A DNA stretch of 64,000 bases from a virus. Where the stretch lies: the UHGV virus genome UHGV-1364441. One strand, written 5' to 3'. Below are positions 1 to 64,000 of the stretch, one piece after another (position 1 is the stretch's first letter; every line of letters begins with the position of its first letter). The translations under genes were made by a program, and so were the position numbers. The notes beneath the pieces were generated by a model, which worked only from the letters and a program-made list of their open reading frames with translations, was not told where the DNA came from and made no database searches.

Positions 1-185
1 GGTGAACCATGGAACGGTTTCAGCTACCAGTCGCGGCGGAAATCCTCCGTGACCGGAACAAAGTGTGTCGCTGGTGGCTATTGCGCTCATTCTTCATCTC
101 CTGGTTATTCGCCTATTGTCATCACTTTGTTATTTCGTCACTCAAAGAGAGAGTGAAATCACGGAACATTTACAATTCCCGTTTT

Positions 186-344
186 GTTCTCAAATTGTTC
201 TCAAATTGTTCTCACTTCTATCCAAGTGCCCAGCAGGCGATTAAAGATATTCTCAAAACAACCTCAATTATGACTCTTATTTATCTCTAATTATGTGGAT
301 TTTCGATGCCTTCTCTTTTAAAATCATGATTTGATTCTCAAATG
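186..344. repeat. parC-like centromere candidate: direct repeats GTTCTCAAATT x3 (186-215) plus related copies near 249-258 and 333-344, upstream of parM
   Basis: Tandem and dispersed TTCTCAAA repeats read directly; position upstream of the ParM/ParR operon is where type II parC sites lie. Confidence 0.45.
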
Positions 345-367
345 TGTCTCAGAAGTGGAGCAAGAAG

Positions 368-1324
368 ATGCGCATTTTTATCGACGATGGTTCAACAAAT
401 ATCAAAATGCTGTGGGAACACGACGGGGAAACTCGCACGCACATCAGCCCTAACAGCTTTAAGCGCGGATGGTCAGCAACATTTGGTGCTGGCAAGACAT
501 TTAACTATGTCATTGACGACGAAAAGTATTCGTATGATTTGATCTCGCCAGATGTTCTGCCGACGAATAACGTTGAATGGCAATACAGCCCGCTTAACGT
601 CCTGGCTGTTCACCACGCCCTGCTGACAAGTGGCATTGAGCCGCAGGAAGTAGAAATTGTGGTTACGCTGCCACTGGCGGAGTTTTACGACGACGACGCG
701 CAATACAATCTCGATAACATCGAGCGCAAGAAAGCCAGCCTTATGCGCCCCGTCACGCTGAATAAAGGCAATGTATTCACGATTAAGAAAGTCACGGTAC
801 GCCCGGAGTCTATTCCGGCAGGAATTGGCCTGTGCGACAATCTGACCCCTGCCCACTCTGTTCTTATCGTCGATTTGGGTGGAACTACCCTTGATGTTTC
901 AATGGTCGCCGGGCAAATGACGGCAGTTTCCCGTGTTTTTGGCGATTCGAATCTTGGCGTCTCTCTGGTTACCAGGGAAGTAAGGCAAGCACTTGCCAGA
1001 GCCAATACCGAAACGTCAAATTACAATGTCGATCAGCTCATTATTAACCGCCACGATGAAGATTATCTGAACGACAATATCAATGACCCATCAGCTATTG
1101 GTGATGTGAAAAAGGCCATTGCTGCAAGTATTGACCGTCTGCGTACCCGCGTTCTTGATGTGATTGGCGATTTTAAAGGATATACGCATGTCATGGTGAT
1201 CGGTGGCGGCGCACCGCTGGTGGCTGATGCAATTCGCGAGCAAGTTAATATTCGCGATGACCGTTTCTTCGTGGCGGATGACCCGCAACTTGCTCTTGTT
1301 CATGGCCTGAAAGCAATCGGTTAA
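368..1324 (+). CDS. parM: ParM/StbA-like actin-type plasmid segregation ATPase
   Basis: N-terminus MRIFIDDGSTNIK and overall similarity to R1 ParM/StbA; start moved from track 344 to ATG 368 (GGAG about 8 nt upstream). Confidence 0.8.
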   Translation: MRIFIDDGSTNIKMLWEHDGETRTHISPNSFKRGWSATFGAGKTFNYVIDDEKYSYDLISPDVLPTNNVEWQYSPLNVLAVHHALLTSGIEPQEVEIVVTLPLAEFYDDDAQYNLDNIERKKASLMRPVTLNKGNVFTIKKVTVRPESIPAGIGLCDNLTPAHSVLIVDLGGTTLDVSMVAGQMTAVSRVFGDSNLGVSLVTREVRQALARANTETSNYNVDQLIINRHDEDYLNDNINDPSAIGDVKKAIAASIDRLRTRVLDVIGDFKGYTHVMVIGGGAPLVADAIREQVNIRDDRFFVADDPQLALVHGLKAIG

Positions 1325-1336
1325 CGAGGTATGTCC

Positions 1337-1675
1337 ATGTCTCAGGAACGTAAGAAAGTGATGATTTATCTTCGCCCAGGGGCTTATGCCAATGAAAAGG
1401 CGGCGAGCGAGAAGATAAAAAAACATAGCGATATGGCAAGAACTGCATTGTTGGCAGGGCTTGCGCTGGGAGAAGTCGATAGCAGGCTTCCTGGATTACT
1501 GGCTTCCCTGCTGACCGAAGTCAATAACCCGGAGCAGATCCGAAAAATGCTGGCATCCTTCCTGGAATTACCTGCTGCTGTTGAGGAGCACCCTGCCGCC
1601 ATTGAGCCAGCGAAGGAGCAAGTTGTTGCCAAAAGCGCGTCGGCGCGTAATCTTGCTGATTCTCTACCTGATTGA
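1337..1675 (+). CDS. parR: ParR/StbB-like centromere-binding partner of ParM
   Basis: Small protein directly after parM with TALLAGLAL segment resembling ParR; ATG 1337 has better SD spacing than 1331. Confidence 0.55.
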   Translation: MSQERKKVMIYLRPGAYANEKAASEKIKKHSDMARTALLAGLALGEVDSRLPGLLASLLTEVNNPEQIRKMLASFLELPAAVEEHPAAIEPAKEQVVAKSASARNLADSLPD

Positions 1676-1695
1676 TGGTCAAAACTCTATTTTAA

Positions 1696-1718
1696 GGCTG
1701 CAAATTGCAGCCTTTTTT
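1696..1718 (+). terminator. Rho-independent terminator after parMR
   Basis: GGCTGCA-AATT-TGCAGCC hairpin followed by TTTTTT. Confidence 0.6.
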
Positions 1719-1734
1719 GTTCCTTTTTGGTGTT

Positions 1735-1935
1735 AAAATGGCATCAAAGCGACACCAAATGGGAGTCGTTAATGTACTGGTGCATACTTGGTGCTAATTT
1801 AGTGCTATTCAGGCGCAAAACGTGTACCAGTATCCATCGGATTTGATGTTATAGTTCCGGCATTAAGAATGGTGCTATTGCTGTACCGTTGATGTGTAAA
1901 TGTGGTGCCGTTTTAGTGTAAAAATAGAGCCAAAA
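1735..1935. repeat. Iteron-like short repeats (GGTGCTA / GTGTACC / AGTGCTAT / GTGTAAA family) upstream of parA; parC1-like centromere candidate
   Basis: Many closely spaced copies of related 6-8 bp words in both orientations, seen directly. Confidence 0.45.
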
Positions 1936-1953
1936 TAAAGCCGAGGTATGGAC

Positions 1954-2595
1954 ATGATTATCCTGGTAGCAAGTCAAAAGGGAGGCTGTGGCAAGTCAAC
2001 CACCAGCGTCAATATTTGTGCCGAGCTGGCCCGAAAAAACAAAGATGTCGTCTTGATTGATGCTGATAAGCAGGGAACGGCAGCTCGATGGGCGTCAGAC
2101 CGTAATTCGTCCGAAGTGACACCAGTTATTCATTGCGTCCAGAAGTTTGGAAATATTCGAGAAACTCTGCTCGATCTTAACAATCGATATGAATACGTGG
2201 TTGTTGATACCGCAGGTCGTGATAGTAAAGAGATGCGCACAGGTATAACGGCGGCGGATATTCTATTGGTTCCATTCAGGCCGTCTCAGCCAGATTTGGA
2301 CACGCTGGCACACTTTGTTGAGGTGTTTGAAGAGGCTTTGGATCTGATGCCTAATCCCAATATTAAGGCGTGCGCAGTCTTAACGATGGCCCCGTCAAAT
2401 CCGGTTGTGAATGAAGCAAATGAGGCCAAAGAGTATCTGGCAGAATATCCGCAACTGAAATTGCTGAAAACCATTATTCGCGATCGCAAGGTTTACCGCG
2501 ACTGCATGGCTGAAGGAAAGGGTGTTGTTGAGATGGATAACGGTAAGGCGAAAGGTGAAATTCAGATGTTAGTTAAGGAGTTGCTAAGTGATTAA
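1954..2595 (+). CDS. parA: ParA-family partition ATPase (small, type Ib)
   Basis: Deviant Walker A KGGCGKST near N-terminus, ~213 aa; ATG 1954 has 7-nt SD spacing. Confidence 0.85.
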   Translation: MIILVASQKGGCGKSTTSVNICAELARKNKDVVLIDADKQGTAARWASDRNSSEVTPVIHCVQKFGNIRETLLDLNNRYEYVVVDTAGRDSKEMRTGITAADILLVPFRPSQPDLDTLAHFVEVFEEALDLMPNPNIKACAVLTMAPSNPVVNEANEAKEYLAEYPQLKLLKTIIRDRKVYRDCMAEGKGVVEMDNGKAKGEIQMLVKELLSD

Positions 2596-2872
2596 ACGTC
2601 GAGAACCAGCTAAAGCGCCTAAGGCTACTGATCCGGAACTTGAGCGAAGAATTGAAGAGTTCGCCAGCAAAGCGGATTTAATCCCGGATGAAATTACAAC
2701 GGGGAAGGTGCTTGATAAAGATGCGCCGCGCGACTTTAAATCCATACGCGTGAGCTTTAATGAATATGAGTACGGCGTACTCGATGATTTAAGCAAAAAA
2801 CTGAACCGCAGCAAATTGAACTTGATTCGGCATGCAATCCTCATGTTAGCGGAGTCTGAGGAAGCAAAATAA
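2588..2872 (+). CDS. Ribbon-helix-helix centromere-binding protein (ParG/ParB-like partner of ParA)
   Basis: Overlaps parA 3' end (GTG start); C-terminal RHH-like segment IRVSFNEYEYGVLDDLSKKLNRSKLNLIRHAILML after a basic disordered N-terminus. Confidence 0.5.
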   Translation: MIKRREPAKAPKATDPELERRIEEFASKADLIPDEITTGKVLDKDAPRDFKSIRVSFNEYEYGVLDDLSKKLNRSKLNLIRHAILMLAESEEAK

Positions 2873-2894
2873 TGTCTTTCAGGTTGGTTTTAGA

Positions 2895-3000
2895 ACTTAA
2901 AAATTCTTGAATCAAAGGTGTACCAATGTAGCACCGATTTGGTGCACCTTTACATCCTTTTTGGTGCCAATTGTGTACCATATAGCACTGGTTTACTTAT
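2895..3000. repeat. Second iteron-like array downstream of the ParA/RHH operon (parC2-like)
   Basis: GGTGTACC, TGTAGCACC, TGGTGCACC, TGGTGCCA, TGTGTACCA, AGTGCTATA words of the same family as 1735-1935. Confidence 0.4.
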
Positions 3001-3140
3001 GAGCAGAAGTGGGCTTGATGAAAAAGCTCATTATTGAAATAACGATAGAAAGCAATTTCTAATCAACTAGTGGTTGTCAGCCTATTCGGCTTATAAGATC
3101 ATACGCTGTTATACGTTTTTTACGCTTTGAGGAATCCACA

Positions 3141-4802
3141 ATGAGTGAGGCAGAAGCCCGCCCGACTAACTTTATTCGTCAGATCATCGATGAAGATCTG
3201 GCAAGTGGTAAGCACACCACAGTACATACCCGTTTCCCGCCGGAACCGAATGGCTATCTGCATATTGGTCATGCGAAATCTATCTGCCTGAACTTCGGGA
3301 TCGCCCAGGACTATAAAGGCCAGTGCAACCTGCGTTTCGACGACACTAACCCGGTAAAAGAAGATATCGAGTACGTCGAGTCGATTAAAAACGACGTTGA
3401 ATGGTTAGGTTTTCACTGGTCTGGTAACGTCCGTTACTCCTCCGATTATTTTGATCAGCTCCACGCCTATGCTGTTGAACTGATCAACAAAGGCCTGGCG
3501 TATGTTGACGAACTGACGCCGGAACAGATCCGCGAATACCGCGGCACCCTGACGCAGCCGGGTAAAAACAGCCCGTACCGCGATCGCAGCGTTGAAGAGA
3601 ACCTGGCGCTGTTCGAAAAAATGCGTGCCGGTGGTTTTGAAGAAGGTAAAGCCTGCCTGCGTGCGAAAATCGACATGGCGTCGCCGTTTATCGTGATGCG
3701 CGATCCGGTGCTGTACCGCATTAAGTTTGCTGAACACCACCAGACTGGCAACAAGTGGTGCATCTACCCGATGTACGACTTCACCCACTGCATCAGCGAT
3801 GCGCTGGAAGGTATTACGCACTCTCTGTGTACGCTTGAGTTCCAGGACAACCGTCGCCTGTACGACTGGGTGCTGGACAACATCACCATTCCTGTTCACC
3901 CGCGCCAGTACGAATTCTCGCGCCTGAATCTGGAATACACTGTGATGTCCAAGCGTAAGCTGAACCTGCTGGTGACCGACAAGCACGTTGAAGGCTGGGA
4001 TGACCCGCGTATGCCGACCATTTCCGGTCTGCGTCGTCGTGGTTACACTGCGGCTTCTATTCGTGAGTTCTGCAAACGCATCGGCGTGACCAAGCAGGAC
4101 AACACCATTGAGATGGCGTCGCTGGAATCCTGCATCCGTGAAGATCTCAACGAAAATGCGCCGCGCGCAATGGCGGTTATCGATCCGGTGAAACTGGTCA
4201 TCGAAAACTATCAGGGAGAAGGCGAAATGGTCACCATGCCGAACCATCCAAACAAACCGGAAATGGGTAGCCGTCAGGTGCCGTTTAGCGGTGAGATTTG
4301 GATCGACCGCGCCGATTTCCGAGAAGAAGCTAACAAGCAGTACAAACGTCTGGTGCTGGGTAAAGAAGTGCGTCTGCGTAATGCTTACGTCATTAAGGCT
4401 GAACGCGTGGAGAAAGATGCCGAAGGCAATATCACCACCATCTTCTGTACTTATGACGCCGACACCTTAAGCAAAGATCCGGCAGATGGTCGTAAAGTGA
4501 AAGGCGTTATTCACTGGGTGAGCGCGGCACATGCGCTGCCGGTTGAAATCCGCCTGTACGATCGTCTGTTCAGCGTGCCGAACCCAGGTGCTGCTGATGA
4601 TTTCCTGTCGGTGATTAACCCGGAATCGCTGGTGATCAAACAGGGTTTTGCTGAACCGTCGCTGAAAGAAGCGGTAGCGGGTAAAGCATTCCAGTTTGAG
4701 CGTGAAGGTTATTTCTGCCTCGACAGCCGCCATTCTACGGCGGAAAAACCGGTATTTAACCGCACCGTTGGGCTGCGTGATACCTGGGCGAAGTTAGGTT
4801 AA
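3141..4802 (+). CDS. glnS: Glutaminyl-tRNA synthetase (class I aaRS), full length 553 aa
   Basis: HIGH motif (HIGHAKS), KMSKS-type motif (VMSKR), and end-to-end resemblance to enterobacterial GlnRS as I recall it. Confidence 0.95.
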
Positions 4803-4819
4803 TAGGTATTTCGCCACAT

Positions 4820-4853
4820 AAAAAAGTAAACGCCGCTACTGCGGCGTTTTTTA
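4820..4853. terminator. Bidirectional rho-independent terminator between glnS and the convergent Dam-like gene
   Basis: CGCCGC-TACT-GCGGCG hairpin flanked by an A-run upstream and T-run downstream. Confidence 0.7.
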
Positions 4854-5756
4854 CTTCATTATTGCAATTATATCGTTAGCAACTACACGTGTTGACGCCT
4901 TGCAGGACACCGACCGTCTGGCTGCCATATGATGTACTTTAAACCCGTTTCCTTCATATAGTTCACGGATGTTTGGCGCACCACTATTTGTTATCACTAC
5001 CTTAGCGCCGCGCTGGTGGGCTTCCACCAATAGAGATACCAGCCGTTTCTGTTCGTCGAAACGGAAGCTATTTCCTGAATAACTGGTAAACCCTTCTGTA
5101 TCCGGCAGCGGTTCATACGGCGGATCGCAAAAAATCACATCGCCTTCACCAGCCGCCTCGATGACGCCAGCAAAGTCACCTGATACAAAGGACGTGTTTT
5201 TGAGTACGTCATCAGCCAAAAATGCCTCCATCTCTGCATGTGGGAAGTAGGGCGCTTTGTATTTGCCATACCCCACGTTGAACTCGCCATTTTGGTTGTA
5301 CCGCGTTACGCCATTAAAACAGTGCCGATTAAGGTACAAAAAGGCGGCAGCATGATGTAGCTGGTCATACTTTCCTCTGTTAAATGCCTCACGCACTTCG
5401 AGGTAAGCGTCAGCGTTGTTGTAATTTTTGAAAAAACTATATGACAGCGTGACGAGCGAATGTCCTTCTCGCTGCAATGTCTGATAGAAGTTAATCAGGT
5501 CACCGTTAATATCATTAAGCAGGTTGTGGCGAAATCCTGCATTCGTAAATACGGAACCGCCACCAACGAATGGTTCTATTAACCGCTTACCGTGTGGTAG
5601 ATGCTCAAGCACTGTAGGCAATTCTGAGAATTTACCACCTACCCATTTGAATATCGGACGCTCATATTCATCCGGAGTCCGAATGGTGCGCATATAGCTA
5701 ATTTCAGCCATCGTATCCTGTTTTTCTATGGCTATGCGTGCTATAGATTTACTCAT
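4851..5756 (-). CDS. DNA N6-adenine methyltransferase (Dam/T4 Dam-like)
   Basis: FKWVGGK, EPFVGGGSV and DPPY motifs; ATG 5756 preceded by AAGGGGG RBS; overlaps the upstream gene stop by 8 nt. Confidence 0.8.
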   Translation of the reverse strand: MSKSIARIAIEKQDTMAEISYMRTIRTPDEYERPIFKWVGGKFSELPTVLEHLPHGKRLIEPFVGGGSVFTNAGFRHNLLNDINGDLINFYQTLQREGHSLVTLSYSFFKNYNNADAYLEVREAFNRGKYDQLHHAAAFLYLNRHCFNGVTRYNQNGEFNVGYGKYKAPYFPHAEMEAFLADDVLKNTSFVSGDFAGVIEAAGEGDVIFCDPPYEPLPDTEGFTSYSGNSFRFDEQKRLVSLLVEAHQRGAKVVITNSGAPNIRELYEGNGFKVHHMAARRSVSCKASTRVVANDIIAIMK

Positions 5757-6501
5757 AGAGCACCCCCTTATTCGCTTCGAAAACTGCCTTTGCGAATCCA
5801 TGTGGAGTAGCACTTCGAAAATTAGCCCTGTCAGGCCCTGGTGGCGCGGCATGGATTCTGTTATCTGGCTTGCCTAATGATTCGTCCATTAGGGCATCAG
5901 GCATGACAAAGCCCTGGCCGCTCCAGAGGCATGTTTTTTTGGTGTAGTTATCTTCCTGACAATATGCAGTGAAGAAGTAAGGGTGAAAGATGTGATCTGG
6001 CTTACGCCAGAATGTCGATATTTTGCTGACCGGATTTTCAATCATGTACGGACAACCGATCATCTTTGCAATGTCATAACACTGCCAGACAACCTGCATT
6101 GCTTTGAACTGGAAAACCGGATCTTTATTAGCCTTGTCCGAAAACCAGCGCGCGCCGGAAACAGCCAGGTCAGTACACGGTGGGAACCCGGCCAGAAACA
6201 CGATGCGCTGCAAATTCTTACGGAGAAAAGCGTATACTTCATCGCTATCGATGATCGCACTAATACGCGTCAGAACGGCACCTGATTGCATCCGCTCGTC
6301 ACTGGTCGATAAGTGCTGTGGATCGACGATAGCGGCATCGACACCGTATTCCAGCCAGGGGGCAACCATTGCCCCCGTAAAATCACAAAGACTCACAACA
6401 AGCGGTCGGTTATTATCGTTCTGCTTCACCGCCAATGGCCTCCACCAGCGCGTTAAACAGTGCAGATAATTCGCCCGTAAAGAGCACGAAATCAGCATCA
6501 A
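5749..6501 (-). CDS. DNA cytosine-C5 methyltransferase-like protein (compact, ~250 aa)
   Basis: AGFPPC (PCQ-like catalytic Cys motif) and ENP (ENV-like) motifs; much shorter than canonical Dcm, so function uncertain; 5' end overlaps the rdgC 3' end. Confidence 0.5.
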
Positions 6502-7318
6502 ATCGTTGTGCTACATCCTCCCGGTCGATATCGTCGTTCTGGTCATAGAGATCATCACAGAATGTCAGGGCTTTGATACTCATATCATCGTTGACTCTGA
6601 ACGACGCACGGTCCATCCAGTTAATTGCAACGGTCGTAGCTACTTTCCCCGCCTCAATGTGAGACATAATCTCGTCGGACTGTAGATCAACTTTGTTGCA
6701 GCGAACGGCACCACCATTATCGAGCAGACCCTTTAATGTGGCGTCTTCACCTGCTGTAAATCCGGCAGGGAAGCCGCTTTTAAACCACTCGGTCATTGTA
6801 ATCTCCAGCGGTTCGCGTGGTGTGAATGGAATGACAGGCAGGCTGCCGAGCGACTTTCGCAATAAAGCCAGCTGGTCCTCTGCCTTTTTGGCGCTGCTTG
6901 CCTCAACGAATACCAGATGGTTGCTGCGGTCGATCAGGATTTTGGCGAGTGATTTTCTCGTGAACGCGCGAGGCAAAAGTGAATGCAGGACTTCATCTTT
7001 AAGACTGTCTCTTTCCGTTTTCTTCAGCTTGCGGGCTTGCTCTTCTTCGAGTTTCAGGACTTTTTTCTGCAACTCTTCCTTGAGCACCTGCGAGGGGAGA
7101 ATTTTTTCTTCTCGCTTATGCTGTATTAGCAGAAAACCCTGGTATTCATGGGTGAGGTTGTCACCAAGAACAGGTGTCCAACCGACTTTAGCTGTGTCCT
7201 GAGAACCGCAAGGAGTAAACACGAATTTGCTAAGAGCATCGGATACTTCTGCGGCACTCCAGTTAACTTCACGTGAAAGACGATAGATGAAGATGTTTTT
7301 GAAAGCGACTGATCTCAT
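6413..7318 (-). CDS. rdgC: Recombination-associated protein RdgC homolog
   Basis: 301 aa with RdgC-like blocks along its length ([32 protein letters not shown]). Confidence 0.85.
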
Positions 7319-7324
7319 GTTTCA

Positions 7325-7368
7325 CCAATTATGTTAGAAAATTCTATTCAATTATCTAACATAATTGG
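7325..7368. promoter_or_regulatory. Palindromic operator-like site: perfect 14-bp inverted repeat CCAATTATGTTAGA (16-bp spacer), upstream of the rdgC operon
   Basis: Read directly; carries the TGTTAGA core that recurs across the window. Confidence 0.55.
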
Positions 7369-7377
7369 ATGTATTTT

Positions 7378-8031
7378 CTATCCCTTCTTGAAATCAAAGT
7401 TGCTTGCGATAGCCTGGAAGGTGCCTCCAGCCTTGAAATCAATATTTTCGTCGGCTGTCACAGTAATGTTTTTGCCATTAACGCTGATGTTATCGGCTGA
7501 TTTGACGTTAACACTCCCTCCCGCATTCACTACTACATCAGCCGGACCAATGATGTATATCTGCCCTGATTCATTCATTCCAATCCTTGAGCCTGCTGCC
7601 GTATTCGCTATTTCATATCCACCGCCAGCCGTTCGCACTTCGAGCACATTGTTGCGGTGAATCACGAAATCTTTTGTCGCCGAAAATTGCGGGCGGGGAG
7701 GCGCTCCGTCTACTTCTGGTGGCGTCCAGCCGCTACCATTGCCTGACGCCTCCGGCGCGACGTTTGGTACTCCGCCAGGCGCATCCTGAGCTGCGCCAAC
7801 TATCATTGGGCGTCTGGTATCAATTCGACCATTAACATCCAGATAAGGAAACTCTACCCATACCAGGTCGCCTTTTACTGTAGGTACAAACGCGTTACCT
7901 ATGGGTAACAGGTATTCTGCCCAGGGTAGATCGTCATCAGGAACGCCATTCCAGTCTGGTAAAACACGGACCTGAGCACGCATAAGCCCTGCCGGGTGCA
8001 CAGTTCCAACAATTTGCGCTCTACGCTTCAT
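7378..8031 (-). CDS. Baseplate central spike-like protein (gpV/gp5 OB-fold plus beta-helix type)
   Basis: N-terminal OB-fold-like region and C-terminal V-x-V-N-G/K repeats (SVNVKSADNISVNGKNITV); ATGA-coupled to upstream gene. Confidence 0.4.
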   Translation of the reverse strand: MKRRAQIVGTVHPAGLMRAQVRVLPDWNGVPDDDLPWAEYLLPIGNAFVPTVKGDLVWVEFPYLDVNGRIDTRRPMIVGAAQDAPGGVPNVAPEASGNGSGWTPPEVDGAPPRPQFSATKDFVIHRNNVLEVRTAGGGYEIANTAAGSRIGMNESGQIYIIGPADVVVNAGGSVNVKSADNISVNGKNITVTADENIDFKAGGTFQAIASNFDFKKG

Positions 8032-9008
8032 TTGTTCGGCACTCCTAATATCATTCGTGTTGTGTAGCCTACGCGGTCTTCAAAGTGCGCAACATTTTTT
8101 ACTATCAGCTTGCGGGGCATTGATTCATCAATGCGGTTTTCCTGGTCATAGCGGTATACGATAATCTCTATTACCATTCCCGGTTTTATATCCGGATTGC
8201 CTGCGACTTCTATATCCATTTTGGGGACGAGAGACAGCTGCATATTGCGAAGAGTTTCCATATCAGAGTCGGATATATAACGCACTGGGAGTGAGCTATC
8301 GCCATATTCGACGTAGCCATCGGTCATGGAATACCCAACAAAACGATATTGATTCTTTGCTGTTGTCGCATGTTCCTGTTGGAGTAGGCGCATTTTGGAC
8401 AAAGTGTATTCTGCTTTAGGGTTATTCCCCTCGTAGGTAAATGATGGCGTTTGCTTCATCAGATCAGCCAGGGTGTAAAAGTTAAATTCCCCCCGGCATA
8501 CCCAACATAATGCACCTTTGTCTCGCGCTATCTGCGAGAGCATTTTTGACGGTTTGTCGCCTGCGTTCAGGTGATATGTAACCGCACGCTTTAAGACACT
8601 GCTGGAAATTTTAAGATTGCCGCTATACGCCTTGAATATGGTGTCCGGCGTTTTGTTCGTGTGTAGATTGGTGCGAGGGGAGGGGATCTTAAACCGATGC
8701 ACGTCTTCACTGACCGCAATAACGGTAACTACATCCCCAGCCAGCATTGCTGACGTAACAAAAAAAGTTGTTTTAAAAGTGCCTGCATTACCGTTTGGAT
8801 CGCCCATTTCAGCCACCAGCGATGCACCGTATTTAGCTTTCCAGTCATCAATTATGGTGCCTGTCATGTCATGAATTTCCAGCTTCAATAACGGCGCTTT
8901 AAGGCTGCTCTTTTCCACGTACACTGCGGTAAAAATCCAGTCTCGTGGCACTTTGTTATCGTTAATTGTGACTGACTGGAGGAAGTATTGTTGTAACTCC
9001 TGGGACAT
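8028..9008 (-). CDS. Hypothetical protein (in operon with spike-like gene)
   Basis: 326-aa ORF, translationally coupled both sides. Confidence 0.5.
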   Translation of the reverse strand: MSQELQQYFLQSVTINDNKVPRDWIFTAVYVEKSSLKAPLLKLEIHDMTGTIIDDWKAKYGASLVAEMGDPNGNAGTFKTTFFVTSAMLAGDVVTVIAVSEDVHRFKIPSPRTNLHTNKTPDTIFKAYSGNLKISSSVLKRAVTYHLNAGDKPSKMLSQIARDKGALCWVCRGEFNFYTLADLMKQTPSFTYEGNNPKAEYTLSKMRLLQQEHATTAKNQYRFVGYSMTDGYVEYGDSSLPVRYISDSDMETLRNMQLSLVPKMDIEVAGNPDIKPGMVIEIIVYRYDQENRIDESMPRKLIVKNVAHFEDRVGYTTRMILGVPNK

Positions 9009-9011
9009 TGA

Positions 9012-9779
9012 TTACCCCATAGCCAGCGAGGTTTCAGTAACAACGCGTTTCGCGTCCAATTCCCAGGCTGTGATTACATCCGCAATGACGCTTACAGGTG
9101 CCTGAGTAGCATAAATCCTCTCTTCTCCCACTGGTGCCGAAACATCCGTAAATCCAACGTCTTTAGCATCCTGAATGGAGCAAATCAGAGGAACAGGAAC
9201 ACGCACCAGGTTAGTGTTTGCCTCAAATTGTGTTCCGGTCATCAGGCGGAGCCGCGCGCCCAGCGAATTACACATCAGACTCATGGTTGCTTTATCAGTA
9301 GCCATTAACGTAACGTCATAAGTCAGGATAGCCTGGGTGTATTCCAGAGTCGCTAAAGGCATTCCAGTATCCGGGTTGCAAAAACTGGCAGTTTGCCTGC
9401 GGTCTATCTGCTGATCATCATTGATATAGCTGATATCCATAGACCGGGAGATGTTGATCAACGGCAAGGCATCGCGATTAATGTTCTGGTTTTCCGGTTT
9501 TCTTCCTTGCCCAGCATTTGCGCGACGAACTGCTTTAAGAAACTCGATCGCATTGTCGAAACGGGCCACATAGACACGCTCTGCTGGTGGACGATTCAGG
9601 AATGACGCAAAGCGTTTTTCTTCCGGCGCGGGGGCCACCAGTAAGATATCAGAAAAGATATTGCTGATTAGCGTAGCAAACGCGTTATCCACGTTTTCAA
9701 AGCCCGTGGTCTGGAATTTCCCTGTGCGTGAGGTTTGCCATTCACCTGTTCGCGCCAGGAGGGTTTTATTTGAAGTCAT
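9012..9779 (-). CDS. Hypothetical protein
   Basis: 255-aa ORF, start overlaps the upstream stop. Confidence 0.5.
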   Translation of the reverse strand: MTSNKTLLARTGEWQTSRTGKFQTTGFENVDNAFATLISNIFSDILLVAPAPEEKRFASFLNRPPAERVYVARFDNAIEFLKAVRRANAGQGRKPENQNINRDALPLINISRSMDISYINDDQQIDRRQTASFCNPDTGMPLATLEYTQAILTYDVTLMATDKATMSLMCNSLGARLRLMTGTQFEANTNLVRVPVPLICSIQDAKDVGFTDVSAPVGEERIYATQAPVSVIADVITAWELDAKRVVTETSLAMG

Positions 9780-10567
9780 TCGATCACTCCGTTTTGAGTC
9801 GTATCAAAATTCCTGGCAGGTATGCAGTAGTAAAGCGAACCAACATGCTGTGTGCCGTAGCTAAAAATACGGTGCACGTACCACCAGCGGCGGGCTACGC
9901 CGTTTACCATCTCTTCATTCCATTCAAGAATTGACCCGACGGGGACGTTATTTGCTGCAATACGCAGAATCAGAACATCATCGGTTAAGCCATCCTGCTC
10001 ACCGTCTGCGTCAATCGCATGGAAAGAGTCACGCCCGTCCGGGTTATCCAGCACATAAACGATTTCAGGTTCCTGGTAAGTCAGTTCGCGCTGGTTGTTA
10101 TCCAGTTCAGTGAATGACTCTTCTCCTGTTTCGTCGCTGACTACCCCATATGTGCCAACATCTGGTCGATATAAGAGAGCCTGAAACGCGTCTGGGCTGG
10201 ATTCAATAATCAGCATCCAGTCTGCGCGGATTTGGTCGTTAAAGGCTTTATGCCCGTTATAGCGCGCTTTTAGCTGTGGAGTTGGTTCTCTGCCTGCCAG
10301 GGAAGGTGGAAGTATGGCTATATCTGATTCGCCAGCATCTGGAGTAAGGCCACCGTTGCTATCAGCAAAATTATCATGGCTATCAGCTTTGGCGGCGGGT
10401 TGCTCTTCCAGAATGCTGAATGAATCCGAACTGGTATTGCCATGTTCCGGCGCGCCTCCTGCATTCGCTTCAATCGGCGCTGGCGTTTCTCTCTGCGTGC
10501 TGTCATGTTCTGACCCCTTACTTGCCAGGTTTGCATCGTCAGAAAACCATTCGTCAAAACGGCCCAT
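9776..10567 (-). CDS. Hypothetical acidic protein
   Basis: Start set at MGRFDEWF (GAGGA 6 nt upstream) rather than track start 10690. Confidence 0.45.
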   Translation of the reverse strand: MGRFDEWFSDDANLASKGSEHDSTQRETPAPIEANAGGAPEHGNTSSDSFSILEEQPAAKADSHDNFADSNGGLTPDAGESDIAILPPSLAGREPTPQLKARYNGHKAFNDQIRADWMLIIESSPDAFQALLYRPDVGTYGVVSDETGEESFTELDNNQRELTYQEPEIVYVLDNPDGRDSFHAIDADGEQDGLTDDVLILRIAANNVPVGSILEWNEEMVNGVARRWWYVHRIFSYGTQHVGSLYYCIPARNFDTTQNGVIE

Positions 10568-10873
10568 AAGCATCCTCAAAGGTCGATTTATCAGGTATCG
10601 AGGGGCATTGTCTGGAGATTGTGATTTCACATGAACAAGCTCAAGTTGCACTTGCACTTGCGCATGGTGAATTGGGTTACAATTCATCACAAAGCCATCT
10701 TTTATGCTACATTTGCATTTTTTTATTGTTATTATATCATTATTCGTGTCTTAGGCTGATTGTTGTACTATTGCTTGTTGCGAAGTGAATTTGTGCATAA
10801 GTAACCAGTTGAGTAGAGAGACACGTCGCTCAGAGCGTGGAAAGTATTGAGTGCAATAGAGAGATAATACAAA

Positions 10874-11074
10874 ATGAGGAAGATTCTTTTGACATCAGAG
10901 GTCAAGACCTTGCTACGCATCAAGTCTGATCGGACCCTGACGAAGATGATTAATAGAGGCGAGTTCCCCAAAGGATTCCGTATCGGGCTGCGTCGCATTG
11001 GCTGGTATGAAGACGAGGTGCTAGCTTGGTTGAAAGAGCGTGAGGAAGAAGCTCGTGGCGGAGAGATGTCATAA
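10874..11074 (+). CDS. AlpA-family small HTH regulator / excisionase-like protein
   Basis: 66 aa, EVKTLLRIKSDRTLTKMINRGEFPKGFRIGLRRIGWYEDEVLAWL matches the AlpA pattern. Confidence 0.7.
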   Translation: MRKILLTSEVKTLLRIKSDRTLTKMINRGEFPKGFRIGLRRIGWYEDEVLAWLKEREEEARGGEMS

Positions 11075-11131
11075 TCTCCAACCAGAAGAACTGGAATGAG
11101 TTCATCCCCGCCCAGAAGGGCGGGGATGACG

Positions 11132-12334
11132 TTAAGTTTTAGCATTGTTCTTCACATATTCCACAAACATCTTTTCTGCTTGTGCTGGTGGCGTGCCCGT
11201 CATGATAAGAGCATCAATAAACGCCTGCTTCTTCAGTGCGAACTGATCAGCAAGGCGTTGCTGAAGTTCCTTGTTTTTCTGTTTCTCTCGTTGCAAAGCT
11301 GCTTCTTTTGCCTCCGCCCGTTTTTTCTGTGCGTCTGACAACTTTCTGGCCCTGGTCAGTTGGTCACGTAGCTTGTCGATCTTGCCGTTGTCCTTTGCCA
11401 GTTTTGTACTTAAAGCGGTCTGGCGCTTCTGATAGAGCCTCCATTCGCGCTTGGCGGCGTCAACGTTCGTTTTACTGCTACGATTGCGATTAAACTCCTT
11501 CTCGTCTTCTTTTGAGAAGTGTTTGGTTGTACGGCGCCGATCGTCACCAAATGCAATTTGCGTTGCGGCCTTTTGTAACGCACGAGCAATACTCATTTGC
11601 CAACTGGCGGACTGTAACCGCGTCATTGAGTGGATCACGTGTTTACAGGCGACGCCTTGTAGCTTAGGGTTACGAACTTTTGGATAGGCGTATTCTTTTG
11701 GCGGGGCCAGGGCAAAGTTACCCGCAGTAGCAATGTAACGATACCAGTATTGATGACGACCACAGTCACAATCGAAAGACACTCGCCCGGCGCACAGTGA
11801 TTTAGTGATTTTGAGAGCTGATTTATCGTCTTCTGCGATGTCATCAACCATCTGATCCCATTCTTCAAAGCGTATACGGACGATATGGTGCTGGTGGACG
11901 GATATATCCGATGCTTCTACGCGGATATTAATCACATTGTGGCGAAGAGATACGGGTGTAGCTCTTTTGATACCAGATCCGTCATCCACGGCGTTATTTG
12001 CACGCTTAATATCGATTGCCTGGCTGGATGCCACCAGCTGGGCGTATGTGATGCCAGCCGTCTTGCTGTCATATTTTTCGCGCGTTTTACTCCGTAGCTT
12101 TTCGAAACCTTTCAGGTCGTCTCGCGTGAAGAACGTGCCGCCTTTTTTCTTCCCTAACTTGAGAATATCTTCGGCGGATTTGTTCCTCAGTCTACCTGGC
12201 GTCAGCGTCCGGTGAGCTTGTCGGCGCTTACGGGTTTGTTCTTTCCTGATAAGCTCGAATAAACGCGTGAAGTCCTTAGAGGACAGGCCGTCAGTGATAT
12301 AGCGCCCGTCCTGGTTTTTCAGGAAATCAGGCAT
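11132..12334 (-). CDS. SWIM zinc-finger protein with basic coiled-coil C-terminus
   Basis: CDCGRH...CKH (CxCx(n)CxH) motif; K/R/E/Q-rich tail. Confidence 0.55.
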   Translation of the reverse strand: MPDFLKNQDGRYITDGLSSKDFTRLFELIRKEQTRKRRQAHRTLTPGRLRNKSAEDILKLGKKKGGTFFTRDDLKGFEKLRSKTREKYDSKTAGITYAQLVASSQAIDIKRANNAVDDGSGIKRATPVSLRHNVINIRVEASDISVHQHHIVRIRFEEWDQMVDDIAEDDKSALKITKSLCAGRVSFDCDCGRHQYWYRYIATAGNFALAPPKEYAYPKVRNPKLQGVACKHVIHSMTRLQSASWQMSIARALQKAATQIAFGDDRRRTTKHFSKEDEKEFNRNRSSKTNVDAAKREWRLYQKRQTALSTKLAKDNGKIDKLRDQLTRARKLSDAQKKRAEAKEAALQREKQKNKELQQRLADQFALKKQAFIDALIMTGTPPAQAEKMFVEYVKNNAKT

Positions 12335-12656
12335 TTTCTATCTCCGGTTCCGCGCTCGCGTAATCACGGATCTTGTTCCTCAGCCATGCGACATCAGGAA
12401 GAGTTAACGTGGTCCCGGCGGGCATTTCTTCCATTTCTGACTCATGGCCCACCAGCACCCGGAATACCCAGCGCAAATCTGCATTGCCATACGCCCTGTA
12501 GGCTGCAAGGTCTGAACGATATACTTCATCAATCTTTATCGTGTACTGGAAATTATCAGAGTGATACTCCGATACCCGCTTAATCATTTCCTGGTGAAAC
12601 AGCGCACGAAAAATATCGTCTTCAATGTACCTATCGTCGAGTCTGCTATAGCCCAT
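12327..12656 (-). CDS. Hypothetical protein (coupled upstream partner of the SWIM gene)
   Basis: 109-aa ORF overlapping the SWIM gene start by 8 nt. Confidence 0.45.
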   Translation of the reverse strand: MGYSRLDDRYIEDDIFRALFHQEMIKRVSEYHSDNFQYTIKIDEVYRSDLAAYRAYGNADLRWVFRVLVGHESEMEEMPAGTTLTLPDVAWLRNKIRDYASAEPEIENA

Positions 12657-12747
12657 AACAAAGCTCCTCAGTCATAACCTGGGGAAACTTTATGGAGGAT
12701 GTGAAATGCGAGAAAGCAGCGTCACCAGGGCGGGTGACGCTGTGAAA

Positions 12748-13041
12748 TTAAGCGTGGAAAAATAACGGGCGGATATTTGGGCGAGCGGTTTGTGAAGCGA
12801 CCCAAAGCTCATACTGGGATTGCATACCAGTCCACATCTCGGCACTGGTTCCCAGAGCAGATTCCAGACGAAGCGCCATATCAGCAGAAATCCCTGCTTT
12901 CTCGTTCAGAATCCGAGAAAGCGCCGTGCGAGTAATGCCTAATGCGGCAGCTGCATCTGTGACTGATATGTCTCCCAGATACTCACGAAGAACCGCGCCA
13001 GGATGCGCGGGATTATGCATACGACTCATAGTGTTCCTCAA
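12748..13041 (-). CDS. higA: HigA-like HTH antitoxin
   Basis: XRE-type HTH ([22 protein letters not shown]); ATGA overlap with the toxin gene stop. Confidence 0.75.
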
Positions 13042-13319
13042 TGATAATCCTGATAGTCAACAAGAATTGCGTCTTCGCCTTCAAATCGGAAGGTAAGTCG
13101 CCAGTTACCGTTTACTGATATTGCCCAGTGACCTTTAAGGTCTGCCCCCTTTAGTGGGTGCAATTCCCATCCCGGCGCAGACATATCGTCCGGGCGTTTA
13201 GCTGCATTAAGAGCAGTCAATTGAATGCGTAGCTTAATCGCATGTTTAGCTTGAATGCCTGCTGTTGATCCTGTCTTGAAAAATCGTTCAAGCCCTTTAT
13301 GGCGAAATGACTTAATCAA
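13038..13319 (-). CDS. higB: HigB-like toxin (RelE/ParE superfamily)
   Basis: (M)[13 protein letters not shown] ... HPLKGD ... YQDYH; start proposed at in-frame TTG 13319 giving 93 aa. Confidence 0.7.
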
Positions 13320-13655
13320 AATAACTTCATCCGTGCCTGTATCCTGTGTATACACAGTACACACGGAGAGGGCAAAGTGCAAGCACTATTCGGATGAACA
13401 GAGTTAGTTCGTTGTTCTGGAATTTATTGATTGTCAACAAGTGACTTTCATTAAACTTAAGGCATGGACCAGCTCGATAGTGAGCTGGTTGTTATCTACA
13501 GATCGAAGGGATTCGACAAGATGAATACTTTTAATAAGCTGATTGATTTATTGAATAAATTCATTAGCGCCTCTTTAACTAAGCAGGTGTCCACGTCAGT
13601 GTTTTTGTTACTCTTCTACCTGGTATTGCGGGAGTTAACAAAGCTACTGATGTGA

Positions 13656-14309
13656 TCAAAGTATCACTGTATCTTCATCAACTTCTTTCCCAGCCAGTGA
13701 ATTTGGCTGGGGACTGCCTGCTTTAACCTTTTCATGCCCAATAATGGACAGGAACGAAGCGAGGATGCCTGTTTTGTGCTCTTTCTCGACTGTACCTGTC
13801 ATCTGTTCCACGTAATCCGCACTGGCAACGTTGTGGTATACGGTCGCGTAGCAACACAGGATCATAAGAATATGTTCCGGCCTGATGTCCTGCCAGTTCA
13901 CCCGGTAGACTTCTTCTCCGTTACCGTTGTATTCGGTGTCAACGATGGAGTCGGGGATTTCGAAAGCACCTTTGTTATTTTGCGGCAGGGATAATAGCTT
14001 CTGGAGTTTTAGCTCTCTGTATCTTTCCATCCCGACGATGATCGCAGCTCTGCCGTCGGCATGACGTGTCTTGAGTGTTACCTGGCTTGCTCCGGTGCCA
14101 GCGGAGATCGTTGGCGTAATTTCGTCTACCAGCACCTTAAATTTGCTTTTCCGCAGGGCTGCTATAGCTGGAGGAATTTTTTGCTTTTGTTCCAATGCTG
14201 ACGCGGGAAGGGGTTTTACTTCGTTAATCACGAGAGCGCCGTCTTTCAGTATTGCAGTGAGCATTTGCGGTTTGCTGGTGGTCAGGCTGAATATTGCGAT
14301 CTTTTCCAT
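13656..14309 (-). CDS. Hypothetical protein
   Basis: Start at MEKIAIFSL with strong GGAGGAAGG RBS. Confidence 0.55.
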   Translation of the reverse strand: MEKIAIFSLTTSKPQMLTAILKDGALVINEVKPLPASALEQKQKIPPAIAALRKSKFKVLVDEITPTISAGTGASQVTLKTRHADGRAAIIVGMERYRELKLQKLLSLPQNNKGAFEIPDSIVDTEYNGNGEEVYRVNWQDIRPEHILMILCCYATVYHNVASADYVEQMTGTVEKEHKTGILASFLSIIGHEKVKAGSPQPNSLAGKEVDEDTVIL

Positions 14310-14334
14310 TGTCCTTCCTCCACGGATGACGGAT

Positions 14335-14360
14335 ACAAAAAAAGGCCGCACATGGCGGCC
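14335..14360 (-). terminator. Terminator-like hairpin plus T-run about 30 nt upstream of the 13656-14309 start
   Basis: GGCCGC-ACATG-GCGGCC followed on the minus strand by TTTTTT. Confidence 0.45.
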
Positions 14361-14577
14361 TGCTTTGGCGTTATGACTCCCTACCGCGCTTCGGCTGAAA
14401 GTTAATCGTCAAAAGAACCTTCAACGGGAGCCGTTAGCGCGATGGATTATGTGCAGTTTGTGATTTCCAGAATAGTGTCAACTACTTTTTTGTGGATTTT
14501 TTATTTGCCTGAAATTTGGCCTAAATCATGTTGATGTAGCTTGTTGTTTTTATAACATAAAACTTCATTTTGTTTAC

Positions 14578-15201
14578 ATGAAGGACGGTGTAGTGAAGTT
14601 AAGGGTTTTGGGGGCCGCGCTCGCGGCTATGCTGGGATGTGTATCTGTAAATACAGCCACTGCAACTGCGTTACCCGCACAATTCAGGGCAGGGAAGCAG
14701 GTTATGAATAATGCTGGCGGGGATCGTTCGCAGGCGGCGATATTGGACTTTTGCAAGAGGGAGGGCATCCCATTGCGGCCTGTTGGCACTCAGTTTGTTG
14801 GCAATTCTGACTTTTGCGTTTTTGCATATACAGCGTATCTGACTGATAAAGCTATAACAAAAACAGGTTATTCAACTAAAGATACTCTTGCCAGATTAAG
14901 TCAGGGATGGCAGCAATTCGAAGTGTATCGCCAGCAAGGATTAGGTGAGCTATTGCAGCCACTTTTTATGCTTGCCTTGGTGCCAGAAGGGCAGCAATTT
15001 TTGGTTAAAAAGAGAATGCTTCGCCAAAGCGATGTTGCCGGGTTCGATAGCATGATGGCTTATGAGCGCCAACTAACTGAGCAGCGCAATAAAAAACCAT
15101 CTGCATCATGTGTGCAAAGTAAAACAGCAGAATACAGTGCAGTGGCTGGTCCTTTAGCCAAACAAATGGCAGAGCAATGGTGTAAAAAGTACGGGCAATA
15201 A
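14578..15201 (+). CDS. Secreted or lipoprotein-like hypothetical protein
   Basis: N-terminal signal peptide (LRVLGAALAAMLGC...); true start may be the GTG near 14593. Confidence 0.5.
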   Translation: MKDGVVKLRVLGAALAAMLGCVSVNTATATALPAQFRAGKQVMNNAGGDRSQAAILDFCKREGIPLRPVGTQFVGNSDFCVFAYTAYLTDKAITKTGYSTKDTLARLSQGWQQFEVYRQQGLGELLQPLFMLALVPEGQQFLVKKRMLRQSDVAGFDSMMAYERQLTEQRNKKPSASCVQSKTAEYSAVAGPLAKQMAEQWCKKYGQ

Positions 15202-15221
15202 GTTACGTAGCGGAGGCAAAA

Positions 15222-15614
15222 TTGAAAAAATTAGCTATTGCTTTATTGGCTGCTTTTCCTTTGCTGGCAGACGCTGGGAATCTGCAAGTGAAATGCGGTC
15301 AGTTTGATATAAAAATCTATCCAAACGCTATATTTCTGAACGGGAATAAGGTCGATAACGCACATCGTAAAACTGAATCTGACGTAATGAGTTATGTGTT
15401 CCAGGAATATGCAGAGATGGGAGGCACTTATACGCTGTACTCGCTTGATGTTCCTTCTCGCGGTGATATGACATTATCCCATCAATGGCAGAATGCCGAT
15501 GGCGAAGCTCTGCGCGAGGTGAAGACAGAAAAATGTGGCACTTTCCATTCTTTTGAGGGTAAAGCGCCAAATGTTAAATCTGTGCTTGAAAAACAGCGTG
15601 CAGGTGAGTTTTAA
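15222..15614 (+). CDS. Secreted hypothetical protein
   Basis: Signal peptide MKKLAIALLAAFPLLADA; GGAGG RBS; TTG start. Confidence 0.6.
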   Translation: MKKLAIALLAAFPLLADAGNLQVKCGQFDIKIYPNAIFLNGNKVDNAHRKTESDVMSYVFQEYAEMGGTYTLYSLDVPSRGDMTLSHQWQNADGEALREVKTEKCGTFHSFEGKAPNVKSVLEKQRAGEF

Positions 15615-15671
15615 CCAGTATTAATTATGCCGCCCCACCTTATAGCGGAGTGGGGCGGATTGTTCCCATTG

Positions 15672-15839
15672 TTATTTTTTTCTTTTCATTTTCATGGATT
15701 GTTTACAGGCATAAGCCAACGCCTTAGCTTTCACTTCATCCAGTTTCCCTGTAATCACTTCTTTTCCGAGAGTGACAAACCAGTCATAGCAACCGCCAGT
15801 GATGTTCTGGATTTGATAATTCAGGTAGCGAACGGTCAT
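15672..15839 (-). CDS. Small protein, 55 aa (MTVRYLNYQIQNITGG...KRKK), not in ORF track
   Basis: Own translation; ATGA-coupled to an upstream 31-aa ORF. Confidence 0.4.
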   Translation of the reverse strand: MTVRYLNYQIQNITGGCYDWFVTLGKEVITGKLDEVKAKALAYACKQSMKMKRKK

Positions 15840-15931
15840 TTTGATACTCCCTCCAGTTTTGATGGGAGCAAAGAACGCAGGTTATTGCGTGAGTAGACGG
15901 TGAGTGATGGGAAAAGTTTGTAATTGTTCAT
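15836..15931 (-). CDS. Tiny ORF, 31 aa (MNNYKLFPSLTVYSRNNLRSLLPSKLEGVSK)
   Basis: Canonical AAGGAG 6 nt upstream; stop overlaps the next ATG. Confidence 0.3.
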   Translation of the reverse strand: MNNYKLFPSLTVYSRNNLRSLLPSKLEGVSK

Positions 15932-15979
15932 AGTGACTCCTTGCTTTCGAAGCCGTCACAGACTGTTCCACGGTCTGGT

Positions 15980-16046
15980 GGCGGCGCAATACAGGTTGGA
16001 ACACCGTGAGTCAACGGGGGCTTTTAGCCACCTGTATTGCGCTGCC
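15980..16046. repeat. 17-bp inverted repeat (GGCGGCGCAATACAGGT / ACCTGTATTGCGCTGCC, 1 mismatch) with 33-nt spacer
   Basis: Read directly; lies between the Ref-like gene and the small ORF pair. Confidence 0.4.
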
Positions 16047-16156
16047 ATAACTATGACATTGGCAATCATACGAAATCCTTGAGGATTTGTCTCGTTGCGT
16101 CGAGCGGTGAACCAATCTAATCAAAATGTACAATCAGTAAATTTCAAACTCAACAT

Positions 16157-16177
16157 AAAATGTTAGAAAATTAATTC
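16157..16177 (+). promoter_or_regulatory. Operator-like motif AAAATGTTAGAAAATTAATT overlapping the Ref-like gene stop
   Basis: Instance of the recurrent TGTTAGAAA motif. Confidence 0.5.
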
Positions 16178-16749
16178 ACCATTTCTTGCACCGTCTGATA
16201 GAGCGTCATCTCTTCGGCATTGTGCCGTATAAAATCTGCTTTCCCGCCTATTTTTCCATCAGCATGAACAGGAACCAACCAGGGATATTGTTCGCGGATC
16301 TCTGCTGGCGCTGCGTGCTGGTGGTGCCATTTACACAAAGGGAGAACGTATTTATGGGCATCTTTAGCCGTTCTGCCAAATATGTGGTGGAGAGATACGA
16401 CAGGGCTATGCTTCCCGTGAAGATGGCAGGCAATACAGGGGAGTTTGCCTATAGCGTCCTGTATCCGGCGCTCTTCTGCTGTGAGTGATCTCCCTTTTAA
16501 TCCGCGTGACGGGCGCGTTTTTTTGGGGAGGGCTGACGCCGCCCTCTCTCTTCTGCGCTGTTCACTTTGCCTCACTTTTTCAAGTTTCTTTTGACGATAT
16601 TCAGGCGATGCGGCTTTTTCCCTTGCGCGTTGCTGCTGGCGTTGAGCCTGCTGAAGACGTTTTGCCCTTTGCTCTTCCCGCCATTCCGGATCAGCCAGTT
16701 TTTGCATGGCTTTTTGTCTCTGTTTCTCCCAATAACTCTGTCTCTGCAT
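16171..16749 (-). CDS. Ref-like HNH endonuclease (P1 recombination enhancement function type)
   Basis: Highly basic, K/R/E/Q-rich N-terminal half; C-terminal Cys/His cluster (CIACHLHG ... HHIFGR ... LPLCKWHH). Confidence 0.6.
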   Translation of the reverse strand: MQRQSYWEKQRQKAMQKLADPEWREEQRAKRLQQAQRQQQRAREKAASPEYRQKKLEKVRQSEQRRRERAASALPKKTRPSRGLKGRSLTAEERRIQDAIGKLPCIACHLHGKHSPVVSLHHIFGRTAKDAHKYVLPLCKWHHQHAAPAEIREQYPWLVPVHADGKIGGKADFIRHNAEEMTLYQTVQEMVN

Positions 16750-16795
16750 GTTGGCTGCCTCTTACTTATCAGCGATTTTTTTATGATTGATCATC

Positions 16796-16830
16796 TTTGT
16801 TAGATATTCAAAATTGATTTTCTAACATAA
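16796..16830. promoter_or_regulatory. Operator-like inverted pair TTGTTAGA-N15-TCTAACA upstream of the Ref-like gene
   Basis: Read directly, 45-80 bp upstream of start 16749. Confidence 0.5.
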
Positions 16831-17022
16831 AACATTAATATCAGTCGCTGTTTACTGTTTGGAGGACATGATGCTTATAGCCTTAAGTGCGATCCACCAG
16901 CCACCTGTGAATGAGATCGGCCTGTTTTATGTGCTGTTTTTCGGCGCGTTGGCGCTACTTGAGCTTGGTATTGAGCTTTTTGCAGTGCTTATGTTTTGCG
17001 TCACGATGCTGGGGAAATTTTG

Positions 17023-17646
17023 ATGGTGAAACGTGTTTTGAAAATTTACATCGCGGGTCCGATGACTGGTTATCCAGATTACAACCGCGCGGCGTTTAAT
17101 GCGAAGGCGAGTGAGCTGACGGCTGAAGGGCATATCGTTCTGAATCCAGCGGTGTTACCTGGTGGCCTTTGTCAGAGTGAATACATGGATATTTGCCTGG
17201 CAATGGTGCGTTCTGCTGATGCTATCTATCTGCTTAAGGGCTGGGAAGCGTCCGCAGGAGCACGAGCAGAACACGCCCTGGCTGAAAAACTGGAGCTGAC
17301 GGTAATTTATGAAGCGCCATCTGACACAGATTGCAGAATGGCAGCGCATATTTACCGCGAACTGGTCGATGCGTTACGTGATGTTGCTATTGAATGTCAC
17401 GGCACGGATCAGCTTCGCGCTCGCTTAAGCAATACCCTTTCCAGTTACCTGTCTTTAGCCGAAGGATACAACCTCCGACAGCGGAGAATGGTCAAATTAA
17501 TCACGCGTTTATCTCAATCCCTGGCAAATGCCGAACCAACTAATCCGCTACCTAATGACGCAATGAATTATCTGAAGTCATGCGGCGTTGTTTCTGAAGA
17601 TGCAGTTCGTTTTGTGGAGTTTATGTCTCAGAGGATGTCGGCGTGA
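17023..17646 (+). CDS. DUF4406 / nucleoside 2-deoxyribosyltransferase-like protein
   Basis: KIYIAGPMTGYPDYNRAAF ... NPA ... AIYLLKGWEASAGARAEHALA pattern; ATG 17023 preferred over track TTG 16996. Confidence 0.65.
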   Translation: MVKRVLKIYIAGPMTGYPDYNRAAFNAKASELTAEGHIVLNPAVLPGGLCQSEYMDICLAMVRSADAIYLLKGWEASAGARAEHALAEKLELTVIYEAPSDTDCRMAAHIYRELVDALRDVAIECHGTDQLRARLSNTLSSYLSLAEGYNLRQRRMVKLITRLSQSLANAEPTNPLPNDAMNYLKSCGVVSEDAVRFVEFMSQRMSA

Positions 17647-17960
17647 GCTGGCGGGGATGGGGAAGGGCGGAAATCATGATACTCCGCCAGTGCGCCGGAA
17701 CTATGACAGTCGAGACTATTGGGAGACTGATCGGACGTACCGGTGGCGCAGTCAGGACTAAAGCGCGGCAACTGCGGATCAGCATGATTCTGAAAGGAGA
17801 CTTTCACCAGTCAGCCAAATACCGGCAGAGCGATATAGAACTGGCGCGGCAGCTTCATCAGTGTGGTGTTCCCCGCCGTGAGATCGCAGAAAAACTCGAA
17901 ATGCCCCTGGGAATGATTAATCAGTACGTTTATTTCGAAAGGAGAGTGCATGAAGTCTGA
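17643..17960 (+). CDS. Small HTH DNA-binding protein
   Basis: Two HTH-like segments; GTG start overlapping the upstream stop. Confidence 0.45.
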
Positions 17961-18312
17961 AGGTTTAACGCCCGCACAACTGGCAGAGCGTAACGCTGAA
18001 TTACCCAGGATTACCCAGGAAAAAGCCTTCCACATACTCGAACGATTAGAAACGCTCGCTACGGAGGAGAAGATATCCCCGGAGATGCTGGTCGAGTGCA
18101 GCCGTGTGATATTGCGTCGCAAGAACGACATCGCGCGGCTGACATCTGGCGCACCATCCGTATCAGCCAGTCCAACGCTTTATTGCAGCTTCTGCAACAA
18201 ATCCCAGCACACCGTTAAAAAGTTAATTGCCGGGGACAACGTTTTCATCTGCAACGAGTGCGTGAAAGATTGCAACAACATTATCCAGGAAGAGCAAAGG
18301 GAATCAGCATGA
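17950..18312 (+). CDS. Protein with C-terminal ClpX-type C4 zinc-finger domain
   Basis: [39 protein letters not shown] closely parallels the ClpX N-terminal zinc-binding domain; no AAA+ module follows. Confidence 0.65.
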
Positions 18313-19025
18313 AATTTTCCAAATTTTCTGAGTTGGTGAATCGTATTTTGTCCAACAACCACAGCCATCGTCGCGATATGGATGTAACGATCGTTGTTCA
18401 TTCGCCTGGCAGCATTGGTTCAACACCTTCAGTTGAGGTTCAGTCAATTCACGCTGGTTTTGATTGGGATTCCGGGAAAGTGCTGATTTTCCCAGCACAG
18501 CCACTGACCACGCTAACACCAGAACAGATTACTGATATCACGGATAGTGTGCGCAAAGGTCAGTCTTGGCACGCATATCAGGAATACAAGAAGCATAAAG
18601 AGCAGTTGGAAAAATTATCGATTGAACTTGATGCCGCAAAACAGCGCATTGCAGAACTGGAGAGCGAACGCGTGGTGCTGGCGGCGGAGAATGTGGAGCT
18701 GAAGTCTGTGCACCCTCAACCATTCGGAGCTGAGATGATGAAGGCTCTTGATGCGTATGAGAAGCATCAGGATGAAGTGCCAGAGACAGGAATGCTCAAT
18801 GCATTTTTCATCTTGCGCGACAGCATCCGTGTTGAAACCCCAGCCACCGACGCTTTCCTGGCTGAAGTGCGTGCGCAGGGGGTAGAGATGTACGCAGATA
18901 ACCTCGACAACGCAGCAGACGACGCAGAACGAGGTGGTTTTGATTATGCCGTTAAGTTTCTACGCAGTGAAGCGTCTGGTGTACGTTTGTTCGCCGACCA
19001 GCTTCGCAAAGGAGGCAACCAGTGA
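18309..19025 (+). CDS. Coiled-coil protein sharing a C-terminal [11 protein letters not shown] block with the 22301-22999 product
   Basis: Start at ATG 18309 (ATGA overlap with upstream stop). Confidence 0.5.
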
Positions 19026-19297
19026 ATATCGACACGACAATAACGATCGATACGCTCCTAAATACCGGTCTGGCACTTCTCGGTTGGTTTTACATCATGT
19101 TCAGTGCGGGGAAGTGGGCGGCCTCTGTTTTTCTAAAGCAGTGGGGAAAGCGCCGCAAACAGGAAAAACGCCAGAAAGCGTTGGAGGCGTTCTATGACGC
19201 ATTTGAACTTAGCCGCATTGAACCAGGCACAACAGCGAGGATAGCGACAAAAGGCGACCTGATGATAGTGATGTTCAGACAGGAGAAAACCAAATGA
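19022..19297 (+). CDS. Small membrane protein
   Basis: One predicted TM helix; GTG start. Confidence 0.4.
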   Translation: MNIDTTITIDTLLNTGLALLGWFYIMFSAGKWAASVFLKQWGKRRKQEKRQKALEAFYDAFELSRIEPGTTARIATKGDLMIVMFRQEKTK

Positions 19298-19518
19298 CAG
19301 AACAGACGATGACAAATCGCGAACTTGTTGATGCCGCGATTGAACTTGCTGGCGATTTTTATTCCATGATGGGTTACGAGCATCGACCTGGTTTTAAGTA
19401 TTGGGAGTCACCGCATCCGCAAGAACAACAGGTGTTTGAAATGGCCTGCCGTGCTTTTGAGGTTATTCGCGGTTCTGATGTGATGGATGCCGTTGCCGAC
19501 TTGGAGGATGAAGAGTGA
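19294..19518 (+). CDS. Hypothetical protein (74 aa)
   Basis: Coupled ORF in same operon. Confidence 0.45.
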   Translation: MTEQTMTNRELVDAAIELAGDFYSMMGYEHRPGFKYWESPHPQEQQVFEMACRAFEVIRGSDVMDAVADLEDEE

Positions 19519-19826
19519 GCATCATTAAAGAAATGCCGGTAGAACGTGATGAATATGGCTGCTGGACACATCCGGAGTATGAAAAGTTTTGCGCAGGTCG
19601 TGAATATATATCCACTGAGGAATTTGACGCCTGGATGAAGGAAAATAATCTTCAGTGGACTATTCGCAGTATGGATGAAGATGATTTTGATCTGGACGCA
19701 GCTGGTCCCGATATTGCCGCCTGGGAACCGGAGCGACCAGAGGGTGAAGGCTGGTTTGTTGGCTCTATTCATGACACTGAAGATGGTCCAGTTTGTATCT
19801 GGCTGCGGGAGAAGGTTGCCGCATGA
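19515..19826 (+). CDS. Hypothetical acidic protein (103 aa)
   Basis: Coupled ORF in same operon. Confidence 0.45.
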
Positions 19827-20515
19827 TCCAGGCTCTGCATGAAGTGAATTTATATAGCCGTATTGATGGTTCAGGCTACAGAAACATATGGGTTGTTGGT
19901 GATTTGCACGGTTGCTACACCCTACTTATGAATGAACTCCATCGTGTGGATTTTGACCCGACACAGGATTTACTGATATCGGTTGGCGACCTTATCGATC
20001 GCGGCGCCGAAAATGTTGAATGCCTGGAGCTATTGCAGATGCCCTGGTTCAGGGCAGTAGTGGGGAACCATGAGCTGTTGATGCTCGATGCGTTAAGTCC
20101 TGATGGCAACGTGAATAACTGGCTAATGAATGGCGGTCAATGGTTCTTCATGCTGGACGCTGATCAGGAAATATTAGCCAGGGCGCTGGTGGAGTTGGTA
20201 AGACGACTGCCCTATATCATTGAGTTGAACACCGGGCAAGAAACTATCGTTATAGCCCATGCCGACTATCCGGATAATGAATATCAATTCGGTAAGGAGG
20301 TGCCGCTTTTCAACGTTGTCTGGGCGCGCGAGCGTATCAGTGATTCGATAGATGGCATTGGTGGAGAAATCACAGGCGCAGATCGCTTTATCTTTGGGCA
20401 CACACCGGTACGAAGACCAAAAGCATACTGGAATCAGCACTACATAGACACGGGCGCGGTTTTTTGCGGAAATCTGACGCTAATGCAGGTGAAGGGAGGA
20501 CAGCTTAAAGTCTGA
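19823..20515 (+). CDS. Serine/threonine protein phosphatase (lambda PP / PrpA-like metallophosphatase)
   Basis: GDLHG, GDLIDRG, GNHE motifs; ATG 19823 overlaps upstream stop. Confidence 0.85.
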
Positions 20516-20535
20516 TCAAATCATTTACGCACTCA

Positions 20536-20574
20536 AAATGTGTTAGAACATTGATTTTAGTTTTCTAACATATT
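20536..20574. promoter_or_regulatory. Operator-like inverted pair TGTTAGA-N16-TCTAACA between the phosphatase and DUF968-like genes
   Basis: Read directly. Confidence 0.5.
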
Positions 20575-20612
20575 ATTTTACCGCTCGGAACAAAACAGAG
20601 TCGGTATACATT

Positions 20613-21608
20613 ATGAGTGCAATAATCACACCTCATTTCGTAAACGGAGCTGGTGTGGCTGTCTTTCCGGTAGACAAGCCCACCAGTAACTACATTGGCG
20701 TAGGTCGCCGTTTCATTATCTCCCCACTTCCGCGTGAACAGGCTGAAAACACGCCAGATGGCGTAGTGGATCTGAATTATTCGCTGGTTGCCAACCAGTC
20801 TCTGAAACCGTTTTTTCAAAGCGAGCGCGTATTTAACGCGTTGGGCGGTGAAGATTCGCTTGTTCATTGGGTAAGTTCCAATATCCACGATTGCCAGGCG
20901 CACGATAAGCGCGATTGCAGCCACCAGCTAACCACTCATTTCTATAACGGCTCTGCCGTTCGCCTGTGCTGGAAGCATGATGCGGAATACATGATGAAGG
21001 GGTACAGCAAGCTGGACGACCAGTTATCCCTGAATCGTGCCAACTGGGTTATGAACTGGGCTGCGAGCGAGTTAAAACTACCGCCAGAACGCGATCTGAG
21101 CATGGTTGAACTCACTTTTTGGGCCATTCGCCGGAATCTGAAAGATGAGCTGCCAGATGAAGCCGGTCGCATTGCATTTTGTCAGCCAAAAACTGAAATC
21201 CCTACCGGTACGCTGAAAGAATCAGATATCACCTGGGAGCACAGTACCCGCGAGCTGGTGGACATAACCGCAGAGCAGATCGTCAACCTGTCTGTAGATG
21301 AGGATTCCGGCCTGCTTTATATGCGCCGACCAAAAGCGGTCCTCGGTAAAAGCCCGGCTTATCTCCGGTTTGTGGTTTCTCGTCCGTGCATCGGATGCGG
21401 TGGCAAAGTTAACCACCCGTTCATATACCGCGCCCGCTCGTTAAACGAACACGACCGCTGGGCTGTTCCTCTTTGCGATGACTGCGCCAGAAGCGCAGAA
21501 AACGATGTCCGGGCATGGGAAAAAGCACATGGCATACGCCTTTACGTAGCCGCTAACCAGCTTTTTGACTTCGCCATCGAGCGCGGAGTGATCACTTTCA
21601 ATAACTGA
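20613..21608 (+). CDS. DUF968-like prophage protein with C-terminal Cys/His (HNH-like) cluster
   Basis: CIGCGG ... H ... CDDC motif; general resemblance to YdfU-type lambdoid proteins. Confidence 0.5.
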   Translation: MSAIITPHFVNGAGVAVFPVDKPTSNYIGVGRRFIISPLPREQAENTPDGVVDLNYSLVANQSLKPFFQSERVFNALGGEDSLVHWVSSNIHDCQAHDKRDCSHQLTTHFYNGSAVRLCWKHDAEYMMKGYSKLDDQLSLNRANWVMNWAASELKLPPERDLSMVELTFWAIRRNLKDELPDEAGRIAFCQPKTEIPTGTLKESDITWEHSTRELVDITAEQIVNLSVDEDSGLLYMRRPKAVLGKSPAYLRFVVSRPCIGCGGKVNHPFIYRARSLNEHDRWAVPLCDDCARSAENDVRAWEKAHGIRLYVAANQLFDFAIERGVITFNN

Positions 21609-21624
21609 TGAGGTGGATCAAAAA

Positions 21625-22314
21625 ATGAAAGAACGCGGGATGATTTTTAACGATGAGATGGTCAGGGCCATCCTCGAAGGAGGGAAGACGCAGACTCGCC
21701 GACCTGTAAAAAATGTCAGGGCCGATAACTGCCTGGTTATCCGTAAACCGACAAAGAAACGCAATGGTGTCTATACCCACGTTATGGATGCACCTGAACA
21801 TGGTTTATGCCCGTTCGGTAACGTTGGTGATCGCATATGGGTCCGTGAGGCGTGGGCGATATTAGGCAATGAGGATGGTTGCAGTGTGGACTGGAACGAC
21901 AACCTTTGTCGTGGCGATGAGAAGAACGCAGCAAGGATTTATCGGGCCAGTTGTGAGCAAAAGCCGGGTGATTACGGCTTGTGGTCGATACCCGATGATG
22001 CCGACTGGAAACCTCACACTGTGAATGAAAAATTTGATGGCGGGTGGTGTCCATCAATTCACATGCCGCGCTGGGCATCGCGCATTCTTCTGGAAATTAC
22101 CAACGTGCGCGTTGAGCGGTTGAACGATATCAGCGAATGCGATGCAAGGGCTGAGGGCGCACCAACAGAATCGACCCTCATTGGCGATAAGCATTACCCA
22201 AGTTTCCGTAGCCTATGGAAATCAATTTATGGCGAAGATAGTTGGAACGCTAATCCCTGGGTGTGGGTAATCGAGTTTAAGCGTATTCAGGGGGCAACCA
22301 GTGAGCAAAATTAA
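21625..22314 (+). CDS. Conserved prophage hypothetical protein
   Basis: EMVRAILEGGKTQTRR N-terminal pattern; ATG 21625 with GAGGTGGA RBS. Confidence 0.5.
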   Translation: MKERGMIFNDEMVRAILEGGKTQTRRPVKNVRADNCLVIRKPTKKRNGVYTHVMDAPEHGLCPFGNVGDRIWVREAWAILGNEDGCSVDWNDNLCRGDEKNAARIYRASCEQKPGDYGLWSIPDDADWKPHTVNEKFDGGWCPSIHMPRWASRILLEITNVRVERLNDISECDARAEGAPTESTLIGDKHYPSFRSLWKSIYGEDSWNANPWVWVIEFKRIQGATSEQN

Positions 22315-22999
22315 CTATCAAGAACTGCGCGAGGCGGCGGAACAGGCAACGCAAGATGAATGGGTAGCATATATTTTGCCGGGTCATAACGGCATTTATC
22401 CTGCGCGCACGTCTGAGGGTAGGCATTGCGGATACTTTATTGACTGGCCTGGCATTGATGGACAAAGGAATGCTGGTGCTAATGCCCGTTATATCGCGGC
22501 CATCCCACCAAAAGTTGCGCTGGCACTCCTGGGCGAAATTAAGCGCCTGGAGGACACAAATATTGATGCTATGTGCCGAATAGCACCGCTTGAGACTAAG
22601 CTCGCGGCTCTGGTGGCAGAGAACGCCGGGCTGAAACTCGCAATGGCTGTAACTCTTGATCATGTGTCGGTCACGGATGCAGGGCAGGCCGGAGTTGCTG
22701 CAATGATTATCAACGATGCTCTGCACCACAGCGAAACCCCAGCCACCGATGCTTTTCTGGCTGAAGGGAAGACTGAAGCACGCAAGGAAGGCGCTTATTT
22801 TGTGGCGAACAGAATGTTGGCAGCCTGGAAAGCTGGTTTTATTGATGATACTGCGAAGAACGCTGCGGATATTGCCCGGATGATCCTTACCTCTACTGAG
22901 TTTATGACTAATGCGCCGGAAAGCCATTTTGATCGCTCATTCTCTGATGGCGTTCTCGAAGATATCGCCGAACAGCTTCGTAAAGGAGTCATCCAATGA
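22301..22999 (+). CDS. Ea22-like prophage protein (paralog 1)
   Basis: N-terminus MSKINYQELREAAEQATQDEW; coiled-coil middle. Confidence 0.5.
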   Translation: MSKINYQELREAAEQATQDEWVAYILPGHNGIYPARTSEGRHCGYFIDWPGIDGQRNAGANARYIAAIPPKVALALLGEIKRLEDTNIDAMCRIAPLETKLAALVAENAGLKLAMAVTLDHVSVTDAGQAGVAAMIINDALHHSETPATDAFLAEGKTEARKEGAYFVANRMLAAWKAGFIDDTAKNAADIARMILTSTEFMTNAPESHFDRSFSDGVLEDIAEQLRKGVIQ

Positions 23000-23499
23000 G
23001 CAAGATTGACTATCAGGCACTGCGTGAGGCGGCAGAGAAAGCAACGTGGGGAGACTGGGACTCATATAAACCACACCGTGGCGCACGTGGTTATGAGGTC
23101 CGACTAAGTAGTCAGGCCATCGCGCAACACGTTCTGAAAAACAACGCTGAATTTATTGCTGCCTTTAATCCAAAGATTGCATTGGCACTACTGGATGAAC
23201 GGGAAAGGAACCAGCAATACATCAAATCCCGCGACCAGGAGAACGAGGATATTGCGCTAACGGTAGGGAAGCTGCGCGAGAAGCTGGAAGCCGCAGAGAA
23301 GCGCATTGCAGAGTTAGAAAGTGGTTCTCAGGCACAAAAGTTAGTTGAAGCAATCATTGTTGCGATAGAAAACGAACAGGAAAGGCTTTTTGATGAAGAT
23401 TACCTAATGGATTCGAAAGAATGCATTGACGTAATTCGTGAAGAAGTAAAGCGATGGAATGATTCCCGTGCCGCTGGCATTCGCATCAAAGGAGAGTGA
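22996..23499 (+). CDS. Ea22-like prophage protein (paralog 2)
   Basis: N-terminus MSKIDYQALREAAEKATWGDW, nearly identical to paralog 1. Confidence 0.5.
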   Translation: MSKIDYQALREAAEKATWGDWDSYKPHRGARGYEVRLSSQAIAQHVLKNNAEFIAAFNPKIALALLDERERNQQYIKSRDQENEDIALTVGKLREKLEAAEKRIAELESGSQAQKLVEAIIVAIENEQERLFDEDYLMDSKECIDVIREEVKRWNDSRAAGIRIKGE

Positions 23500-23500
23500 T

Positions 23501-23695
23501 ATGGCAACCAACAACCGTAAAGCAAAGATTCTGTTAGTTCGTAGAAACGCTCCTGGCGTCTGGCAGTGGGTGAGACTCAGCAACCGACGGATGGGGTTGA
23601 TGAAATATTACGGGATGATGGATTGTGGTTTTTGCAAAAAGCCCAGCGCGGCGCAAAACCGCTGGAAAAACCATTTGCGCACTAAAGGAGAGTGA
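23501..23695 (+). CDS. Small hypothetical protein (64 aa)
   Basis: ATG preceded by AAAGGAGAGTGAT RBS block that is duplicated at 23697. Confidence 0.35.
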   Translation: MATNNRKAKILLVRRNAPGVWQWVRLSNRRMGLMKYYGMMDCGFCKKPSAAQNRWKNHLRTKGE

Positions 23696-23696
23696 T

Positions 23697-23906
23697 ATGG
23701 CTATTGCCGCAAGTTACACCATGCATCTCTATTGTGACTGCCGCCAGTGTACGGAAGGTGTATATCCAGTGCCAGACTTCGGTGAATATATCGGTACGTC
23801 ATGGGCTGGCTGTGCAAAAGAGGCACGTAAGGATGGCTGGCGAATAAGCAAAGACAAAACACGTGCTTTTGCGCCCGGGCATAAAGTTTTGAGGATTAAC
23901 AAATGA
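23697..23906 (+). CDS. Small Cys-rich protein (69 aa)
   Basis: CDCRQC ... C motif; same duplicated RBS block upstream. Confidence 0.4.
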   Translation: MAIAASYTMHLYCDCRQCTEGVYPVPDFGEYIGTSWAGCAKEARKDGWRISKDKTRAFAPGHKVLRINK

Positions 23907-24592
23907 CCACTTTAACCGACAAAGAACTGATTAAAGAAATCAAAGAGCGTATCAGCAGCCTGGACGTTCGAGACAATATTGAACGCCGGGCTTATGAAAT
24001 TGCACTGGCATCGCTGGAAGCAGATCCAGTTGCTTATATTTTCAAACATCCGGCCGGGAAATTATTCTGGGCTTTAACGGATGAAAGCAATAAAGAGCAA
24101 CCGGACGTTATTCCTGTTTATGCTGCCGCGCCTGCGTCGGTTGTGCCGGATAATGCATCAGAGCCTCTTGCTTATGCTTACAAAGAGCTTACGCCTGAGA
24201 TTATGCGCAACCAGGCTGCCGAATCCAATCGCGGTAATGAGTGGACCGGCAATCCTGATATTGATAACGCCATCATCATGCTCGACCGCATAGATACGCT
24301 GGAAAATTGCGATGATGACCGTATTGAGGCTGTTAAGGCTGTTTTGCGTAGACTGGCTGGCAACTCTCCGGTAACTCCGGATGGTTGGATAAGCTGTAGT
24401 GAGCGAATGCCGGATAGCAAAACAGCCGTTCTTGTTGCCAGGGAGTTTGACAGGAAAGGTGACTGGCGAATGAAATGGGCGACTTACATCCCGGGGCATC
24501 CTGACGCTAATGATGGGTGGATAATTCCAGGTGCGTCGTGGATACCATCACACTGGATGCCGCTACCAGAACCGCCGCAGGAGGCGAAATGA
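23903..24592 (+). CDS. DUF551-like prophage protein
   Basis: C-terminal W...HWMPLPEPP pattern. Confidence 0.5.
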   Translation: MTTLTDKELIKEIKERISSLDVRDNIERRAYEIALASLEADPVAYIFKHPAGKLFWALTDESNKEQPDVIPVYAAAPASVVPDNASEPLAYAYKELTPEIMRNQAAESNRGNEWTGNPDIDNAIIMLDRIDTLENCDDDRIEAVKAVLRRLAGNSPVTPDGWISCSERMPDSKTAVLVAREFDRKGDWRMKWATYIPGHPDANDGWIIPGASWIPSHWMPLPEPPQEAK

Positions 24593-24849
24593 TGGATGTA
24601 AAAGAGAAGGTTTTGCAGGTGATGCGTTCCCGGGCTGCCCTGCAAGATAAAGCTCTCGGCGGGGAATATCCATTCAGGATGGCAACCTGGAATTTGCGGT
24701 TGGCAATGGAGAAGGAATTTCCTGATGAAGAATGGCGCTCGGCAGATTTGCGCAAAATTCTTATGGAGCTGGCTAAAGACGGAACAGTATCCAAAGATAC
24801 CCATGCCAGCCGGATTGGTCAGGCGGTATGGAGACTGGAGGTGAGGTAA
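24589..24849 (+). CDS. Hypothetical protein (86 aa)
   Basis: ATGA-coupled start. Confidence 0.4.
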   Translation: MMDVKEKVLQVMRSRAALQDKALGGEYPFRMATWNLRLAMEKEFPDEEWRSADLRKILMELAKDGTVSKDTHASRIGQAVWRLEVR

Positions 24850-25130
24850 TGGCTAACCTGCAACTTGCCGTCAAAGGTGAATACTTCGATGACATGATTC
24901 GCGGGGAGAAAACGGAAGAGTATCGCCTGTGTAATGGCTACTGGAATAAGCGAATCATGTTCCGGGAATATGACCGCCTGATTATCACAAAGGGATATCC
25001 GAAGCGCGACGATTCCAGTCGCAGAATAGACGTCCCGTATAACGGATATGAAATCAAGACAATCACACATCCGCACTTCGGTGATAAACCGGTAAAGGTG
25101 TACGCGATAAAGGTGAATATCAATGGCTAA
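24849..25130 (+). CDS. Hypothetical protein (93 aa)
   Basis: TAATG-coupled start at MANLQLAVKGE. Confidence 0.4.
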   Translation: MANLQLAVKGEYFDDMIRGEKTEEYRLCNGYWNKRIMFREYDRLIITKGYPKRDDSSRRIDVPYNGYEIKTITHPHFGDKPVKVYAIKVNING

Positions 25131-25575
25131 ATTTCAAAGAGCTATTATTTTTCTGGCTATGTTATCAGCCAGTCATTTATCCCACGCGTCAGTTATTGCC
25201 GCTGGAGCGGCGGCAACAGCGGCGGCAACAGCGGCGGCAACAGCAGCGGCAACAGCAGCGACCACGGCGGCAGTAAATGCTTCTATCGCCAGCGAGCAAG
25301 CGCGGCGTGCTGCAACCAATGCTTCCGCAAACACCACCACGGTATCAGTCACACAATCAAAACCGAATATAGGCTTTGTTACTTGCGGAAAGAGGAATAG
25401 CGAAATGGTTGGTTCTCTTGGTTGTGTAATGTGGCAAGAGGACGATAGACCTGAAATCCCGTGGAACTCATGGCCTGGTTACATTCTTGGTAAGAAGATA
25501 CCCACCAGCTATGAAGTAAATGCTATTTCATTCGACCAATATAACGGTGTTGCAACGGTGTATTTTCTGTATTAA
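25123..25575 (+). CDS. Secreted protein with Ala/Thr repeat (AAAT)n
   Basis: Signal peptide then AAATAAATAAATAAAT encoded by a 12-bp tandem repeat. Confidence 0.5.
   Translation: MAKFQRAIIFLAMLSASHLSHASVIAAGAAATAAATAAATAAATAATTAAVNASIASEQARRAATNASANTTTVSVTQSKPNIGFVTCGKRNSEMVGSLGCVMWQEDDRPEIPWNSWPGYILGKKIPTSYEVNAISFDQYNGVATVYFLY
25207..25260 (+). repeat. Tandem 12-bp repeat GCGGCGGCAACA x3 plus GCAGCGGCAACA and a partial unit
   Basis: Read directly inside the 25123-25575 CDS. Confidence 0.7.
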
Positions 25576-25587
25576 CACGGAGTAATT

Positions 25588-25881
25588 ATGTGGCGTGGTA
25601 ATAGTCATGGCAGAAGCCAGATGATACTTACCGAATATACGTTAGACCACAAAACCAATAAATCACGCTCAGTATATTTGCTTCGGCACAATAGCCGCGT
25701 AAGGAATACCGTGCTGGAGCAAAATCTGACCGTTGAAATGGATAATTTTGGGAACTTCAAGCCAACAATAGCGCTTGATGATTTTCCGCGTGGTTTAAGC
25801 GAAAGAGAAGCAATGCTTAAATTAGCAGAATGGCTACAGAGATTAAGTATTGCTATTGAAGATAACTGGAGCAATCCGTAA
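25588..25881 (+). CDS. Hypothetical protein (97 aa)
   Basis: ORF with downstream coupled small ORF. Confidence 0.4.
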   Translation: MWRGNSHGRSQMILTEYTLDHKTNKSRSVYLLRHNSRVRNTVLEQNLTVEMDNFGNFKPTIALDDFPRGLSEREAMLKLAEWLQRLSIAIEDNWSNP

Positions 25882-26039
25882 TGAAAAATAAAAAGTTTTG
25901 GTCTACGTTTTTATTTGTCTGTGTTTGTGGCTTTTTTGTTGCTTTAGCTGGTGGCGTAGAATGGGGAACGGAGAACTGCGGCGTAATGGTTGGTGACACC
26001 TTATTACTCGCGGGCATGTTAGCTTTTATTCGTTCATGA
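25881..26039 (+). CDS. Small membrane protein, 52 aa (MKNKKFWSTFLFVCVCGFFVALAGG...), not in ORF track
   Basis: Own translation; TAATG overlap with upstream stop. Confidence 0.35.
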   Translation: MKNKKFWSTFLFVCVCGFFVALAGGVEWGTENCGVMVGDTLLLAGMLAFIRS

Positions 26040-26121
26040 GAAAGATTCAAACCACCAGCAATATTATTACCCCTGTCGTTACGGCAGGGGGCTGCAACAC
26101 TGTGTAATTGAGTAATTTTAT

Positions 26122-26496
26122 ATGATGACATTCAAACATTTTCTTGACCGTCCATTATGGGCGGCAGCCGCAGGCTATGACTTTAATTATATGGATTGCA
26201 TGTCTTATACCGCCAATGCATACGACCATTCCTTCAGTCTGCTGTTTAATTCTTTAAGAATATTGCCGCAAACAGAAGTTGGAGAGCTTCATTTATGGCT
26301 ATTGGGCTTTATCGCGGCTGGAGTTGGTATTGCTGTATGGCCTTTTATTTTCTGGCTGGTGGCTGTTGTAGTGTGGTTTAAGTGCAAGGCATACCGGAAT
26401 AAGTATTTCTTAGGTGATGGAATGACTGATATTGCCAAAAGGAACATTGAAAATTGGACCAAAGAATGCGAAAAGAAATGGAGCAACAAGAAATGA
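26122..26496 (+). CDS. Membrane protein
   Basis: Hydrophobic segment LHLWLLGFIAAGVGIAVWPFIFWLVAVVVWF. Confidence 0.45.
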   Translation: MMTFKHFLDRPLWAAAAGYDFNYMDCMSYTANAYDHSFSLLFNSLRILPQTEVGELHLWLLGFIAAGVGIAVWPFIFWLVAVVVWFKCKAYRNKYFLGDGMTDIAKRNIENWTKECEKKWSNKK

Positions 26497-27209
26497 CCAG
26501 AATCACTAAATTGCGCATATCAGAGATTATTGCACGCATCGAAATGTATGGACACGGTGCTGGATATACGGCAGATGAGGTGTTGGAGCTTGCCAAAATA
26601 GCGTTAGCAACCTGCAAGGATGGTGAAACCATAAAGCTGATTGACTTGTTGGTGCAGGAGCTGCCAAAGCGTGGAGGGTGGCCTGATGATGTGCTCGATT
26701 GTCGCATGGTTAGAGAGGACGAGTATGAACCATCATATGGCCTCTTTGCTTTTGGCTCTGACCCAGCAAAAAGCCTGCGAGGACGCCATTTTTGCCTTGA
26801 GGTCAGACTCCCGATAAGTAACCTTGATCGTGAGGAATACACGGAAATAATTTCGCGCAAACAATACGAAGAGGCTCTAGAAGCATCCAGTAAGTTAAAT
26901 TTTGAGCAATGGCTGGAACAGCAACGCGGGAAAATCGATGTGGACTGTGGTTGTGTGTCCACTGAAACATTCATGCACTGGCTGCGGGTAGCTTACGAGG
27001 CTGGCAACCATCCGGATTTTCCGGATAGTTCCCAACAATCGCCCAAGAAAAGCGTAAAAACCACTCTGGAAAGAGGCTATCTTGAGGCCGCATTAAAGAT
27101 TAAGCCGGGCCATACGCTAGGCGTCATTGATGCCATGTTGGTTCATGAAATGGCGAAGGCTTTATTGCCGCTGGTGGCTGATAAAATTCCGAATAAAGCC
27201 GATATCTGA
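26493..27209 (+). CDS. Hypothetical protein (238 aa)
   Basis: ATGA-coupled start at MTRITKLRI. Confidence 0.5.
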   Translation: MTRITKLRISEIIARIEMYGHGAGYTADEVLELAKIALATCKDGETIKLIDLLVQELPKRGGWPDDVLDCRMVREDEYEPSYGLFAFGSDPAKSLRGRHFCLEVRLPISNLDREEYTEIISRKQYEEALEASSKLNFEQWLEQQRGKIDVDCGCVSTETFMHWLRVAYEAGNHPDFPDSSQQSPKKSVKTTLERGYLEAALKIKPGHTLGVIDAMLVHEMAKALLPLVADKIPNKADI

Positions 27210-27248
27210 TCACCATGCTAAAATCCCCTCAATTCACAGAGGGGATTT

Positions 27249-27521
27249 TTGTATATGTTGCATAGAGTTTTATGGAAAAGCGTTATTGTCGGCGCGATCT
27301 TGGCTATGTCTGGGTGTGCTATGGTGCAATACAATGACGGAGAAAAGGTTAGCATCCAGTCAGATGGTTGGTATGGCCTGGATAGCCTGCAAAAAACAGC
27401 GGATAAAGCCTGCCAGCAATACGGAAAGTCTAAAGCCGTATATCAGCATAGTGCTAACGCTAATCCTCATCTTGCGCCCGGAACAGGCGTTCAGAATACC
27501 ATCTGGAAATGTGAGCCTTAA
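27249..27521 (+). CDS. Small lipoprotein
   Basis: Signal peptide with lipobox-like LAMSGC. Confidence 0.5.
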
Positions 27522-27523
27522 AT

Positions 27524-27775
27524 ATGAGCGACTGGAATATTGCAGCTAAAAGTCAGGAAGAACGGGATAAGGTTAACGTTGATCTGGCTGCCAGCGGTGT
27601 GGCGTACAAAGAGCGATTGAACATACCTGTCATAGCTGAACAGGTAGCCCGCGAGCAACCAGAGAATCTGCGCACCTATTTCATGGAACGGCTACGGCAC
27701 TACCGGCAGTTAAGCCTCCAGTTGCCAAAAGGGAGCGATCCGGTGTATCAGAACGAGGATGCACCAAAAAAATAA
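27524..27775 (+). CDS. Hypothetical protein (83 aa)
   Basis: ORF directly after the lipoprotein gene. Confidence 0.4.
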
Positions 27776-27860
27776 CGGCAAGATGGGGGAGAAATGTGAT
27801 TAGCCCCCAGCGTGGCGCGCCTACAAACCCAGCTTTCACAAACTATGCCTTTTCAATGTA

Positions 27861-27880
27861 TACTGTATGAATAAACAGTA
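27861..27880. promoter_or_regulatory. LexA (SOS) box TACTGTATGAATAAACAGTA
   Basis: Perfect CTGT-N8-ACAG palindrome about 20 bp upstream of the HumD-like start. Confidence 0.7.
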
Positions 27881-27898
27881 TCATTAAGGTAAAACGCT

Positions 27899-28288
27899 AT
27901 GGGCTTCCCTTCTCCTGCGGCGGATTATGCAGAGAGCCGCATTTCTCTTGATCAGCAACTAATCAGACATCCTTCCGCGACCTACTTCATGCGGGCGGCA
28001 GACAGCCATCACCGTGAGGGAATATTGCAAGGTGCTTTGCTGGTGGTTGATTCCTCACTTACTCCGGTTGATGGTTCACTGCTTATATGCGCTATGGAGG
28101 GTGAATATCGCATAAAGAGATACAGGAAATATCCGCGCCAGCACCTGGAGGATTTAAGCACCGGGAAGAAAGAGGCGTTACCAGTAGATGACGATGGATG
28201 CACGGGCAGTAATGCTGTTTTTGGTGTGATCACTTATGTCATTAATGATGCCAGAAGTGGGGAGTTTGATTATAGACCTGTGATTTAA
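27899..28288 (+). CDS. humD: UmuD'-like protein (P1 HumD type, S24 LexA/UmuD fold)
   Basis: FPSPAADY ... SATYF ... LLVVDS ... EYRIKR pattern parallel to UmuD without the N-terminal cleaved tail. Confidence 0.7.
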   Translation: MGFPSPAADYAESRISLDQQLIRHPSATYFMRAADSHHREGILQGALLVVDSSLTPVDGSLLICAMEGEYRIKRYRKYPRQHLEDLSTGKKEALPVDDDGCTGSNAVFGVITYVINDARSGEFDYRPVI

Positions 28289-28333
28289 GGCGCATAAAGA
28301 AGCCCGCCAGACCAGGCGGGCTTTTTGTTGATA

Positions 28334-29428
28334 TCATTCAATGATTTTTTCGGCTGTCAGCCAGCTAATTTCATGCCTGTCTTTCGGCGGTTTTAGCATG
28401 TGAGCATATTCAGCGACATGCTCCCACGGAATTGTTTTTGCCCACTCAACGATAGCATTGTGATCTGCAGTGAAGAGTGGAATAGTGTGCGATTTCAACC
28501 ATTCTAATGTCGTGACGCCATGTTTTTTGGCGTGGTGCTGCGCATGATGCCGGGCTATCACTCGTAATGGCATTGTCCATTCACTACCATCAGGCATCGA
28601 AAAGCGCATTGTCTTCGGCATATCTGATTCAAGAACAGCCTCCCTAATACCAGGGAACTCACCAAGAATCATACGACGATAGTCATCACTATTTCGCCCG
28701 CCATACCTTTCGGCAAAATGATCAAGATATTCTTGGGTAATAAATGGTGAATCCTCCGCACTCAGCTTAATGGCTTTATATACACCACTCGTATTATCTT
28801 CAGCTAAAGCACGTCCATGATGTGAATCATAAAAAAAGCCTATTTCCTCTGGTGACGGAATTGAAGTGAGCAATATGCGTGAATCACCACTAGTCATGCT
28901 TGCCCACACAATGCTGTATGCCCGATCGCTGATATGTGCGGAATCCACAATAATGAATAAAAGATGGTCGGCGTAGTGACCTGCAATGCTATCTTCATAG
29001 TTAAGGCGGTAGTTACAAAAGCACATTCCCCAAAATTCATTGAACATCAGACCGCTATCACCGACCTTAAAATACTCAATGATAAAAGGTTGTTTTTTCA
29101 GCAATGCCTCCCAACATTGCCACACATATGCAACAATTCCTCTTTTGCAAGCATTTGATTTTGGATAAACAATTACTGTCCGGGAATCAGGATACATAAT
29201 CGTATAAAGGGTACTAATAACAGCAAGCACTTGCGGTCGTCCGATCCCATACGGAGTGGTGACAGTAGCTTTTGCATTATTGGGCTGTATAGCTTCAACA
29301 ATTTGTTGTTGCTGGTGGCTTAAATCAATATCAAACAATTCTTTTGCTGCCAGTACCCAATTGTCTTTATATTTCTCCACCAGCGACAGCCAGCGCGGAT
29401 CTTTATAAATATTGCTCTTAGTCGCCAT
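28334..29428 (-). CDS. Terminase-large-subunit paralog with degenerate ATPase motifs
   Basis: Resembles the PacB-like protein at 34728-36236 (shared FYDSHH block), but Walker A is TTPYGIGRPQV (no GKS/T) and Walker B is IIVDSAH. Confidence 0.55.
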   Translation of the reverse strand: MATKSNIYKDPRWLSLVEKYKDNWVLAAKELFDIDLSHQQQQIVEAIQPNNAKATVTTPYGIGRPQVLAVISTLYTIMYPDSRTVIVYPKSNACKRGIVAYVWQCWEALLKKQPFIIEYFKVGDSGLMFNEFWGMCFCNYRLNYEDSIAGHYADHLLFIIVDSAHISDRAYSIVWASMTSGDSRILLTSIPSPEEIGFFYDSHHGRALAEDNTSGVYKAIKLSAEDSPFITQEYLDHFAERYGGRNSDDYRRMILGEFPGIREAVLESDMPKTMRFSMPDGSEWTMPLRVIARHHAQHHAKKHGVTTLEWLKSHTIPLFTADHNAIVEWAKTIPWEHVAEYAHMLKPPKDRHEISWLTAEKIIE

Positions 29429-30185
29429 CTGCCACTTCCTTAACTTCTTCTTTGGCCTGTTCTGCAATCGCCGCACGGCATTTCGCCCTGGCTGTAGCGA
29501 TTGCTTCAGCTCGCACATCGTCTGGAATCGTTGACGTGATATACATATCCAGTTCTTCGGCACGGAATACTGTTTGGTCCAGATATTCGCGTAGCATCCA
29601 GGTAAATTCGAAATCACACGCGATAATCTCTGCGCTACCTTCTGCACCATTTGGGAAATGAATAAATGCCTGTTTAGCCAAACCGATAACACGACATGCG
29701 GTTGCCAAAACAGCGACAACCAGGTTTACATTTTCACACGCTACGGGCTGATTAACGCCGGAGATTACTCCATTTAACTGTCGGTTATATGGAAGGTAGT
29801 TTGAGATGCGTTCTACGCGCCATGTGCCAGTCAGGCTGCCATTTTTAAATATAATTGGTGTAACGGATAGCCCAAGCTCGCGTATAAGTCGTTGCGCTAT
29901 AGCAGGATCATTAAACAGGTCTAATGCTACACATTCGAAAGACTGCGCAAGGGCAAACAGTTCTTCCAGAGAGTAGTCTTTGCCCCTGGCGGTGATGTAA
30001 CGACGAACGCCGCTGTCTGCATCACTCCATATAGCTACGCCATGCTCTTCATTCAGCTCTTCATTAAAGCCGAGATACGTCATGATAGTGCGTTCAATCG
30101 TGTCAAACGGCAGTGACATGTCGGCGTTAACAGCCACCAGCAGGCCATTACGCAAGCGGTATTGAATTGTTTTAGTGCTTTCCAT
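29418..30185 (-). CDS. Hypothetical protein (255 aa)
   Basis: Stop overlaps the start of the terminase paralog. Confidence 0.5.
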   Translation of the reverse strand: MESTKTIQYRLRNGLLVAVNADMSLPFDTIERTIMTYLGFNEELNEEHGVAIWSDADSGVRRYITARGKDYSLEELFALAQSFECVALDLFNDPAIAQRLIRELGLSVTPIIFKNGSLTGTWRVERISNYLPYNRQLNGVISGVNQPVACENVNLVVAVLATACRVIGLAKQAFIHFPNGAEGSAEIIACDFEFTWMLREYLDQTVFRAEELDMYITSTIPDDVRAEAIATARAKCRAAIAEQAKEEVKEVADGD

Positions 30186-30191
30186 GTCAAA

Positions 30192-30854
30192 TCACTCCAC
30201 AACAAACCAGTCACAGGCCAGCAGGTCGCCAACTGAAGGCACCCACGGAACAACTACACCTTGTGCATTTTTTAAGGCGAAATAAGCACCATACGGAACG
30301 AGGTCGCCGGGGAAATATCCCTTAATGGCTTCCATTCGTGCCGGGTACTGTCCTTCGGGAACCAGCCAGCAGAATTGGTTTTCGCCGTTCCACCCGCGTC
30401 GAGCAACTTTCTTGCCATCCTTCAACCACATCAGCGCGTCAGAAAAGTCGGCTGCTTCAAGGTCGATTTCTTCTTGTAGAGTAGCGATACCGCCAGCAGA
30501 AATAGTTACGTCCCTGGCTGTAATGAATGTCACCCCATTGTGACCTTCAATGCTGAGCGATACCCCATTTTCGGAGGCGTCGTTAACCCGGCTATAGCAT
30601 TTTTCAAATGCTTTCTCTGGCACATAGACCAGATAACCATTTTCAGCAGTGACGAGATATCCTCCTATTTGCGGTCGGAACTTTTCCAAGAACACACCAT
30701 CAACACGAAGCGTCATTCCTTTTGGCTCCACGACTTCGATGCTGCCAAAAATGGGCGCATAAGCTTTGCCGACAATAACAATATCTTTGATTTTCGATGC
30801 CCGAATGATGCTGTGGCATTTGTATTTGGGGAACACCTGAAAAGTGCTGGCCAT
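30192..30854 (-). CDS. Protein with C-terminal DUF2829-like domain
   Basis: ALMWLKDGKKVARRGWNG ... PWVPSVGDLLACDWFVVE pattern. Confidence 0.5.
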   Translation of the reverse strand: MASTFQVFPKYKCHSIIRASKIKDIVIVGKAYAPIFGSIEVVEPKGMTLRVDGVFLEKFRPQIGGYLVTAENGYLVYVPEKAFEKCYSRVNDASENGVSLSIEGHNGVTFITARDVTISAGGIATLQEEIDLEAADFSDALMWLKDGKKVARRGWNGENQFCWLVPEGQYPARMEAIKGYFPGDLVPYGAYFALKNAQGVVVPWVPSVGDLLACDWFVVE

Positions 30855-30868
30855 AATCCTTCCTCTAC

Positions 30869-31363
30869 TTAAAACTTTGCGTACTGAAGCGGTGTACGCT
30901 TGATTTCAACGCGGCCTTCCGATGTGCTACCAAAGCCACCAGCACCACGCTCCGTTTCGTTGAGTTCCTCAACCTCGACTAGTGAGACTTGTTCAACACG
31001 CTCAAAAATTCCTTGCATGACAGCCATTCCAGGCTTGAGACAAACGCCTTCCCCGCCTGGATCAGTAATCAGTTTTGCCATGATTTCGCCGCGATAATCG
31101 GAGTCGATAATTCCTACGCAGTTAGCCAGGCGAGTATGTTTTTTGCAGCCCAATCCTGATCGCGGATAGAGTTTCAGACACCAGCCGGGCGGGATCTCCA
31201 TAGCCAGTCCGGTATACACCCACCAGCTTGAGGAAATTGCACCATTGCTATCGACGCATGGTTTTATTTCAACAGCCTCAAAATCCATCGCCGCCGATCC
31301 GGAGGTGGCATAAGCTGGAAGTTTTGCTGCCGGATGTAGGCGTTTCACTTTTACGTAAATCAT
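30869..31363 (-). CDS. dut: dUTP diphosphatase
   Basis: dUTPase motifs RSGLG, GIIDSDYRGE, GFGSTS. Confidence 0.85.
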   Translation of the reverse strand: MIYVKVKRLHPAAKLPAYATSGSAAMDFEAVEIKPCVDSNGAISSSWWVYTGLAMEIPPGWCLKLYPRSGLGCKKHTRLANCVGIIDSDYRGEIMAKLITDPGGEGVCLKPGMAVMQGIFERVEQVSLVEVEELNETERGAGGFGSTSEGRVEIKRTPLQYAKF

Positions 31364-31836
31364 TGTTTTTTAGCTCTCTGCGTGAAGGTGTAAACCCGAC
31401 GTTTGATATGTGGAACGGTAGGAACAGGAAGACAGGAACTTTCAATAACTCCTTGCTCCTCCAGCGATCGCACCGCCCGCAAGAACTGCGACGTGTCGCC
31501 GCCAAACTGGCGGGCATAGGTGCTGCCGTTATGAAGTATTTGAGCTATTACCCGAGCTTTTGTCTGGCTGTCACGATATGCGAATAGCCGCACGGCCTCT
31601 TCTGGCGCAATCGCTAACTGATAGCCTTTCCCGGCACGGTGTCGAATGAATCCATGCGCCAGTAGGTTTTTGAGTTCGTTACGAGTGCGAACAGATCCGT
31701 AATCCAGGAAGTGTGGATTGATAACGACTGGCTTAAACCATTCCGTAGGTGCTTTAGCTAATAGAGCTAACAGCTTCCCGGACAATTCTGGATAGGAAGA
31801 CGGGTAACAATTCAGAGATGGGTAATAAGTTTTCAC
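31360..31836 (-). CDS. Hypothetical protein, possible winged-helix DNA-binding
   Basis: 158-aa ORF coupled to dut. Confidence 0.45.
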   Translation of the reverse strand: MKTYYPSLNCYPSSYPELSGKLLALLAKAPTEWFKPVVINPHFLDYGSVRTRNELKNLLAHGFIRHRAGKGYQLAIAPEEAVRLFAYRDSQTKARVIAQILHNGSTYARQFGGDTSQFLRAVRSLEEQGVIESSCLPVPTVPHIKRRVYTFTQRAKKQ

Positions 31837-32177
31837 CGACGCCCCCTTGCCGGATATCGACCTGCATTAGTATCCGGTGCAATAAAGCCGGTAGTGGGGC
31901 GAGTGAAAGCGAGATTAATCTTCTCGACCATAGTGCGATAATTTTCCTGATAGTGGGCCAGGAGTTTTTCGGCGGCAATGATGGTTACTTTCCGGACGTA
32001 GCTTTCTGCTTCCTCCAGATTTCGCCAGTTTTTTTCGAGGGTAAACACAGGGACGGCCTCAAGCCCGGTCATGATGCCGAACACAACGACAGCATGACTG
32101 TTCTTAACACCAGCGGCGAAGGTTACGGTGTAACCATCCACCTTGAAGCGTCTTGATTCCGTGATTTGACTCTGCAA
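31833..32177 (-). CDS. Hypothetical protein (114 aa)
   Basis: First gene after the operator-like site at 32233-32252. Confidence 0.45.
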   Translation of the reverse strand: MQSQITESRRFKVDGYTVTFAAGVKNSHAVVVFGIMTGLEAVPVFTLEKNWRNLEEAESYVRKVTIIAAEKLLAHYQENYRTMVEKINLAFTRPTTGFIAPDTNAGRYPARGRR

Positions 32178-32232
32178 AGCACCCTCCTAAATAGGCGAGG
32201 GTACTTTACAGCAAAGGCGTTAATCTAAAAAG

Positions 32233-32252
32233 ATGTGTTAGAAATTTAATTT
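32233..32252 (+). promoter_or_regulatory. Operator-like motif ATGTGTTAGAAATTTAATTT at the 3' end of the recombinase gene
   Basis: Instance of the recurrent motif. Confidence 0.45.
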
Positions 32253-33279
32253 ACGAATCCATCAGGCGGCTATTAGCCCCCACAGACACGCCACCACGGC
32301 GAAGATACCGCATAAGTGTTTCCGGTTTCTTCCAGGTTCCTTCCTGCATGATCTCCACCATAGACACCTGCTTTTCAGCCATATCAATAGCGGCCCCGAC
32401 GCGTGCACTATGCCCGGTCCACGTCCGGTATCTTCCTTTGTTTGGCGTAGCATCTCTTTTATTCAGCAACACCCAGGCGTCGCTGAATATTTTCTCCATT
32501 GCAGGTGCAGTAAGGGGCGTTGTCGTGATCCTGGCCTTATTGCTACGGTGTATCGGCGGGAACAGCACTGCGTCAGGATGTTCGCGAAGCCCGGAAACAT
32601 CCAGCCAGTCATTCAGCACAGCGGTAGTGCGACGGGAAAGCACCTTATCAAGCCCGGCGGCGGTCGTTATTGTCTTCGTGTGTGAAATATGTAGCGTGAC
32701 AGTGTCACCTGTTTGGTCCAGATCTCCTACACGAATACGCGAGATTTCCGACATACGCATCAGCGTATTGTATGCAACAAAGAGAAAAGCCCGGTTGCGC
32801 AGATCCACCAGCCGTTCTGACCTGGACAACAGGACGTCGAGCAGTTTCAGATCGTCCCACCGCAGCGGTATAGCCTGGCCTGTTCGTTCGCCTTTTTCAG
32901 TTGCCGCTTCGCGCCGGATGCGCCGCATAGCCAGAGAAACACTTTTATCATCCGAAAGTGGCGGAAGGCCACAATGCGAAAGCAGCATGTTCAGCATGGC
33001 GTAGTGCTTATCAATGGTGGTCGAAGCCAGATCGGCATCATGCAGCTGAAGAAAATACTCGCGGGCCATTTCTGGTGAGATCGGAAACCAGGCAAGCTGG
33101 CGAGCGTGACACCAGCGCGCCCAGGAATGAAACACCAAACGGAGGTCGCGCAGAGTATTCGGCGCATAAGCTCCCTGGTCATTCATGAACCGCATAAAGT
33201 TTTCTGCGGCTTCCTGGTACTCTTTGCCAATGTTGCGCAGAAAACCACCGGAACTGCCAGAGATAATTAATTCACTCAT
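32251..33279 (-). CDS. dre: Cre-family tyrosine recombinase, Dre-like
   Basis: 342 aa, colinear with P1 Cre (WFP, LSxxGLP, VSLxMRRIR, YNTL, WxGHSARVGAA, EIMQ blocks); adjacent rox-like site. Confidence 0.85.
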   Translation of the reverse strand: MSELIISGSSGGFLRNIGKEYQEAAENFMRFMNDQGAYAPNTLRDLRLVFHSWARWCHARQLAWFPISPEMAREYFLQLHDADLASTTIDKHYAMLNMLLSHCGLPPLSDDKSVSLAMRRIRREAATEKGERTGQAIPLRWDDLKLLDVLLSRSERLVDLRNRAFLFVAYNTLMRMSEISRIRVGDLDQTGDTVTLHISHTKTITTAAGLDKVLSRRTTAVLNDWLDVSGLREHPDAVLFPPIHRSNKARITTTPLTAPAMEKIFSDAWVLLNKRDATPNKGRYRTWTGHSARVGAAIDMAEKQVSMVEIMQEGTWKKPETLMRYLRRGGVSVGANSRLMDS

Positions 33280-33431
33280 GAAACTATTTAACCTCTATAT
33301 ACAGATGACGCTACGCGAAAAATATAAAAATGACAGGGTAGCTATAAGTTAATTTTCAAGATTCAAGCCTTTGATTCGAGGCACGTATTTTCAGTGATGT
33401 CAATACTGATCATCTACCCATGATTATAGCC

Positions 33432-33463
33432 TAACTTTAAATAATGCCAATTATCTAAAGTTA
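33432..33463. other. rox-like recombination site TAACTTTAAATAAT-GCCA-ATTATCTAAAGTTA
   Basis: 14-bp inverted arms (1 mismatch) around a 4-bp spacer, about 150 bp upstream of the recombinase start; 31/32 identical to the rox site as I recall it. Confidence 0.75.
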
Positions 33464-33634
33464 GAAATTTAGGAATTTTTTTTCTTTCCGCGCAGATGGG
33501 CAATGCATTGCTGGTGTGGGCTTTAAGTTATGCCTGGCAGTTTTTAAGCAGAATTTTCTAAATTGGATGATAAAAAAATGCATCTTGATCCTTTACTCAC
33601 CCTGTTATTCGGCATAGATTTGTCATAGTAATTT

Positions 33635-33652
33635 TATGTTAGAAAACTAAAT
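33635..33652 (+). promoter_or_regulatory. Operator-like motif TATGTTAGAAAACTAAAT about 15 bp upstream of the 33665 start
   Basis: Instance of the recurrent motif. Confidence 0.45.
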
Positions 33653-33664
33653 CGAGTAGGAATA

Positions 33665-34702
33665 ATGAGTAAGAAGTCGATCGAGAAAGAGTACAAACGG
33701 TTCCTGCAAACCGCTGAACGGTGGAAAGAGCTGGTGGTCGCAAACTCTGTTTTCCATGATACCAGTTATTCCGGCGAGGAATTCCGCCATGTTGCACTAA
33801 CACATGATCAGAATGTGCTAGAAGAAGCTGAAAAGTGCCTCACAGAATGGAAAGCCTTTGTTGACTTGTGCCGTAACGCTGACGGCAAAGCGTCTAACAT
33901 TGTTGAGTCTGTATATTCTCCGATCCCATTCATTATCGAGGACACAAATCAAAGCACGCATATTGTTGTGCAAAGCGCGACCACCACCCGCTCATTTACG
34001 CGCGAAAATCTGCTCAAAAAATATGATGCAATTATAAAGAAAAGCCTGAAAAACAAGATATTTTCGCAGATTGTTGGTGCACTTGAAGAAGAGCGCCGTT
34101 TTTTCGCATCAGAACCTGAAGGGGAAGTTTACCGGGCGCGCAAAGATGGATACACAGATGTAGTGCTTACAACAAACATTGAAGGCAGCAATGCTCTGTC
34201 ACGATTCAGGGTAGGCGCACACGGAGCCTTAGTGTTCGCAAAACTTCCGAACACCACAGTGCCCGTTGTTAATAATGTCGGCGAACGTCGCAGCATTACT
34301 ATTTATTCTGGGGTTGAGTCGATACCTTGCGGCCTGCTTGGTGACTTTAGTCTCTATCGCGTTCGCGATCTGGAGAAACACCAACCAAGCTATGTTGCGA
34401 AGTCATACATCTTGCGAAACATCGACATCCGCAATGAGAGCTTAAAGAACAAATCAGCCAAAATGCTTGAGGAAGCCGATCCGGCTATTCGCCATATCAT
34501 TGAGCGTAAAATACAGACAGCACGCGAAGCGATGGCGCGACTGAATAAAATGGATCTGGAGTTGTTAGACGTAATGATGACATCCGGAGATGACCTGACA
34601 GGCATAAAACTGACAGACGCGCGGAAAAGATACGGTAAAACCATAGAAGAACGTTACGGGTTCACTTTCTCCCAAACACAGCACGCCGCTAAACTCTGGT
34701 AA
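33665..34702 (+). CDS. Hypothetical protein; candidate C1-like master repressor (by position only)
   Basis: Sits between the rox site and pacB, convergent with pacB, as c1 does in P1; operator-like motif just upstream; no sequence-level assignment made. Confidence 0.4.
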   Translation: MSKKSIEKEYKRFLQTAERWKELVVANSVFHDTSYSGEEFRHVALTHDQNVLEEAEKCLTEWKAFVDLCRNADGKASNIVESVYSPIPFIIEDTNQSTHIVVQSATTTRSFTRENLLKKYDAIIKKSLKNKIFSQIVGALEEERRFFASEPEGEVYRARKDGYTDVVLTTNIEGSNALSRFRVGAHGALVFAKLPNTTVPVVNNVGERRSITIYSGVESIPCGLLGDFSLYRVRDLEKHQPSYVAKSYILRNIDIRNESLKNKSAKMLEEADPAIRHIIERKIQTAREAMARLNKMDLELLDVMMTSGDDLTGIKLTDARKRYGKTIEERYGFTFSQTQHAAKLW

Positions 34703-34727
34703 TCATAAGCCCCGCATTGCCGGGGCT

Positions 34728-36236
34728 TTATATATCCAGATCTGGCATTTCCACATCTGCAAGAACCTGATCGCGGAAGGTAGCCATTTCAGCGCCGATA
34801 TCTTCATTAGCAGGAACATAGTCCACCAGCATTGTAAAGCAGTAGGTATCCCATCGGTCAGGTGATTTGATGTTCAGCTTTTGCCGCATGTGCTCCTTGC
34901 GCATCATCGCCATCTTCCCTTCTTCATTAAGTAAAAAGGGGATTTTTGACGCTTGCTCTGCCGTTTTAGGGTCACTGTCTATTCGCATACGACCTGACTT
35001 TATGGCATCACGAGCCATAATATTTGCGTAGGCACGCTGGTTAACAAAACGCTCCTTGTCTTTGTTCGAAAACATGGGTTTCCCCCACCGAATCCGTACC
35101 GGATTAGCCCCACGGCGCACCAGCTGCGCACAGGTATCTGAACCAAAACCGTCTGCGTCAACCGCGATTGTAATATTCGGGTATTTATCCGGCGTGCATT
35201 CGTTGTATATAAAGTCAGCAAAAGCCAGCGGGTCCATAGTCCCTGGCATTTCCATTACCTTAAAGTTAACAACACGCCGCTTTTCCCGGTGACCAGACAC
35301 TTTACAGATATTAAGAACTGACTTGTCTCGCCCGTTACCAACGTCAGCAGTAGCCACCCATCCCCAGTTTTTCTCCAACAACACCTTGCGCCGCGCAGCG
35401 CGATCGCATTCATCACGACCAAGCAAATAGCCGTTAATCTCCCGAGGAAACTGACCAAGAACCTTGACCATGTACTCAATAGAATCGCGCCCGCCATATT
35501 CCAGGAGTTTCTGCCTGATGAATTGTGGTGTGACGAACGGTGATTCTTCTGAGTTAAGAACAATTGCTGTCCAGATCCCTTTCGGGTTGTCTGGGGTTTT
35601 AGCTTGAGAATGGTGCGAATCGTAGAAATAACCACTTGGCCTTGTTGGCTGGGATAGCATCAACATTCGGTTATCTTCTTCAGTCAGAGCGCCAGTCATT
35701 ACGCCGATCGCTTTATCAGATATACCTGATGCTTCATCCAGAATTAGAAGCAAATGTGCCGCGTGCTCCCCCGCCAGAGCTTCTTCGTTACCGAGTCGAT
35801 AGCCTTTGCAGAGAACTTCCCAGATCCCCTTTCGAGAGCGTTCATAAAACATGGTGTCAGACAGGACAAAATAGGTCTGTAACCACCCATGACGCTTAAC
35901 GGCATTCGCCCAATACTGTTTAACGTATTTAAATACACCTGTCTTAACCTGACCTATTTTGTTAGCAACAATGATGACACGGGCATCGGGGAACAGAATC
36001 AAATAAATCAGCAACAACATAGCCGTTAGCGACGATTTCCCTGTACCGTGACCAGAGGTAACAGTGGTTCTGCTCCCTTTTTGCTGTACGGACTGGATAA
36101 TCTCCTGCTGCTGGTGGGAGGGAAACATCCCGAATATATCAACAACAGCCTGGGTAAAGTTGTAGCGGTATTTGATTACCATATCGCGCCAGCGTGGATC
36201 GCTGGTGACGCATTTAATCTTGCGCCCACCAGCCAT
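34728..36236 (-). CDS. pacB: Terminase large subunit (PacB-like)
   Basis: Walker A TSGHGTGKSS and Walker B LLILDEASGI; 502 aa; coupled to upstream small-subunit-like gene. Confidence 0.7.
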   Translation of the reverse strand: MAGGRKIKCVTSDPRWRDMVIKYRYNFTQAVVDIFGMFPSHQQQEIIQSVQQKGSRTTVTSGHGTGKSSLTAMLLLIYLILFPDARVIIVANKIGQVKTGVFKYVKQYWANAVKRHGWLQTYFVLSDTMFYERSRKGIWEVLCKGYRLGNEEALAGEHAAHLLLILDEASGISDKAIGVMTGALTEEDNRMLMLSQPTRPSGYFYDSHHSQAKTPDNPKGIWTAIVLNSEESPFVTPQFIRQKLLEYGGRDSIEYMVKVLGQFPREINGYLLGRDECDRAARRKVLLEKNWGWVATADVGNGRDKSVLNICKVSGHREKRRVVNFKVMEMPGTMDPLAFADFIYNECTPDKYPNITIAVDADGFGSDTCAQLVRRGANPVRIRWGKPMFSNKDKERFVNQRAYANIMARDAIKSGRMRIDSDPKTAEQASKIPFLLNEEGKMAMMRKEHMRQKLNIKSPDRWDTYCFTMLVDYVPANEDIGAEMATFRDQVLADVEMPDLDI

Positions 36237-37600
36237 TAGTCATCCTCCGGCGGTTCTATCGCAATATCATCATCTCCGGCGTCATACCCTGCATCTGATG
36301 CATCATAATCACCGTAAATTTCAGCCGTTGCCGAAGGGTCAATGTCCAACTCTTCATCGTTGGCCTCGAATTCCCCAGCCTTACGCTCGCCATTGTGGTC
36401 GTAATCTCCGCACCCCAGATCTTCAACAATGGTTGCCACATCCGCCCGGCGCTCTGCCAGCCATTGCGGATGGTTAGCCTGAAGCGATGCAAACTCCTTC
36501 GCTTCTTTGTCCAGCTGTTCATCATCAACATCATTGATGTCAGAAACTGGAGGTTCGAGAAGAGTGATAGCTTTCGCCGCGCGCGCCGCGAGGATAGCCG
36601 GGACACTGACACCCTGACGCTCGATGTATTCAGCAACACCGATATCGTCCAGCTCCTCGCGCTCACGCATACGTATAGCGGCGGCGATAACTCTGGCTGC
36701 GCGTGCGTCAGCGCCAATGCGATATTCAATCTCTTTGCCACGCTGTTCGGCCTGTAGGCGTGCTAATTCGAGTTTTTCTCTGGCCTCGGCCTCTCTGAAT
36801 GCTTGCTGGCGAGCACCCTGACGAAGTTTTTCATCACCCTGTCGCAGCTTTTGTTCGGACTGATATATCGCTGCCAACCTACTGATAAAATCGTTCATGT
36901 AGTAGGCCGCGTCACTGATTAGACCGAGAAGTCGCTGCCCAGGGTGCATTCCTTCTGGCTGTTCATCACCCAGGGCGTCTATCTCCGCCTGTAGGCGTTC
37001 GGCCTCCTGATCAACAATGCTTTGGTACTGAAGTGCGCGTTCTTGCGCCATTTGAATTGCTAACCGCAGGTGCTCTTCTGCGCCGTTCTTCATCATGTCG
37101 CGAGCCACACTCGTAGTGGGCAACGTGGCACGCTGCACAGCACCGCCAGGGATCATTGCTGAAGATCCCTCGATTTTTGAGGCGCATTTATCTTCGGTGG
37201 GGATCATTTTCGCCATTTTTTCGCGCAATGATCTCCTGACAGATTCTTTTATCTCATTGTTATTATTTGCATTATTTTCATGATCCGAAGTTTTCTTTCT
37301 CGGCATACTTCGGAAAGAACCTGTGCCCTGTGAATTGTCAATTTCTGTAAATTTTGTTGTTTCTGTACCCTCTTCTGGTCTTTTTTTTGCTCTTCCTGCC
37401 CGTTTTTTTTGAGGTGATTTGGTGCTTTTTTTTGTAGTCTTCACCTGCGACCGCACCTCATTTTTTTTCATATTGAGATGCTTTCTGGCGGTATTGAAGC
37501 TAAGGTCGTGTTGCTCGCAGTATTCCTTTACGGTGATCCCTTTTTCTTCACGCAACGCTATAAATTTGGCGCGGTGCTCTTCCCAATTAACCAGACTCAT
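36236..37600 (-). CDS. pacA: Terminase small subunit / pac-recognition protein (PacA-like)
   Basis: N-terminal HTH (ITVKEYCEQHDLSFNTARKHL), acidic C-terminus, immediately upstream of pacB-like gene. Confidence 0.55.
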   Translation of the reverse strand: MSLVNWEEHRAKFIALREEKGITVKEYCEQHDLSFNTARKHLNMKKNEVRSQVKTTKKSTKSPQKKRAGRAKKRPEEGTETTKFTEIDNSQGTGSFRSMPRKKTSDHENNANNNNEIKESVRRSLREKMAKMIPTEDKCASKIEGSSAMIPGGAVQRATLPTTSVARDMMKNGAEEHLRLAIQMAQERALQYQSIVDQEAERLQAEIDALGDEQPEGMHPGQRLLGLISDAAYYMNDFISRLAAIYQSEQKLRQGDEKLRQGARQQAFREAEAREKLELARLQAEQRGKEIEYRIGADARAARVIAAAIRMREREELDDIGVAEYIERQGVSVPAILAARAAKAITLLEPPVSDINDVDDEQLDKEAKEFASLQANHPQWLAERRADVATIVEDLGCGDYDHNGERKAGEFEANDEELDIDPSATAEIYGDYDASDAGYDAGDDDIAIEPPEDD

Positions 37601-37989
37601 AAAGCAACACCACGCTTTTTAACGGCGGCATTCCACAGCTTATTCGCCATGTCCACCAGCTCTCGTTGCTCTTTTCGCGCCTGTTCGACTGATTTCCTGC
37701 TACAGTTTTTAACCAGTAAGCTACCGTATTCAGGGGTGCGCCCGCGCACCTTGAACTGATATCCGTTCAGGCCATGCAACCAGTATTTCCGTGGGTAAAC
37801 ACGATCATCAAGCTCACAAATAGCTCGGCTTGACCGCACAAAATGCCGAATGATGTTGGTTACACTTACTCGTGAAACATGAAGGTGAGGATATTTTTCT
37901 TTAGCTAGAGTGGTGATTTCGGTGACTGTCAGATAGCAGTCAGCCCTAATCATGATATCCGCAATTTCTGCGCTGCTGATATGCTCCAT
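37597..37989 (-). CDS. Hypothetical protein (130 aa)
   Basis: ATGA-coupled to the pacA-like gene. Confidence 0.45.
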   Translation of the reverse strand: MEHISSAEIADIMIRADCYLTVTEITTLAKEKYPHLHVSRVSVTNIIRHFVRSSRAICELDDRVYPRKYWLHGLNGYQFKVRGRTPEYGSLLVKNCSRKSVEQARKEQRELVDMANKLWNAAVKKRGVAL

Positions 37990-38065
37990 TAATCCCCCAG
38001 GCAGGAAATGACCGAGGGGATGATAATGAGAATGTTATTTCTGTATAGACTGGCAAAAAGTTGGT

Positions 38066-38097
38066 TATATTAGAAAATTAATTCCATTCATCTAACG
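38066..38097. promoter_or_regulatory. Operator-like pair TATTAGAAAATTAATT ... TCTAACG (degenerate)
   Basis: Variant of the recurrent motif between two minus-strand genes. Confidence 0.4.
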
Positions 38098-38490
38098 CTA
38101 CCAGCGAGATAAGCGAACGACGTGTTTTACCTTAGCGATCCACTTACCACGTGAGTTATTAATTACGGCCTGCGCCACCTTTAAGCTGACTTCAAAATCA
38201 GCCTTACGACCATCAGAATCCACCAGCGTTGCACCGTCTATTTCCGGCAGGCTTAAATAATCCTGTTCTACCTCTAATGGCATTGACGGCTCTCTGAATG
38301 GTGTCAATTGCCGAGCTTTCCAGATAAAGCGAACTCTCAATCCCCTATAAGCCATTACCATGTAGCCTGTTATCGTGCTCTTATGGCCTGCATCAGTACG
38401 CGCAGCATTACACGATACAATCTTACAGGTGACGATATTCCACTCCACGTTGGAGACTTCGTGAATGCTTAATTTTGTTGTCTCGTACAT
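38098..38490 (-). CDS. Hypothetical protein (130 aa)
   Basis: ORF coupled to the upstream gene. Confidence 0.45.
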   Translation of the reverse strand: MYETTKLSIHEVSNVEWNIVTCKIVSCNAARTDAGHKSTITGYMVMAYRGLRVRFIWKARQLTPFREPSMPLEVEQDYLSLPEIDGATLVDSDGRKADFEVSLKVAQAVINNSRGKWIAKVKHVVRLSRW

Positions 38491-39065
38491 CAGAATGCCT
38501 CCCAGTCAGTTGCGATAATATCCACGCCAGTTGCGAACCAGTCTGTCTGCGCCTGTAAATCCCCATTCATCATTACCAGGCGAGGCATAACCATCACATC
38601 GCACCCTTCCACAATATCGAATGCCTCTTCCGGCAAGAATTCGAAGAGCTTTTCTTTGCTGCCAATGCTGCCACGGAACATCGATAAATAGCTCCCTTTA
38701 GGCCATGATGCCCGGCGGGCATCCAGCCCCTTCATCATCCAGAACATGGCGGCAGAAAAATTGATGTTCTTTTTGGCGATGAAAACATTATTGGCTTCTG
38801 TTTGCTTCAGAAACTTAATTAGCCTTGCCATCGACTCGGATAACGCTACGTATGGCTCATGATTGGCTGCGGACACGCTCACACCATGTAATCCAACACT
38901 GACTACCGTCATATCGCCGCTTTGAGCGGTTTCAATGTTGACACCTTTGCGAACTAACGAGGCATAAAGTTCCTCTCGCTTTTGTGTCCAGCGTTCCCGC
39001 TGACCGATGAAGTCACTCAATATGAGGTCTGCTTCTGCATACGCGTTATCGTTCGCCGTTAACAT
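38490..39065 (-). CDS. Hypothetical protein with DUF2829-like segment
   Basis: AAMFWMMKGLDARRASWPKGSYL resembles the DUF2829 pattern of 30192-30854. Confidence 0.4.
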   Translation of the reverse strand: MLTANDNAYAEADLILSDFIGQRERWTQKREELYASLVRKGVNIETAQSGDMTVVSVGLHGVSVSAANHEPYVALSESMARLIKFLKQTEANNVFIAKKNINFSAAMFWMMKGLDARRASWPKGSYLSMFRGSIGSKEKLFEFLPEEAFDIVEGCDVMVMPRLVMMNGDLQAQTDWFATGVDIIATDWEAF

Positions 39066-39519
39066 AACGTCTCCTTTTTACACGCGCGACCATCCCTCGG
39101 TTAAACCGATAGAGATGTCGAAACTTCGTATTAATTAAGGGTTACAGCCTGAGCGGCTATATGATGAATTGAAAGGAGTTGTGGCGGTGGTGCCTCCACC
39201 TGCCAGGTCAGCCACGCCCGGCGACGACACTTATCAGAACCGCAATTAATGAAAATGGCTTCGTCACGAGCGCATAGCCGCAATTACCACAACGGAAACG
39301 GTGCTCACGCTAATTAAACGCCTTTTCCTGTTGTGCGCCGTGCTCTTCCGGCTGTCACACCGAATCGCCAGGGTGGTGAGTCCTCGGTCCGACGATATGA
39401 ACGGGGCTTGCACATTCCGGCTACCTGGTTTGTTGCCTGAGCTAGGGGAAAAGGTAACCCCTTTAACGTCACCAGACCGCTAACGACGCATGTGCCATAC
39501 GCCGTGTTACAACCAAATA

Positions 39520-39595
39520 TGGTGGCCCCTACCGGACTTGAACCGGTGACCGTGCGATTATGAGTCGCCAGCTCTAACCACTGAGCTAAAGGGCC
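39520..39595 (-). tRNA. tRNA-Ile2 (anticodon CAU, lysidine type) or tRNA-Met-like
   Basis: Manual fold: 7-bp acceptor stem, CCA encoded, anticodon loop CUCAUAA; close to E. coli ileX; one mismatch at the base of the anticodon stem. Confidence 0.75.
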
Positions 39596-39604
39596 AGATT
39601 ACTG

Positions 39605-39733
39605 TTAATTCCGCTTACGCTTTTTGCCAGAACCGCGTAAGGCTTTTGCCGCTTGCTCGATCCCATATGCAACCACCAGCAGAAATAAAAATGTCCAACC
39701 AGGGTTCTTATCGGCAAAGGCCCAAAAATCCAT
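39605..39733 (-). CDS. Possible 42-aa membrane peptide (MDFWAFADKNPGWTFLFLLVVAYGIEQAAKALRGSGKKRKRN)
   Basis: Own translation; one TM helix plus basic tail; weak RBS. Confidence 0.25.
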   Translation of the reverse strand: MDFWAFADKNPGWTFLFLLVVAYGIEQAAKALRGSGKKRKRN

Positions 39734-40007
39734 CACTTGCAGCTACCTTTTAAGACAAAACGCCATTGCTGTTAGATTGCGGTGCCTGGTGCCTCCAGGT
39801 GACGTTAACCAGTTAACAATTAACGCCGGGATGTTTGACTTCACTATTGAGGAAAATTGTTTTAACTGTTCCGCGTGCGCTTAGCCGCATTCACCGCAAT
39901 GGTAAGAGCACTTGGCTGGCTGGGCGGCGATGACGCCTGTACGCATTTGGTGATCCGGTTCTGCTTCCGGCATTCGCTTAATTAGCCAAATACTCTTAAC
40001 GTTGCGC

Positions 40008-40094
40008 TGGCGGAGAGTAATGGAATCGAACCATCATCGCTTGCGCAATGGGACGGTTTTCAAGACCGCTTGAGCACCATGCTCCCTACTCTCC
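40008..40094 (-). tRNA. tRNA-Ser (anticodon UGA), type II with long variable arm
   Basis: Manual fold: 7-bp acceptor, 3-bp D-stem, anticodon loop CUUGAAA, variable-arm hairpin with GCAA loop, T-loop TTCGATT, CCA encoded. Confidence 0.65.
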
Positions 40095-40478
40095 GGCCGT
40101 TGTGGTGGCCGGTACTGAATCTCCGGCATACGGTGCAGCCAATTAGGACTACGGACGATCACCGCTCGCGAAAGGGAAGGTTTGCGGCCGCATTTCCCTA
40201 ACATCCAAGAAAGCTATCGCATCAGTCTGCGAATCCACCACAACGTTGAGAACACTGGTTGTCACGCTGCAACGCAACATTTATTCGTAGATTGGGATAT
40301 GACCCCGTTACGTCAGTGTTCTCAACGTTGTAGTACCGGTTACGGTTCCGGCCAGGCCTCTTCCTCAACGGGGTATTCTCCATACGGACTACCGTTTATT
40401 GGTCGTTCCTGCGGTTTATGTTGTGAAGCCAGATGCTTATCTTCTGGTTGCTTCAAAGAGCTGCACTTCATCACAACG

Positions 40479-40552
40479 GTAAGGGTACTTCGTAGGGATT
40501 CGAACCCTCTGCCAAGCACGGCGATCTCCGACGTCGCAAAATACCCTTACCT
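40479..40552 (-). other. tRNA-like fragment or structured element (T-arm-like GGGTTCGAATCCC inside a 10-bp closing stem)
   Basis: Does not fold as a canonical cloverleaf (no D or anticodon arm in register, no CCA). Confidence 0.3.
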
Positions 40553-40559
40553 GTTGTGT

Positions 40560-40635
40560 TGGTGCCGATTAACGGACTCGAACCGCTGACATCCTGCTTA
40601 CAAGGCAGGCGCTCTACCAACTGAGCTAAACCGGC
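40560..40635 (-). tRNA. tRNA-Thr (anticodon UGU)
   Basis: Manual fold: canonical cloverleaf, anticodon loop CUUGUAA, CCA encoded. Confidence 0.85.
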
Positions 40636-40637
40636 AT

Positions 40638-40714
40638 TGGCGATGGTGGGTGGATTCGAACCACCGACCGACAGCTTAGAAGGCTGCTGCTCTATCCTAC
40701 TGAGCTACACCATC
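40638..40714 (-). tRNA. tRNA-Arg (anticodon UCU)
   Basis: Manual fold: canonical cloverleaf, anticodon loop CUUCUAA, CCA encoded; 2 nt from tRNA-Thr. Confidence 0.85.
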
Positions 40715-41220
40715 ACTTGCCGGGTACGTCTCCGGCGAGGGCTTCCACCTCCGTATGCTTTTCGGCGCACCGCGCCCTGGCTGCAATTCAGTAACAGGGG
40801 ATGCATAACCCTGGCTTCCAGCGTGATAAGCGCCTTCAGCATGACGGGATATACCCGTAACCAACAAACTTTCCCATATACCATCAAACAATGGCTGTTA
40901 CGCGGGAGGGACGTAACAGGTAAGGGCGCTGACCAGAAAGACCTGACCCTTCTCATTCATCTGGTTAATCACACCAGCGCCCTTGCCTGTTATGCCTCCC
41001 CGTTCCCTAATACACAGACGGGGTCACTCTGCGGTCGATTTTTTGACGGGGGACGACTCATACCCCGTGGCGTCTGGCTTCTTAGGCCGCTACCATCATC
41101 AGATCATCGTTTGCATTTACTTTAATGGTCGGTTTCTAAACCGCCGCAAAGCCGCTAACCATGACGAAAACCCTAAAAAAGCCCACCCGAAGATGGGCAA
41201 ATACGCTACATCTCACACAA

Positions 41221-41293
41221 GAAAGAAGCCGACTGCCTGAGCTGGATTCACTTTCAAATGCCCGCAGAAAGGGAACACAAGTCGGCTTCTTTC
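41221..41293. repeat. Perfect 14-bp inverted repeat GAAAGAAGCCGACT / AGTCGGCTTCTTTC with 45-nt spacer
   Basis: Read directly in the non-coding stretch. Confidence 0.5.
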
Positions 41294-41512
41294 TTGATGC
41301 GGCACTCTCTCCGCCCGTCACCGCTCTGTCTCGGTTGTCGCGTTTGCCACGCCAGCCATAACGAGGTTTAAAGTCTTTGCACGTTTCCATCACTCGACTG
41401 CCGTCTGTGGCTGTTCGTTGCAGCGGGGGTGCCTCCCCCTGGGGATATCCCCGGCCTTACCCCATTCTTTCAAGACACAATGCAAGGCCGCATCCGCATA
41501 GGTGCATTACCG

Positions 41513-41579
41513 CAACATTAAGGAGACTTAGGGCAAAAGGTAATCGCCACAAAAAAATCCCTATGCCTCCTTAATGTTG
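41513..41579. repeat. Perfect 13-bp inverted repeat CAACATTAAGGAG / CTCCTTAATGTTG with 41-nt spacer
   Basis: Read directly; spacer contains a nested TAGGG/CCCTA pair. Confidence 0.5.
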
Positions 41580-41783
41580 AGGATGTGCATTGATGATGAT
41601 TCGATGCGGCGAGTCCCGTTACTCTCTGCCGGACCATCATCAATGAACATCTTAAAAAGACCTTCCGTGGCTCAACATGTCTTGTCGTTTACTCCGTAAA
41701 GTGCTCTCTCTGAAACCACTTTACGCACTAAACCTGCTGAACTTTGGCTTGCTCGGTGCCAAAGCAAATCCCTGTATGCATGT

Positions 41784-41805
41784 AATTTTCTAACACTTTA
41801 ATTTG
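41784..41805 (-). promoter_or_regulatory. Operator-like motif (minus strand GTGTTAGAAAATTAC)
   Basis: Instance of the recurrent motif. Confidence 0.45.
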
Positions 41806-41937
41806 TTATTTGCTGGTGGGCGAACAACAACCAATAAGTGACTATCAAGCCCAGCAAGCGAAATGTGGCAACGCTCCACCAGCAAGGAAAATTCTAAGTT
41901 AAGTTACTCTCACAATCAATATGTTCGTTTGGTGAAA

Positions 41938-41960
41938 TTAGATTTCTAACACATTATTTC
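41938..41960 (-). promoter_or_regulatory. Operator-like motif (minus strand GTGTTAGAAATCTAA) overlapping the 41954 stop
   Basis: Instance of the recurrent motif. Confidence 0.45.
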
Positions 41961-43174
41961 CCATAAAGATCTTCTACGCCCCCATTCTTCTTGTCCCATT
42001 CGTTAGCCCACACCCGGCAGGCATCAATAATTTCTTGACGACGGTCGCCCTGCATAAAGGGGATGCTTTCATGAAAACTACTTGGGATACAGGCCACGCT
42101 GAATACGGTATCAAACGCAGTCTGTTTGATAGCTTCCAACGTCTCTGGGCGCATTTTCAATTCATCGATCGGCGCATCCTTAGAGTCCATAATCCGGCGA
42201 TGCAGGCGCGGGAAATCAGTCTCCAGGTACGCCATAATTTTATCTGCCAGGCATTCGTCTATATCGGTATTCCAGTCCGTTTCGAAGCCGGGCAGGCGAT
42301 AGTAAAGCGGCGTTCCCCATACTGATGGGATCACATCCATCGTCAGCAGGCGGTTGGTTCTAATTTGTTGATGGTAATTAGCCGTCAACAGAGCTTCACC
42401 ACGCTGACCAGTCTCCGCAACCAGACCATGCGGGTACTCATGGATATAGGCAATAGCATCCACCCCGTCATACATGAGCGGGAATGTCTCTGGCCTTTGT
42501 CCCATACCACAAGCGCGGTTCAGATCATGACCAAGCTGTGAGCACTCTCGTTTCAGCGTTTCAATAATGTTCTGCGCTGCTGCTAACTTTTTACGCAGTG
42601 TGACGCCTTCGCCTTGATACTTAATGCATTGCTGATTCAGCTCTGTTAAACGCTCTTTTAGTTCCCGACGCTCTCTTTTCAGCGCACGGTTATCCTTCTC
42701 CGCAACATCCAGTCGTTTTGACAGACTGGCTGGATAGTCTTTTTTGTAACGACTCAAATCGGCTTCTGCGGATTTGCGCAGTGTGTTTGCCTGTTCAAGA
42801 CGCGCTTCCAGATTGCCGATCTCACTACGCATATTCGCGGCAAATTGATTAACAGCATTGCCAAGACTTTCAACTGTCGCTGATACGCCTGTGACTTGTG
42901 AAAAACGGATCAAGCCATCATTAACGGCTTGTTGATATTCCTCAAACTGATCCACCAGCTTGTTGTAATCAACCGTCCCTTCCTCAAGTAGCTGGTTGAT
43001 CTCCGCGACCAGGTTATCAGTAGTGGCAATGACGCTCTCATGTAGCCGTCTAGACAGGTCATCCCCCGGATTCCGCTTTTGAATAAGGGCGATCTGTGTC
43101 CGCAGCGTTTCAATCGCGGCTGAGATGATTTCCAGATTAGAAGTATCAGTTTGTTGACTCATTGCAGTTCCCAT
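41954..43174 (-). CDS. Coiled-coil hypothetical protein (406 aa)
   Basis: N-terminal coiled coil, C-terminal globular region; start could be ATG 43162. Confidence 0.5.
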   Translation of the reverse strand: MGTAMSQQTDTSNLEIISAAIETLRTQIALIQKRNPGDDLSRRLHESVIATTDNLVAEINQLLEEGTVDYNKLVDQFEEYQQAVNDGLIRFSQVTGVSATVESLGNAVNQFAANMRSEIGNLEARLEQANTLRKSAEADLSRYKKDYPASLSKRLDVAEKDNRALKRERRELKERLTELNQQCIKYQGEGVTLRKKLAAAQNIIETLKRECSQLGHDLNRACGMGQRPETFPLMYDGVDAIAYIHEYPHGLVAETGQRGEALLTANYHQQIRTNRLLTMDVIPSVWGTPLYYRLPGFETDWNTDIDECLADKIMAYLETDFPRLHRRIMDSKDAPIDELKMRPETLEAIKQTAFDTVFSVACIPSSFHESIPFMQGDRRQEIIDACRVWANEWDKKNGGVEDLYGK

Positions 43175-43183
43175 TGTTTTTGC

Positions 43184-43207
43184 AAAATTAGTTTTCTAAC
43201 ATATTTT
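43184..43207 (-). promoter_or_regulatory. Operator-like motif (minus strand ATATGTTAGAAAACTAATTT), 10-25 bp upstream of the 43174 start
   Basis: Instance of the recurrent motif. Confidence 0.5.
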
Positions 43208-43276
43208 ATTAGTATGAGAACAAGATCGAAAGATGTGATAAACAAAAAACCCGCTAATCGGCGGGTTTTTGAGCGG

Positions 43277-43591
43277 TTATTGTGTCATTGCCTGGTAGAT
43301 AAAATACACGATGCATACCGGTACGATAGCCCATTGCAGCAATGAAAGCAGCCTCATGGCTGTCATTGGAGTAACTCCGTCTACGTATTCCTTCTCTGAC
43401 ATTTTCCCTAACCAACTAACCGACAAAAGGGTCGAGTTCTCCCCCATTTCCAGCTCCCTGAGGGCTTCCCGGATTAAAGGCGCTGTTACCACCTTGCGGG
43501 CAGTGTTGAGCGTAATGCTCCGCGTCCTCCCGGCGTCATCGGCAAACGCCAGGTTCACATGATATTTTTTGCTCAATGTACAAACTCCCAA
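43277..43591 (-). CDS. Small membrane protein (104 aa)
   Basis: Hydrophobic C-terminal segment. Confidence 0.4.
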   Translation of the reverse strand: MGVCTLSKKYHVNLAFADDAGRTRSITLNTARKVVTAPLIREALRELEMGENSTLLSVSWLGKMSEKEYVDGVTPMTAMRLLSLLQWAIVPVCIVYFIYQAMTQ

Positions 43592-43773
43592 TCATCAGCG
43601 CCTGTACTTTCCGGGGTAATGTGAACCTTATCACCAGTGACAATATTCCGAGCCTCTATTGTTCCATTGCTGTGTTTCAACAACTCAACACACAATGGTT
43701 GCTGCCAGGAACGACGGCGAGCAACAACGTTAGCACCAGCAGGGATAAGTTCAGCCACGTTAAGTAAACGCAA
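43573..43773 (-). CDS. Hypothetical protein (66 aa)
   Basis: Overlaps downstream gene start. Confidence 0.35.
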   Translation of the reverse strand: MRLLNVAELIPAGANVVARRRSWQQPLCVELLKHSNGTIEARNIVTGDKVHITPESTGADDWEFVH

Positions 43774-43787
43774 AACGATTTCTCCGT

Positions 43788-44252
43788 TTAATCAAGACAA
43801 ACATATTCCGTGATAGCTTTTATGGCTTCAGCGGCACTGCGCGCCTCAAAGCAGTAGTAACCCGCTTCGGTGAGGCGAGTCATCCAGACGAGTTGTTCGG
43901 GAGTCAGGCGATTTCTCCCATGTTTCATCTCAATGCGCATTCCGTGGTATCCACCGCAAGCAAGGTCTATAGAAAGATCGGGATATCCCTTCTTTTGCCC
44001 TTCTGCCACCATCTTTATTGCCGTCCTTATGCCTCGCAGACCGCCGTTTGGAGTGGCGTGTGTATGCTCATACACATAGCGCATATTGCGATACAACCAA
44101 TCCAGGACGCGTACCTGCTCGTAATGCTCATGGTTCCTTTTTATTAGATCTGGGTTTTTCTCCAGTTCTCTGAGAGCTGCGGCATGTGGGGATGTTTCAG
44201 AATATTCACTGCGACGCCTTCTTTTTCGCGCTATTTTTTCTAACACACCCAT
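43788..44252 (-). CDS. VRR-NUC domain nuclease
   Basis: Q..V..WL ... NGG ... GYPDL ... E.K pattern. Confidence 0.6.
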   Translation of the reverse strand: MGVLEKIARKRRRRSEYSETSPHAAALRELEKNPDLIKRNHEHYEQVRVLDWLYRNMRYVYEHTHATPNGGLRGIRTAIKMVAEGQKKGYPDLSIDLACGGYHGMRIEMKHGRNRLTPEQLVWMTRLTEAGYYCFEARSAAEAIKAITEYVCLD

Positions 44253-44420
44253 TGATAGTAAATAAGCGAAATAATAACAACTGCGTTAGATTTGTAAAAC
44301 AAGAGAAATACTACTCAAGGCTGGGCTATATGCAACAGGTCGGATTTGCTTTTAGAGTAAAGAGTGACCTTAATCAACAAGGAGGGTAAATCGCATGGTA
44401 TTTACCCAACTTGTTATTTT

Positions 44421-44681
44421 TTAAATGTTTATTTTATCCGGTTCGGATATTTCTGTGATTGTCTTGTCGATTGCGATCAACCACCCTTCATAGGTTAAAT
44501 CGTCAACAAGCTCTACCAGTTTGTCTTCTGTATGAGGGAAGTATACCCAGCTCCAGCTCGCCGGGTTTTCTGCTTTTCGCAGCGTAAAAACCTTCTTGTA
44601 ACGGTGGAACTCAAGGACATACCCCTTCGATATGGAATATTCCTTTAGGTCTTCGAGCGTAAACCGACGGTTCTTTCGCAT
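44421..44681 (-). CDS. Hypothetical protein (86 aa)
   Basis: ORF adjacent to the next gene. Confidence 0.4.
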   Translation of the reverse strand: MRKNRRFTLEDLKEYSISKGYVLEFHRYKKVFTLRKAENPASWSWVYFPHTEDKLVELVDDLTYEGWLIAIDKTITEISEPDKINI

Positions 44682-44683
44682 GA

Positions 44684-45118
44684 CTACCCCATAATTCGAT
44701 ATTTCTCTATAGACTCATCGTAGCTTGTGTATACATATGGCTCTGTATCATCGGCATAAGCCGCGACTTCCAGAGCATGAACGGGATTGTATACCGCGTC
44801 ATTTTCCAGGCGATCGCTCGAATACAGATGTCCAGCTAAAACCGTAAGCGCCGGGCGACTCATTCTGTAGATCTCTGCCACATCGCTATCTACAACCTGT
44901 CCAAATGATGTGTCGCCGCGCTCCAGCAATATCGTTTTAAGCGCAGGCCACCACGGACCATAAAGGTGATAAAGCTGTGGATCTTTCTTTAGTCTTTCAA
45001 CCATCCCAGCGAGATATACTGTCAGGAACTCGTCTTCACTCCTGCCATTGAGCGCCTGCGGCAAAATTTCTTCAAGGTAAGATTCTGTCGGTTTAACTGT
45101 ATCAATTAATGTCGTCAT
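44684..45118 (-). CDS. Hypothetical protein (144 aa)
   Basis: ORF immediately downstream of the DarB-like gene. Confidence 0.45.
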   Translation of the reverse strand: MTTLIDTVKPTESYLEEILPQALNGRSEDEFLTVYLAGMVERLKKDPQLYHLYGPWWPALKTILLERGDTSFGQVVDSDVAEIYRMSRPALTVLAGHLYSSDRLENDAVYNPVHALEVAAYADDTEPYVYTSYDESIEKYRIMG

Positions 45119-45154
45119 TCAAATTCGGCCCCGGCTGGGGCCGCTCCTTATCTG

Positions 45155-48100
45155 TTAAGCCGCATCGGCGATTATTTTACGTAGTTCATCTACCGAGTAA
45201 CGAGTAGATACCATCCATGCCGGACGGTCAAAGTTCACATCAGCAACCGGGTTTGCTTCAAAATTCCAGAAACGCCCGCCAATCTTCTTAATCGCGTCCT
45301 TGGCGTTCCGTATTGTCGAGGAACCTGGCTGATCGGCAATGAGATAAACGGCACCCACATCTTCACTGACACTCCACCAGCGCCCGCGAACACGGGCTTT
45401 AGCGCGAATCGGCTTATCATTAACCACAATGATATAATCATCGTTCGCAGCTTCTTCAGCTCTGGCTTCAGCCACTGCCGCCTGCTCTTCTCTTTTGCTT
45501 TCAGCCTGCTCAAGTCTTTCTGCGATCTCTGATTCGGTGGCTCCGCCGTTTTTCAGCGATACATAGTCTTGCCACGTTGCCGATTTGAGCGCATCTGGTA
45601 ACTCATTCACATAGTCCCCGTCTTTCAAAGCTCGAGCACGGCGGACAGCCATTTCGACCAGGCGGTTAACAGAAACAGCATCAGCAAAATCGTCCTTACT
45701 AATGTGTTTTTCATCAAATGCATTGATGACAGCCCCCACCTTAATCCACTGTGCTGCTGGCGAATCCAGAGGATTATCGGCCTGAACAATGGCTAATTTC
45801 GCTCCATCGACACCATTATTAGCCAGCTGCTCCAATGCCGACCAGCCATCGGCATCGCTGAGTGATTTATATTGCTCAAACAATGCATCGCGCCAGGCCA
45901 CCAGCGCAGCTCGTGTTTTCTCAATTTTCGCCGTAATTTTCGCGGCCTTCACCTGATTAAACATCCGTTCAATGTCATCAGTGTTGCTAAAGGCTTTCAT
46001 CCTGCCCTGGAATAAACGGTATGCCACCACGGTCTTCCAGAAAGATTCCAGCCCTTCTCCGGACGGTTTACGGAACAGGCTAAGAATATCTTCAGAAGTA
46101 ACTTTATTAAGTGAGCGACCGGACAAACCACGCCCTGCCATCCAGTTTTCAAACTCCTGGGAAACATCATCCATCGTGGCCTGTGACCCCCATGCCTGCA
46201 TTCCCTGGATGTAATCATATCCATACAATGCCTGGAGGAATCCCTCGCCGTCCACGACATTCAGCGGGTTATCACTGGCTTGTATTTTTGCCACTTCACG
46301 CTTCAGCGCCTCATCGTTGCCATCAGGGTAAATCCACCGCTCAGGCGCTATATCCGATGCTCGCCCGATTTTTTGACCTATTACGCCATCATAAGCCGAT
46401 GACAGTGCAATCTGACCATCATCGGTGCGATAAGCCCAGTATTTAATAGCTGAACCACCGCCCCATACTCTACCAGGCTTCCCGGCAGTGACATTCATTA
46501 CCCCATTGCGAATAGCATCATAGAACTGATCGCGCGTAAGTGTTGTTGATAGCTGGTGGCATTGAACACCACGTGCAGCTGTTTCACGCGATTCTGCAAC
46601 TCCCTCTTCAAAGGTTACCGATTCAATTATCAGGTTAAAGGGCAAAAATAATGCCGTCCCCGGAGAACGAGAGTAACGACTAGCCACATCCAGCCAGGAT
46701 ATGCGGCACGTACACCCGCCCCTTTCCGCATCAATGGCGGTAACACGAACAATTGCTGTCGTATTGTGATTCTCATCGATGATCGCGCGATAATGGCTGC
46801 CCTTGTGCAACAAGATATTTTTCTCAGTGCGTACATACTCCTGTGGGTTCTGCAATACATCGGCATCAAGCTCCAGAACCCCGGCTTTAATCGCACGTTC
46901 CAGATCACCACGAGAACGTTTCATAACGGTGTCAGCGTCTTTAGCTCTGGTGATCGCAAAGCGTAGCTCCCGCACACGTTTTCTGTAGTCTCGCAACTGT
47001 TCCAGAACATATTTCTGCCCGTTCCTGTTCGTCCCCGCTTTAATCAGGTCGTCAAGATTGCGCTGGTAATGCTCTACCTGCTCCATCGCGCTTTTCAGTT
47101 CTGTCTCCATCATGCCGATATCTTTCCCGGCAGCATTCGCCGCTTTCAGGTAGTTATCGAGAGCATTATTGGCTTCGCGTAGGGCTTTCAGTTTCAGACG
47201 TTCTTCACGCTCTTGCGCCTGACGACTCATGATTGCACGGCGTTCTTCCGGATTTGCCGCCAGCATAATGGCGCGTTCATCTGCGTCATCCGCATCACCA
47301 TTGGCGATCTCTGACATGTCGGAGGTCATCACCATATTGATCCAGTCCTTCTTACGTTTCAGCGTATCCAGACGGAAGTCATCAAATGTGCCTTTGCCAC
47401 AATAGTAGTGAACATTGACCTTTTCTTGTGGTGAGCCTACCCGAGCGCCGCGCCCATTACGTTGGTCGATACTGGCAGGAGTCCAGGGTAGTGTCAGATG
47501 GTGGATATCGGTTGTCCCGATGTGCAAGTTAATACCTACTTCAGCCTTCTTGTTACAGATTATGATGCGCGTGCGACCTTCGTTATAGTCGGCGGCAATA
47601 CCTTCCATGCCCTCAAGGCCAGCATCATTTTTAGCTGAGAGATAATCCTCATATTGGGCAAGTTTGCTGTAGTAGGTTTCCCATGCACCTTCTTTGTATT
47701 CACCGTTTTTATTTGGCGTAGGTTCAGTCGGCTTATTCACCTTCTTCAGCTTGACGCCGCCAGCCTGGCTAACTGTCGTCGCATTGATAATGCCTATCTC
47801 CTGCTCCGGCATTTGCAGTGCACTGGCAATAATACGGCGCAGCTTCTGGTGCTGGGCTTTTTCATCAATGAAGACGATTTGTTTACCGTTCTTCAGACCT
47901 TCACGAAGGTTTTCGATCAGCGCGGCATACTTCGGCGGGATGGGGTGTGATACCTGCTGCATATCAATACCGGCAGCCGCAATGGCCTTCAGTATTTCAG
48001 CTTCCAGTTCAATGCCAGCACGTATTTCAACATGCGACGGATGTTCGCTAAAGGTGGTCTTCACTACCTTGCTGGTACGCGTACTGACCAGCCCACCAGC

Positions 48101-51100
48101 GCCATCTTCTTCGGCCTCGTCTACATCATCTGCCACTTTACCGCCAGCTACTTTTGGCAGGGCATCAGCAATAGCTTTTACCTTGTCTGCAAGCTCAACG
48201 GGGAACTGGAATGTAATCGCACTGGCATACAGATCAGGATCTATAGCAACCTTATCCATGTCGCGGATGATGGAGAAGATGAAATCATCCGGTTTTTCGT
48301 TTGTGATATGCCCGTTTTCATCGACCGTCAGCGCATCTTTACTACTTAACTCCTGTGCACGCTTACGAAGTTCTTCGTAAATGGCCTCTTGCTCTCCTGT
48401 CATCGGGATCTGCAAGGTATTCTCGACAATATCAGGGATTTTTACCGTCGCCCCGACGTCCGCAGCAGTCTTCAGAGTAGTCCAGCGATGGAAAATACCA
48501 CGCAGACCATCCAGGTTCTGGAAGCCCACCAGTCCCTGCTTCTCTTCCACCTCACCGGAAATTTTCTGAACCTGAACTGTGGCTGTTTTACCGAACACGC
48601 GAACGAAATCATCCGGCGTAACAATACCCATGCGCATCCACTCTTCCTGCGGAATGACAGTAGACAGCATGTTGAAAGCATCAATCGGGCTGTTCACCAG
48701 CGGTGTTGCCGTCAGCATAACCACACCACGCCCGTTGTTGCGTTTCATCATGTACGCAGCTTTTACAGCCATGTCGCGGGCCATTTTGGATACTGCCGGG
48801 TTAGGCAAATATGCCAGTTGCCCCGCTTCGCGCCCGGCGCTAAAGGAGTTGCGGTAGTTATGCCCTTCGTCGGCAATTACGCTATCGAAGTTCATATCCT
48901 CAAAGTACGGGATATTCTGCTTCTTCGTTGTACCGGTATTTGCGGCCTGGTCCTTAATCTTGTTCTTCTTCTGCGCGTCACGGTGTTTGCCAGATGCCAG
49001 GTCAAGACGCCCCATTTCCACAGCATTAAAGACCGCTTGCTGTGAGTTTTCCTCAATGGTTTCTTCTCGTAGCGGGATAGACGCGAATTGCTCTTTTGTC
49101 ATGATGACCGTTCGCCAATTTGACGACGGGATCATGTTCATGCGCTGAACGATAACGGCGCTGGCGGACTCTTTCACAACATTTCTGGTAAGAGCCTGCC
49201 CGTTACTGTCGAGGCGTGGTTCGCCATTTTCATCAAGCACCGGCGCGGTCAGAATATTTCCGCTGTCATCACGAACTTCATCCAAACCGATAAACATCAT
49301 ATTGGCGAAGGCATCAGCACTGTAGAAACTCTGTGCCTCGTGATACCAGTTCTGATAAACCGCCTTCGGAACAACAATACACGTGCGTTTAGTGCGACCT
49401 GTTTCGAAGTTATACGCCTCAAGCGCAAGCGCGGTCGTGGTTTTACCCAGCCCGGTGCCAAATCCCATGATGCCGCGCCCATCTTCTGATAAGCGACGAA
49501 CTTCTTCATTCTGATAAGTCAGAGGAATGCGCTTCCCACTAATCCCCTCCAGGCCAAGCGGTGCGTCAGAATGCGTAAACGGGATGAAGCCATTAAATGC
49601 GTCGTTATAGTCGCGGGCTATCTGATCAGCCTGCGGGTGAGTGCGTAACCAGTCGTTGAAGCTAATTTCCAGTTGAGCAATCTTATCCAGGTACTCGTTA
49701 GCGTTCTGCCCACGCGGTTTAATGCCGTTCAGGTAGTTTTCTAACTGGTTCAGGAAGCCGTCTTTATTGTTGGCCTTCTTGAACTCATTCCCGTTTTTGC
49801 CGTTTACGGTTCGTAGTTGATAGCCAGTAAATACCCCGTCCTTACCTTCGTAATCGTCCGGAGATACCAGAATGCCGTCCTCAACCTTAAGGTCGGGTTC
49901 TGTATACTTAAACTCGTCATAGCCTTGCTCTGCCAGGAACTCTTTTATCAAGCGGCGATCCAGCCAGCGGGCGTTCAGATTAACGGTGACTTTATTTAGT
50001 GGCGTGAAAATGCGTTTCTCTTCGATTTTCGCCAACTGACGCTCAAAGTTCGCTTTCTGCTCACCTGTTGACGCATCACGCCAGCCCACCAGCAATGCTG
50101 TTTTGGTTGCAATATCGCCGCTGGTGGCGCGGTCCATAGGCAGCAGGCAGCCATACCCATCAATAGCGATATCATCAAATTTCGCCAGGTATTCCAGAGC
50201 AGCATCGTCGTCTCCTGGCAGTTCGCCAGCAAACGCCTCACGAAAATAGTCCAGTGTGATTGGATTAAGTGCCACGTCACTGAAAAGGTGGGTTACAACT
50301 TGTTCCGGGCGTGTAAAGTCAATACCGGCAGCACCATCCGTTACATCAAGTCGTCCAGCAAGGAGGTCAGAAGCAGAGCCGTCCTGTTTCACGTTGCCAG
50401 TGAAAGTCATCCAGTTTTTAGCGCCAGCTTCAGCAATCCCATTCAGCTTAATCGCGTGCGGCGGACCATACTTCGCAATTTCGGCTTCCGCCAGGCGCGC
50501 GGCATCAGCAAGTTCATCATCAACATTTTCCCCCAGATTACGCTTATCAAGCGCCTTGTTGATCAACTGCCCTATCAGTGCGCCGCGCATAACGCGTTCT
50601 CTGTCTTTTTCTCTCTGCTTGCCAGCAAAGCGAATCATTGCCGCTACTTCATCACTGATAACCGACGGATAGTCGGACGCGATCGCCGATATCTGGTCCC
50701 ATGACAACGCCAGAATGCCATTTGTTGACTGAAACGCGATCTGCAGATCACCAAACGTCGTAACACCATATCGATTTACATCAAGCGCGGAGGATTTGGT
50801 TGTCGCGTCCTTGACCCATTTCAGACCATCAAACTCATGCCAGATGCCGCCTACAAGGCGTTTATCGCCCACTTTCGCGCCCTGCCATGCCTGAGTAGTT
50901 ACGCCAAGCAAATCCCAATTAATGCGGCTTTCAAAGCGGCGCGATAGAGCGGTTTTCATCGACTCATTGGATACACGACCGTCCTTTTTCACCACCAGGG
51001 TATTGCGGAAGCTGGTACGCTCCATATCGCCGTAAACAAATCGCTTCCCTTCGGTTGTAAACCATTTCCCTTTGAGGAAGGTATCCCAAAGGACGTTTGC

Positions 51101-51994
51101 CGACTTGAGCGTTGCATCATCCGTGTCGGGGATCATCTCCAGGAAGGTTTCCGGGTGTTTACGCAATACCCATACGTCCACCACTGTATCTGTACCGGAT
51201 TCGCTGAACGTACCAGAAGGCATACGATGTGCGCCCAAAAATTCCGCTTTACGGCTGACTTTATCGCGCAATTTTTTGTATTTCGTACCATCGGTCATGC
51301 CATTCGGCACCACCAATACAATTAGTCCACCAGGCTTAACCTTGTCGATCGTGCGCAGCACAAAATAATTGCCAACGTTCTTCTCGTTTGCATATGCCGG
51401 ATCAAGCCCGGCGACACCGGAACGCCCTTCGCCAAACGGTACGTTACCAACAGCATGGTCATACATTGCGTCTTTCGCCGCCAGAGCTTCAAACGCCCCG
51501 ATATTCACATCGTCTTCCGGGTGCAAAAGCTGGTTTATTCGACCGGAAATCGGAGACAGTTCGGCGCTGGTCATTATCATGCCCTGCCGTTTTGTCTCCT
51601 GGAAAATACCTGTGCCCGCTGATGGTTCCAGTACGTGCCCACCATCAATACCGTAGTCAGCAAACAGATCCCATATACCTTCAGCCATAAACTGTGGCGT
51701 GTAGTATTCGTATTGGCTGCCCTCACCATCTGTCAGGCCACCTTCACCGGTATACCCGGCAAGAATCTGACGTTGTTCGTCAGTTAATTTCGCCCCATCG
51801 AAGCCGGGCGGAAGGGAATTAAGAAGATTTACTGCGGCATTGTTTGCTGCCCGGCGTGTTTTCTGAATACTGACGCCATCGGCTTTCCTGACGCCAAAGG
51901 TCGCAACAGCACGTAATTTATGCAACCGACTAACAATTTCAATCAGTTCGCCTAAGCTGGAGGCTTCACTGATTGAATGAAGTAGTTTGTCCAA
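45155..51994 (-). CDS. darB: DarB-like giant anti-restriction protein: N6-adenine methyltransferase plus SF2 (DEGH/SNF2-like) helicase, 2279 aa
   Basis: SAM-binding LEPSAGTG, NVPFG motif, helicase Walker A GTGLGKT, DEGH box, LTATP, QRNGRGAR; size matches P1 DarB. Confidence 0.8.
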   Translation of the reverse strand: MDKLLHSISEASSLGELIEIVSRLHKLRAVATFGVRKADGVSIQKTRRAANNAAVNLLNSLPPGFDGAKLTDEQRQILAGYTGEGGLTDGEGSQYEYYTPQFMAEGIWDLFADYGIDGGHVLEPSAGTGIFQETKRQGMIMTSAELSPISGRINQLLHPEDDVNIGAFEALAAKDAMYDHAVGNVPFGEGRSGVAGLDPAYANEKNVGNYFVLRTIDKVKPGGLIVLVVPNGMTDGTKYKKLRDKVSRKAEFLGAHRMPSGTFSESGTDTVVDVWVLRKHPETFLEMIPDTDDATLKSANVLWDTFLKGKWFTTEGKRFVYGDMERTSFRNTLVVKKDGRVSNESMKTALSRRFESRINWDLLGVTTQAWQGAKVGDKRLVGGIWHEFDGLKWVKDATTKSSALDVNRYGVTTFGDLQIAFQSTNGILALSWDQISAIASDYPSVISDEVAAMIRFAGKQREKDRERVMRGALIGQLINKALDKRNLGENVDDELADAARLAEAEIAKYGPPHAIKLNGIAEAGAKNWMTFTGNVKQDGSASDLLAGRLDVTDGAAGIDFTRPEQVVTHLFSDVALNPITLDYFREAFAGELPGDDDAALEYLAKFDDIAIDGYGCLLPMDRATSGDIATKTALLVGWRDASTGEQKANFERQLAKIEEKRIFTPLNKVTVNLNARWLDRRLIKEFLAEQGYDEFKYTEPDLKVEDGILVSPDDYEGKDGVFTGYQLRTVNGKNGNEFKKANNKDGFLNQLENYLNGIKPRGQNANEYLDKIAQLEISFNDWLRTHPQADQIARDYNDAFNGFIPFTHSDAPLGLEGISGKRIPLTYQNEEVRRLSEDGRGIMGFGTGLGKTTTALALEAYNFETGRTKRTCIVVPKAVYQNWYHEAQSFYSADAFANMMFIGLDEVRDDSGNILTAPVLDENGEPRLDSNGQALTRNVVKESASAVIVQRMNMIPSSNWRTVIMTKEQFASIPLREETIEENSQQAVFNAVEMGRLDLASGKHRDAQKKNKIKDQAANTGTTKKQNIPYFEDMNFDSVIADEGHNYRNSFSAGREAGQLAYLPNPAVSKMARDMAVKAAYMMKRNNGRGVVMLTATPLVNSPIDAFNMLSTVIPQEEWMRMGIVTPDDFVRVFGKTATVQVQKISGEVEEKQGLVGFQNLDGLRGIFHRWTTLKTAADVGATVKIPDIVENTLQIPMTGEQEAIYEELRKRAQELSSKDALTVDENGHITNEKPDDFIFSIIRDMDKVAIDPDLYASAITFQFPVELADKVKAIADALPKVAGGKVADDVDEAEEDGAGGLVSTRTSKVVKTTFSEHPSHVEIRAGIELEAEILKAIAAAGIDMQQVSHPIPPKYAALIENLREGLKNGKQIVFIDEKAQHQKLRRIIASALQMPEQEIGIINATTVSQAGGVKLKKVNKPTEPTPNKNGEYKEGAWETYYSKLAQYEDYLSAKNDAGLEGMEGIAADYNEGRTRIIICNKKAEVGINLHIGTTDIHHLTLPWTPASIDQRNGRGARVGSPQEKVNVHYYCGKGTFDDFRLDTLKRKKDWINMVMTSDMSEIANGDADDADERAIMLAANPEERRAIMSRQAQEREERLKLKALREANNALDNYLKAANAAGKDIGMMETELKSAMEQVEHYQRNLDDLIKAGTNRNGQKYVLEQLRDYRKRVRELRFAITRAKDADTVMKRSRGDLERAIKAGVLELDADVLQNPQEYVRTEKNILLHKGSHYRAIIDENHNTTAIVRVTAIDAERGGCTCRISWLDVASRYSRSPGTALFLPFNLIIESVTFEEGVAESRETAARGVQCHQLSTTLTRDQFYDAIRNGVMNVTAGKPGRVWGGGSAIKYWAYRTDDGQIALSSAYDGVIGQKIGRASDIAPERWIYPDGNDEALKREVAKIQASDNPLNVVDGEGFLQALYGYDYIQGMQAWGSQATMDDVSQEFENWMAGRGLSGRSLNKVTSEDILSLFRKPSGEGLESFWKTVVAYRLFQGRMKAFSNTDDIERMFNQVKAAKITAKIEKTRAALVAWRDALFEQYKSLSDADGWSALEQLANNGVDGAKLAIVQADNPLDSPAAQWIKVGAVINAFDEKHISKDDFADAVSVNRLVEMAVRRARALKDGDYVNELPDALKSATWQDYVSLKNGGATESEIAERLEQAESKREEQAAVAEARAEEAANDDYIIVVNDKPIRAKARVRGRWWSVSEDVGAVYLIADQPGSSTIRNAKDAIKKIGGRFWNFEANPVADVNFDRPAWMVSTRYSVDELRKIIADAA

Positions 51995-52145
51995 AGGATT
52001 TCCCCCTCTAAACCGTAAAAATTTCCGCTATGCGGTACGGTTGAGAGGGTATGGAGAATGTTATTTTCATGGGGACGATACTACCGTCAAAATCACATAC
52101 TCCCCATAGTTTGCCTACTTATTAACCCATGACCGGGAGAAAAAT

Positions 52146-52631
52146 ATGGCAAATATTGAACCTCGCTGGCTAATTGAAGCCCGTAAGCACATTGGCCTGA
52201 CTGAAATAAAAGGCGCTAAACACAACCCTGAAATCGTTCAGTTCTGGCGCGACATCAAGCGCGGCGGAATTAAAGACGATGAAACGCCGTGGTGCGCAGC
52301 ATTTGTCGGTGCAATGCTGGAACGTGTAGGCATCCGCTCAACAAGATTTGAGTCGGCAAAATCCTATCTGGATTGGGGCGAGAAATTAGATACACCGGCA
52401 TACGGATGTATCGTTGTATTTACCCGCGTAGGCGGTGGGCACGTAGGCTTCGTTGTCGGACGCCGTGCCAATGGCGATCTGCTTGTCCTGGGTGGGAACC
52501 AGGGGGATGCGGTTAATATTCGCGCATTCCCAACATCAAGAGTGTCTGGCTATCGCTGGCCTGCTGGCGAACCACGCAATACCGCTCTGTTACCAGTCGG
52601 AGACGCAGCAACCTCAACTAATGAGGCATGA
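52146..52631 (+). CDS. CHAP/NlpC-P60-like cysteine peptidase (putative cell-wall hydrolase)
   Basis: Conserved Cys (TPWCAAFV) and His (GGGHVGFVV) arrangement; divergent from DarB-like gene. Confidence 0.55.
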   Translation: MANIEPRWLIEARKHIGLTEIKGAKHNPEIVQFWRDIKRGGIKDDETPWCAAFVGAMLERVGIRSTRFESAKSYLDWGEKLDTPAYGCIVVFTRVGGGHVGFVVGRRANGDLLVLGGNQGDAVNIRAFPTSRVSGYRWPAGEPRNTALLPVGDAATSTNEA

Positions 52632-52663
52632 AAAAAGCCCCGGCTTGGCCGGGGCATCACGCT

Positions 52664-52864
52664 TCAAGTCACGATCCAATCATTACCGACTATATCAGCC
52701 GTCGATAAATCAACTTCCCGGATCTGGAGTCCATTAATACAAAACCATCCGGTAGTAGAGTAATTATCAGGCCAGGCCCATACACCAACACTCCATGCTT
52801 TACGGCGGCACACTTCAGCCTGTTCTTCCCTGATTTTTTTTACCGCCTGCATGATGTCCATCAC
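52664..52864 (-). CDS. Hypothetical protein (66 aa)
   Basis: ORF coupled downstream of the Rha-like gene. Confidence 0.35.
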   Translation of the reverse strand: MMDIMQAVKKIREEQAEVCRRKAWSVGVWAWPDNYSTTGWFCINGLQIREVDLSTADIVGNDWIVT

Positions 52865-53553
52865 TCACCTCCCCAACCGATCACCTGGAATTGCCCCATT
52901 TTTGGGTGATACCAGCGTTTTCCTCGGTGTTCAGCCTCCGACATCATCCGGTTAAAAGCATTCATGAAGGGAGATAAGGCCACGATGGATCGACGCGACA
53001 ATACCCCCTCTGGAGTTAAAAACTCATGTGTATCGGTGGGAATCCGGTAAGCGTTGACCAGGTTGCGACATTTGGCTTTGGTCAGGCCGCATTTTGCCGC
53101 CAGCTGGCGGTAGCCAATGTAGCCTTCCGGCATATTGCCTTTCTTGATTTGCTCAACGGTTTCAGCGACCTGGCTAACCTTTGACTCAACAGCATGAAGC
53201 CGCTTTTGCTGCTGAACTGCATTTGCAGCCATTGCGGCGATCTTCTCTATTTCGGTCAACGGCTGGCGTACTTGTTCTTCCAGTTCGCGCCAGCGGTCCA
53301 CCAGCCGGGCGGTGAATTCCGGAGAGAGCTGCGCAACGACAATAATGCTGTCTCGTTTGCCTTGCTCGCCTTCGAAGACGTAATAGCTCGCCGGGCGGCC
53401 TGCGGTGGGCTTTTCCTCAATTTGAGGAAAAGATATTACGCCCCGTTCCGCTAGGTGTTCAATGGTGCGTTTAACGTTATCAGGGCGCTTACCTACCAGT
53501 TCCGCGATCTCAATGCTGGTCATTGATGGCTTTTCAAGAATGCAGATATCCAT
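52861..53553 (-). CDS. Rha-family phage regulatory protein (antirepressor-like)
   Basis: N-terminal Rha/Bro-N-like HTH region; ATG 53553 with GGAGG RBS, ATGA overlap with upstream ORF. Confidence 0.65.
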   Translation of the reverse strand: MDICILEKPSMTSIEIAELVGKRPDNVKRTIEHLAERGVISFPQIEEKPTAGRPASYYVFEGEQGKRDSIIVVAQLSPEFTARLVDRWRELEEQVRQPLTEIEKIAAMAANAVQQQKRLHAVESKVSQVAETVEQIKKGNMPEGYIGYRQLAAKCGLTKAKCRNLVNAYRIPTDTHEFLTPEGVLSRRSIVALSPFMNAFNRMMSEAEHRGKRWYHPKMGQFQVIGWGGE

Positions 53554-53975
53554 CAGTGTGCCTCCGCAATTCCGGAATTGGTAATATTGCGATACCAAGG
53601 ATTAGTGTTTGGTTGTGATGAAGAAGAGAAACGGCCAGTAAGGACGCCATGTTGATCAGGGATCAGAGAACGGGCTTCTTTTTCAGTTGCGGCAATTGCG
53701 AAGTGATCACAGTGTTTTTGCAGGGAGTGGAAACGCCAGATAAATTCCGGGCGCGAGCAAGGATTGGCATTAACCATAGTTACGGCCTCATTCGTAGGTT
53801 TAACAACCTGCGCCCCGCTGCTAAACGGGTGGCAGGACGTGACGGGGTTAGCAGACTGGCACGAATGAAACCAGCAGGCCGAAGCCTCCCCATCACGCCC
53901 CACCATAATTCGGGCGTAACGTGGTTTTACGGACACAAAAATACCGCAATATCGGATATCTGCGGTTGTCCGCAT
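53553..53975 (-). CDS. Hypothetical protein upstream of the Rha-like gene
   Basis: Coupled ORF; an antisense ORF 53649-53993 competes, so the coding frame is uncertain. Confidence 0.3.
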   Translation of the reverse strand: MRTTADIRYCGIFVSVKPRYARIMVGRDGEASACWFHSCQSANPVTSCHPFSSGAQVVKPTNEAVTMVNANPCSRPEFIWRFHSLQKHCDHFAIAATEKEARSLIPDQHGVLTGRFSSSSQPNTNPWYRNITNSGIAEAH

Positions 53976-54120
53976 TCGTATTCAGGCTGCTAAACCCGGT
54001 CGCAGAATTTGCTACGACGACATGAATATAAGCCTGAAAACATGGAAGATCAACTAAAAATTTCAGCAATGGATGACTTCAGTCGATGATGCAGATCATA
54101 CATTCCGATTTAGAAACGGC

Positions 54121-54144
54121 AAATTAATTTTCTAACACAAAATG
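54121..54144 (-). promoter_or_regulatory. Operator-like motif (minus strand TTTTGTGTTAGAAAATTAATTT), ~150 bp upstream of the 53975 start
   Basis: Instance of the recurrent motif. Confidence 0.5.
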
Positions 54145-54191
54145 TCGAGCGAGCATTTTCCGATCATTGGGATGTTTTGTAGACGCACAGG

Positions 54192-55154
54192 TCATCCCCT
54201 AAAGCCAGCCGGGATTGACCAATCCTCACGGTCAAATTCAGACCGATAGCCACGCTGTTTCATCAGGTCAAAGGCTTCACCAATGGTTGCACACCCCTGG
54301 GAGCCAGAATAATCCATTGAGAAATCCAGGGCACTGGATTGTTTAGGCTTATTCACTGCGGTAGCGGCACTACGTATCCATGCAAATTTTTTTGCCAGCT
54401 TTTCAGCGGTACGATACAGAGCCTGCCGTTTTGTGTGCCCCTCGTCTGAACGACGCTTTGCAGCTCTCGCTTTTGCCGCCGCCAGGCAGTGGTTGGTCTG
54501 TTCTTCCCTGATTACTGTTTTTTTATCCAGTACCCCGTTATCCGTTTGAGAACTATCTGCTGGTGAAGCCTTTGGCTGAACCGCGCATGATCTTTCTCTT
54601 CTTTTGGCTATAGAGTGACTCTTATTTTCTATTGGCTGTTCATTTTGAACATGGGGGGACTTGTTCAATTTGAACAGGGGGTTCCCAGTTTCAAAAAAAT
54701 AACGAACCTTTGAAATCAACTGCTTAACCAGTTTTGTGGCGTTGGCAAATTTGATGCCCTGCTTACCCCCTATCTCCATTGCTACATGAATGAAGTGGAG
54801 AAATTGTGTCGTAAACCGATATACGTTACACACCTGGGCATTGTTATTCGCTACCTGATGTTGCTTAACAAGCATTCCGCACTTCGTCGCTTCAGCAAAT
54901 GCCCGGCGTACAGTAGAAATACTGCGTCCTGTAATCTCGGACATATCAGCATATGAGCGACGGATCATGTATTCATCGGTAGACCCTGCCAGGTTGGCGA
55001 ACTCGGCAATAATGGCGCTATGTGAAGGGGAAAGAAGACCGCTATGACGAGCAAAAAAACTCAACTGATGACCTTTGATTTTTTTGTGGTATTCAGTGTT
55101 GTTTTTATACTCAGAAGTGTTGAAAGTTACTGAAACTGAATTTAAAATATTCAT
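54192..55154 (-). CDS. Hypothetical DNA-binding protein, possibly replication-associated
   Basis: N-terminal HTH-like segment ITGRSISTVRRAFAEATKCGMLV; 320 aa. Confidence 0.45.
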   Translation of the reverse strand: MNILNSVSVTFNTSEYKNNTEYHKKIKGHQLSFFARHSGLLSPSHSAIIAEFANLAGSTDEYMIRRSYADMSEITGRSISTVRRAFAEATKCGMLVKQHQVANNNAQVCNVYRFTTQFLHFIHVAMEIGGKQGIKFANATKLVKQLISKVRYFFETGNPLFKLNKSPHVQNEQPIENKSHSIAKRRERSCAVQPKASPADSSQTDNGVLDKKTVIREEQTNHCLAAAKARAAKRRSDEGHTKRQALYRTAEKLAKKFAWIRSAATAVNKPKQSSALDFSMDYSGSQGCATIGEAFDLMKQRGYRSEFDREDWSIPAGFRG

Positions 55155-55214
55155 CAGATAGTTCCGTGCAAAAATCTATCTACCGTATAAATCTATGCCA
55201 GTGGATTTATACAC

Positions 55215-55249
55215 CAAAAAGCCGCTTCTCAGCGGCTTTTGCTTTTTTT
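55215..55249. terminator. Bidirectional rho-independent terminator
   Basis: GCCGC-TTCTCA-GCGGC hairpin with T-runs on both strands. Confidence 0.65.
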
Positions 55250-55324
55250 GGCAGTCGCTACCGGAGCAGTGACCGCGATCCTACTCGATCACATCGGACA
55301 GGATCAACAGTGTATATAAATACA

Positions 55325-55345
55325 CTATGTTAGAAATTTAATTTC
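55325..55345 (+). promoter_or_regulatory. Operator-like motif CTATGTTAGAAATTTAATTTC
   Basis: Instance of the recurrent motif between the late-operon end and the terminator. Confidence 0.5.
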
Positions 55346-55354
55346 ATGCAGCGG

Positions 55355-56353
55355 TTATCCCCGTCGCGAAACGAAGAGTAATGGGGTAGTATTTTTGCTC
55401 TCCTTCGGCGATAACTCCGGCTCTTTCTTGCCTGATATCGGCAAGCCATAAGTCGCATTTGCCCCCAGAGATTCAAGCATCGCAGCCACTATGCGAGCAT
55501 CATCTTCAGACTGCATACGGCAGAGCGCCCGACGCTGTTCTGCGCTGATAAAAACAGGCAGCTCCTGGATAGCATCACGCAAAATCCTACGGCATTTCTT
55601 CGCATCTTCGCCCTGGCTTTCCATCATTGCGGCCTGGTTGCGTAATTTGTCGCGAAGTTGCATATTTTCCACTTCAAGGAGCATCAATTCTGACTCAAGG
55701 GCTTCACGCTGTGCTGACTCGAAAATAGCCTGCTGATTCTTCATTGCTGAAAAGTGGTGAACAAGATCCGTAGCCGCGTTATCGGTAAAACCTTGTTCGA
55801 TAAGTGCCGCATGAATAGCCGCGTCGCGCTCTTCTGCTGATTCAAGCATCAGGCTTTTCTTGTCGAGGCTGATATAGTTAGGAACAGTTACGTAATCAAA
55901 GCCGTGGAAAGACTTTACCAGGGATACCGATGAATCTGGACCAGATGTAGCCCACGACCAACCACCAGCACCAGAGTTAATCATGCCCTGAACAATACGC
56001 CCGGTGTCTGTATCCAGTATTTCCTGCGTATGAGTAACAATGCCGTTGTCGTCAATCGAAATGTCGATAGTCCTGTTTGACGGCACGTTCTCCAATACAA
56101 CAGGCTTCCCATCTACCATCACAACAGAGACTTCCGGCAAGTTCAGGCTTTTCGTTTTGTTATAGTGCATCGCCCGGCGACCATGACCGTAATAACCATA
56201 CATCTCACCCAGCGCGATACGCTCTTTTGTTTCTGGCGAGTTGAATGTGTCTCGTACCGACTGAATGACGTAATTTCGGTTGTTCTGCGGTGTGTGTTTG
56301 CGGATTTTCTCTACCAGGGAGAAGCGATCCGTAACAGTATTCAGTGATTGCAT
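55355..56353 (-). CDS. Hypothetical protein (332 aa), last gene of a long minus-strand operon
   Basis: Coiled-coil C-terminal half; possible head-assembly role is inference only. Confidence 0.45.
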   Translation of the reverse strand: MQSLNTVTDRFSLVEKIRKHTPQNNRNYVIQSVRDTFNSPETKERIALGEMYGYYGHGRRAMHYNKTKSLNLPEVSVVMVDGKPVVLENVPSNRTIDISIDDNGIVTHTQEILDTDTGRIVQGMINSGAGGWSWATSGPDSSVSLVKSFHGFDYVTVPNYISLDKKSLMLESAEERDAAIHAALIEQGFTDNAATDLVHHFSAMKNQQAIFESAQREALESELMLLEVENMQLRDKLRNQAAMMESQGEDAKKCRRILRDAIQELPVFISAEQRRALCRMQSEDDARIVAAMLESLGANATYGLPISGKKEPELSPKESKNTTPLLFVSRRG

Positions 56354-56366
56354 TATTTCCCTCCGG

Positions 56367-58049
56367 TTAATTGCTCATCACAAATTTTGCAAAGTTTATT
56401 AACTGTTCTGGCGTCCAGTTTTCCGGATCGTCACCGGACGACAACGGCGCGGATTCGTACATACCATGCTCGTTGTTTTGCTCTGATTCATTCGCCTTAA
56501 ACTCTTTGATCATGGTGTTGAGAGTGTCATCGTCGATGTGCAACTGCTCAGTGAACAGATAACGCATAAACGCGTCGCTACCAGCCAGTTTCGGGTTGTT
56601 CTGGATCTGGTCCATAATTTGGGAGATGACAGCAACAAAGTTGGCGCGTGCATCCAGTTCTCGGTTTTCCTCTTCCTGGATAGCAGTGTTCATTGAGTTG
56701 AATTGCACGTCATAAGGGCGGTTTGTTTCGGTGTAAACCTTGCCGTATTTATAAGCGAGGTGAATGTCCAGAAGCCGATAAATAGTTCGCTGGGCGGCCT
56801 GTCTGATCCAGTTCGCACGCAATGCAGCCTGGATAGCAGTTTGCTGCCAGCCGCCTTCTCCAAGCCCTCCGCTCATCTGATCAGCCCAGCCAAGCATTGT
56901 TGCGTCAATGCCGAGGCTTGCAGCAAGCTGCCGGAGGTGAAACATAACGTCTTCGATACCACTGATATCTGCGGGTATGGATTGCGTATCAATGGTGATG
57001 CCGTTCTTCCCGTCTCCCATAACAGGTATCAGATGGTTAAGCACAGTCGGAATAGCGTTGGCATTAATCGACCTTTGCGCCACCAGGTCACTATGACGCT
57101 TCAATGCCTGGCTGACGCCACGCGTATAGTTCGCCGCATTAACCGGGTCCAGTGTGTTCGTCGTAAGAGCAATCAGGCGGTCAATTTTGGCTGCATTATT
57201 TCGCGTTGATTTCAGCGCGGCGAGCGAAGCACATAAATTAAGGTAAGGTTCATAGCTGTATTCCAGGAATGAAGTTCCGTAATTCTGCGTCTCCATTAAC
57301 GGCTTATCAGCCTGATCACTTAACAGTGAGTACCCTTTTGTGCCGTAGCTAACCGGAATAACTTTATGCTGTGGCGTCCAATAGGGATTTTTCATGGAAA
57401 CCAGATTCCACGGTTCGGTTATTACTCTGCGCAAACTATGCGTATCCAGAATGTAATCACCACTGAAACCTACCAGCTGGCTACCACGATAAAACTCCTG
57501 GACGAAGTGTGGCAGAGTGTAATAACTGGACTCAATGCCTGTTATCCCCCTGCCCTGTTCAGCATAAGGTCGGACATAAGACACCCCAAAGATAGCCATA
57601 ATCATGGCCCATGAAGGAAGTCCGTCATTAATCATCGCCCCCAAATCAGCGGTTAACTCTTCACATCTACTTACTGCCTCAGCATCGGAACCATCCTTTG
57701 GCGAAAGGATGAATGCTTGTCCGGTTTTTTTTGAAGGCGCAAGCGCATGTGCAATGTGAATGTTTAAAGCCGTCGAGATAGTCGGGCTTTTAGCCATCGT
57801 TTCCAGGATGTTGTACTTTTGCAGGCGCTCGCCGGGCAGTTCAGCGGATAAAGAAATTGAATCTGCTGCACTCGTCATGCCATCGCTGTTGCTCCCCAGT
57901 ATACCTGGACGTAAAGCAGACAGGCCGGAACGAGCAACGACACTATGCCCGCTCGTAAAAACGACCGGATCGGCGGGCGTAACATCACCACCGTTGAAGG
58001 CTTTCTTCAATGCTGACAGAAAGCCTTTGTTTTTGTCTTTCGTTGCCAT
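56367..58049 (-). CDS. Hypothetical protein (560 aa), possible virion or portal-class protein
   Basis: Size and operon position only. Confidence 0.45.
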   Translation of the reverse strand: MATKDKNKGFLSALKKAFNGGDVTPADPVVFTSGHSVVARSGLSALRPGILGSNSDGMTSAADSISLSAELPGERLQKYNILETMAKSPTISTALNIHIAHALAPSKKTGQAFILSPKDGSDAEAVSRCEELTADLGAMINDGLPSWAMIMAIFGVSYVRPYAEQGRGITGIESSYYTLPHFVQEFYRGSQLVGFSGDYILDTHSLRRVITEPWNLVSMKNPYWTPQHKVIPVSYGTKGYSLLSDQADKPLMETQNYGTSFLEYSYEPYLNLCASLAALKSTRNNAAKIDRLIALTTNTLDPVNAANYTRGVSQALKRHSDLVAQRSINANAIPTVLNHLIPVMGDGKNGITIDTQSIPADISGIEDVMFHLRQLAASLGIDATMLGWADQMSGGLGEGGWQQTAIQAALRANWIRQAAQRTIYRLLDIHLAYKYGKVYTETNRPYDVQFNSMNTAIQEEENRELDARANFVAVISQIMDQIQNNPKLAGSDAFMRYLFTEQLHIDDDTLNTMIKEFKANESEQNNEHGMYESAPLSSGDDPENWTPEQLINFAKFVMSN

Positions 58050-58113
58050 GAATCACCGCAAATTGTTTCCAGTTTTGCGGCAGCATAATCAGTATGTGAT
58101 TTCAGCGGTTGGC

Positions 58114-59511
58114 TTAGTTTTCCATACTGCAATTATTTAGAACTGTAGAATTTTCAAACATAGCAAAGTTCAGACCTTTCCCTTCGCCAAATTCACCCTC
58201 AATTTCATCAGAAACGGCAGATAAAATGCTACGCAGATCGACATCTCCGCCGCCGAACATATCGCCTAACGCTTGTTGTTGGTGAATAAGTTCATCGTTA
58301 ATTTTTTGCGCCAGTTTCTTGAAAGCGGCCCCCATTCGCTTAGCGCTTCGGTTGTTGGCAACAATAAACAGAGCAAGCGCTTCTGCTTCCGGAGTGCTAT
58401 CTCCAAACAATCCACGCTGTGCGATCACCTCTTCTACTGCCTGACCGTTATCTTTTGCTTCACGAACAAGGTTAATTGCTTCCTGTAGCGCTGCAATAGC
58501 CTGTTTATCCAGGCCATTAACCTGCTCTATACCGTCCACTAAGCCTGTTACTGCGTCATGGTGAGCGTCGCCAGACAGCGACTGCATTTGCGCAAAATCG
58601 CTGGCTGCCGTATTTAATGCGGTCAGGATATTACGCATTTCCGGATCTGGCTCTTCCGACACTAGCCGAACAAGCCTTTCATCCTTGTACGCTTTGGCAA
58701 AAATTGCATTCTGGATGCGATCGATAAGCTGTTTCGTGGGACGCCCATCGGCAGTAAGCAAGCCTGCCGTCGCTGTATCGCCAATTTCGCGCAAAAACGC
58801 ACGAATAAACGCATCATTGGACCGCGCCAGCAGATTTCCATCATCTGAAGGATTAAATAGCGCCATGACGCTCTCAGTGAGAAATTGCGCATCCGCATAC
58901 GCTTTTTCACTTGCTGCCATCTCTTGCAGATCGCTAATGTTTGAATCGCGGGCAAATTGAGCGCGGTCTACATCTGTGAGTCTTTCTCGCACTAGTACGG
59001 GCATAGACATTTGCGAAATTTCGTCAGGATTCAGACCAAACTCTTTCGCATGGTCGATCAGGTACTGGCGATACTCATCCGCCTGTCCTTGCTCATAGGC
59101 ACGCCAGATACCCATACTCCTTCCGTTGCCGGATTCAACAACGTTGTCCGGACCAACTATCGGCGCTCCGTGGCTGCTCATACCGGAATCCGTTAATTGT
59201 GCCGGGCGTAAATTGGAGGCAATACGGTTAACCTGGAGTTTGCTGGATAGCCGGGTACGATCTCGTGGTTGGAGTTCTTCCGGGAAGGCCGGGTTAATCA
59301 TACCGTCAAGGTTGTTCGAAATGATCAGACTGCTGGCATCAACGACCTTAAAAGCCGTCTTTACCTCTGCACCTTTGCTGGTGACTACGTAGCTACTTCG
59401 CCCCAGGCGTGTTTCTTTCCTCTCTAATGAAGAAACCAGAGCAATGACGCTGTTAATATCTGCGGCCTCGGAAAGCGCAGAAGTAACTGATTTGTTCAAA
59501 ATACACTCCAA
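58114..59511 (-). CDS. Hypothetical protein (465 aa) with possible ParB/Srx-like N-terminal motif
   Basis: ELQPRDRTR segment resembles the ParB-like nuclease-domain QPR motif; weak. Confidence 0.4.
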   Translation of the reverse strand: MECILNKSVTSALSEAADINSVIALVSSLERKETRLGRSSYVVTSKGAEVKTAFKVVDASSLIISNNLDGMINPAFPEELQPRDRTRLSSKLQVNRIASNLRPAQLTDSGMSSHGAPIVGPDNVVESGNGRSMGIWRAYEQGQADEYRQYLIDHAKEFGLNPDEISQMSMPVLVRERLTDVDRAQFARDSNISDLQEMAASEKAYADAQFLTESVMALFNPSDDGNLLARSNDAFIRAFLREIGDTATAGLLTADGRPTKQLIDRIQNAIFAKAYKDERLVRLVSEEPDPEMRNILTALNTAASDFAQMQSLSGDAHHDAVTGLVDGIEQVNGLDKQAIAALQEAINLVREAKDNGQAVEEVIAQRGLFGDSTPEAEALALFIVANNRSAKRMGAAFKKLAQKINDELIHQQQALGDMFGGGDVDLRSILSAVSDEIEGEFGEGKGLNFAMFENSTVLNNCSMEN

Positions 59512-59593
59512 CTATAGAGAAAGCTGTGAGTGTAAAAAGAGTGTGATTTATGTGAGAACAGAGAAGTGAAAGGGGCATTTCGCCCCCTTTTGA

Positions 59594-59968
59594 TTACCCG
59601 GCATAACCGTTGGCTTTCACCCAGCTTATGGTCTGTTCTTTAGCCTGCTCCAACGTAAGGAACTCGCCAACATAGTTTGAGATCCCACGCAGCGCATCAA
59701 TAAATTCCATTTGTGTGGACTTTGTGAACACGCCGCCCAGGAAGTCAGTCACTATCTTAGGAACTTCATCTGCAACAGGATCAGACTGTGGTTGTGGTTG
59801 CGGTTCCGACATCGGTTGAGCGGCAGTACCCAACCCCAGTTTAAGCATCAGATCAACAATCTGCTTACCAATGGCGACGCGTTGTAATACTGGCGCGGTT
59901 TTCTGCGCCTGCATTAAATCTGATAGCTCTTTACCCAATTTCAGACGGTCTAAAACAGAGATAGTCAT
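59594..59968 (-). CDS. Hypothetical protein (124 aa)
   Basis: Coupled ORF in same operon. Confidence 0.45.
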   Translation of the reverse strand: MTISVLDRLKLGKELSDLMQAQKTAPVLQRVAIGKQIVDLMLKLGLGTAAQPMSEPQPQPQSDPVADEVPKIVTDFLGGVFTKSTQMEFIDALRGISNYVGEFLTLEQAKEQTISWVKANGYAG

Positions 59969-61905
59969 TAAGCACCTCCCTGCTGAATTTCAGCCAGAAT
60001 GTTGATCAGGTAGTCAACTGCTGCGCCAACCGTTGATTCGTTCTCGTCGTATCGACCAGCACTGATAAGAGCGTTTGCAGCTTCCTGCACATGGTCAAGT
60101 TCGGCACTGATTACCGTCAGATCGCGAGATGTAAACTGCACCGGGACGGATTTAAGGTACTCCAACGCTTTATCTGCTTCCTGATCAGCTTCAGTTGCCG
60201 CTTCTTCAGCGTCTTCCGGCGTTGGCTGTTGCTCTGGTGCTGTTTGTGGGTGTGATTCTGGCTCAACTACAGGTGCTAATTCAGGCTCTGGCGTTACTTC
60301 GTTTGAATGATTTTGAAGGGCGTTATATACGTCCATAATGAAAAGGTTCTCCCCATCACCAAGTGGATACGCCACGTTTGGAAACGCTTTGCGGAAAAGA
60401 ATTTTCACTTGCGCCTTGAATGTTTTCAGGTCACTGCCAAACAGGTCTACATAGCCATCAATATGTTTCGACATGCTGGACACAACCAATTGGCCTGCAA
60501 AATCTTTCAGCTCATCTTCATCAGGAAGATAGAGCAACTCGTACTGGCTGACTTCTTCATCTGTCAGTTTACGGTCATACGTAATGATACCGTGACGAGC
60601 ATATTCGTAATACTGATCAGCCTGGTCAGGACGATCAAGCACGGCTTTATTTCCATCCGGCACAGCACCAACACCAGCCGGGCGAGATTGAAGTGCATAG
60701 TGGTATTTACCTACATCTTGGCTCTCTGGTTGTGATACTGGGTTCGTCTCGGGGTCTGTCTGTGGTGGTTCGGAGTCTTCCTGCTGGCCTGGTAACACAT
60801 CAACTTTATATTTATCTGCGTTATGCTCTCGGTAGGCTTTAAGTAATTTGGTTGCAGCATCTGCCAAACTGCCTCCTTTGACAGCACTGACATCAATACT
60901 GAATTTACCTTCAGGTGCTACTATCGTAACGAAATTGTCACTGCCGGACGTGACATAATTAACTTCAGCGCCATTATCCAGCACTGTTTTTCCGTCAATG
61001 GCAAGATTATGTTTTACATGTCGCAGCTGGTCACTAAACGCTCGTTCCTTCGTTTTTTTACCTTTAGCAGACAACAATTTATCGCGTTTTTCTTGTAATT
61101 CCTCGTTGATGGCTTTCTGGGCATCAAGTTTTTTTTGCATCTCCGTAAGAGCAGCACGCTTTTCAGTCAGCCCACGTTGCGCAACGTCCACCTGATCAAT
61201 CATTATTGACCGTTCTTCTGCCAGTTTATCTGCTTCATTGAGATAACTCTCAATATCTGCCTTCATTTTGTCCTGGCGCTCTTTTGCTTTCTTAAATTTT
61301 TCGCTGTTACGCTCAATCAAATTAGATAGCGCCTGGCATACCTGGCTTAAAGAAACATCTCTCCCACCAATCGGGGCGACAACGTGAGTTACGTTACGCT
61401 TATTAAGTAAAAACTGAAATGCAACAAGCTCGTCGTTACTCTTTATTTTTGCCCCGTCAGCTGTTGGAGAGTGGAAAATTATGCTTGTACTCTGCCCGTC
61501 AGTAAGCGGTATCTGCGCGGTCAAAACAGGGATATTAGCTACCCGACGTACACGACCGATAATCGCACCACCAATACAATTACGTCCATTTTCATCGGTC
61601 CCGGCTTCATCAGTCCCTGCCATAATATTCGTACCATTCAGGCCACGATTCAGCGCACGGACGAAAGCTCGCATTGTTTGAGCTAACCGAATTCTGGTTG
61701 TAGTTATGGACTCAAACATAGCTTCGTCAGACACAACCAGAATTTCATTGCCCATATAGGCAAGCTCAATATCTTCTAAGGTCGCCGCCTCAAAAATCAG
61801 GTCATCTTCGCTTAATTCTTCTGAAGACCAGCGACTTGGCATATAGCCGGGGATCGTATCAGCAAAAGTAGACTGAATATTAATTCGTAAAGGATTGTTA
61901 ATCAT
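59968..61905 (-). CDS. Large hypothetical protein, possible DarA-like internal head protein
   Basis: Size close to P1 DarA and position after LydA/LydB-like genes; start set at ATG 61905 (GGAGG 6 nt upstream). Confidence 0.4.
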   Translation of the reverse strand: MINNPLRINIQSTFADTIPGYMPSRWSSEELSEDDLIFEAATLEDIELAYMGNEILVVSDEAMFESITTTRIRLAQTMRAFVRALNRGLNGTNIMAGTDEAGTDENGRNCIGGAIIGRVRRVANIPVLTAQIPLTDGQSTSIIFHSPTADGAKIKSNDELVAFQFLLNKRNVTHVVAPIGGRDVSLSQVCQALSNLIERNSEKFKKAKERQDKMKADIESYLNEADKLAEERSIMIDQVDVAQRGLTEKRAALTEMQKKLDAQKAINEELQEKRDKLLSAKGKKTKERAFSDQLRHVKHNLAIDGKTVLDNGAEVNYVTSGSDNFVTIVAPEGKFSIDVSAVKGGSLADAATKLLKAYREHNADKYKVDVLPGQQEDSEPPQTDPETNPVSQPESQDVGKYHYALQSRPAGVGAVPDGNKAVLDRPDQADQYYEYARHGIITYDRKLTDEEVSQYELLYLPDEDELKDFAGQLVVSSMSKHIDGYVDLFGSDLKTFKAQVKILFRKAFPNVAYPLGDGENLFIMDVYNALQNHSNEVTPEPELAPVVEPESHPQTAPEQQPTPEDAEEAATEADQEADKALEYLKSVPVQFTSRDLTVISAELDHVQEAANALISAGRYDENESTVGAAVDYLINILAEIQQGGA

Positions 61906-62518
61906 GCTCATCCTCCAGGCGCGCGATTTCTTCTTTAAGAGCACGTGTCTTAGCTACTTCCTGAGACAAGGCAGCTTTAACATTACCCGTATCTTGCATT
62001 ACTTTGTCTGACTTGCTCTGGAGTTTAGACAGTTTGTCGTTAGCATTAGCGATATCTTCACGGAGTGCATCACGTGATTCTTTCGCTTCAGCTAATTTCT
62101 GAGCGTTAGATTTAACTCCCTGCCGCTTCTTATTTCCGTCATCAATATTTTTTGCTGCACGAGCAAGTTTTCGAGCTAATGACTTCTGGAAAGAAGTTGC
62201 TCCACGATTAAATAAAGCCGCAAGAGATTGCCCCAAAGCCGACATTGTTTTTACTGGCTTGAACGGTACTGTTTTACCATTCAGTTTGATCCCAGATATA
62301 TCACCGGTATCGTTAACCTGAACTTCCATTGTCTGTTCATCAATACCAATAAGGGTAAACGTGCGCGTCATGATCCCATCTTTCTTCCTGCCATTACTTG
62401 CAGGGATCACCCTCGCTATCTTGTAACCACCTTTGCTGATTTCTTTGACGAGTTTTGACAGCCCCTTTTCGTTTAACTCATCATAATTAAGAAGAACATA
62501 ATTATTCTTATTTGACAT
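61898..62518 (-). CDS. Coiled-coil hypothetical protein (206 aa)
   Basis: Start at ATG 62518 with AAGGAG RBS. Confidence 0.45.
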   Translation of the reverse strand: MSNKNNYVLLNYDELNEKGLSKLVKEISKGGYKIARVIPASNGRKKDGIMTRTFTLIGIDEQTMEVQVNDTGDISGIKLNGKTVPFKPVKTMSALGQSLAALFNRGATSFQKSLARKLARAAKNIDDGNKKRQGVKSNAQKLAEAKESRDALREDIANANDKLSKLQSKSDKVMQDTGNVKAALSQEVAKTRALKEEIARLEDEHD

Positions 62519-62954
62519 CCCAGTCTCCTTCACGCTTTTCGATCGTAAACTGGCGCTCTATGCAGTCATTGATAGGGAAAATGCGATAAAGCGGATTCAG
62601 TCGACAGTTACCGTTAGTCAATGTGACTTTCAGATCCCACTTCGTTGGTTCAAGATATTTCGTATCGATGAGCAAATACTCTTCTCTCTCACCGCGTTTT
62701 GAGGCGTCAACTGGTCGCGTTTTCCCTGAAATAACCACAGATGGATTTTTCAGGTCTTGCAACCAATATTCGATTTGAGCATTGCTGACCCAGCTTCGCT
62801 TAACACGTAGCGAAACAGGAAATGCTATAGCGGATTCTTTCACTACAGCGTCACCAATACTCAAAATCTCAACACTCTTGCGACGAAAAATGAAACGGTC
62901 AATGATGGCAACAAATGCCATGATAAAAATGAAATAATTTCCAAAGTTACCCAT
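62508..62954 (-). CDS. Membrane-anchored protein, possible LydB-like antiholin
   Basis: N-terminal TM helix; 148 aa; follows a holin-like gene as lydB does in P1. Confidence 0.35.
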   Translation of the reverse strand: MGNFGNYFIFIMAFVAIIDRFIFRRKSVEILSIGDAVVKESAIAFPVSLRVKRSWVSNAQIEYWLQDLKNPSVVISGKTRPVDASKRGEREEYLLIDTKYLEPTKWDLKVTLTNGNCRLNPLYRIFPINDCIERQFTIEKREGDWDVK

Positions 62955-63280
62955 TATTTCTCTCCACCTTTTCCCCCATTCGCTATTACGCTTAAGAGAT
63001 TCAAGACGTTACTAGCTCTGGACTTCAAGCCCTGTAAAATTTCACTACCGTTGTTACTGGCAATCAGAACAACGCAGAAAATGATACCTTCAGGCCATTC
63101 TTGGCTAACCGCCACCCCATACCCCGCAAGCCCGGCTGTTACCGCAGTAAACAATTCACTCGCAAGATTGAGCAGGGACGCAGAAATGCGCCCGTCTCTA
63201 ACTCCGAGAAGGAATACGCCGGTTCCACTTAGTAGGGATGTTATGACTACTACAGCCAGATTTTCATAATCTGCAAACAT
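62954..63280 (-). CDS. Holin-like small membrane protein, possible LydA-like
   Basis: 108 aa with about three hydrophobic helices; first gene of the operon. Confidence 0.4.
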   Translation of the reverse strand: MFADYENLAVVVITSLLSGTGVFLLGVRDGRISASLLNLASELFTAVTAGLAGYGVAVSQEWPEGIIFCVVLIASNNGSEILQGLKSRASNVLNLLSVIANGGKGGEK

Positions 63281-63384
63281 ACCCCTCCAGAAATAACATC
63301 TAATGCGCCACTAACTTAGCCAGTTTGTTATTTCCTTACAGGACATCTTCTAGAATCTCCTTCCTTAACATACAAGGGGGACAT

Positions 63385-63945
63385 ATGCTTATTGGATACA
63401 TTCGCGTATCAACTAATGACCAAAACACTGCTTTACAACGAAACGCTCTTGAAAGCGCAGGATGTGAGCTAATTTTTGAGGACAAGGCGAGCGGCAAAAA
63501 GGCTGAGCGCCCTGGGTTAAAAAAGGTACTCCGTATGCTTTCCAGAGGTGATACCCTGGTCGTATGGAAGTTAGACCGTCTTGGGCGCAGCATGCGTCAC
63601 TTAGTTGTGCTGGTGGAAGAGCTGCGTGACAGAGGCATTAACTTCCGGAGTCTCACTGACTCCATCGACACCAGTACACCAATGGGGCGCTTTTTCTTTC
63701 ACGTAATGGGGGCGCTGGCAGAAATGGAACGTGAGCTTATCGTTGAACGTACACGCGCTGGACTTGATGCAGCTCGCGCAGAAGGTCGTATAGGTGGGCG
63801 TCGACCTAAATACCAAGAAGAAACATGGCAGCAAATGCGGCGATTGCTGGAGAAGGGCATCCCCCGTAAGCAGGTTGCAATCATCTATGATGTGGCTGTT
63901 TCCACGCTTTATAAGAAGTTTCCGGCGTCATCCTTTCAATCCTAA
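63385..63945 (+). CDS. cin: Cin/Hin/Gin-family serine DNA invertase
   Basis: MLIGYIRVSTNDQN ... LVVWKLDRLGRS ... GRRPK, near-colinear with P1 Cin; 186 aa from ATG 63385. Confidence 0.85.
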   Translation: MLIGYIRVSTNDQNTALQRNALESAGCELIFEDKASGKKAERPGLKKVLRMLSRGDTLVVWKLDRLGRSMRHLVVLVEELRDRGINFRSLTDSIDTSTPMGRFFFHVMGALAEMERELIVERTRAGLDAARAEGRIGGRRPKYQEETWQQMRRLLEKGIPRKQVAIIYDVAVSTLYKKFPASSFQS

Positions 63946-64000
63946 ACCTTGGTTTAAGAGAACTCGGTACCAGCGGTGAAAAGATCCCCCTGTTGAGTAC

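What the first reader, a model, noticed from the sequence alone, without database searches (positions are those of the whole stretch)
39520..40714. Phage tRNA array for rare codons with an extra tRNA-like fragment
Four minus-strand tRNAs fold manually as canonical cloverleaves with encoded CCA: Arg(UCU), Thr(UGU), Ser(UGA) and Ile2(CAU). Arg-UCU and Ile2 decode AGA/AGG and AUA, rare in enterobacteria, and the set is a subset of the T4 tRNA complement. Between Thr and Ser lies a 74-nt element with a canonical T-arm sequence enclosed by a perfect 10-bp stem that does not fold as a normal tRNA. The Ile2 gene has a G-A mismatch at the base of its anticodon stem.
Basis: seen in the sequence. Interest (0 to 1): 0.5.

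Follow-up and report, generated by a model that had tools for sequence, protein, structure and literature searches.

The report
Phage tRNA cluster with tRNA-mimic hairpin
A P1/D6-like plasmid-phage carries four real tRNA genes interleaved with repeated structured-RNA modules, and the "extra tRNA fragment" belongs to a widespread, unannotated family of long hairpins with interchangeable inserts, here a miniature tRNA without an anticodon arm.

Summary
ARAGORN and Rfam confirm four minus-strand tRNAs with encoded CCA: Arg-UCU, Thr-UGU, Ser-UGA and CAU/Ile2. The window is a P1/P7/D6-like phage-plasmid, and this is its known tRNA cluster.

Three corrections apply:
- Arg-UCU sits in the slot where P1, P7 and D6 have Asn-GUU. 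It keeps that gene's acceptor stem, D stem and T arm, so it looks like a chimera.
- Ser is not canonical. It scores as a near-threshold tRNA-Sec look-alike, consistent with the 8/4 tRNA-Ser class reported in phages.
- The 74-nt element lies at 40478-40551, and its stem is about 21 bp, not 10.

The element is not a stray fragment. It is one member of a large hairpin family with a conserved, covarying 19-bp stem and a bulged A. That stem carries at least 27 unrelated inserts, in P1-like plasmids and in lambdoid prophages. At least 10 insert lineages contain a T-arm. The strand asymmetry of folding points to an RNA-level structure.

These hairpins alternate with STnc100-like sRNA modules and with the tRNAs in a noncoding leader of about 2.2 kb. 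The function is untested. My best guess is a processing scaffold that releases a stable tRNA mimic.

The parts
40638..40714 (-). tRNA-Arg(UCU) with A20, G73 and encoded CCA. It occupies the slot where P1, P7 and D6 have tRNA-Asn(GUU).
   Evidence: ARAGORN. Rfam 72.1 bits. Alignment with D6 and P7 shows an identical acceptor stem and flanks but a different D-loop and anticodon arm. Alleles listed.
40560..40635 (-). tRNA-Thr(UGU), the constant member of the P1-family array.
   Evidence: ARAGORN. Rfam 72.9 bits. Identical in D6 and one base different in P7.
40472..40558 (-). Scaffold hairpin H1-A: CACAAC, bulged A, GGUAAGGGUAUUUU(G) pairing with (C)GAAGUACCCUUACC and GUUGUG. It encloses the 74-nt element of the finding (40478-40551).
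   Evidence: Fold, z = -5.3. 55 distinct family variants pair at 19 positions. Covariation count on the type-A lineage.
40494..40508 (-). T-arm of the insert: AGGG, UUCGAAU, CCCU. It lies two bases (AC) upstream of the 3' strand of the scaffold stem.
   Evidence: Motif search, 5 hits against 0.23 expected. Segmentation. A second lineage has GCGG, UUCGAUU, CCGC.
40521..40537 (-). D-arm-like hairpin of the insert: GCGA, CGUCGGAGA, UCGC, with a 9-nt loop containing GG. It is followed by a 12-nt linker in place of the anticodon arm.
   Evidence: Segmentation. The L178 lineage has GCAU, AUCUGGGAA, AUGC, with two pairs changed on both sides. This arm is not in the minimum-energy fold.
40336..40471 (-). 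Module a. It begins GUGAUGAAG, as the STnc100-like modules begin, and ends in a CCGG..CCGG hairpin. It shows no significant fold of its own.
   Evidence: Sequence. Fold z = +0.4. Motif comparison with lambdoid units.
40236..40335 (-). Second long hairpin (H1-b), with a 22-bp stem.
   Evidence: Fold -50.9 kcal/mol, z = -7.7.
40096..40243 (-). Module b. It is closed by UUGUGGUGG pairing with CCACCACAA, with a 3' hairpin GCCGG..CCGGC. It ends exactly at the 5' end of tRNA-Ser.
   Evidence: Fold. The closing helix covaries across the family.
40008..40094 (-). tRNA-Ser(UGA), non-canonical. It has a possible 8-bp acceptor stem and 4-bp T stem, a long D stem with a tiny loop, a 6-bp variable arm with a GCAA loop, and G73.
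   Evidence: ARAGORN. tRNA-Sec model 46.6 bits against a gathering score of 47. D6 record note. 8/4 tRNA-Ser reported in phages (PMC5389517).
39901..40000 (-). Third scaffold hairpin (H1-c). Its insert is homologous to the region downstream of tRNA-Ser in the rV5-like phage phita32.
   Evidence: Fold z = -3.4. phita32 sequence. Identical in D6.
39778..39898 (-). Module c, an STnc100-like core.
   Evidence: Rfam RF02076, 38.5 bits against a gathering score of 47, E = 2e-6, model positions 31-147 of 206. Fold z = -2.6.
39605..39736 (-). Small membrane-type ORF of 43 aa, like tciC/upf69.6. The window lacks the tciA and tciB genes of D6.
   Evidence: ORF list. Alignment with D6. P1 and P7 annotation.
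39520..39595 (-). tRNA(CAU), read as tRNA-Ile2. It has C4-G69 and C5-G68, and a G27-A43 mismatch.
   Evidence: ARAGORN. Rfam 64.7 bits with the mismatch flagged. The P1 homologue is annotated trnI, 89% identical to ileX.
40904..41000 (-). Related long hairpin upstream of tRNA-Arg (H1-0): UAACAGGCAAGGGCGCUGG pairing with CCAGCGCCCUUACCUGUUA-type arms.
   Evidence: Motif search. Fold -50.4 kcal/mol, z = -5.6. A hairpin opening with the same motif and a near-identical 5' arm and loop was counted at 67 sites in the fetched loci.
39288..39335 (-). Weak, short scaffold-like hairpin downstream of the CAU tRNA.
   Evidence: Motif search. Fold z = -1.9, not significant.

Best explanation
The region is the tRNA cluster of a P1/P7/D6-type phage-plasmid. 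It lies in a noncoding leader of about 2.2 kb that is read on the minus strand.

The four tRNAs are genuine. They most plausibly supply AGA/AGG, ACA, UCA and AUA, all of which the phage's genes use more than E. coli genes do.

The 74-nt element is neither a tRNA nor a stray remnant. It is the insert of a conserved RNA scaffold hairpin: 6 bp, a bulged A, then 13-15 bp. In E. coli temperate phages this hairpin precedes STnc100-like sRNA modules and alternates with tRNAs. The scaffold carries interchangeable inserts. Here the insert is a tRNA-derived mini-tRNA with a T-arm next to the 3' strand of the stem (as a T-arm stacks on an acceptor stem), a D-arm-like hairpin, and a 12-nt linker in place of the anticodon arm.

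Inferred mechanism, not shown: the leader is made as one transcript. The long stems act as cutting points, for RNase III and/or the tRNA-processing enzymes. Cutting separates the tRNAs, the sRNA modules and the hairpin tops, and releases a stable tRNA-shaped small RNA whose target is unknown.
For: Shown:
- tRNAs.
- Family context: 96% identity to D6 and 93% to P7. Annotated tRNA clusters in P1, P7 and D6. C4 RNA of the P1 immunity region in the window.
- Scaffold family: 55 distinct variants in 27 insert clusters. Pairs 13-19 were not fully fixed by my search pattern (15-19 free on both strands), yet they form in at least 52 of 55 variants, with several pair types.
- On the type-A lineage, 97% of cells are paired and 4 pairs change on both sides. 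The covariation score is 0.174, against 0.085 +/- 0.011 in shuffles (0 of 500 reach it) and at most 0.066 when partners are slid.
- The sense strand folds better than the antisense in 53 of 55 variants (p = 2e-10). This fits G-U pairs, and so an RNA in the tRNA orientation.
- Three further strong hairpins lie in the same leader (z = -5.6, -7.7, -3.4).
- T-arms recur in at least 10 unrelated inserts, almost always directly next to the 3' strand of the scaffold.
- The D-like and T stems differ by compensated pairs between the type-A and L178 lineages.
- Type A is present in 464 of 5426 complete E. coli genomes and is unannotated.
- Most hairpins are followed by GUGGUGAAU-type modules. The closing helix of those modules covaries with its 3' partner.
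- Codon usage.
Against: - There is no expression or cleavage data for this element.
- The tRNA-like fold of the insert is not the minimum-energy fold (-32.1 against -39.7 kcal/mol). Within the type-A lineage the D-like and T stems never vary, so they say nothing either way.
- The A and L178 inserts might derive from different tRNAs. In that case their compensated pairs would be inherited rather than selected here.
- P1 itself lacks the element, and P7 has a shorter unrelated insert, so the element is dispensable.
- Modules a and b show no significant fold of their own.
- The STnc100 match is below Rfam's gathering score.
- No match to the P1 C1-operator consensus was found in the window, so control of transcription is unverified here.
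Confidence: 0.6

Rival explanations
1. The element is a dead tRNA remnant. Recombination between tRNA genes in the array deleted the anticodon arm, and the piece persists as neutral sequence inside a hairpin whose only function, if any, lies in the stem.
For: - Recombination chimeras between array tRNAs do exist: an Asn-5'/Thr-3' fusion in L100 and a 79-nt Asn/Thr chimera.
- P1 lacks the element and P7 has a different 55-nt insert.
- Inserts are swapped wholesale.
- The tRNA-like fold is not the minimum-energy fold.
Against: - T-arms recur in at least 10 unrelated inserts, almost always in the same position, directly next to the 3' strand of the scaffold.
- Two lineages share a 9-nt GG-containing D-like loop and a 12-13-nt linker, while their stems differ by compensated pairs.
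- In the type-A lineage, variation is concentrated in the linker loop while both arms stay invariant.
Confidence: 0.2
2. The insert is a decoy. It is a tRNA-shaped RNA, made together with the tRNAs, that titrates a host factor recognising the tRNA elbow. Such a factor could be a tRNA-cleaving defence or toxin nuclease, or a tRNA-binding sensor.
For: - The first protein gene downstream of the leader has a Tad2-like anti-defence domain (PF11195, E = 1.5e-9).
- The tRNA set is shuffled between relatives: Asn or Arg, with or without Tyr, with or without Ser.
- In lambdoid relatives, the module after the hairpin copies 16S rRNA helix 11, with two flipped base pairs. Mimicry of host stable RNAs may therefore be a theme.
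Against: The case is circumstantial. No target is known. The element has no free CCA end and no anticodon loop, which are the usual targets of tRNA nucleases. The 16S-like segment is absent from this window.
Confidence: 0.15
3. The conserved inverted repeats act at the DNA level, as recombination sites or cassette boundaries through which inserts and modules are exchanged. This would resemble integron attC sites or the linker sequences of lambdoid phages.
For: - Units are bounded by CACAAC repeats.
- Relative to the SSU5-like phage Cyrano, where Asn, Thr and Ser are contiguous, the block between Thr and Ser looks like an insertion flanked by ACACAA(C/T).
- Type A and type B hairpins occur in tandem.
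- Inserts differ wholesale while the flanks stay conserved.
Against: - Folding is strongly strand-asymmetric, in 53 of 55 variants. G-U pairs become A-C mismatches on the other strand.
- The core hexamers match the attC consensus RYYYAAC / GTTRRRY at only 5 of 7 positions (read directly from the sequence).
- No matching recombinase is known.
- DNA exchange at conserved flanks can coexist with an RNA function.
Confidence: 0.07
4. The element is an unusual but functional tRNA.
For: It has a canonical T-loop and a long terminal helix.
Against: - It has no anticodon arm and no discriminator-CCA end.
- ARAGORN gives no call even at 80% of its threshold.
- No tRNA-clan Rfam hit at E<=10.
Confidence: 0.01

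Closest known systems
tRNA cluster of the P1 / P7 / D6 'ban operon' leader (trnA-Asn, trnT-Thr, trnI-Ile2; Ser in P7 and D6)
   Same: Same locus, strand and order. 93-96% DNA identity. Thr, Ser and CAU/Ile2 are near-identical.
   Different: - Slot 1 holds Arg(UCU) instead of Asn(GUU). No record in the phage collection has this allele. About 59 plasmids match the Arg-Thr-hairpin stretch at 95% identity or better.
- tciA and tciB are absent.
- As in D6, the operon continues into a Tad2-like gene, where P1 has ban.
(8/4) tRNA-Ser / allo-tRNA group (Mukai et al. 2017, PMC5389517)
   Same: Near-threshold hit to the tRNA-Sec model, long variable arm, G73, long D stem with a tiny loop, and a sequence that allows an 8-bp acceptor stem with a 4-bp T stem. 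That paper reports this class in bacteriophages.
   Different: The eighth acceptor pair (A8-U) never varies in the 15 alleles seen. The choice between 8/4 and 7/5 therefore rests on sequence logic, not on covariation.
STnc100 (Rfam RF02076) and PasD prophage Hfq-dependent sRNAs (bioRxiv 10.64898/2026.05.13.724894; PMC8550237)
   Same: The modules that follow the scaffold hairpins match the STnc100 core, at 38.5 bits in the window and 37.4 in L024. They lie in phage leader regions near tRNAs, as those papers describe for STnc100 and PasD.
   Different: - The scores are below the gathering score, and only model positions 31-147 align.
- The hairpin lies outside the Rfam model, because the alignment starts just after it.
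- I could not show that hairpin plus module equals PasD.
Phage T4 stable RNAs 'species 1 and 2' (rnaC, rnaD) in the T4 tRNA cluster (from memory)
   Same: Small stable RNAs with tRNA-like features, encoded among phage tRNA genes, with function still unknown.
   Different: No sequence relation was tested or is expected. The T4 RNAs are not built on a shared hairpin scaffold with exchangeable inserts.
tRNA-like processing signals: MALAT1 mascRNA (PMC8457004) and plant mitochondrial t-elements (the latter from memory)
   Same: A tRNA-shaped element inside a longer transcript, with an extended acceptor-like helix and a single bulged A on the 5' strand.
   Different: These are eukaryotic or organellar. 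Here the helix is 19-21 bp, far beyond the 12-bp acceptor/T length that RNase P measures, so the same mechanism cannot simply be assumed.
YrlA, the bacterial Y RNA with a tRNA-like domain (Rfam RF02553)
   Same: A long terminal stem plus a tRNA-like module. As I recall it, relatives occur in phages near tRNAs.
   Different: No Rfam hit over the element; the only YrlA hit, 24.4 bits, spans the Arg/Thr junction. The topology also differs: in YrlA the long stem continues the anticodon stem, whereas here it continues the acceptor/T stack.

Membership tests
Canonical tRNA (for the 74-nt element) | Cloverleaf with an anticodon arm, detected by tRNA finders | tested here: not met
   ARAGORN gives no call at default, 90% or 80% of its threshold. 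No tRNA-clan hit at E<=10. Only a 12-nt linker separates the D-like arm from the T arm.
Canonical tRNA (for the 74-nt element) | T-arm with a TPsiC-type loop | tested here: met
   AGGG, UUCGAAU, CCCU. The motif GGTTCRANTCC occurs 5 times in the window against 0.23 expected.
Canonical tRNA (for the 74-nt element) | 7-bp acceptor stem ending in a discriminator base and CCA | tested here: not met
   The stem runs on for about 21 bp and is followed by GUGAUGAAG. There is no CCA.
P1-family tRNA cluster | Synteny and sequence identity with the P1, P7 and D6 locus | tested here: met
   96.2% identity to D6 and 93.2% to P7 over 85-89% of the region. Same tRNA order.
P1-family tRNA cluster | First tRNA is Asn(GUU) | tested here: not met
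   Arg(UCU) here. Among the fetched loci the first slot is Asn in about 85 arrays and Arg in 19.
tRNA-Arg | ArgRS identity elements A20, C35, U36 and G/A73 (established knowledge) | tested here: met
   The D-loop AGUAGGAUA gains A20 relative to the Asn allele. The anticodon is UCU and the discriminator is G73.
(8/4) tRNA-Ser / allo-tRNA | [quoted passage not shown] | tested here: met
   RF01852 46.6 bits (gathering score 47), with the lower-scoring tRNA-model match suppressed. Variable arm CAUUGC, GCAA, GCGAUG, and G73. Criteria taken from PMC5389517.
(8/4) tRNA-Ser / allo-tRNA | 8-bp acceptor stem with a 4-bp T stem | tested here: inconclusive
   GGAGAGUA pairing with UACUCUCC, and AUGG pairing with CCAU, are both possible. 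A8 would be abnormal in a 7/5 fold. However, the pair never varies in 15 alleles.
tRNA-Ile2 (lysidine tRNA) | CAU anticodon plus homology to ileX and trnI; C4-G69 and C5-G68 (TilS determinants, from memory) | tested here: met
   CAU. The P1 homologue is annotated trnI, 89% identical to ileX. The acceptor stem GGCCCUU pairs with AGGGGCC.
tRNA-Ile2 (lysidine tRNA) | Lysidine at position 34, reading AUA | not testable with these tools
   This needs RNA mass spectrometry or genetics.
STnc100 (RF02076), for module c at 39778-39898 | Score at or above Rfam's gathering score over the full model | tested here: not met
   38.5 bits against 47. Only model positions 31-147 of 206 align.
YrlA / Y RNA | Match to RF02553 over the element | tested here: not met
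   No hit over 40472-40558.
RNase III processing hairpin | About two turns (20 bp or more) of near-continuous double-stranded RNA in a transcript | tested here: met
   19-21 bp, with one bulged A and, in the lambdoid forms, one U-U mismatch.
RNase III processing hairpin | Cleavage by RNase III | not testable with these tools
   This needs in vitro cleavage, or comparison of rnc and wild-type RNA ends.
Integron attC site | Core sites RYYYAAC and GTTRRRY, and an integron integrase | tested here: not met
   ACACAAC and GTTGTGA match at 5 of 7 positions (read from the sequence). Folding asymmetry points to RNA. I did not search for an integrase.

The most novel reading that the evidence does not exclude
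E. coli temperate phages, both P1-like plasmids and lambdoids, carry a common RNA 'display' scaffold with neighbouring modules that present mimics of host stable RNAs. One mimic is an anticodon-less tRNA elbow, as in this window. Another is 16S rRNA helix 11, seen in lambdoid relatives. These RNAs are made together with phage tRNAs and anti-defence genes. They would act as decoys against RNA-targeting host defences, or as sponges for host RNA-binding proteins.
Probability: 0.15. Interest if true: 0.85.

Novelty: new variant of a known kind. Interest (0 to 1): 0.5.

Why it matters
The tRNAs themselves are ordinary for this phage family.

What is new is that the stretches between them are not junk. 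They form an ordered array of conserved hairpins and sRNA-like modules, present in about 9% of complete E. coli genomes and in many lambdoid prophages. No record I examined annotates them.

A shared stem carrying dozens of unrelated inserts is the pattern expected of a fast-evolving specificity or arms-race element, and several of the inserts are tRNA-shaped. It also connects to an old puzzle: what are the tRNA-like stable RNAs in phage tRNA clusters for?

The elements are short and sit in tractable phages (P1, P7, D6, lambda-like), so the question can be tested directly.

Tried and rejected
- **Rfam on the element.** No family matches it on the sense strand. The mir-, snoRNA- and plastid-family hits only reflect hairpin shape or tRNA antisense.
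- **tmRNA.** ARAGORN tmRNA mode finds nothing. The permuted-tmRNA hit at 41082-41136 (23.6 bits) was treated as chance.
- **Donor of the Arg tRNA body.** The body is 88-91% identical to generic phage tRNA-Arg(UCU) genes, including cyanophage ones. No specific donor emerged.
- **Coding.** The ORFs that overlap the element (135 aa on the plus strand, 59 aa on the minus strand) have no Pfam match.
- **Equating hairpin plus module with PasD.** A lambdoid unit matched only partially in a few unrelated phage records and gave no match to the phage record that the preprint names as carrying pasD. The preprint's supplement holds no matching sequence.
- **Literature.** Full-text sequence searches for the scaffold motifs found only unrelated papers. 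The P1 genome paper was not available under the PMC id I recalled.
- **P1 C1 operator.** The consensus, as I recalled it, has no match in the window with up to 3 mismatches.
- **RNase P ruler idea.** The distance from the T stem to the conserved part of the scaffold varies from 5 to 8 nt between inserts (my reading of the sequences). No fixed ruler exists.
- **3' partner search.** Only the perfect Watson-Crick covarying cases count.
Full report
**What the window is.** Rfam finds the C4 antisense RNA and its a1/b1 targets at 53825-54031. These are hallmarks of the P1 immunity region. The finding's region matches phage D6 at 96% identity, P7 at 93% and P1 at about 94% over 60% of its length. In those records the locus is the leader of the 'ban operon'. 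It holds tRNA-Asn and tRNA-Thr, then the tci genes, then trnI (Ile2). P7 and D6 also have a tRNA-Ser.

**The tRNAs.**
- Thr, Arg and CAU score 65-73 bits with the Rfam tRNA model.
- The CAU tRNA is the P1 trnI homologue, annotated as Ile2 and 89% identical to ileX.
- Ser is not canonical. It fails the tRNA model at gathering score and scores 46.6 bits on tRNA-Sec, whose gathering score is 47. The D6 record says tRNAscan-SE could not name its amino acid.
- Ser's features are a possible 8-bp acceptor stem with a 4-bp T stem, a long D stem with a tiny loop, a long variable arm and G73. These fit the 8/4 tRNA-Ser class that Mukai et al. found in phages (PMC5389517). The eighth pair never varies in 15 alleles, so 8/4 is likely but unproven.

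**The Arg tRNA.**
- It sits where P1, P7 and D6 have Asn(GUU), with identical flanks and acceptor stem.
- It is closest to a second, SSU5-type Asn allele. It shares that allele's acceptor stem, D stem and T arm, and differs mainly in the D-loop (gaining A20) and the anticodon arm.
- No phage record has this allele. About 59 plasmids match the Arg-Thr-hairpin stretch at 95% identity or better.
- The body resembles generic phage Arg(UCU) tRNAs. I read it as a recombinant or remoulded tRNA.
- The array is combinatorial among relatives: Asn or Arg, with or without Tyr, then Thr, with or without Ser, then Ile2.
- Codon counts in 44 window ORFs fit a supply role. The E. coli reference values come from memory.

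**The 74-nt element.**
- It lies at 40478-40551. The stem is not 10 bp. It is 14-15 bp, then a bulged A, then 6 more pairs, spanning 40472-40558. A slightly wider stretch (40470-40562) folds with z = -5.3.
- D6 has the same element with one loop change. P7 keeps the stem, with one compensated pair, but has a different 55-nt interior. Some plasmids carry both versions in tandem.

**The hairpin family.**
- Scanning viral contigs with the stem motif gave 55 distinct variants falling into 27 unrelated insert clusters. They occur in P1-like elements and in lambdoid prophages.
- The 19-bp stem is kept throughout. Pairs 13-19 were not fully fixed by my search pattern (15-19 free on both strands), yet they form in at least 52 of 55 variants with several pair types.
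- On the type-A lineage, 97% of cells are paired and four pairs change on both sides. The covariation score is 0.174, against 0.085 in shuffles (0 of 500 reach it) and at most 0.066 when partners are slid.
- The tRNA-sense strand folds better than the antisense in 53 of 55 variants. The structure therefore acts as RNA, or as a single strand, in the tRNA orientation.

**tRNA-likeness of the insert.**
- GGTTCRANTCC occurs five times in the window: the four tRNAs and this element, against 0.23 expected.
- A targeted scan found at least 10 unrelated inserts with such a T-arm. In almost all of them it sits directly next to the 3' strand of the scaffold, as a T-arm stacks on an acceptor stem.
- The type-A and L178 lineages share a layout: a 4-bp D-like stem, a 9-nt loop with GG, a 12-13-nt linker, and a 4-bp T stem. 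Two D pairs and two T pairs are changed on both sides between them.
- Within type A, variation sits in the linker.
- Caveats: this fold is not the minimum-energy fold, and the two lineages could descend from different tRNAs.

**The wider architecture on the minus strand.** The order is as follows:
1. Hairpin H1-0
2. tRNA-Arg
3. tRNA-Thr
4. Hairpin H1-A
5. Module a
6. Hairpin H1-b, with a 22-bp stem (z = -7.7)
7. Module b, which ends at the 5' end of tRNA-Ser
8. tRNA-Ser
9. Hairpin H1-c
10. Module c, with an STnc100-like core (38.5 bits, below the gathering score)
11. A small ORF
12. tRNA-Ile2

Further points:
- In lambdoid prophages the same hairpin-plus-module unit sits just after a promoter and terminator pair that looks like pR'/tR'.
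- In one lambdoid locus the module carries a true T-arm next to an acceptor-like GUGGUG/CACCAC helix, followed by a real tRNA.
- The closing helix of the modules covaries with its 3' partner, and it shares bases with the basal helix of the hairpin. The two helices therefore compete.
- STnc100 and PasD are described as Hfq-dependent prophage sRNAs of unknown function.
- In the SSU5-like phage Cyrano, Asn, Thr and Ser are contiguous. The block between Thr and Ser in P1-like phages therefore looks like an insertion.

**Interpretation.**
- Shown: the tRNAs are real, and the element belongs to a conserved RNA hairpin family with exchangeable inserts, often tRNA-shaped.
- Inferred: the leader is co-transcribed, the long stems are cut, and a stable tRNA mimic is released.
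- Unknown: what the mimic does.
- A decoy role is suggested only by context. That context is a Tad2-like gene downstream, the shuffled tRNA sets, and a 16S helix-11 copy in lambdoid modules.

**Novelty.** The tRNA cluster is known, and the Arg allele and the 8/4-like Ser are variants of known kinds. I found no description of the scaffold family in Rfam, in the GenBank or RefSeq records examined, or in the papers I could search. My literature access was limited.

Noticed in passing
L029, L030, L121 (lambdoid viral contigs), in the module just after the scaffold hairpin: A 40-51-nt stretch matches E. coli 16S rRNA nt 243-293 (helix 11) at 75-85% identity (E = 2e-5 to 5e-9). Two base pairs are flipped, UAGGUG..CACCUA becoming AUGGUG..CACCAU, so the helix is kept. 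It looks like a phage-encoded rRNA mimic. It is absent from this window.
   Followed up: partly
window 38490-39065 (-): The first protein gene after the tRNA/ncRNA leader has a Tad2-like (Thoeris anti-defence 2) domain, PF11195, 38.7 bits. D6-type phages have this gene where P1 has ban.
   Followed up: partly
window 53825-53910 and 53979-54031 (-): C4 antisense RNA and its a1/b1 target sites, both above Rfam's gathering score. This is the P1-type immI immunity region.
   Followed up: no
window 40638-40714 (-), compared with L001, L002 and L206: The Arg(UCU) tRNA shares its acceptor stem, D stem and T arm with a tRNA-Asn allele. It differs in the D-loop and anticodon arm, which is an apparent identity switch or chimera at a fixed slot.
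   Followed up: partly
L100 (about 10370-10420, minus strand) and one ARAGORN allele of 79 nt: Fusions of the tRNA-Asn 5' part to the tRNA-Thr T-arm and 3' end through GCGGTT microhomology. They show that tRNAs in the array recombine with each other.
   Followed up: no
L207 (phage phita32) 1385-1483 and 1490-1580, minus strand: An rV5-like phage has a 99-nt odd tRNA-like call with a 4-base 'anticodon'. Downstream of its tRNA-Ser lies a structured element homologous to the insert of window hairpin H1-c (39901-40000), enclosed by a different stem and showing a compensated pair.
   Followed up: partly
L005 1770-2050; L015 11957-12172: Type A (T-arm) and type B (P7-type) hairpins occur in tandem, separated by a 129-nt module of the STnc100-like kind (GUGAUGAAUG...GCCGGAGAUCAGCACCGGUCAUCAC).
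   Followed up: partly
window 41181-41300 (-): Upstream of the array lies a terminator-like hairpin, GCCCATCTTCGGGTGGGC followed by a run of T. It sits roughly where P1 annotates a 'dicF-like region'. A promoter-like site lies at 41891-41919.
   Followed up: no
window 39778-39898 compared with L001 (D6): Between the window and D6, the differences in the STnc100-like module cluster in one unpaired stretch (CAATTTTCCTCAATAGTGAAG against CAATCCTCCTTAGTGGTTAAG). That is the pattern expected of a variable seed region.
   Followed up: no
window 39605-39736 (-): Compared with D6, the window has lost tciA and tciB. It keeps only the third small membrane-type ORF, like tciC/upf69.6.
   Followed up: yes

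What the first reader, a model, noticed from the sequence alone, without database searches (positions are those of the whole stretch)
40715..41950. About 1.2 kb of apparently non-coding, GC-rich, structured DNA beside the tRNA array
No ORF here has an RBS or plausible product; the track ORFs overlap each other and the tRNAs. The stretch contains two perfect long inverted repeats (14 bp at 41221-41293 and 13 bp at 41513-41579, spacers 45 and 41 nt), GC-rich hairpins (GGGGGTGCCTCCCCC, GGGGATATCCCC) and is bracketed by operator-like motifs at 41789 and 41945. It could encode structured RNAs, a replication or packaging cis element, or be a decayed captured segment.
Basis: seen in the sequence. Interest (0 to 1): 0.5.

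Follow-up and report, generated by a model that had tools for sequence, protein, structure and literature searches.

The report
Phage tmRNA-like tag RNA in tRNA-operon leader
The "non-coding GC-rich stretch" is a repressor-controlled, highly structured RNA leader of a phage tRNA operon, and its conserved core looks like the peptide-tag-encoding middle part of bacterial tmRNA without the tRNA-like part; this element occurs unannotated in hundreds of unrelated enterobacterial phages.

Summary
The stretch has no conserved ORF, and its perfect inverted repeats (17 bp and 13 bp) exceed every one of 200 shuffles.

The window is a D6-like P1-family phage-plasmid. The region reads on the minus strand and runs as follows:
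- a conserved sigma-70 promoter with two C1-type operator-like sites;
- about 700 nt of lineage-specific hairpins;
- an intrinsic terminator;
- a ~180-nt module (41174-40998);
- a cassette hairpin;
- the tRNA array.

The left half is homologous to the P1 ban-operon leader.

The ~180-nt module is the main finding. BLAST finds it in 763 phage records: P1, P7, D6, HK620, Vi01, Felix O1-like, N4-like and T1-like phages. It is almost never annotated. It carries an invariably 10-codon frame (ANDDLMMVAA here, against E. coli SsrA ANDENYALAA). The stop codon sits in a hairpin loop, and two covarying H-type pseudoknots follow.

Rfam gives only sub-threshold tmRNA hits, and ARAGORN at default settings finds nothing. 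No tRNA-like domain was found in the window, so this is not a canonical tmRNA.

I read it as a tmRNA-derived "tag RNA" that acts on host ribosome rescue. Whether it serves as template or decoy is unresolved. I found no description of it in the literature I could search.

The parts
41943..41959 (-). Operator-like site O1 (AAATAATGTGTTAGAAA on the sense strand), just upstream of the promoter
   Evidence: The motif is 8x in the window against 0.76 expected. It is conserved in D6, E. marmotae and the 74%-identical S. dysenteriae plasmid. It resembles the P1 C1 operator; that comparison is from memory and repressor binding was not tested.
41891..41919 (-). Sigma-70-type promoter: -35 TTGATT (41919-41914), 17-nt spacer, -10 TAGAAT (41896-41891). 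Inferred transcription start near 41884.
   Evidence: It is the only promoter-like site in 39300-42300. Both hexamers are kept in four lineages; S. dysenteriae has TAAAAT. Its position corresponds to P1 Pban/Op72.
41810..41885 (-). Leader hairpin I8: 10-bp perfect stem TTGCTGGTGG/CCACCAGCAA with a 56-nt interior
   Evidence: The stem is extended by compensatory changes in D6 (GGGCG/CGCCC) and E. marmotae (GGGGA/TCCCC).
41787..41803 (-). Operator-like site O2, about 80-100 nt downstream of the inferred start
   Evidence: Conserved in all four lineages.
41687..41733 (-). Leader hairpin I4 (22-nt arms, 3-nt loop)
   Evidence: Local z = -4.45 on the minus strand.
41489..41656 (-). Two long leader hairpins: I3 (41577-41656) and I1 (41489-41603).
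   Evidence: z = -5.9 to -8.6. E. marmotae shows A-U to G-C compensatory changes (CAACGTTAAGGAG/CTCCTTAACGTTG and GCAGAG/CTCTGA).
41417..41511 (-). Nearly invariant block with three GC-rich hairpins: GGCCUU..AAGGCC, GGGGAUAUCCCC and GGGGGAGGCACCCCC
   Evidence: About 100% identical in four lineages whose leaders are otherwise 74-93% identical. Function unknown.
41306..41415 (-). Separate module, also found in an unannotated stretch between listed genes of a Pantoea plasmid
   Evidence: 81% match to L134 2001-2113. Absent from the S. dysenteriae leader.
41218..41296 (-). 17-bp perfect hairpin I5 with a 45-nt loop
41175..41198 (-). Intrinsic terminator GCCCAUCUUCGGGUGGGC + U6. It ends the lineage-specific leader. 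P1 homology begins here.
   Evidence: Conserved in P1, D6 and S. dysenteriae. It overlaps the 3' end of P1's annotated 'dicF-like region'.
40998..41174 (-). tmRNA-like 'tag RNA' module (whole): 5' domain, tag frame, H5, PK2, PK3
   Evidence: Conserved in 252 and 763 phage records. cmsearch with model R1 scores the 3' 118 nt (40979-41096) at 79.3 bits, E = 1.3e-20. The Rfam tmRNA_permuted hit is 23.6 bits, below gathering.
41115..41174 (-). 5' domain: AGGGUUUUCG, hairpin 1 (UCG-variable loop-CGG, 41152-41167), hairpin 2 (CGGUUUAGAAACCG, 41130-41143) and the single-stranded ACCAUUAAAGUAAAU
   Evidence: Sequence conservation. In several other phages a consensus sigma-70 promoter places the start at or a few nt before GUUUUCG.
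41082..41114 (-). Tag-like reading frame GCA AAC GAU GAU CUG AUG AUG GUA GCG GCC UAA = ANDDLMMVAA*
   Evidence: All 128 instances in 128 loci have exactly 10 codons plus a stop. There are 17 peptide variants, all AN(D/E).. ending in (A/V)A, with one exception that ends AP. Felix O1-like phages have ANDNVFLAVA*.
41068..41096 (-). H5-like hairpin with the UAA stop codon in its loop
   Evidence: Helix 1 is 100% paired, and all 4 pairs change on both sides.
41034..41068 (-). H-type pseudoknot PK2: S1 ACGGGG/CCCCGU (41063-68/41046-51), S2 GUCG/CGAC (41054-57/41034-37)
   Evidence: S1 is 98% paired with 3 covarying pairs. There are 9 distinct S1 and 4 distinct S2 complementary variants.
40998..41034 (-). 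H-type pseudoknot PK3: S1 CGCAG/CUGUG (about 41030-34/41012-16), S2 CCCCG/CGGGG (41019-23/40998-41002)
   Evidence: 8 distinct S1 and 24 distinct S2 complementary variants. See, helices 5-7.
40904..41001 (-). Cassette-type long hairpin I2 (27-nt arms, AUAACAGGCAAGGGCGCUG ... CAGCGCCCUUACCUGUUAC)
   Evidence: z = -3 to -5.6. The same arm motif flanks modules in many phages: 209 sense against 11 antisense.
40715..40903 (-). Trailer / pre-tRNA leader up to the 5' end of tRNA-Arg. Homologous to P1. Variable patch at 40859-40888.
   Evidence: RNase P cleavage at 40714/40715 is inferred.
40638..40714 (-). tRNA-Arg(UCU), first gene of the tRNA array (outside the finding; defines its lower border)
   Evidence: P1 and D6 carry tRNA-Asn(GUU) with the same acceptor stem at this place.

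Best explanation
The stretch is not DNA filler. It is the minus-strand, non-coding leader of the phage-plasmid's tRNA/tci operon.

Transcription (inferred): it starts at a conserved sigma-70 promoter (-35 at 41919, -10 at 41891). That promoter is flanked by two copies of the element's repeated, C1-type operator-like motif. The RNA should therefore be made when prophage repression is lifted, as at P1 Pban/Op72. The transcript runs through about 700 nt of D6-lineage-specific hairpins to an intrinsic terminator (41198-41175). Read-through continues into a ~180-nt module (41174-40998), a cassette hairpin, a trailer and the tRNAs. RNase P cleavage at the tRNA would define the 3' side of the leader.

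What is shown about the module: it is an independently mobile RNA gene with its own promoter in several other phages. It has the architecture of the mRNA-like part of tmRNA:
- an A-rich single strand ending AUAAAU;
- a 10-codon frame, ANDDLMMVAA;
- the stop codon in a hairpin loop;
- two covarying H-type pseudoknots.

It lacks the tRNA-like domain.

How it acts (inferred): the released 'tag RNA' acts on the host ribosome-rescue (trans-translation) system. I favour that the frame is actually decoded, because length, stop and peptide character are conserved. That would require the tRNA-like function to be supplied in trans. The lesser alternative is that it is a decoy for factors that bind the tmRNA mRNA-like/pseudoknot region.
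For: Context: 94.9% identity to phage D6, 99.8% to E. coli plasmids, and P1 ban-leader homology over 40220-41201.

Non-coding.

Promoter and operators: conserved in four lineages down to 74% identity. The leader hairpins carry compensatory changes and fold with z = -5.96.

Module distribution: 252 and 763 phage records across unrelated families, nearly always unannotated, usually beside tRNA genes or in the lambdoid late leader.

Reading frame: 10 codons in 128 of 128 instances, with 17 SsrA-like peptide variants.

Structure: 85.8% of cells paired against 71.4% in shuffles (0 of 500 reach it). Covariation is 0.351 against 0.146. Slid controls stay at or below 45%. In 94 of 99 distinct sequences all four pseudoknot stems are found, with 9, 4, 8 and 24 distinct complementary variants. 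Conserved G-U pairs fix the sense strand as the window's minus strand.

tmRNA relationship: tmRNA_permuted scores 23.6 bits in the window, 33-39 bits in other loci (E = 5.3e-6 in a 1.3-kb search). beta_tmRNA and RF00023 give partial hits over the resume region, tag and pseudoknots.

Own promoters directly upstream in other phages.

Felix O1-like phages: a D-armless tRNA-like with G3:U70, A73 and CCA sits 45-100 nt downstream.
Against: - No tRNA-like domain was found for the window's copy. ARAGORN at default settings finds no tmRNA in the window or in the 127 related loci held when it was run. At relaxed thresholds it gives three mutually inconsistent domains.
- A scan of the whole 64-kb window for a G3:U70 acceptor plus T-arm found nothing credible.
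- No conserved complement to the module's 5' end exists nearby.
- No significant intermolecular pairing with the neighbouring tRNA or tRNA-like element was detected.
- All Rfam tmRNA hits are below gathering scores.
- Part of the frame lies in the H5 stem, so RNA structure alone could explain some of its conservation.
- A strong terminator sits directly upstream of the module, and no promoter for the module itself was seen in the window. Its expression therefore depends on read-through.
- Transcription, processing and any effect on trans-translation are untested.
Confidence: 0.6

Rival explanations
1. Purely cis-acting leader. The hairpins, terminator and cassettes serve only as attenuation/antitermination signals, RNase III/E/P processing sites and stabilisers for the tRNA operon. 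On this view the tag-like module is a captured tmRNA fragment kept as a structural spacer with no role in trans-translation.
For: A strong intrinsic terminator lies between the promoter and the tRNAs. P1 must read through the homologous terminator to express ban (annotation). Conserved hairpin cassettes flank RNA units in many phages. No tRNA-like domain was found.
Against: The module keeps a 10-codon frame with a stop in 128 of 128 copies and covarying pseudoknots across unrelated phage families. It has its own promoter in several phages, so it is not a leader of anything there. A spacer would not need this.
Confidence: 0.15
2. The leader encodes trans-acting small regulatory RNAs (DicF-like or Hfq-dependent). 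An example would be the promoter-to-terminator unit that ends in the I5 hairpin, a single-stranded stretch and the U-tailed terminator. These sRNAs, not the tag module, would be the functional output.
For: P1 annotates a 'dicF-like region' at the homologous terminator. The 3' end (hairpin, about 20 nt single-stranded, terminator plus U6) looks like an Hfq-type sRNA end. The invariant block 41417-41511 suggests a sequence-specific function.
Against: No DicF or other sRNA family match appears at E up to 10 on either strand. The D6-type unit would be about 700 nt, which is long for an sRNA. This reading is compatible with the main explanation rather than exclusive of it.
Confidence: 0.15
3. Small proteins are encoded here, for example the PHROG-matched + strand ORF at 40841-41044 or the 85-aa minus-strand ORF at 41393-41136.
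For: phrog_27020 matches at E = 4e-42. Some deposited phage and plasmid records annotate 'hypothetical proteins' here.
Against: The PHROG ORF is interrupted by stops or frameshifts in P1, L033, L054, L068 and L108. The 85-aa ORF has a stop at codon 4 in E. marmotae and runs through a terminator and the tag module. Pfam finds no domain. Differences from D6 are patchy and include 2- and 3-nt indels.
Confidence: 0.03
4. A DNA-level cis element, such as a replication origin, packaging site or partition/host-factor binding array.
For: Long inverted repeats and repeated operator-like motifs are present.
Against: No direct-repeat array was reported. Stems retain G-U pairs that would be A-C mismatches on the other strand. 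The cassette arms are strongly strand-biased. The conserved module travels between phages with unrelated replication and packaging systems. The region sits inside a transcription unit next to tRNAs.
Confidence: 0.03

Closest known systems
tmRNA (SsrA, Rfam RF00023), mRNA-like domain and pseudoknot ring
   Same: - An A-rich single strand ends in a resume signal followed by GCA AAC GA(U/C).
- The frame is 10 codons and encodes an AND...(A/V)A peptide like ANDENYALAA.
- The stop codon sits in the loop of a hairpin (H5).
- H-type pseudoknots follow.
- Partial CM alignments cover model positions 56-295.
   Different: - There is no acceptor stem, T-arm or CCA, so no G3:U70 alanine identity.
- Only two pseudoknots follow the frame.
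- Two simple hairpins stand in place of PK1.
- The module is about 180 nt, against about 360 nt.
- It is phage-borne and embedded in tRNA operons or late leaders.
- All scores fall below the Rfam gathering thresholds.
Two-piece (circularly permuted) tmRNA of beta-/alpha-proteobacteria and cyanobacteria (Rfam RF04321, RF01850, RF01849)
   Same: These give the best CM similarity: up to 39 bits against RF04321. The consensus ...AUAAAUGCAAACGAU...GCnGCCUAA is nearly identical around the resume codon and the tag end. The coding part exists as a separate RNA piece.
   Different: In permuted genes an acceptor piece lies upstream in the same precursor and pairs with the coding piece. Here the corresponding position is a 3-13-nt hairpin loop. 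No acceptor piece was found.
Mycobacteriophage DS6A 'TLD-only' tmRNA, and complete tmRNAs of Bxz1-like mycobacteriophages and Bacillus phage G (Hudson et al. 2014, PMC4131195; PMC11915505)
   Same: All are phage-encoded derivatives of tmRNA. DS6A shows that phages keep partial tmRNAs.
   Different: DS6A keeps only the tRNA-like domain. This element keeps only the complementary part. The 2014 census found ssrA in no enterobacterial phage or plasmid.
P1 ban-operon leader (Pban/Op72, 'dicF-like region', trnA-trnT)
   Same: Window 40220-41201 is 92% identical to P1 68855-69841. The order is the same: terminator, module, tRNAs. The promoter is repressor-controlled in the same way.
   Different: P1 has about 160 nt between Op72 and the terminator. 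The D6 lineage has about 700 nt of unrelated hairpins there. P1's annotation does not mention the tag module.
DicF sRNA (RF00039)
   Same: P1 annotators noted sequence similarity near the terminator.
   Different: No DicF match on either strand at E up to 10.

Membership tests
tmRNA (one-piece, RF00023) | tRNA-like domain: 7-bp acceptor stem with G3:U70, T-arm, discriminator A plus CCA, formed by the 5' and 3' ends | tested here: not met
   ARAGORN default finds none. The relaxed runs are inconsistent. The whole-window G3:U70/T-arm scan is negative.
tmRNA (one-piece, RF00023) | Tag reading frame after a resume signal, encoding a peptide with a hydrophobic ..(A/V)A end, stop codon in the H5 loop | tested here: met
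   ANDDLMMVAA* at 41114-41082. 128 of 128 copies have 10 codons. H5 is 100% paired and covaries.
tmRNA (one-piece, RF00023) | Pseudoknots around the frame (PK1 upstream, PK2-4 downstream) | tested here: inconclusive
   Two covarying H-type pseudoknots lie downstream. No PK1 is seen; two hairpins stand in its place and are too conserved to test. No PK4.
tmRNA (one-piece, RF00023) | Score at or above the Rfam gathering threshold (47 bits) | tested here: not met
   No RF00023 hit in the window. Related loci score 15-20 bits.
Two-piece / permuted tmRNA (RF04321, RF01850) | Acceptor piece (T-arm, 3' acceptor strand, CCA) encoded upstream of the coding piece and paired with it | tested here: not met
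   Upstream is a terminator hairpin (P1/D6) or a promoter (L026, L037, Alf5). In the beta_tmRNA alignment the helix that encloses 127 model positions in the consensus closes over a single nucleotide in the phage RNA. Scores are 23.6-39 bits, below 47.
DicF sRNA | Match to RF00039 | tested here: not met
   No hit at E up to 10 on either strand over 40700-42000, nor over P1 3400-4250.
P1-type C1-controlled promoter (Op72/Pban-like) | 17-bp asymmetric operator(s) at a sigma-70 promoter, repeated across the genome | tested here: inconclusive
   The motif is enriched 8 against 0.76. It is conserved with the promoter in four lineages, and other copies sit next to the c4/immI region. Repressor binding cannot be tested with these tools, and the site upstream of -35 does not overlap the hexamers.
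P1 ban-operon leader | Sequence homology and synteny with P1 68855-69347 | tested here: met
   90% identity over 487 nt, with the same order terminator, module, tRNA.

The most novel reading that the evidence does not exclude
Enterobacterial phages of many families carry a previously unrecognised split form of tmRNA. A TLD-less 'tag RNA' would team up in trans with a separately encoded, alanine-accepting, D-armless tRNA-like piece. Such a piece is seen right next to it in Felix O1-like phages. The alternative partner is the host tmRNA-SmpB machinery. Stalled ribosomes would then add a phage-specified degron (ANDDLMMVAA, ANDDVVLMAA, ANEEMYLAVA ...). That would reprogram host protein quality control during infection or induction.
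Probability: 0.25. Interest if true: 0.92.

Novelty: new variant of a known kind. Interest (0 to 1): 0.78.

Why it matters
tmRNA is regarded as a bacterial and organellar molecule, found in a few mycobacteriophages and Bacillus phage G. The published census found none in enterobacterial phages or plasmids (PMC4131195).

Here the complementary half of a tmRNA is conserved, with its reading frame and pseudoknots intact. It sits in the classic laboratory phages P1, P7, HK620, Vi01-like, Felix O1-like and N4-like, in regions that have been treated as empty leaders for decades.

If it acts on ribosome rescue, it would be a new kind of phage-host interaction at the level of translation quality control. 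It might relate to the long-known dependence of some lambda-P22 hybrid phages and Mu on tmRNA; that dependence is recalled from memory, not checked here. The question is directly testable in tractable systems.

Even if it proves to be only a structural RNA, it is one of the most widespread unannotated RNA genes of enterobacterial phages and deserves an Rfam family. It also explains spurious 'hypothetical protein' calls such as phrog_27020. Together with the hairpin cassettes, it shows that phage tRNA regions are arrays of mobile RNA modules.

Tried and rejected
- tRNA-like domain in cis. ARAGORN default was negative. At 80-90% thresholds it gave three incompatible predictions in the window. 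Its L004 and L106 predictions use a repeated GTTGTGG arm or lie upstream of the module's own promoter. Rejected.
- Complement to the module's 5' end (CGAAAAC) within about 1 kb in 55 lineages: none consistent.
- Long-range helix AGGGUUUUC (41174-41166) with GGAAGCCCU (about 40741-40733), predicted by MFE. The partner is invariant, while three 5' variants (AUGG, AGUG, UGGG) break pairs without compensation. L027 lacks the partner altogether. Not supported.
- Kissing or duplex pairing of the module with the next tRNA. The UUAGAA of hairpin 2 is complementary to the UCU anticodon loop. P1 has tRNA-Asn at that place, however, and Felix-type modules lack hairpin 2. duplexfold gave z of about +0.9. 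Rejected.
- PK1-like pseudoknot in the 5' domain. Candidate pairings are not conserved across subtypes.
- DicF or any other Rfam family: none.
- Protein coding: rejected.
- Column-wise mutual information on a MAFFT alignment: swamped by clade structure. Replaced by a CM-guided alignment and a sequence-wise stem search.
- Scan of species-representative bacterial genomes with the 5'-domain/resume pattern. It gave only 4 hits: 3 Enterobacterales records and one MAG labelled Bacillota. This sequence signature is therefore not that of an ordinary bacterial ssrA.
- Literature searches on the tag peptides, phage tmRNA-like RNAs and P1 leader RNAs found no description. The Lobocka 2004 P1 genome paper could not be opened.
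Full report
OBSERVATION. In 200 dinucleotide-preserving shuffles of 40715-41950 the longest perfect repeat averaged 8.1 bp and never exceeded 12. Two of 13 bp or more are observed. The GC hairpins are present. The operator-like motif TTTCTAACAC.. occurs 8 times in the window against 0.76 expected. The two copies in the region both lie at its right end rather than bracketing it. The stretch folds far better than shuffles: z = -5.96 for 41200-41900(-) and z = -3.10 for 40715-41180(-) (local values).

CONTEXT. The window is a D6-like member of the P1 family of phage-plasmids. The region is 94.9% identical to phage D6 and up to 99.8% identical to E. coli plasmids. A C4 antisense RNA of the immI type lies elsewhere in the window. 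All neighbouring genes are on the minus strand: the pmgS-like gene (41954-43174), then tRNA-Arg(UCU), Thr, Ser and Met, then the tci genes. P1 is homologous only over 40220-41201. In P1 that stretch is the leader between the C1-controlled promoter Pban/Op72 and trnA, and it includes what P1's annotators called a 'dicF-like region'. Window 41202-41950 is specific to the D6 lineage.

NOT PROTEIN-CODING. Pfam finds nothing in ten ORFs. One PHROG (phrog_27020) matches a plus-strand ORF at 40841-41044, but that ORF carries stops and frameshifts in P1 itself and in four other relatives. The longest minus-strand ORF (41393-41136) runs through a terminator and has a stop at codon 4 in E. marmotae. Differences from D6 are patchy and include 2- and 3-nt indels.

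THE D6-SPECIFIC LEADER. I aligned the window with D6, an E. marmotae plasmid (82% identity) and a S. dysenteriae plasmid (74%). The alignment shows the following.
- A promoter conserved in all four: -35 TTGATT, 17 nt, -10 TAGAAT or TAAAAT. It is also the only promoter-like site found by the scan.
- Both operator-like sites conserved. E. marmotae has an extra inverted copy next to the -35 box.
- Compensatory changes in hairpins I8 and I1.
- An almost invariant block at 41417-41511 carrying three GC-rich hairpins.
- A mosaic structure. S. dysenteriae switches to a P1-like segment after 41415. The stretch 41415-41306 recurs in an unannotated stretch between listed genes of a Pantoea plasmid.
The leader ends in a canonical intrinsic terminator at 41198-41175. 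That the promoter is repressor-controlled is an inference. It rests on the motif's enrichment, its conservation, its position analogous to Op72, and other copies lying next to the c4 region.

THE CONSERVED CORE. A sensitive BLAST of 40715-41205 hit, besides P1-like elements, about 230 records of unrelated phages over window 40989-41172 only. With a lambdoid copy as query the count is 763 phage records. They include HK620, Vi01, Felix O1-like, N4-like (Bp4, ECBP1, KP8), T1-like and Klebsiella, Serratia and Erwinia phages. In E. coli genomes it lies on P1-like plasmids and, in the two prophages I opened, between the Q antiterminator and the holin gene. In HK620 it sits between qut and the annotated late terminator. 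In Felix O1-like and N4-like phages it lies inside the tRNA array. It is almost never annotated.

A TAG-LIKE READING FRAME. Rfam's weak tmRNA_permuted hit pointed to UAAAU GCA AAC GAU GAU CUG AUG AUG GUA GCG GCC UAA, which reads ANDDLMMVAA*. In all 128 instances from 128 loci the frame has exactly 10 codons followed by a stop. There are 17 peptide variants, among them ANDDVVLMAA, ANEEMYLAVA, ANDEQFLAVA and ANDNEFKVAA. Each has an acidic or polar first half and a hydrophobic second half ending (A/V)A, with one exception that ends AP. Felix O1-like copies were not selected by my pattern, and they read ANDNVFLAVA*. This is the pattern of bacterial SsrA tags; E. coli ANDENYALAA is quoted from my own knowledge. 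One caveat applies. The last codons lie in a stem and Ala is four-fold degenerate, so part of this conservation could be structural.

STRUCTURE. Downstream of the frame lie a hairpin with the stop codon in its loop and two H-type pseudoknots. I built a covariance model (R1) of the nested helices and used its alignment of 101 hits, 67 of them distinct.
- 85.8% of cells pair, against 71.4% in shuffles (0 of 500 reach it).
- Covariation is 0.351 against 0.146.
- Sliding the partners drops pairing to 30-45%.
- H5 is 100% paired, with all four pairs changing on both sides. PK2 stem 1 is 98% paired.
- The two crossing stems were not part of the model. They are fully paired in the majority subtype. 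The 19 'unpaired' rows are the P1/N4/Ackermann subtype, shifted by one column.
A sequence-wise search then found all four stems in 94 of 99 distinct sequences. There are 9, 4, 8 and 24 distinct complementary variants. For PK3 stem 1 these include CGCAC/GTGTG, CGCAG/CTGTG, CGCAT/ATGTG, CGTAC/GTATG, CATGG/CCGTG, CGTGG/CCATG and CGGAG/CTCTG. Conserved G-U pairs fix the sense strand as the window's minus strand. The 5' domain (GUUUUCG, a hairpin with a 3-13-nt variable loop, the hairpin GUUU-UUAG-AAAC, then a single strand) is too conserved to test. In several phages a consensus sigma-70 promoter places the start at or a few nt before GUUUUCG. The module is therefore an RNA gene in its own right.

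RELATION TO tmRNA, AND WHAT IS MISSING. CM hits are consistent but all below gathering.
- tmRNA_permuted: 23.6 bits in the window; 33-39 bits in phiEa2809, Bp4 and L026 (E = 5.3e-6 in a 1.3-kb search).
- beta_tmRNA: about 17 bits.
- RF00023 positions 56-295: 15 bits in Alf5.
The alignments cover the resume region, the tag and the first pseudoknot.

The defining tRNA-like domain is absent.
- ARAGORN default finds no tmRNA in the window or in the 127 related loci held when it was run.
- Relaxed runs give inconsistent domains.
- A window-wide scan for a G3:U70 acceptor plus T-arm is negative.
- In the beta_tmRNA alignment, the helix that encloses 127 model positions in the consensus closes over a single nucleotide in the phage RNA.
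- The 5'-domain/resume pattern occurs in only 4 of about 185,000 species-representative genomes. That sequence signature is therefore not shared with ordinary bacterial ssrA genes.
I therefore do not file it as a tmRNA. It is a tmRNA-like mRNA/pseudoknot domain on its own.

A LEAD FROM FELIX O1-LIKE PHAGES. In Alf5 and in 12 of the 13 IMG/VR loci that share its tRNA-like 3' end, the module has its own promoter. Within 45-100 nt it is followed by an unannotated D-armless tRNA-like RNA. That RNA has the acceptor stem CGGGGCG/CGCCUCG (G3:U70), discriminator A and an encoded CCA. It scores 31.7 bits against Rfam tRNA, and its anticodon-like stem covaries. G3:U70, A73 and the lack of a D-stem are hallmarks of the tmRNA tRNA-like domain; that statement rests on established knowledge. 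This suggests a split system. I found no pairing between the two RNAs, and the P1/D6 type has no such neighbour.

HOW IT MOST LIKELY WORKS.
- Shown: a non-coding, structured, strand-specific leader. A conserved promoter and operator-like sites. A terminator. A conserved module with a tag-like frame and pseudoknots. tRNAs downstream.
- Inferred: the operon is transcribed on derepression. Part of the transcription reads through the terminator, as P1 must do to express ban. RNase P and other nucleases release the tRNAs and the module. The module then acts on ribosome rescue.
I favour actual decoding of the frame, with the tRNA-like function supplied in trans. My overall estimates are about 0.35 for that, about 0.25 for a decoy of factors that bind the tmRNA mRNA-like/pseudoknot region, and the remainder for a cis-regulatory role, sRNAs or a relic.

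NOVELTY. The 2014 tmRNA census found ssrA among phages only in mycobacteriophages and Bacillus phage G, with DS6A keeping only the tRNA-like domain. The 2025 database paper adds nothing on enterobacterial phages. Text searches for the tag peptides and for phage tmRNA-like RNAs returned nothing. Within the limits of the library I could search, the element appears undescribed. It is the mirror image of the DS6A case.

Noticed in passing
window 40904-41001 and 40470-40560 (minus strand); many related loci: Hairpin 'cassettes' with near-constant arms (CACAACAGGTAAGRGCA ... TGCYCTTWYCGTTGTG) enclose 30-110-nt variable cargos. They flank the tag module in many phages. The 5'-arm motif occurs 209 times in sense against 11 in antisense in 128 loci, giving 136 paired cassettes with 54 distinct cargos. 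Several cargos contain T-arm-like hairpins (GGTTCGAATCC). They could be processing sites or mobile RNA cassettes.
   Followed up: partly
window 40638-40714 (minus strand); L001, L002, L008, L009, L108, L132, L133: The first tRNA after the leader is Arg(UCU) here and in E. marmotae, but Asn(GUU) in P1, D6 and S. dysenteriae, and yet another in L108. The acceptor stem (GATGGTG/CACCATC) and the flanks are identical throughout. This looks like an anticodon-arm swap inside a constant tRNA frame.
   Followed up: partly
L135 (phage Alf5) 2665-2746; L137-L140, L142-L149: Felix O1-like phages carry an unannotated D-armless tRNA-like RNA with G3:U70, A73 and an encoded CCA immediately downstream of the tag module. 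Its anticodon-like loop is CUUCUAA.
   Followed up: partly
window 39778-39898 (minus strand): Sub-threshold match to the Salmonella sRNA family STnc100 (38.5 bits against gathering 47, E about 6e-6 to 8e-5), between tRNA-Met and tRNA-Ser.
   Followed up: no
window 40240-40330: A long, nearly perfect inverted repeat between tRNA-Ser and tRNA-Thr is the most stable local fold of the whole region (z = -6.35). It lies where P1 annotates the dubious lipoprotein gene plp on the opposite strand.
   Followed up: no
window 53825-54031 and 15974-16052 (minus strand): A C4 antisense RNA (71.9 bits) with its a1/b1 target, and a second C4-like sequence below threshold (39.7 bits). Copies of the operator-like motif lie next to both (54129, 16153).
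   Followed up: no
window 40841-41044 (+ strand): PHROG family phrog_27020 corresponds to an ORF that is broken in P1 and other relatives and overlaps the cassette hairpin. It is very likely a spurious protein family.
   Followed up: yes
window 41306-41415; L134 2001-2113: A ~110-nt piece of the leader recurs (81% identity) in an unannotated stretch between listed genes of an otherwise unrelated Pantoea plasmid.
   Followed up: partly
L004 4243-4372, L042, L079; L006, L085, L091, L126: Unannotated 124-130-nt tRNA-like elements lie downstream of tag modules in lambdoid prophages and N4-like phages. They have perfect 7-bp acceptor stems, a canonical T-arm and A73-CC; a D-arm was seen in the L004 copy, the only one inspected in detail. 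Their middle part is very long.
   Followed up: no
window 41417-41511 (minus strand): A ~95-nt block with three GC-rich hairpins is essentially invariant in four lineages whose surrounding leader is only 74-93% identical. No Rfam match and no explanation.
   Followed up: partly

What the first reader, a model, noticed from the sequence alone, without database searches (positions are those of the whole stretch)
45155..51994. DarB-like 2279-aa methyltransferase-helicase
A single protein combines an N6-adenine methyltransferase module (LEPSAGTG, NVPFG) with a full SF2 helicase (GTGLGKT, DEGH, LTATP, QRNGRGAR) and a long C-terminal extension. In P1 the equivalent protein is packaged in the capsid and protects incoming DNA from type I restriction. 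The version here appears divergent, and its own operon is separate from the late operon upstream.
Basis: partly seen in the sequence, partly recalled or inferred. Interest (0 to 1): 0.55.

Follow-up and report, generated by a model that had tools for sequence, protein, structure and literature searches.

The report
DarB anti-restriction gene, D6-type phage-plasmid
This 2279-residue methyltransferase-helicase is the already-annotated DarB (defence-against-restriction) protein of a D6-type, P1-like E. coli phage-plasmid, so the finding is real but ordinary; the only fresh points are a recombining C-terminal module of unknown function and a lineage-specific late-type promoter in front of the gene.

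Summary
The ORF is real: window 51994..45155, minus strand, 2279 aa, TTG start with a GAGGGGG ribosome-binding site.

It is 95% identical to phage D6 Orf15, which GenBank annotates as "similar to P1 gene darB". It is 43% identical and colinear with P1 DarB over aa 1-1953. The exact protein is already public, in a 90%-identity cluster of 4384 sequences, and 113 PLSDB plasmids carry at least 80% of the gene.

All six Dar genes (hdf, darA, ddrA, a half-length ddrB, darB, ulx) lie in the window. The methyltransferase and SNF2 helicase catalytic residues are invariant across 46 family members.

So this is a DarB ortholog, most likely packaged in the capsid, ejected with the DNA and protecting it from type I restriction. 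The biochemical mechanism is undefined even for P1.

darB-ulx-orf13 is indeed its own transcription unit, but it carries the same late-type promoter motif as seven other sites, several before structural operons. The same-strand neighbours upstream are ant/icd/repL, not a late operon.

New details: the C-terminal ~700 aa is family-restricted, has no informative fold match, and recombines as a mosaic cassette.

Interest is low.

The parts
45155..51994 (-). darB coding sequence, 2279 aa plus stop, TTG start
   Evidence: ORF list and translation. 95% aa identity to D6 Orf15 and 43% to P1 DarB. The exact protein is public.
51905..51994 (-). N-terminal 30 residues, positional equivalent of the P1 DarB capsid-targeting sequence
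   Evidence: In P1 the first 30 aa suffice for capsid targeting (PMC9024508). Here 8/30 are identical to P1, and P1 residues 6-10 are not conserved. This segment also varies among D6-clade alleles (65-72% in some).
51035..51817 (-). LPD36-like helical region (GEGG, aa 83-86), TP motif (T99-P100) and gamma-class N6-adenine methyltransferase (motif I LEPSAGTG, motif IV NVPF); about aa 60-320
   Evidence: Pfam N6_Mtase and Eco57I hits. The PDB sequence hit is a type I RM methyltransferase subunit, 7eew. G83, G85, G86, T99, P100, E123, P124, G129, N184, P186 and F187 are invariant in 46 family members. These features match the description in PMC5512222.
49535..51034 (-). Inter-domain region, aa 321-820, with no assigned family
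   Evidence: No Pfam hit even at E <= 1. Moderately conserved in the family (41-63% mean identity to the window protein).
47315..49534 (-). SNF2-type SF2 helicase/translocase, aa 821-1560 (motif I GTGLGKT, II DEGH, III TATP, VI QRNGRGAR), with long inserts between the lobes
   Evidence: Pfam SNF2-rel_dom, ResIII and Helicase_C. T847, G848, G850, K851, D1042, E1043, H1045, A1096-P1098 and Q1511-R1518 are invariant.
45158..47314 (-). C-terminal module, aa 1561-2279: helical stalk (about 1565-1703), beta-rich SH3-like/BAH-Tudor-like region (about 1720-1870), helical domain (about 1895-2182), small alpha/beta end domain (about 2187-2278)
   Evidence: AF2 model with a 75-sequence alignment, mean pLDDT 87.5. 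No Pfam or PDB sequence hit. No global fold match, only local BAH/Tudor/PWWP barrel hits. Only 27 cluster representatives in 1.84 billion proteins. About 8 invariant residues.
46595..47044 (-). Mosaic patch, aa ~1651-1800, strongly divergent from D6
   Evidence: 20-42% nucleotide mismatches against about 5% elsewhere. In this patch dS is 1.2-1.5 and dN/dS 0.14-0.22. Plasmid alleles of a 701-nt query spanning the patch (46400-47100) fall in discrete classes: >=99%, ~80% and ~71-73%.
52002..52008 (-). Shine-Dalgarno-like GAGGGGG, 7 nt before the TTG start
   Evidence: Read directly from the sequence. Conserved in D6 and largely in the Raoultella relative.
52046..52066 (-). Late-type promoter-like element for darB, AAATAACATTCTCCATACCCT (box plus TACCCT as -10), ending 52 nt before the start codon
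   Evidence: The motif AAATMACANNCTNNNTANNNT has 8 sites against 0.11 expected. It is conserved upstream of darB in D6 and in relatives with 77% and 66% DarB identity, and absent from the P1 loci. Function is inferred, not shown.
52090..52110 (+). Back-to-back copy of the same motif (1 mismatch), pointing at the divergent hydrolase-like gene 52146..52631
   Evidence: An equivalent divergent copy occurs in locus L006.
44684..45118 (-). ulx homolog (144 aa), 36 nt downstream of darB
   Evidence: PHROG 'Ulx-like anti-restriction', 3e-58. 48% identical to P1 Ulx. In P1, Ulx aids DarB localisation (PMC9024508). A ~142-146-aa gene follows darB in all three distant relatives examined.
44421..44681 (-). 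orf13 (86 aa), third gene of the unit, in the position of P1 lxc but without detectable similarity
   Evidence: phrog_6844, unknown function. No BLASTP hit to P1 Lxc. A 78-84-aa ORF is conserved in this position in relatives.
44384..44407 (.). Hairpin GGGTAAATACCATGCGATTTACCC, flanked by AACAAG/CTTGTT; probable end of the darB-ulx-orf13 unit
   Evidence: Terminator-like scan and sequence. There is no strong T-run, so its function is uncertain. A sigma-70-like promoter (10 of 12 matches) follows at 44298..44271.
52637..52655 (.). G+C-rich hairpin GCCCCGGCCAAGCCGGGGC, 8 G-C pairs, T-run on the minus strand; isolates darB from upstream minus-strand transcription
61898..62533 (-). hdf homolog (ORF as listed; true start may be slightly downstream)
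   Evidence: PHROG 'Hdf-like antirestriction', 2.3e-76. 40% identical to P1 Hdf. D6_28 annotation.
59968..61944 (-). darA homolog (ORF as listed; true start probably downstream)
   Evidence: phrog_1926 'released from the phage upon host infection', E = 0. 38% identical to P1 DarA.
59594..59968 (-). ddrA homolog
   Evidence: PHROG 'DdrA-like anti-restriction protein', 3.1e-49. 33% identical to P1 DdrA.
58114..59511 (-). ddrB homolog, half length (at most 465 aa against 995 in P1)
   Evidence: 64% identical to P1 DdrB aa 2-442 only. Matches profile positions 10-443 of 995. D6_25 is likewise 454 aa.

Best explanation
The gene encodes the DarB protein of a D6-type, P1-like phage-plasmid of E. coli.

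Shown here: it is a full-length ortholog of P1 DarB. It has an intact gamma-class N6-adenine methyltransferase and an intact SNF2-type translocase. It is followed by ulx and accompanied by hdf, darA, ddrA and ddrB. It sits in its own three-gene transcription unit (darB-ulx-orf13), behind a promoter-like element of the type that also precedes structural operons in this element.

Inferred from P1 experiments: it is made late, loaded into the procapsid (tens of copies) after Hdf/DarA/DdrA/DdrB with the help of Ulx, ejected with the DNA, and protects that DNA in cis from EcoKI/EcoBI-family type I restriction.

Inferred mechanism, unproven even in P1: the SNF2 motor tracks along the incoming duplex. 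Either it carries the methyltransferase so that adenines in type I target sites are modified before restriction complexes fire, or it blocks or displaces translocating type I complexes. The fast-evolving, recombining C-terminal module would supply partner or target specificity.
For: - Homology: 43% identity, colinear over aa 1-1953 with P1 DarB. 95% identity to D6 Orf15, annotated 'similar to P1 gene darB'. Whole-length match to phrog_1685, plus hits to DNA-methyltransferase and DarB-like PHROGs.
- Architecture as described for the DarB archetype (LPD36 GxGU motif, TP motif, NPP(Y/F)-type motif IV, SWI2/SNF2 ATPase; PMC5512222), with all these residues invariant in 46 family members.
- Purifying selection on the enzymatic core, dN/dS about 0.05.
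- Context: ulx directly downstream and hdf-darA-ddrA-ddrB upstream. The whole 24-kb region is syntenic with phage D6 at 95%. A ~142-146-aa gene follows darB in all three distant relatives examined.
- Late-type promoter motif upstream of darB, shared with the prt-pro, lydA-hdf-darA, ddrB and tail-gene upstream regions.
- P1 experiments: DarB, Ulx, DdrB, DdrA, DarA and Hdf were detected in virions, and DarB is needed against EcoK/EcoB (PMC9024508; PMC12810830).
- The window DNA carries 5 EcoKI, 16 EcoBI and 2 EcoAI sites, so it is a restriction target.
Against: - No experiment on this element: packaging, ejection and phenotype are all by analogy.
- The P1 capsid-targeting N-terminus is poorly conserved (8/30 identical; residues 6-10 differ).
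- DdrB, reported to aid DarB loading in P1, is only half-length here.
- The biochemical mechanism of DarB is 'not defined' (PMC11109961). That study also found that the anti-restriction seen with cloned P1 darB was a DNA-level artefact (Chi plus EcoKI sites triggering restriction alleviation) that persisted with catalytic mutants and stop codons. So there is no evidence yet that methylation is the protective act.
- Pfam N6_Mtase scores just below its gathering threshold.
Confidence: 0.85

Rival explanations
1. Same protein and same role (virion-delivered anti-restriction), but protection does not depend on DNA methylation. The SNF2 motor and/or the C-terminal module act as a roadblock, a remover of translocating type I complexes, or a direct inhibitor. 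The methyltransferase domain then serves for DNA binding, or modifies DNA for another purpose.
For: The mechanism is explicitly undefined (PMC11109961). Protection in P1 is in cis (PMC5512222), which fits a DNA-bound protein. The C-terminal module varies in discrete alleles while the enzymes are nearly invariant, as expected if specificity lies in protein-protein or other non-catalytic contacts. There is no recognisable target-recognition domain.
Against: The methyltransferase catalytic residues are invariant across a family down to about 36-40% identity and under strong purifying selection. That argues the enzyme is used.
Confidence: 0.35
2. The protein is not a virion component. It is a prophage- or plasmid-expressed methyltransferase-helicase that modifies the element's own DNA or the host's, for epigenetic, regulatory or self-protection purposes in the lysogen.
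For: A weak sigma-70-like match (TTGACG-16-GAAAAT, 9 of 12) overlaps the upstream region, and P1 darB is annotated with a predicted sigma-70 promoter. RefSeq names the protein only 'SNF2-related protein'.
Against: The ortholog in P1 is found in virions by mass spectrometry. The gene sits with ulx among morphogenesis genes. It carries the motif shared with structural operons. Sigma-70-like hits in the region are no more frequent than in shuffled sequence (10 against 12.4 expected).
Confidence: 0.05
3. It is part of an anti-phage defence system of the lysogen (DISARM, Zorya, Dpd or BREX-like methyltransferase plus SNF2 helicase), not an anti-defence protein.
For: PADLOC and NCBIfam models for DrmD, ZorD, DpdE and BrxHII give hits.
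Against: These hits cover only generic helicase motifs. They score 15-44 bits against curated cut-offs of 500-1100. No partner genes of those systems are adjacent. Full-length homology is to DarB.
Confidence: 0.02

Closest known systems
Phage D6 Orf15 (ASR76325.1, 'defense against restriction; similar to P1 gene darB')
   Same: 95% amino-acid and 92.5% nucleotide identity over the full length. Same TTG start, the same flanking genes (orf16 hydrolase-like gene upstream and divergent; ulx and orf13 downstream), and the same upstream promoter-like motif.
   Different: A mosaic patch at aa ~1651-1800 is only about 66% identical. Smaller high-dS patches occur at aa 481-600 and 1161-1240. The window allele of that patch region is shared at >=99% by 27 PLSDB plasmids, whereas most carry an ~80%-identity allele, the class D6 appears to fall in from its 20-42% mismatch there.
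Phage P1 DarB (AAQ13985.1, 2255 aa)
   Same: Colinear architecture: N-terminal helical region, N6-adenine methyltransferase, SNF2 helicase and a long C-terminal extension. 43% identity over aa 1-1953, rising to 55-68% in the catalytic cores. ulx lies immediately downstream. It is part of a six-gene Dar system.
   Different: - The C-terminal 680 aa are only 18-25% identical.
- The N-terminal capsid-targeting 30-mer is 8/30 identical.
- Gene order differs: in P1, pro-prt are divergent from darB, while here a hydrolase-like gene is divergent and prt-pro lie upstream on the same strand beyond repL/icd/ant.
- P1 has a predicted sigma-70 PdarB, while here there is a D6-clade late-type motif.
- The partner DdrB is half-length here.
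Methylase-helicase dyad of 'polyvalent proteins' in phages and conjugative elements (Iyer et al. 2017, PMC5512222)
   Same: LPD36-like N-terminal region with a GxGU motif, a TP motif, an EcoKI/TaqI-like adenine methyltransferase and a SWI2/SNF2 ATPase with helical inserts.
   Different: The P1/D6 DarB family has a fixed ~2200-2300-aa architecture with its own family-restricted C-terminal module. It lacks the variable extra effector domains of larger polyvalent proteins. For scale, PHROG 10089 ('DarB-like antirestriction') has a 4647-position profile, of which only the methyltransferase part matches here.
SNF2 helicases of defence systems (DISARM DrmD, Zorya ZorD, DpdE)
   Same: They share SF2/SNF2 helicase motifs.
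   Different: Scores are far below the family cut-offs, there is no system context, and the biological role is the opposite one (anti-defence).

Membership tests
DarB (P1-type defence-against-restriction protein B) | Full-length, colinear sequence homology to P1 DarB | tested here: met
   BLASTP E = 0, 43% identity over aa 1-1953 of 2279. The global alignment shows weaker but continuous similarity to the end. HMMER links the C-terminal region to other 2200-2300-aa family members.
DarB (P1-type defence-against-restriction protein B) | N-terminal N6-adenine methyltransferase with intact SAM-binding motif I and catalytic motif IV | tested here: met
   LEPSAGTG and NVPF are present and invariant in the family. 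Pfam N6_Mtase is borderline (20.2 vs 20.4 bits). A PDB type I methyltransferase subunit hits at 5.8e-4.
DarB (P1-type defence-against-restriction protein B) | Central SNF2/SF2 helicase with motifs I, II, III and VI intact | tested here: met
   Pfam SNF2-rel_dom 9.4e-14, ResIII and Helicase_C above cut-off. Motif residues are invariant.
DarB (P1-type defence-against-restriction protein B) | Encoded by a P1-like phage or phage-plasmid next to ulx and together with hdf, darA, ddrA and ddrB | tested here: met
   Caveat: ddrB is half-length.
DarB (P1-type defence-against-restriction protein B) | N-terminal capsid-targeting sequence (first 30 aa sufficient in P1) | tested here: inconclusive
   Only 8/30 residues are identical to P1, and P1 residues 6-10 are not conserved (PMC9024508). 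The partners DarA and Hdf are also only 38-40% identical, so co-evolution is possible.
DarB (P1-type defence-against-restriction protein B) | Physical presence in the virion head and ejection with the DNA | not testable with these tools
   Requires virion proteomics. Shown only for P1.
DarB (P1-type defence-against-restriction protein B) | Protects infecting DNA from EcoK/EcoB-family type I restriction | not testable with these tools
   Requires plating assays. Shown only for P1.
DISARM DrmD / Zorya ZorD / DpdE defence helicases | Score above the curated family threshold, plus system partner genes nearby | tested here: not met
   Best score is 43.7 bits against a cut-off of 610 (DrmD), and 31.6 against 500 (DpdE). 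The neighbours are phage morphogenesis and Dar genes.

The most novel reading that the evidence does not exclude
The C-terminal ~640 residues (aa ~1640-2200: helical stalk, BAH/Tudor-like beta region and helical domain) would be an exchangeable specificity cassette of DarB. Among otherwise 95-100% identical E. coli alleles this module drops to 42-82% identity and occurs in discrete allele classes. It would set which host restriction systems (or which capsid or partner proteins) a given DarB works against. Phage-plasmid populations would then shuffle it by recombination in an arms race, while the methyltransferase-translocase engine stays fixed.
Probability: 0.2. Interest if true: 0.45.

Novelty: already known. 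Interest (0 to 1): 0.15.

Why it matters
As a gene identification it adds nothing. The D6 homolog has been annotated as darB since 2017-2018, and the exact protein is already in public databases.

It matters only as context. DarB is among the largest proteins known to be delivered by a phage capsid, and how it defeats type I restriction is still unknown. D6-type phage-plasmids are common in E. coli, Salmonella and Shigella.

Two by-products could help people working on that question:
- A confident model and allele map show that the catalytic core is frozen while the C-terminal module is mosaic. This points to where specificity might lie.
- A D6-clade late-type promoter motif places darB in the late regulon. 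It would be useful for annotating these elements.

Tried and rejected
- Single-sequence AlphaFold of the C-terminal 679 aa gave pLDDT 41 and was unusable. It was replaced by an alignment-based model.
- A word-indexed homolog search with the C-terminal region returned only 12 close relatives. The exhaustive HMMER search showed the region is simply family-restricted.
- A PDB sequence search and Pfam scans of the N-terminal 120 aa, the inter-domain linker, the helicase insert and the C-terminus gave nothing significant.
- The P1-type late promoter (AAGTNACTT-4-TANNNT) occurs cleanly only once in the window (13439-13457) and not at darB. The first impression that TATGTGATTT upstream of darB was a P1-like -22 box was dropped once it proved to be the reverse-strand copy of the D6-clade motif.
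- The P1 C1-operator consensus has no match at up to 3 mismatches. So the shared motif is not a P1-type operator. A D6-specific operator cannot be formally excluded, but it is unlikely given the motif's location before structural genes and its absence before repL and icd/ant.
- The defence-system reading was rejected on scores and context.
- Positive selection in the variable patch was rejected: dN/dS is 0.14-0.22 with saturated dS, which indicates imported old alleles.
- Three papers could not be retrieved: Piya et al. 2017, Gilcrease & Casjens 2018 and Lobocka et al. 2004. So I cannot say whether the D6 late-promoter motif or the DarB mosaicism has been published.

Full report
**Observation.** The window has one uninterrupted ORF from 51994 down to 45155 on the minus strand: 2279 codons plus stop, starting with TTG. 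The TTG is preceded by GAGGGGG and a 7-nt spacer. It is also the annotated start in phage D6 and is conserved in relatives of 77% and 66% protein identity. The product aligns with P1 DarB from residue 1. Pfam reports SNF2-rel_dom, ResIII and Helicase_C above threshold and N6_Mtase just below it.

**What the element is.** Megablast of the gene finds phage D6 at 92.5% over the full length, and P1, P7 and SJ46 only over a short conserved core. The 24 kb around the gene are 95% identical and syntenic to D6. In PLSDB, 113 plasmids (E. coli, Salmonella, Shigella; about 90 kb, non-mobilisable) carry at least 80% of the gene, up to 99.3% identity. The window is therefore part of a D6-type, P1-like phage-plasmid.

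**What the protein is.** The protein is 95% identical to D6 Orf15, which GenBank annotates as 'defense against restriction; similar to P1 gene darB'. Against P1 DarB itself, BLASTP gives 43% identity in one colinear alignment over aa 1-1953. Identity reaches 50-68% in the methyltransferase and helicase cores and falls to 18-25% over the last 680 residues. The exact sequence is already public, in a 90%-identity cluster of 4384 sequences named 'SNF2-related protein' or 'DEAD/DEAH box helicase family protein'. A database search returns over a thousand relatives. The full-length ones are uniformly 2200-2320 aa, sit on 80-100-kb contigs, and come from Enterobacterales and Aeromonas.

**The Dar system.** The genes that make up the P1 Dar system are all in the window.
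- ulx lies 36 nt downstream of darB (45118..44684; 48% identical to P1 Ulx).
- hdf (62533..61898; 40%), darA (61944..59968; 38%) and ddrA (59968..59594; 33%) lie upstream.
- ddrB (59511..58114) is 64% identical to P1 DdrB but corresponds only to its first ~440 residues.

So DarB is not unusually divergent; its distance from P1 is that of the whole D6 lineage. A ~142-146-aa gene and a 78-84-aa ORF follow darB in all three distant relatives I fetched. This holds whether they have the D6 gene order or the P1 order, in which pro-prt are divergent from darB.

**Integrity of the enzymes.** In an alignment of the window protein with 45 family members down to about 36% identity, 269 positions are at least 98% conserved, nearly all in aa 1-1565. 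They include:
- the GxGG of the N-terminal helical region (G83, G85, G86) and the TP motif (T99, P100);
- methyltransferase motif I (E123, P124, G129) and motif IV (N184, P186, F187);
- helicase motifs I (T847, G848, G850, K851), II (D1042, E1043, H1045), III (A1096-P1098) and VI (Q1511-R1518).

These are the features Iyer et al. describe for the DarB archetype of the 'methylase-helicase dyad' (PMC5512222). Window-versus-D6 dN/dS is about 0.05 over aa 1-1640. Both activities are evidently maintained.

**Rival family assignments.** Defence-system models (DrmD, ZorD, DpdE, BrxHII) hit only generic helicase motifs. They score 15-44 bits against curated cut-offs of 500-1100, and no partner genes are nearby. 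That reading is rejected.

**Transcription unit.** Immediately upstream of darB is a 151-bp gap and a divergent gene (52146..52631, TIGR02594 / tail-lysozyme-like). A G+C-rich hairpin with 8 G-C pairs follows it at 52637-52655. Beyond that, on the darB strand, lie an anti-repressor-like gene, icd, repL, and only then pro and prt. Downstream, ulx and orf13 follow with 36-nt and overlapping junctions. Then come a hairpin (44407..44384) and a good sigma-70-like promoter for the next gene.

**A shared promoter-like motif.** Aligning the upstream region with D6 and with relatives of 77% and 66% DarB identity revealed two conserved blocks. They turned out to be two oppositely oriented copies of one motif. 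Written as AAATMACANNCTNNNTANNNT, it has 8 sites in the window at up to 1 mismatch, against 0.11 expected. The sites lie upstream of:
- lydA (the hdf-darA-ddrA operon), ddrB and prt-pro;
- darB (52066..52046, ending 52 nt before the start) and the divergent hydrolase-like gene;
- lpa, a tail/baseplate operon, and one gene of unknown function.

In P1, the positions before lydA and prt hold the late promoters LPdar and LPpro. The motif recurs at the same places in D6 and before darB in the two relatives, and is absent from the P1 loci. The P1-type late box occurs cleanly only once in the window (13439-13457), and no P1 C1 operator is found. The window's Lpa is only 31% identical to P1 Lpa. My inference is that this is the D6-clade late promoter and that darB is a late gene with its own promoter. 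That is consistent with loading into procapsids. It rests on a statistical and comparative argument, not on a transcript map, and I could not retrieve the D6 paper to see whether it is already described.

**The C-terminal module.** The last ~720 residues have no Pfam or PDB sequence match. In an exhaustive search of 1.84 billion cluster representatives they hit only 27, the full-length ones being DarB-sized proteins at 22-29% identity. Only about 8 positions are invariant in the family.

**Mosaicism.** Against D6, aa ~1651-1800 shows 20-42% nucleotide mismatches against about 5% elsewhere. Plasmid alleles of a 701-nt query spanning that patch fall into discrete classes at >=99%, ~80% and ~71-73%. 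Four other D6-clade alleles (E. coli and Salmonella) are mostly 95-100% identical to the window protein over aa ~41-1640, apart from a few lower blocks, but only 42-82% identical over most of aa 1641-2200, recovering to 85-93% at the extreme C-terminus. dS jumps from about 0.2 to 1.2-1.5 in the patch while dN/dS stays at 0.14-0.22. These are old alleles moved by recombination, not recent positive selection. The first 40 residues, the region of the P1 capsid-targeting signal, also vary between alleles.

**How it most likely works.** P1 experiments show several things. All six Dar proteins are in the virion, and about 40 DarB copies are loaded last with the help of Ulx and DdrB. The N-terminal 30 residues suffice for capsid targeting. 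DarB is needed against EcoK and EcoB (PMC9024508; PMC12810830). Protection acts in cis on the ejected DNA (PMC5512222).

By orthology I assign the same role here with high confidence. The biochemical step is not known. A 2024 study states the mechanism 'has not been defined'. It also shows that anti-restriction seen with cloned P1 darB came from Chi and EcoKI sites in the DNA, which trigger restriction alleviation, and not from the protein (PMC11109961).

I favour a DNA-tracking SNF2 motor carrying an adenine methyltransferase along the entering DNA, as proposed by Iyer et al., because both catalytic centres are strictly conserved. A methylation-independent roadblock or inhibitor mechanism remains a serious rival at about 0.35.

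**Weak points of the analogy.** The capsid-targeting 30-mer is only 8/30 identical to P1, and DdrB is half-length.

**Verdict.** The finding is real and correctly interpreted, but it is an already annotated, very common gene. Novelty: already known. Interest: 0.15. The by-products worth keeping are the mosaic, family-restricted C-terminal module with a confident model but no recognisable function, and the D6-clade late-type promoter motif.

Noticed in passing
window 63313-63333(-), 59529-59549(-), 58082-58102(-), 52046-52066(-), 52090-52110(+), 38020-38040(-), 14446-14466(-), 10607-10627(-): The motif AAATMACANNCTNNNTANNNT occurs 8 times against 0.11 expected. It lies upstream of lydA-hdf-darA, ddrB, prt-pro, darB, the hydrolase-like gene, lpa, an unknown gene and a tail/baseplate operon. 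It is conserved in D6 and in two more distant relatives and absent from the P1 loci. It is probably the D6-clade late promoter, differing from the P1 AAGTNACTT box. The window Lpa is only 31% identical to P1 Lpa. I could not check whether it has been published.
   Followed up: partly
window 13436-13457 (+): A single perfect P1-type late promoter, AACAAGTGACTTTCATTAAACT, sits just upstream of a 63-aa ORF (13464..13655). It is the only clean P1-type late box in 64 kb, so two late-promoter types may coexist in this element.
   Followed up: no
window 58114-59511 (-): The DdrB homolog is at most 465 aa. It matches only the first ~440 residues of the 995-aa P1 DdrB (64% identity), as in D6. The C-terminal half of P1 DdrB has no counterpart at this locus.
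   Followed up: partly
window 45158-47074 (-), DarB aa ~1640-2279; also 51875-51994 (aa 1-40): D6-clade DarB alleles are mostly 95-100% identical in the enzymatic part. They fall to 42-82% in most of the C-terminal module, which occurs in discrete allele classes, and to 65-72% in the first 40 residues. dS is very uneven along the gene (0.14 to 1.46), indicating recombination breakpoints inside darB.
   Followed up: partly
whole window; darB 45155-51994: Chi sites (GCTGGTGG) are strongly enriched: 49 on both strands in 64 kb against about 1.7 expected, 6 of them inside darB. The window also has 5 EcoKI, 16 EcoBI and 2 EcoAI sites, with no EcoKI site inside darB.
   Followed up: no
window 52146-52631 (+): A 161-aa TIGR02594-family protein (tail-lysozyme / CHAP-like peptidoglycan hydrolase) is encoded divergently from darB. 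It has its own copy of the late-type motif. P1 has no gene in this position (pro-prt are there instead).
   Followed up: partly
window 52637-52655: A very stable hairpin, GCCCCGGCCAAGCCGGGGC (8 G-C pairs), lies between the hydrolase-like gene and the anti-repressor-like gene. It looks like a terminator for both converging units.
   Followed up: no
window 44421-44681 (-): orf13 (86 aa, phrog_6844, unknown function) occupies the place of P1 lxc after ulx, but shows no detectable similarity to Lxc. An ORF of 78-84 aa is conserved at this position in distant relatives.
   Followed up: partly
window 44377-44415: The hairpin GGGTAAATACCATGCGATTTACCC is extended by flanking AACAAG/CTTGTT, right after orf13 and before a strong sigma-70-like promoter (44298..44271, TTTACA-16-TATTAT with an upstream TG). 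It has no T-run, so it may be a regulatory site rather than a simple terminator.
   Followed up: no
whole window: No match to the P1 C1 operator consensus ATTGCTCTAATAAATTT at up to 3 mismatches, although the window holds homologs of genes that are C1-controlled in P1 (repL, icd/ant, lpa). The D6-type repressor presumably recognises a different operator.
   Followed up: no
window 52861-58049 compared with P1: Gene order differs from P1. Here prt-pro, repL, icd and an anti-repressor-like gene lie upstream of darB on the same strand. In P1 (and in an Enterobacter relative with 54% DarB identity) pro-prt are transcribed divergently from darB.
   Followed up: partly
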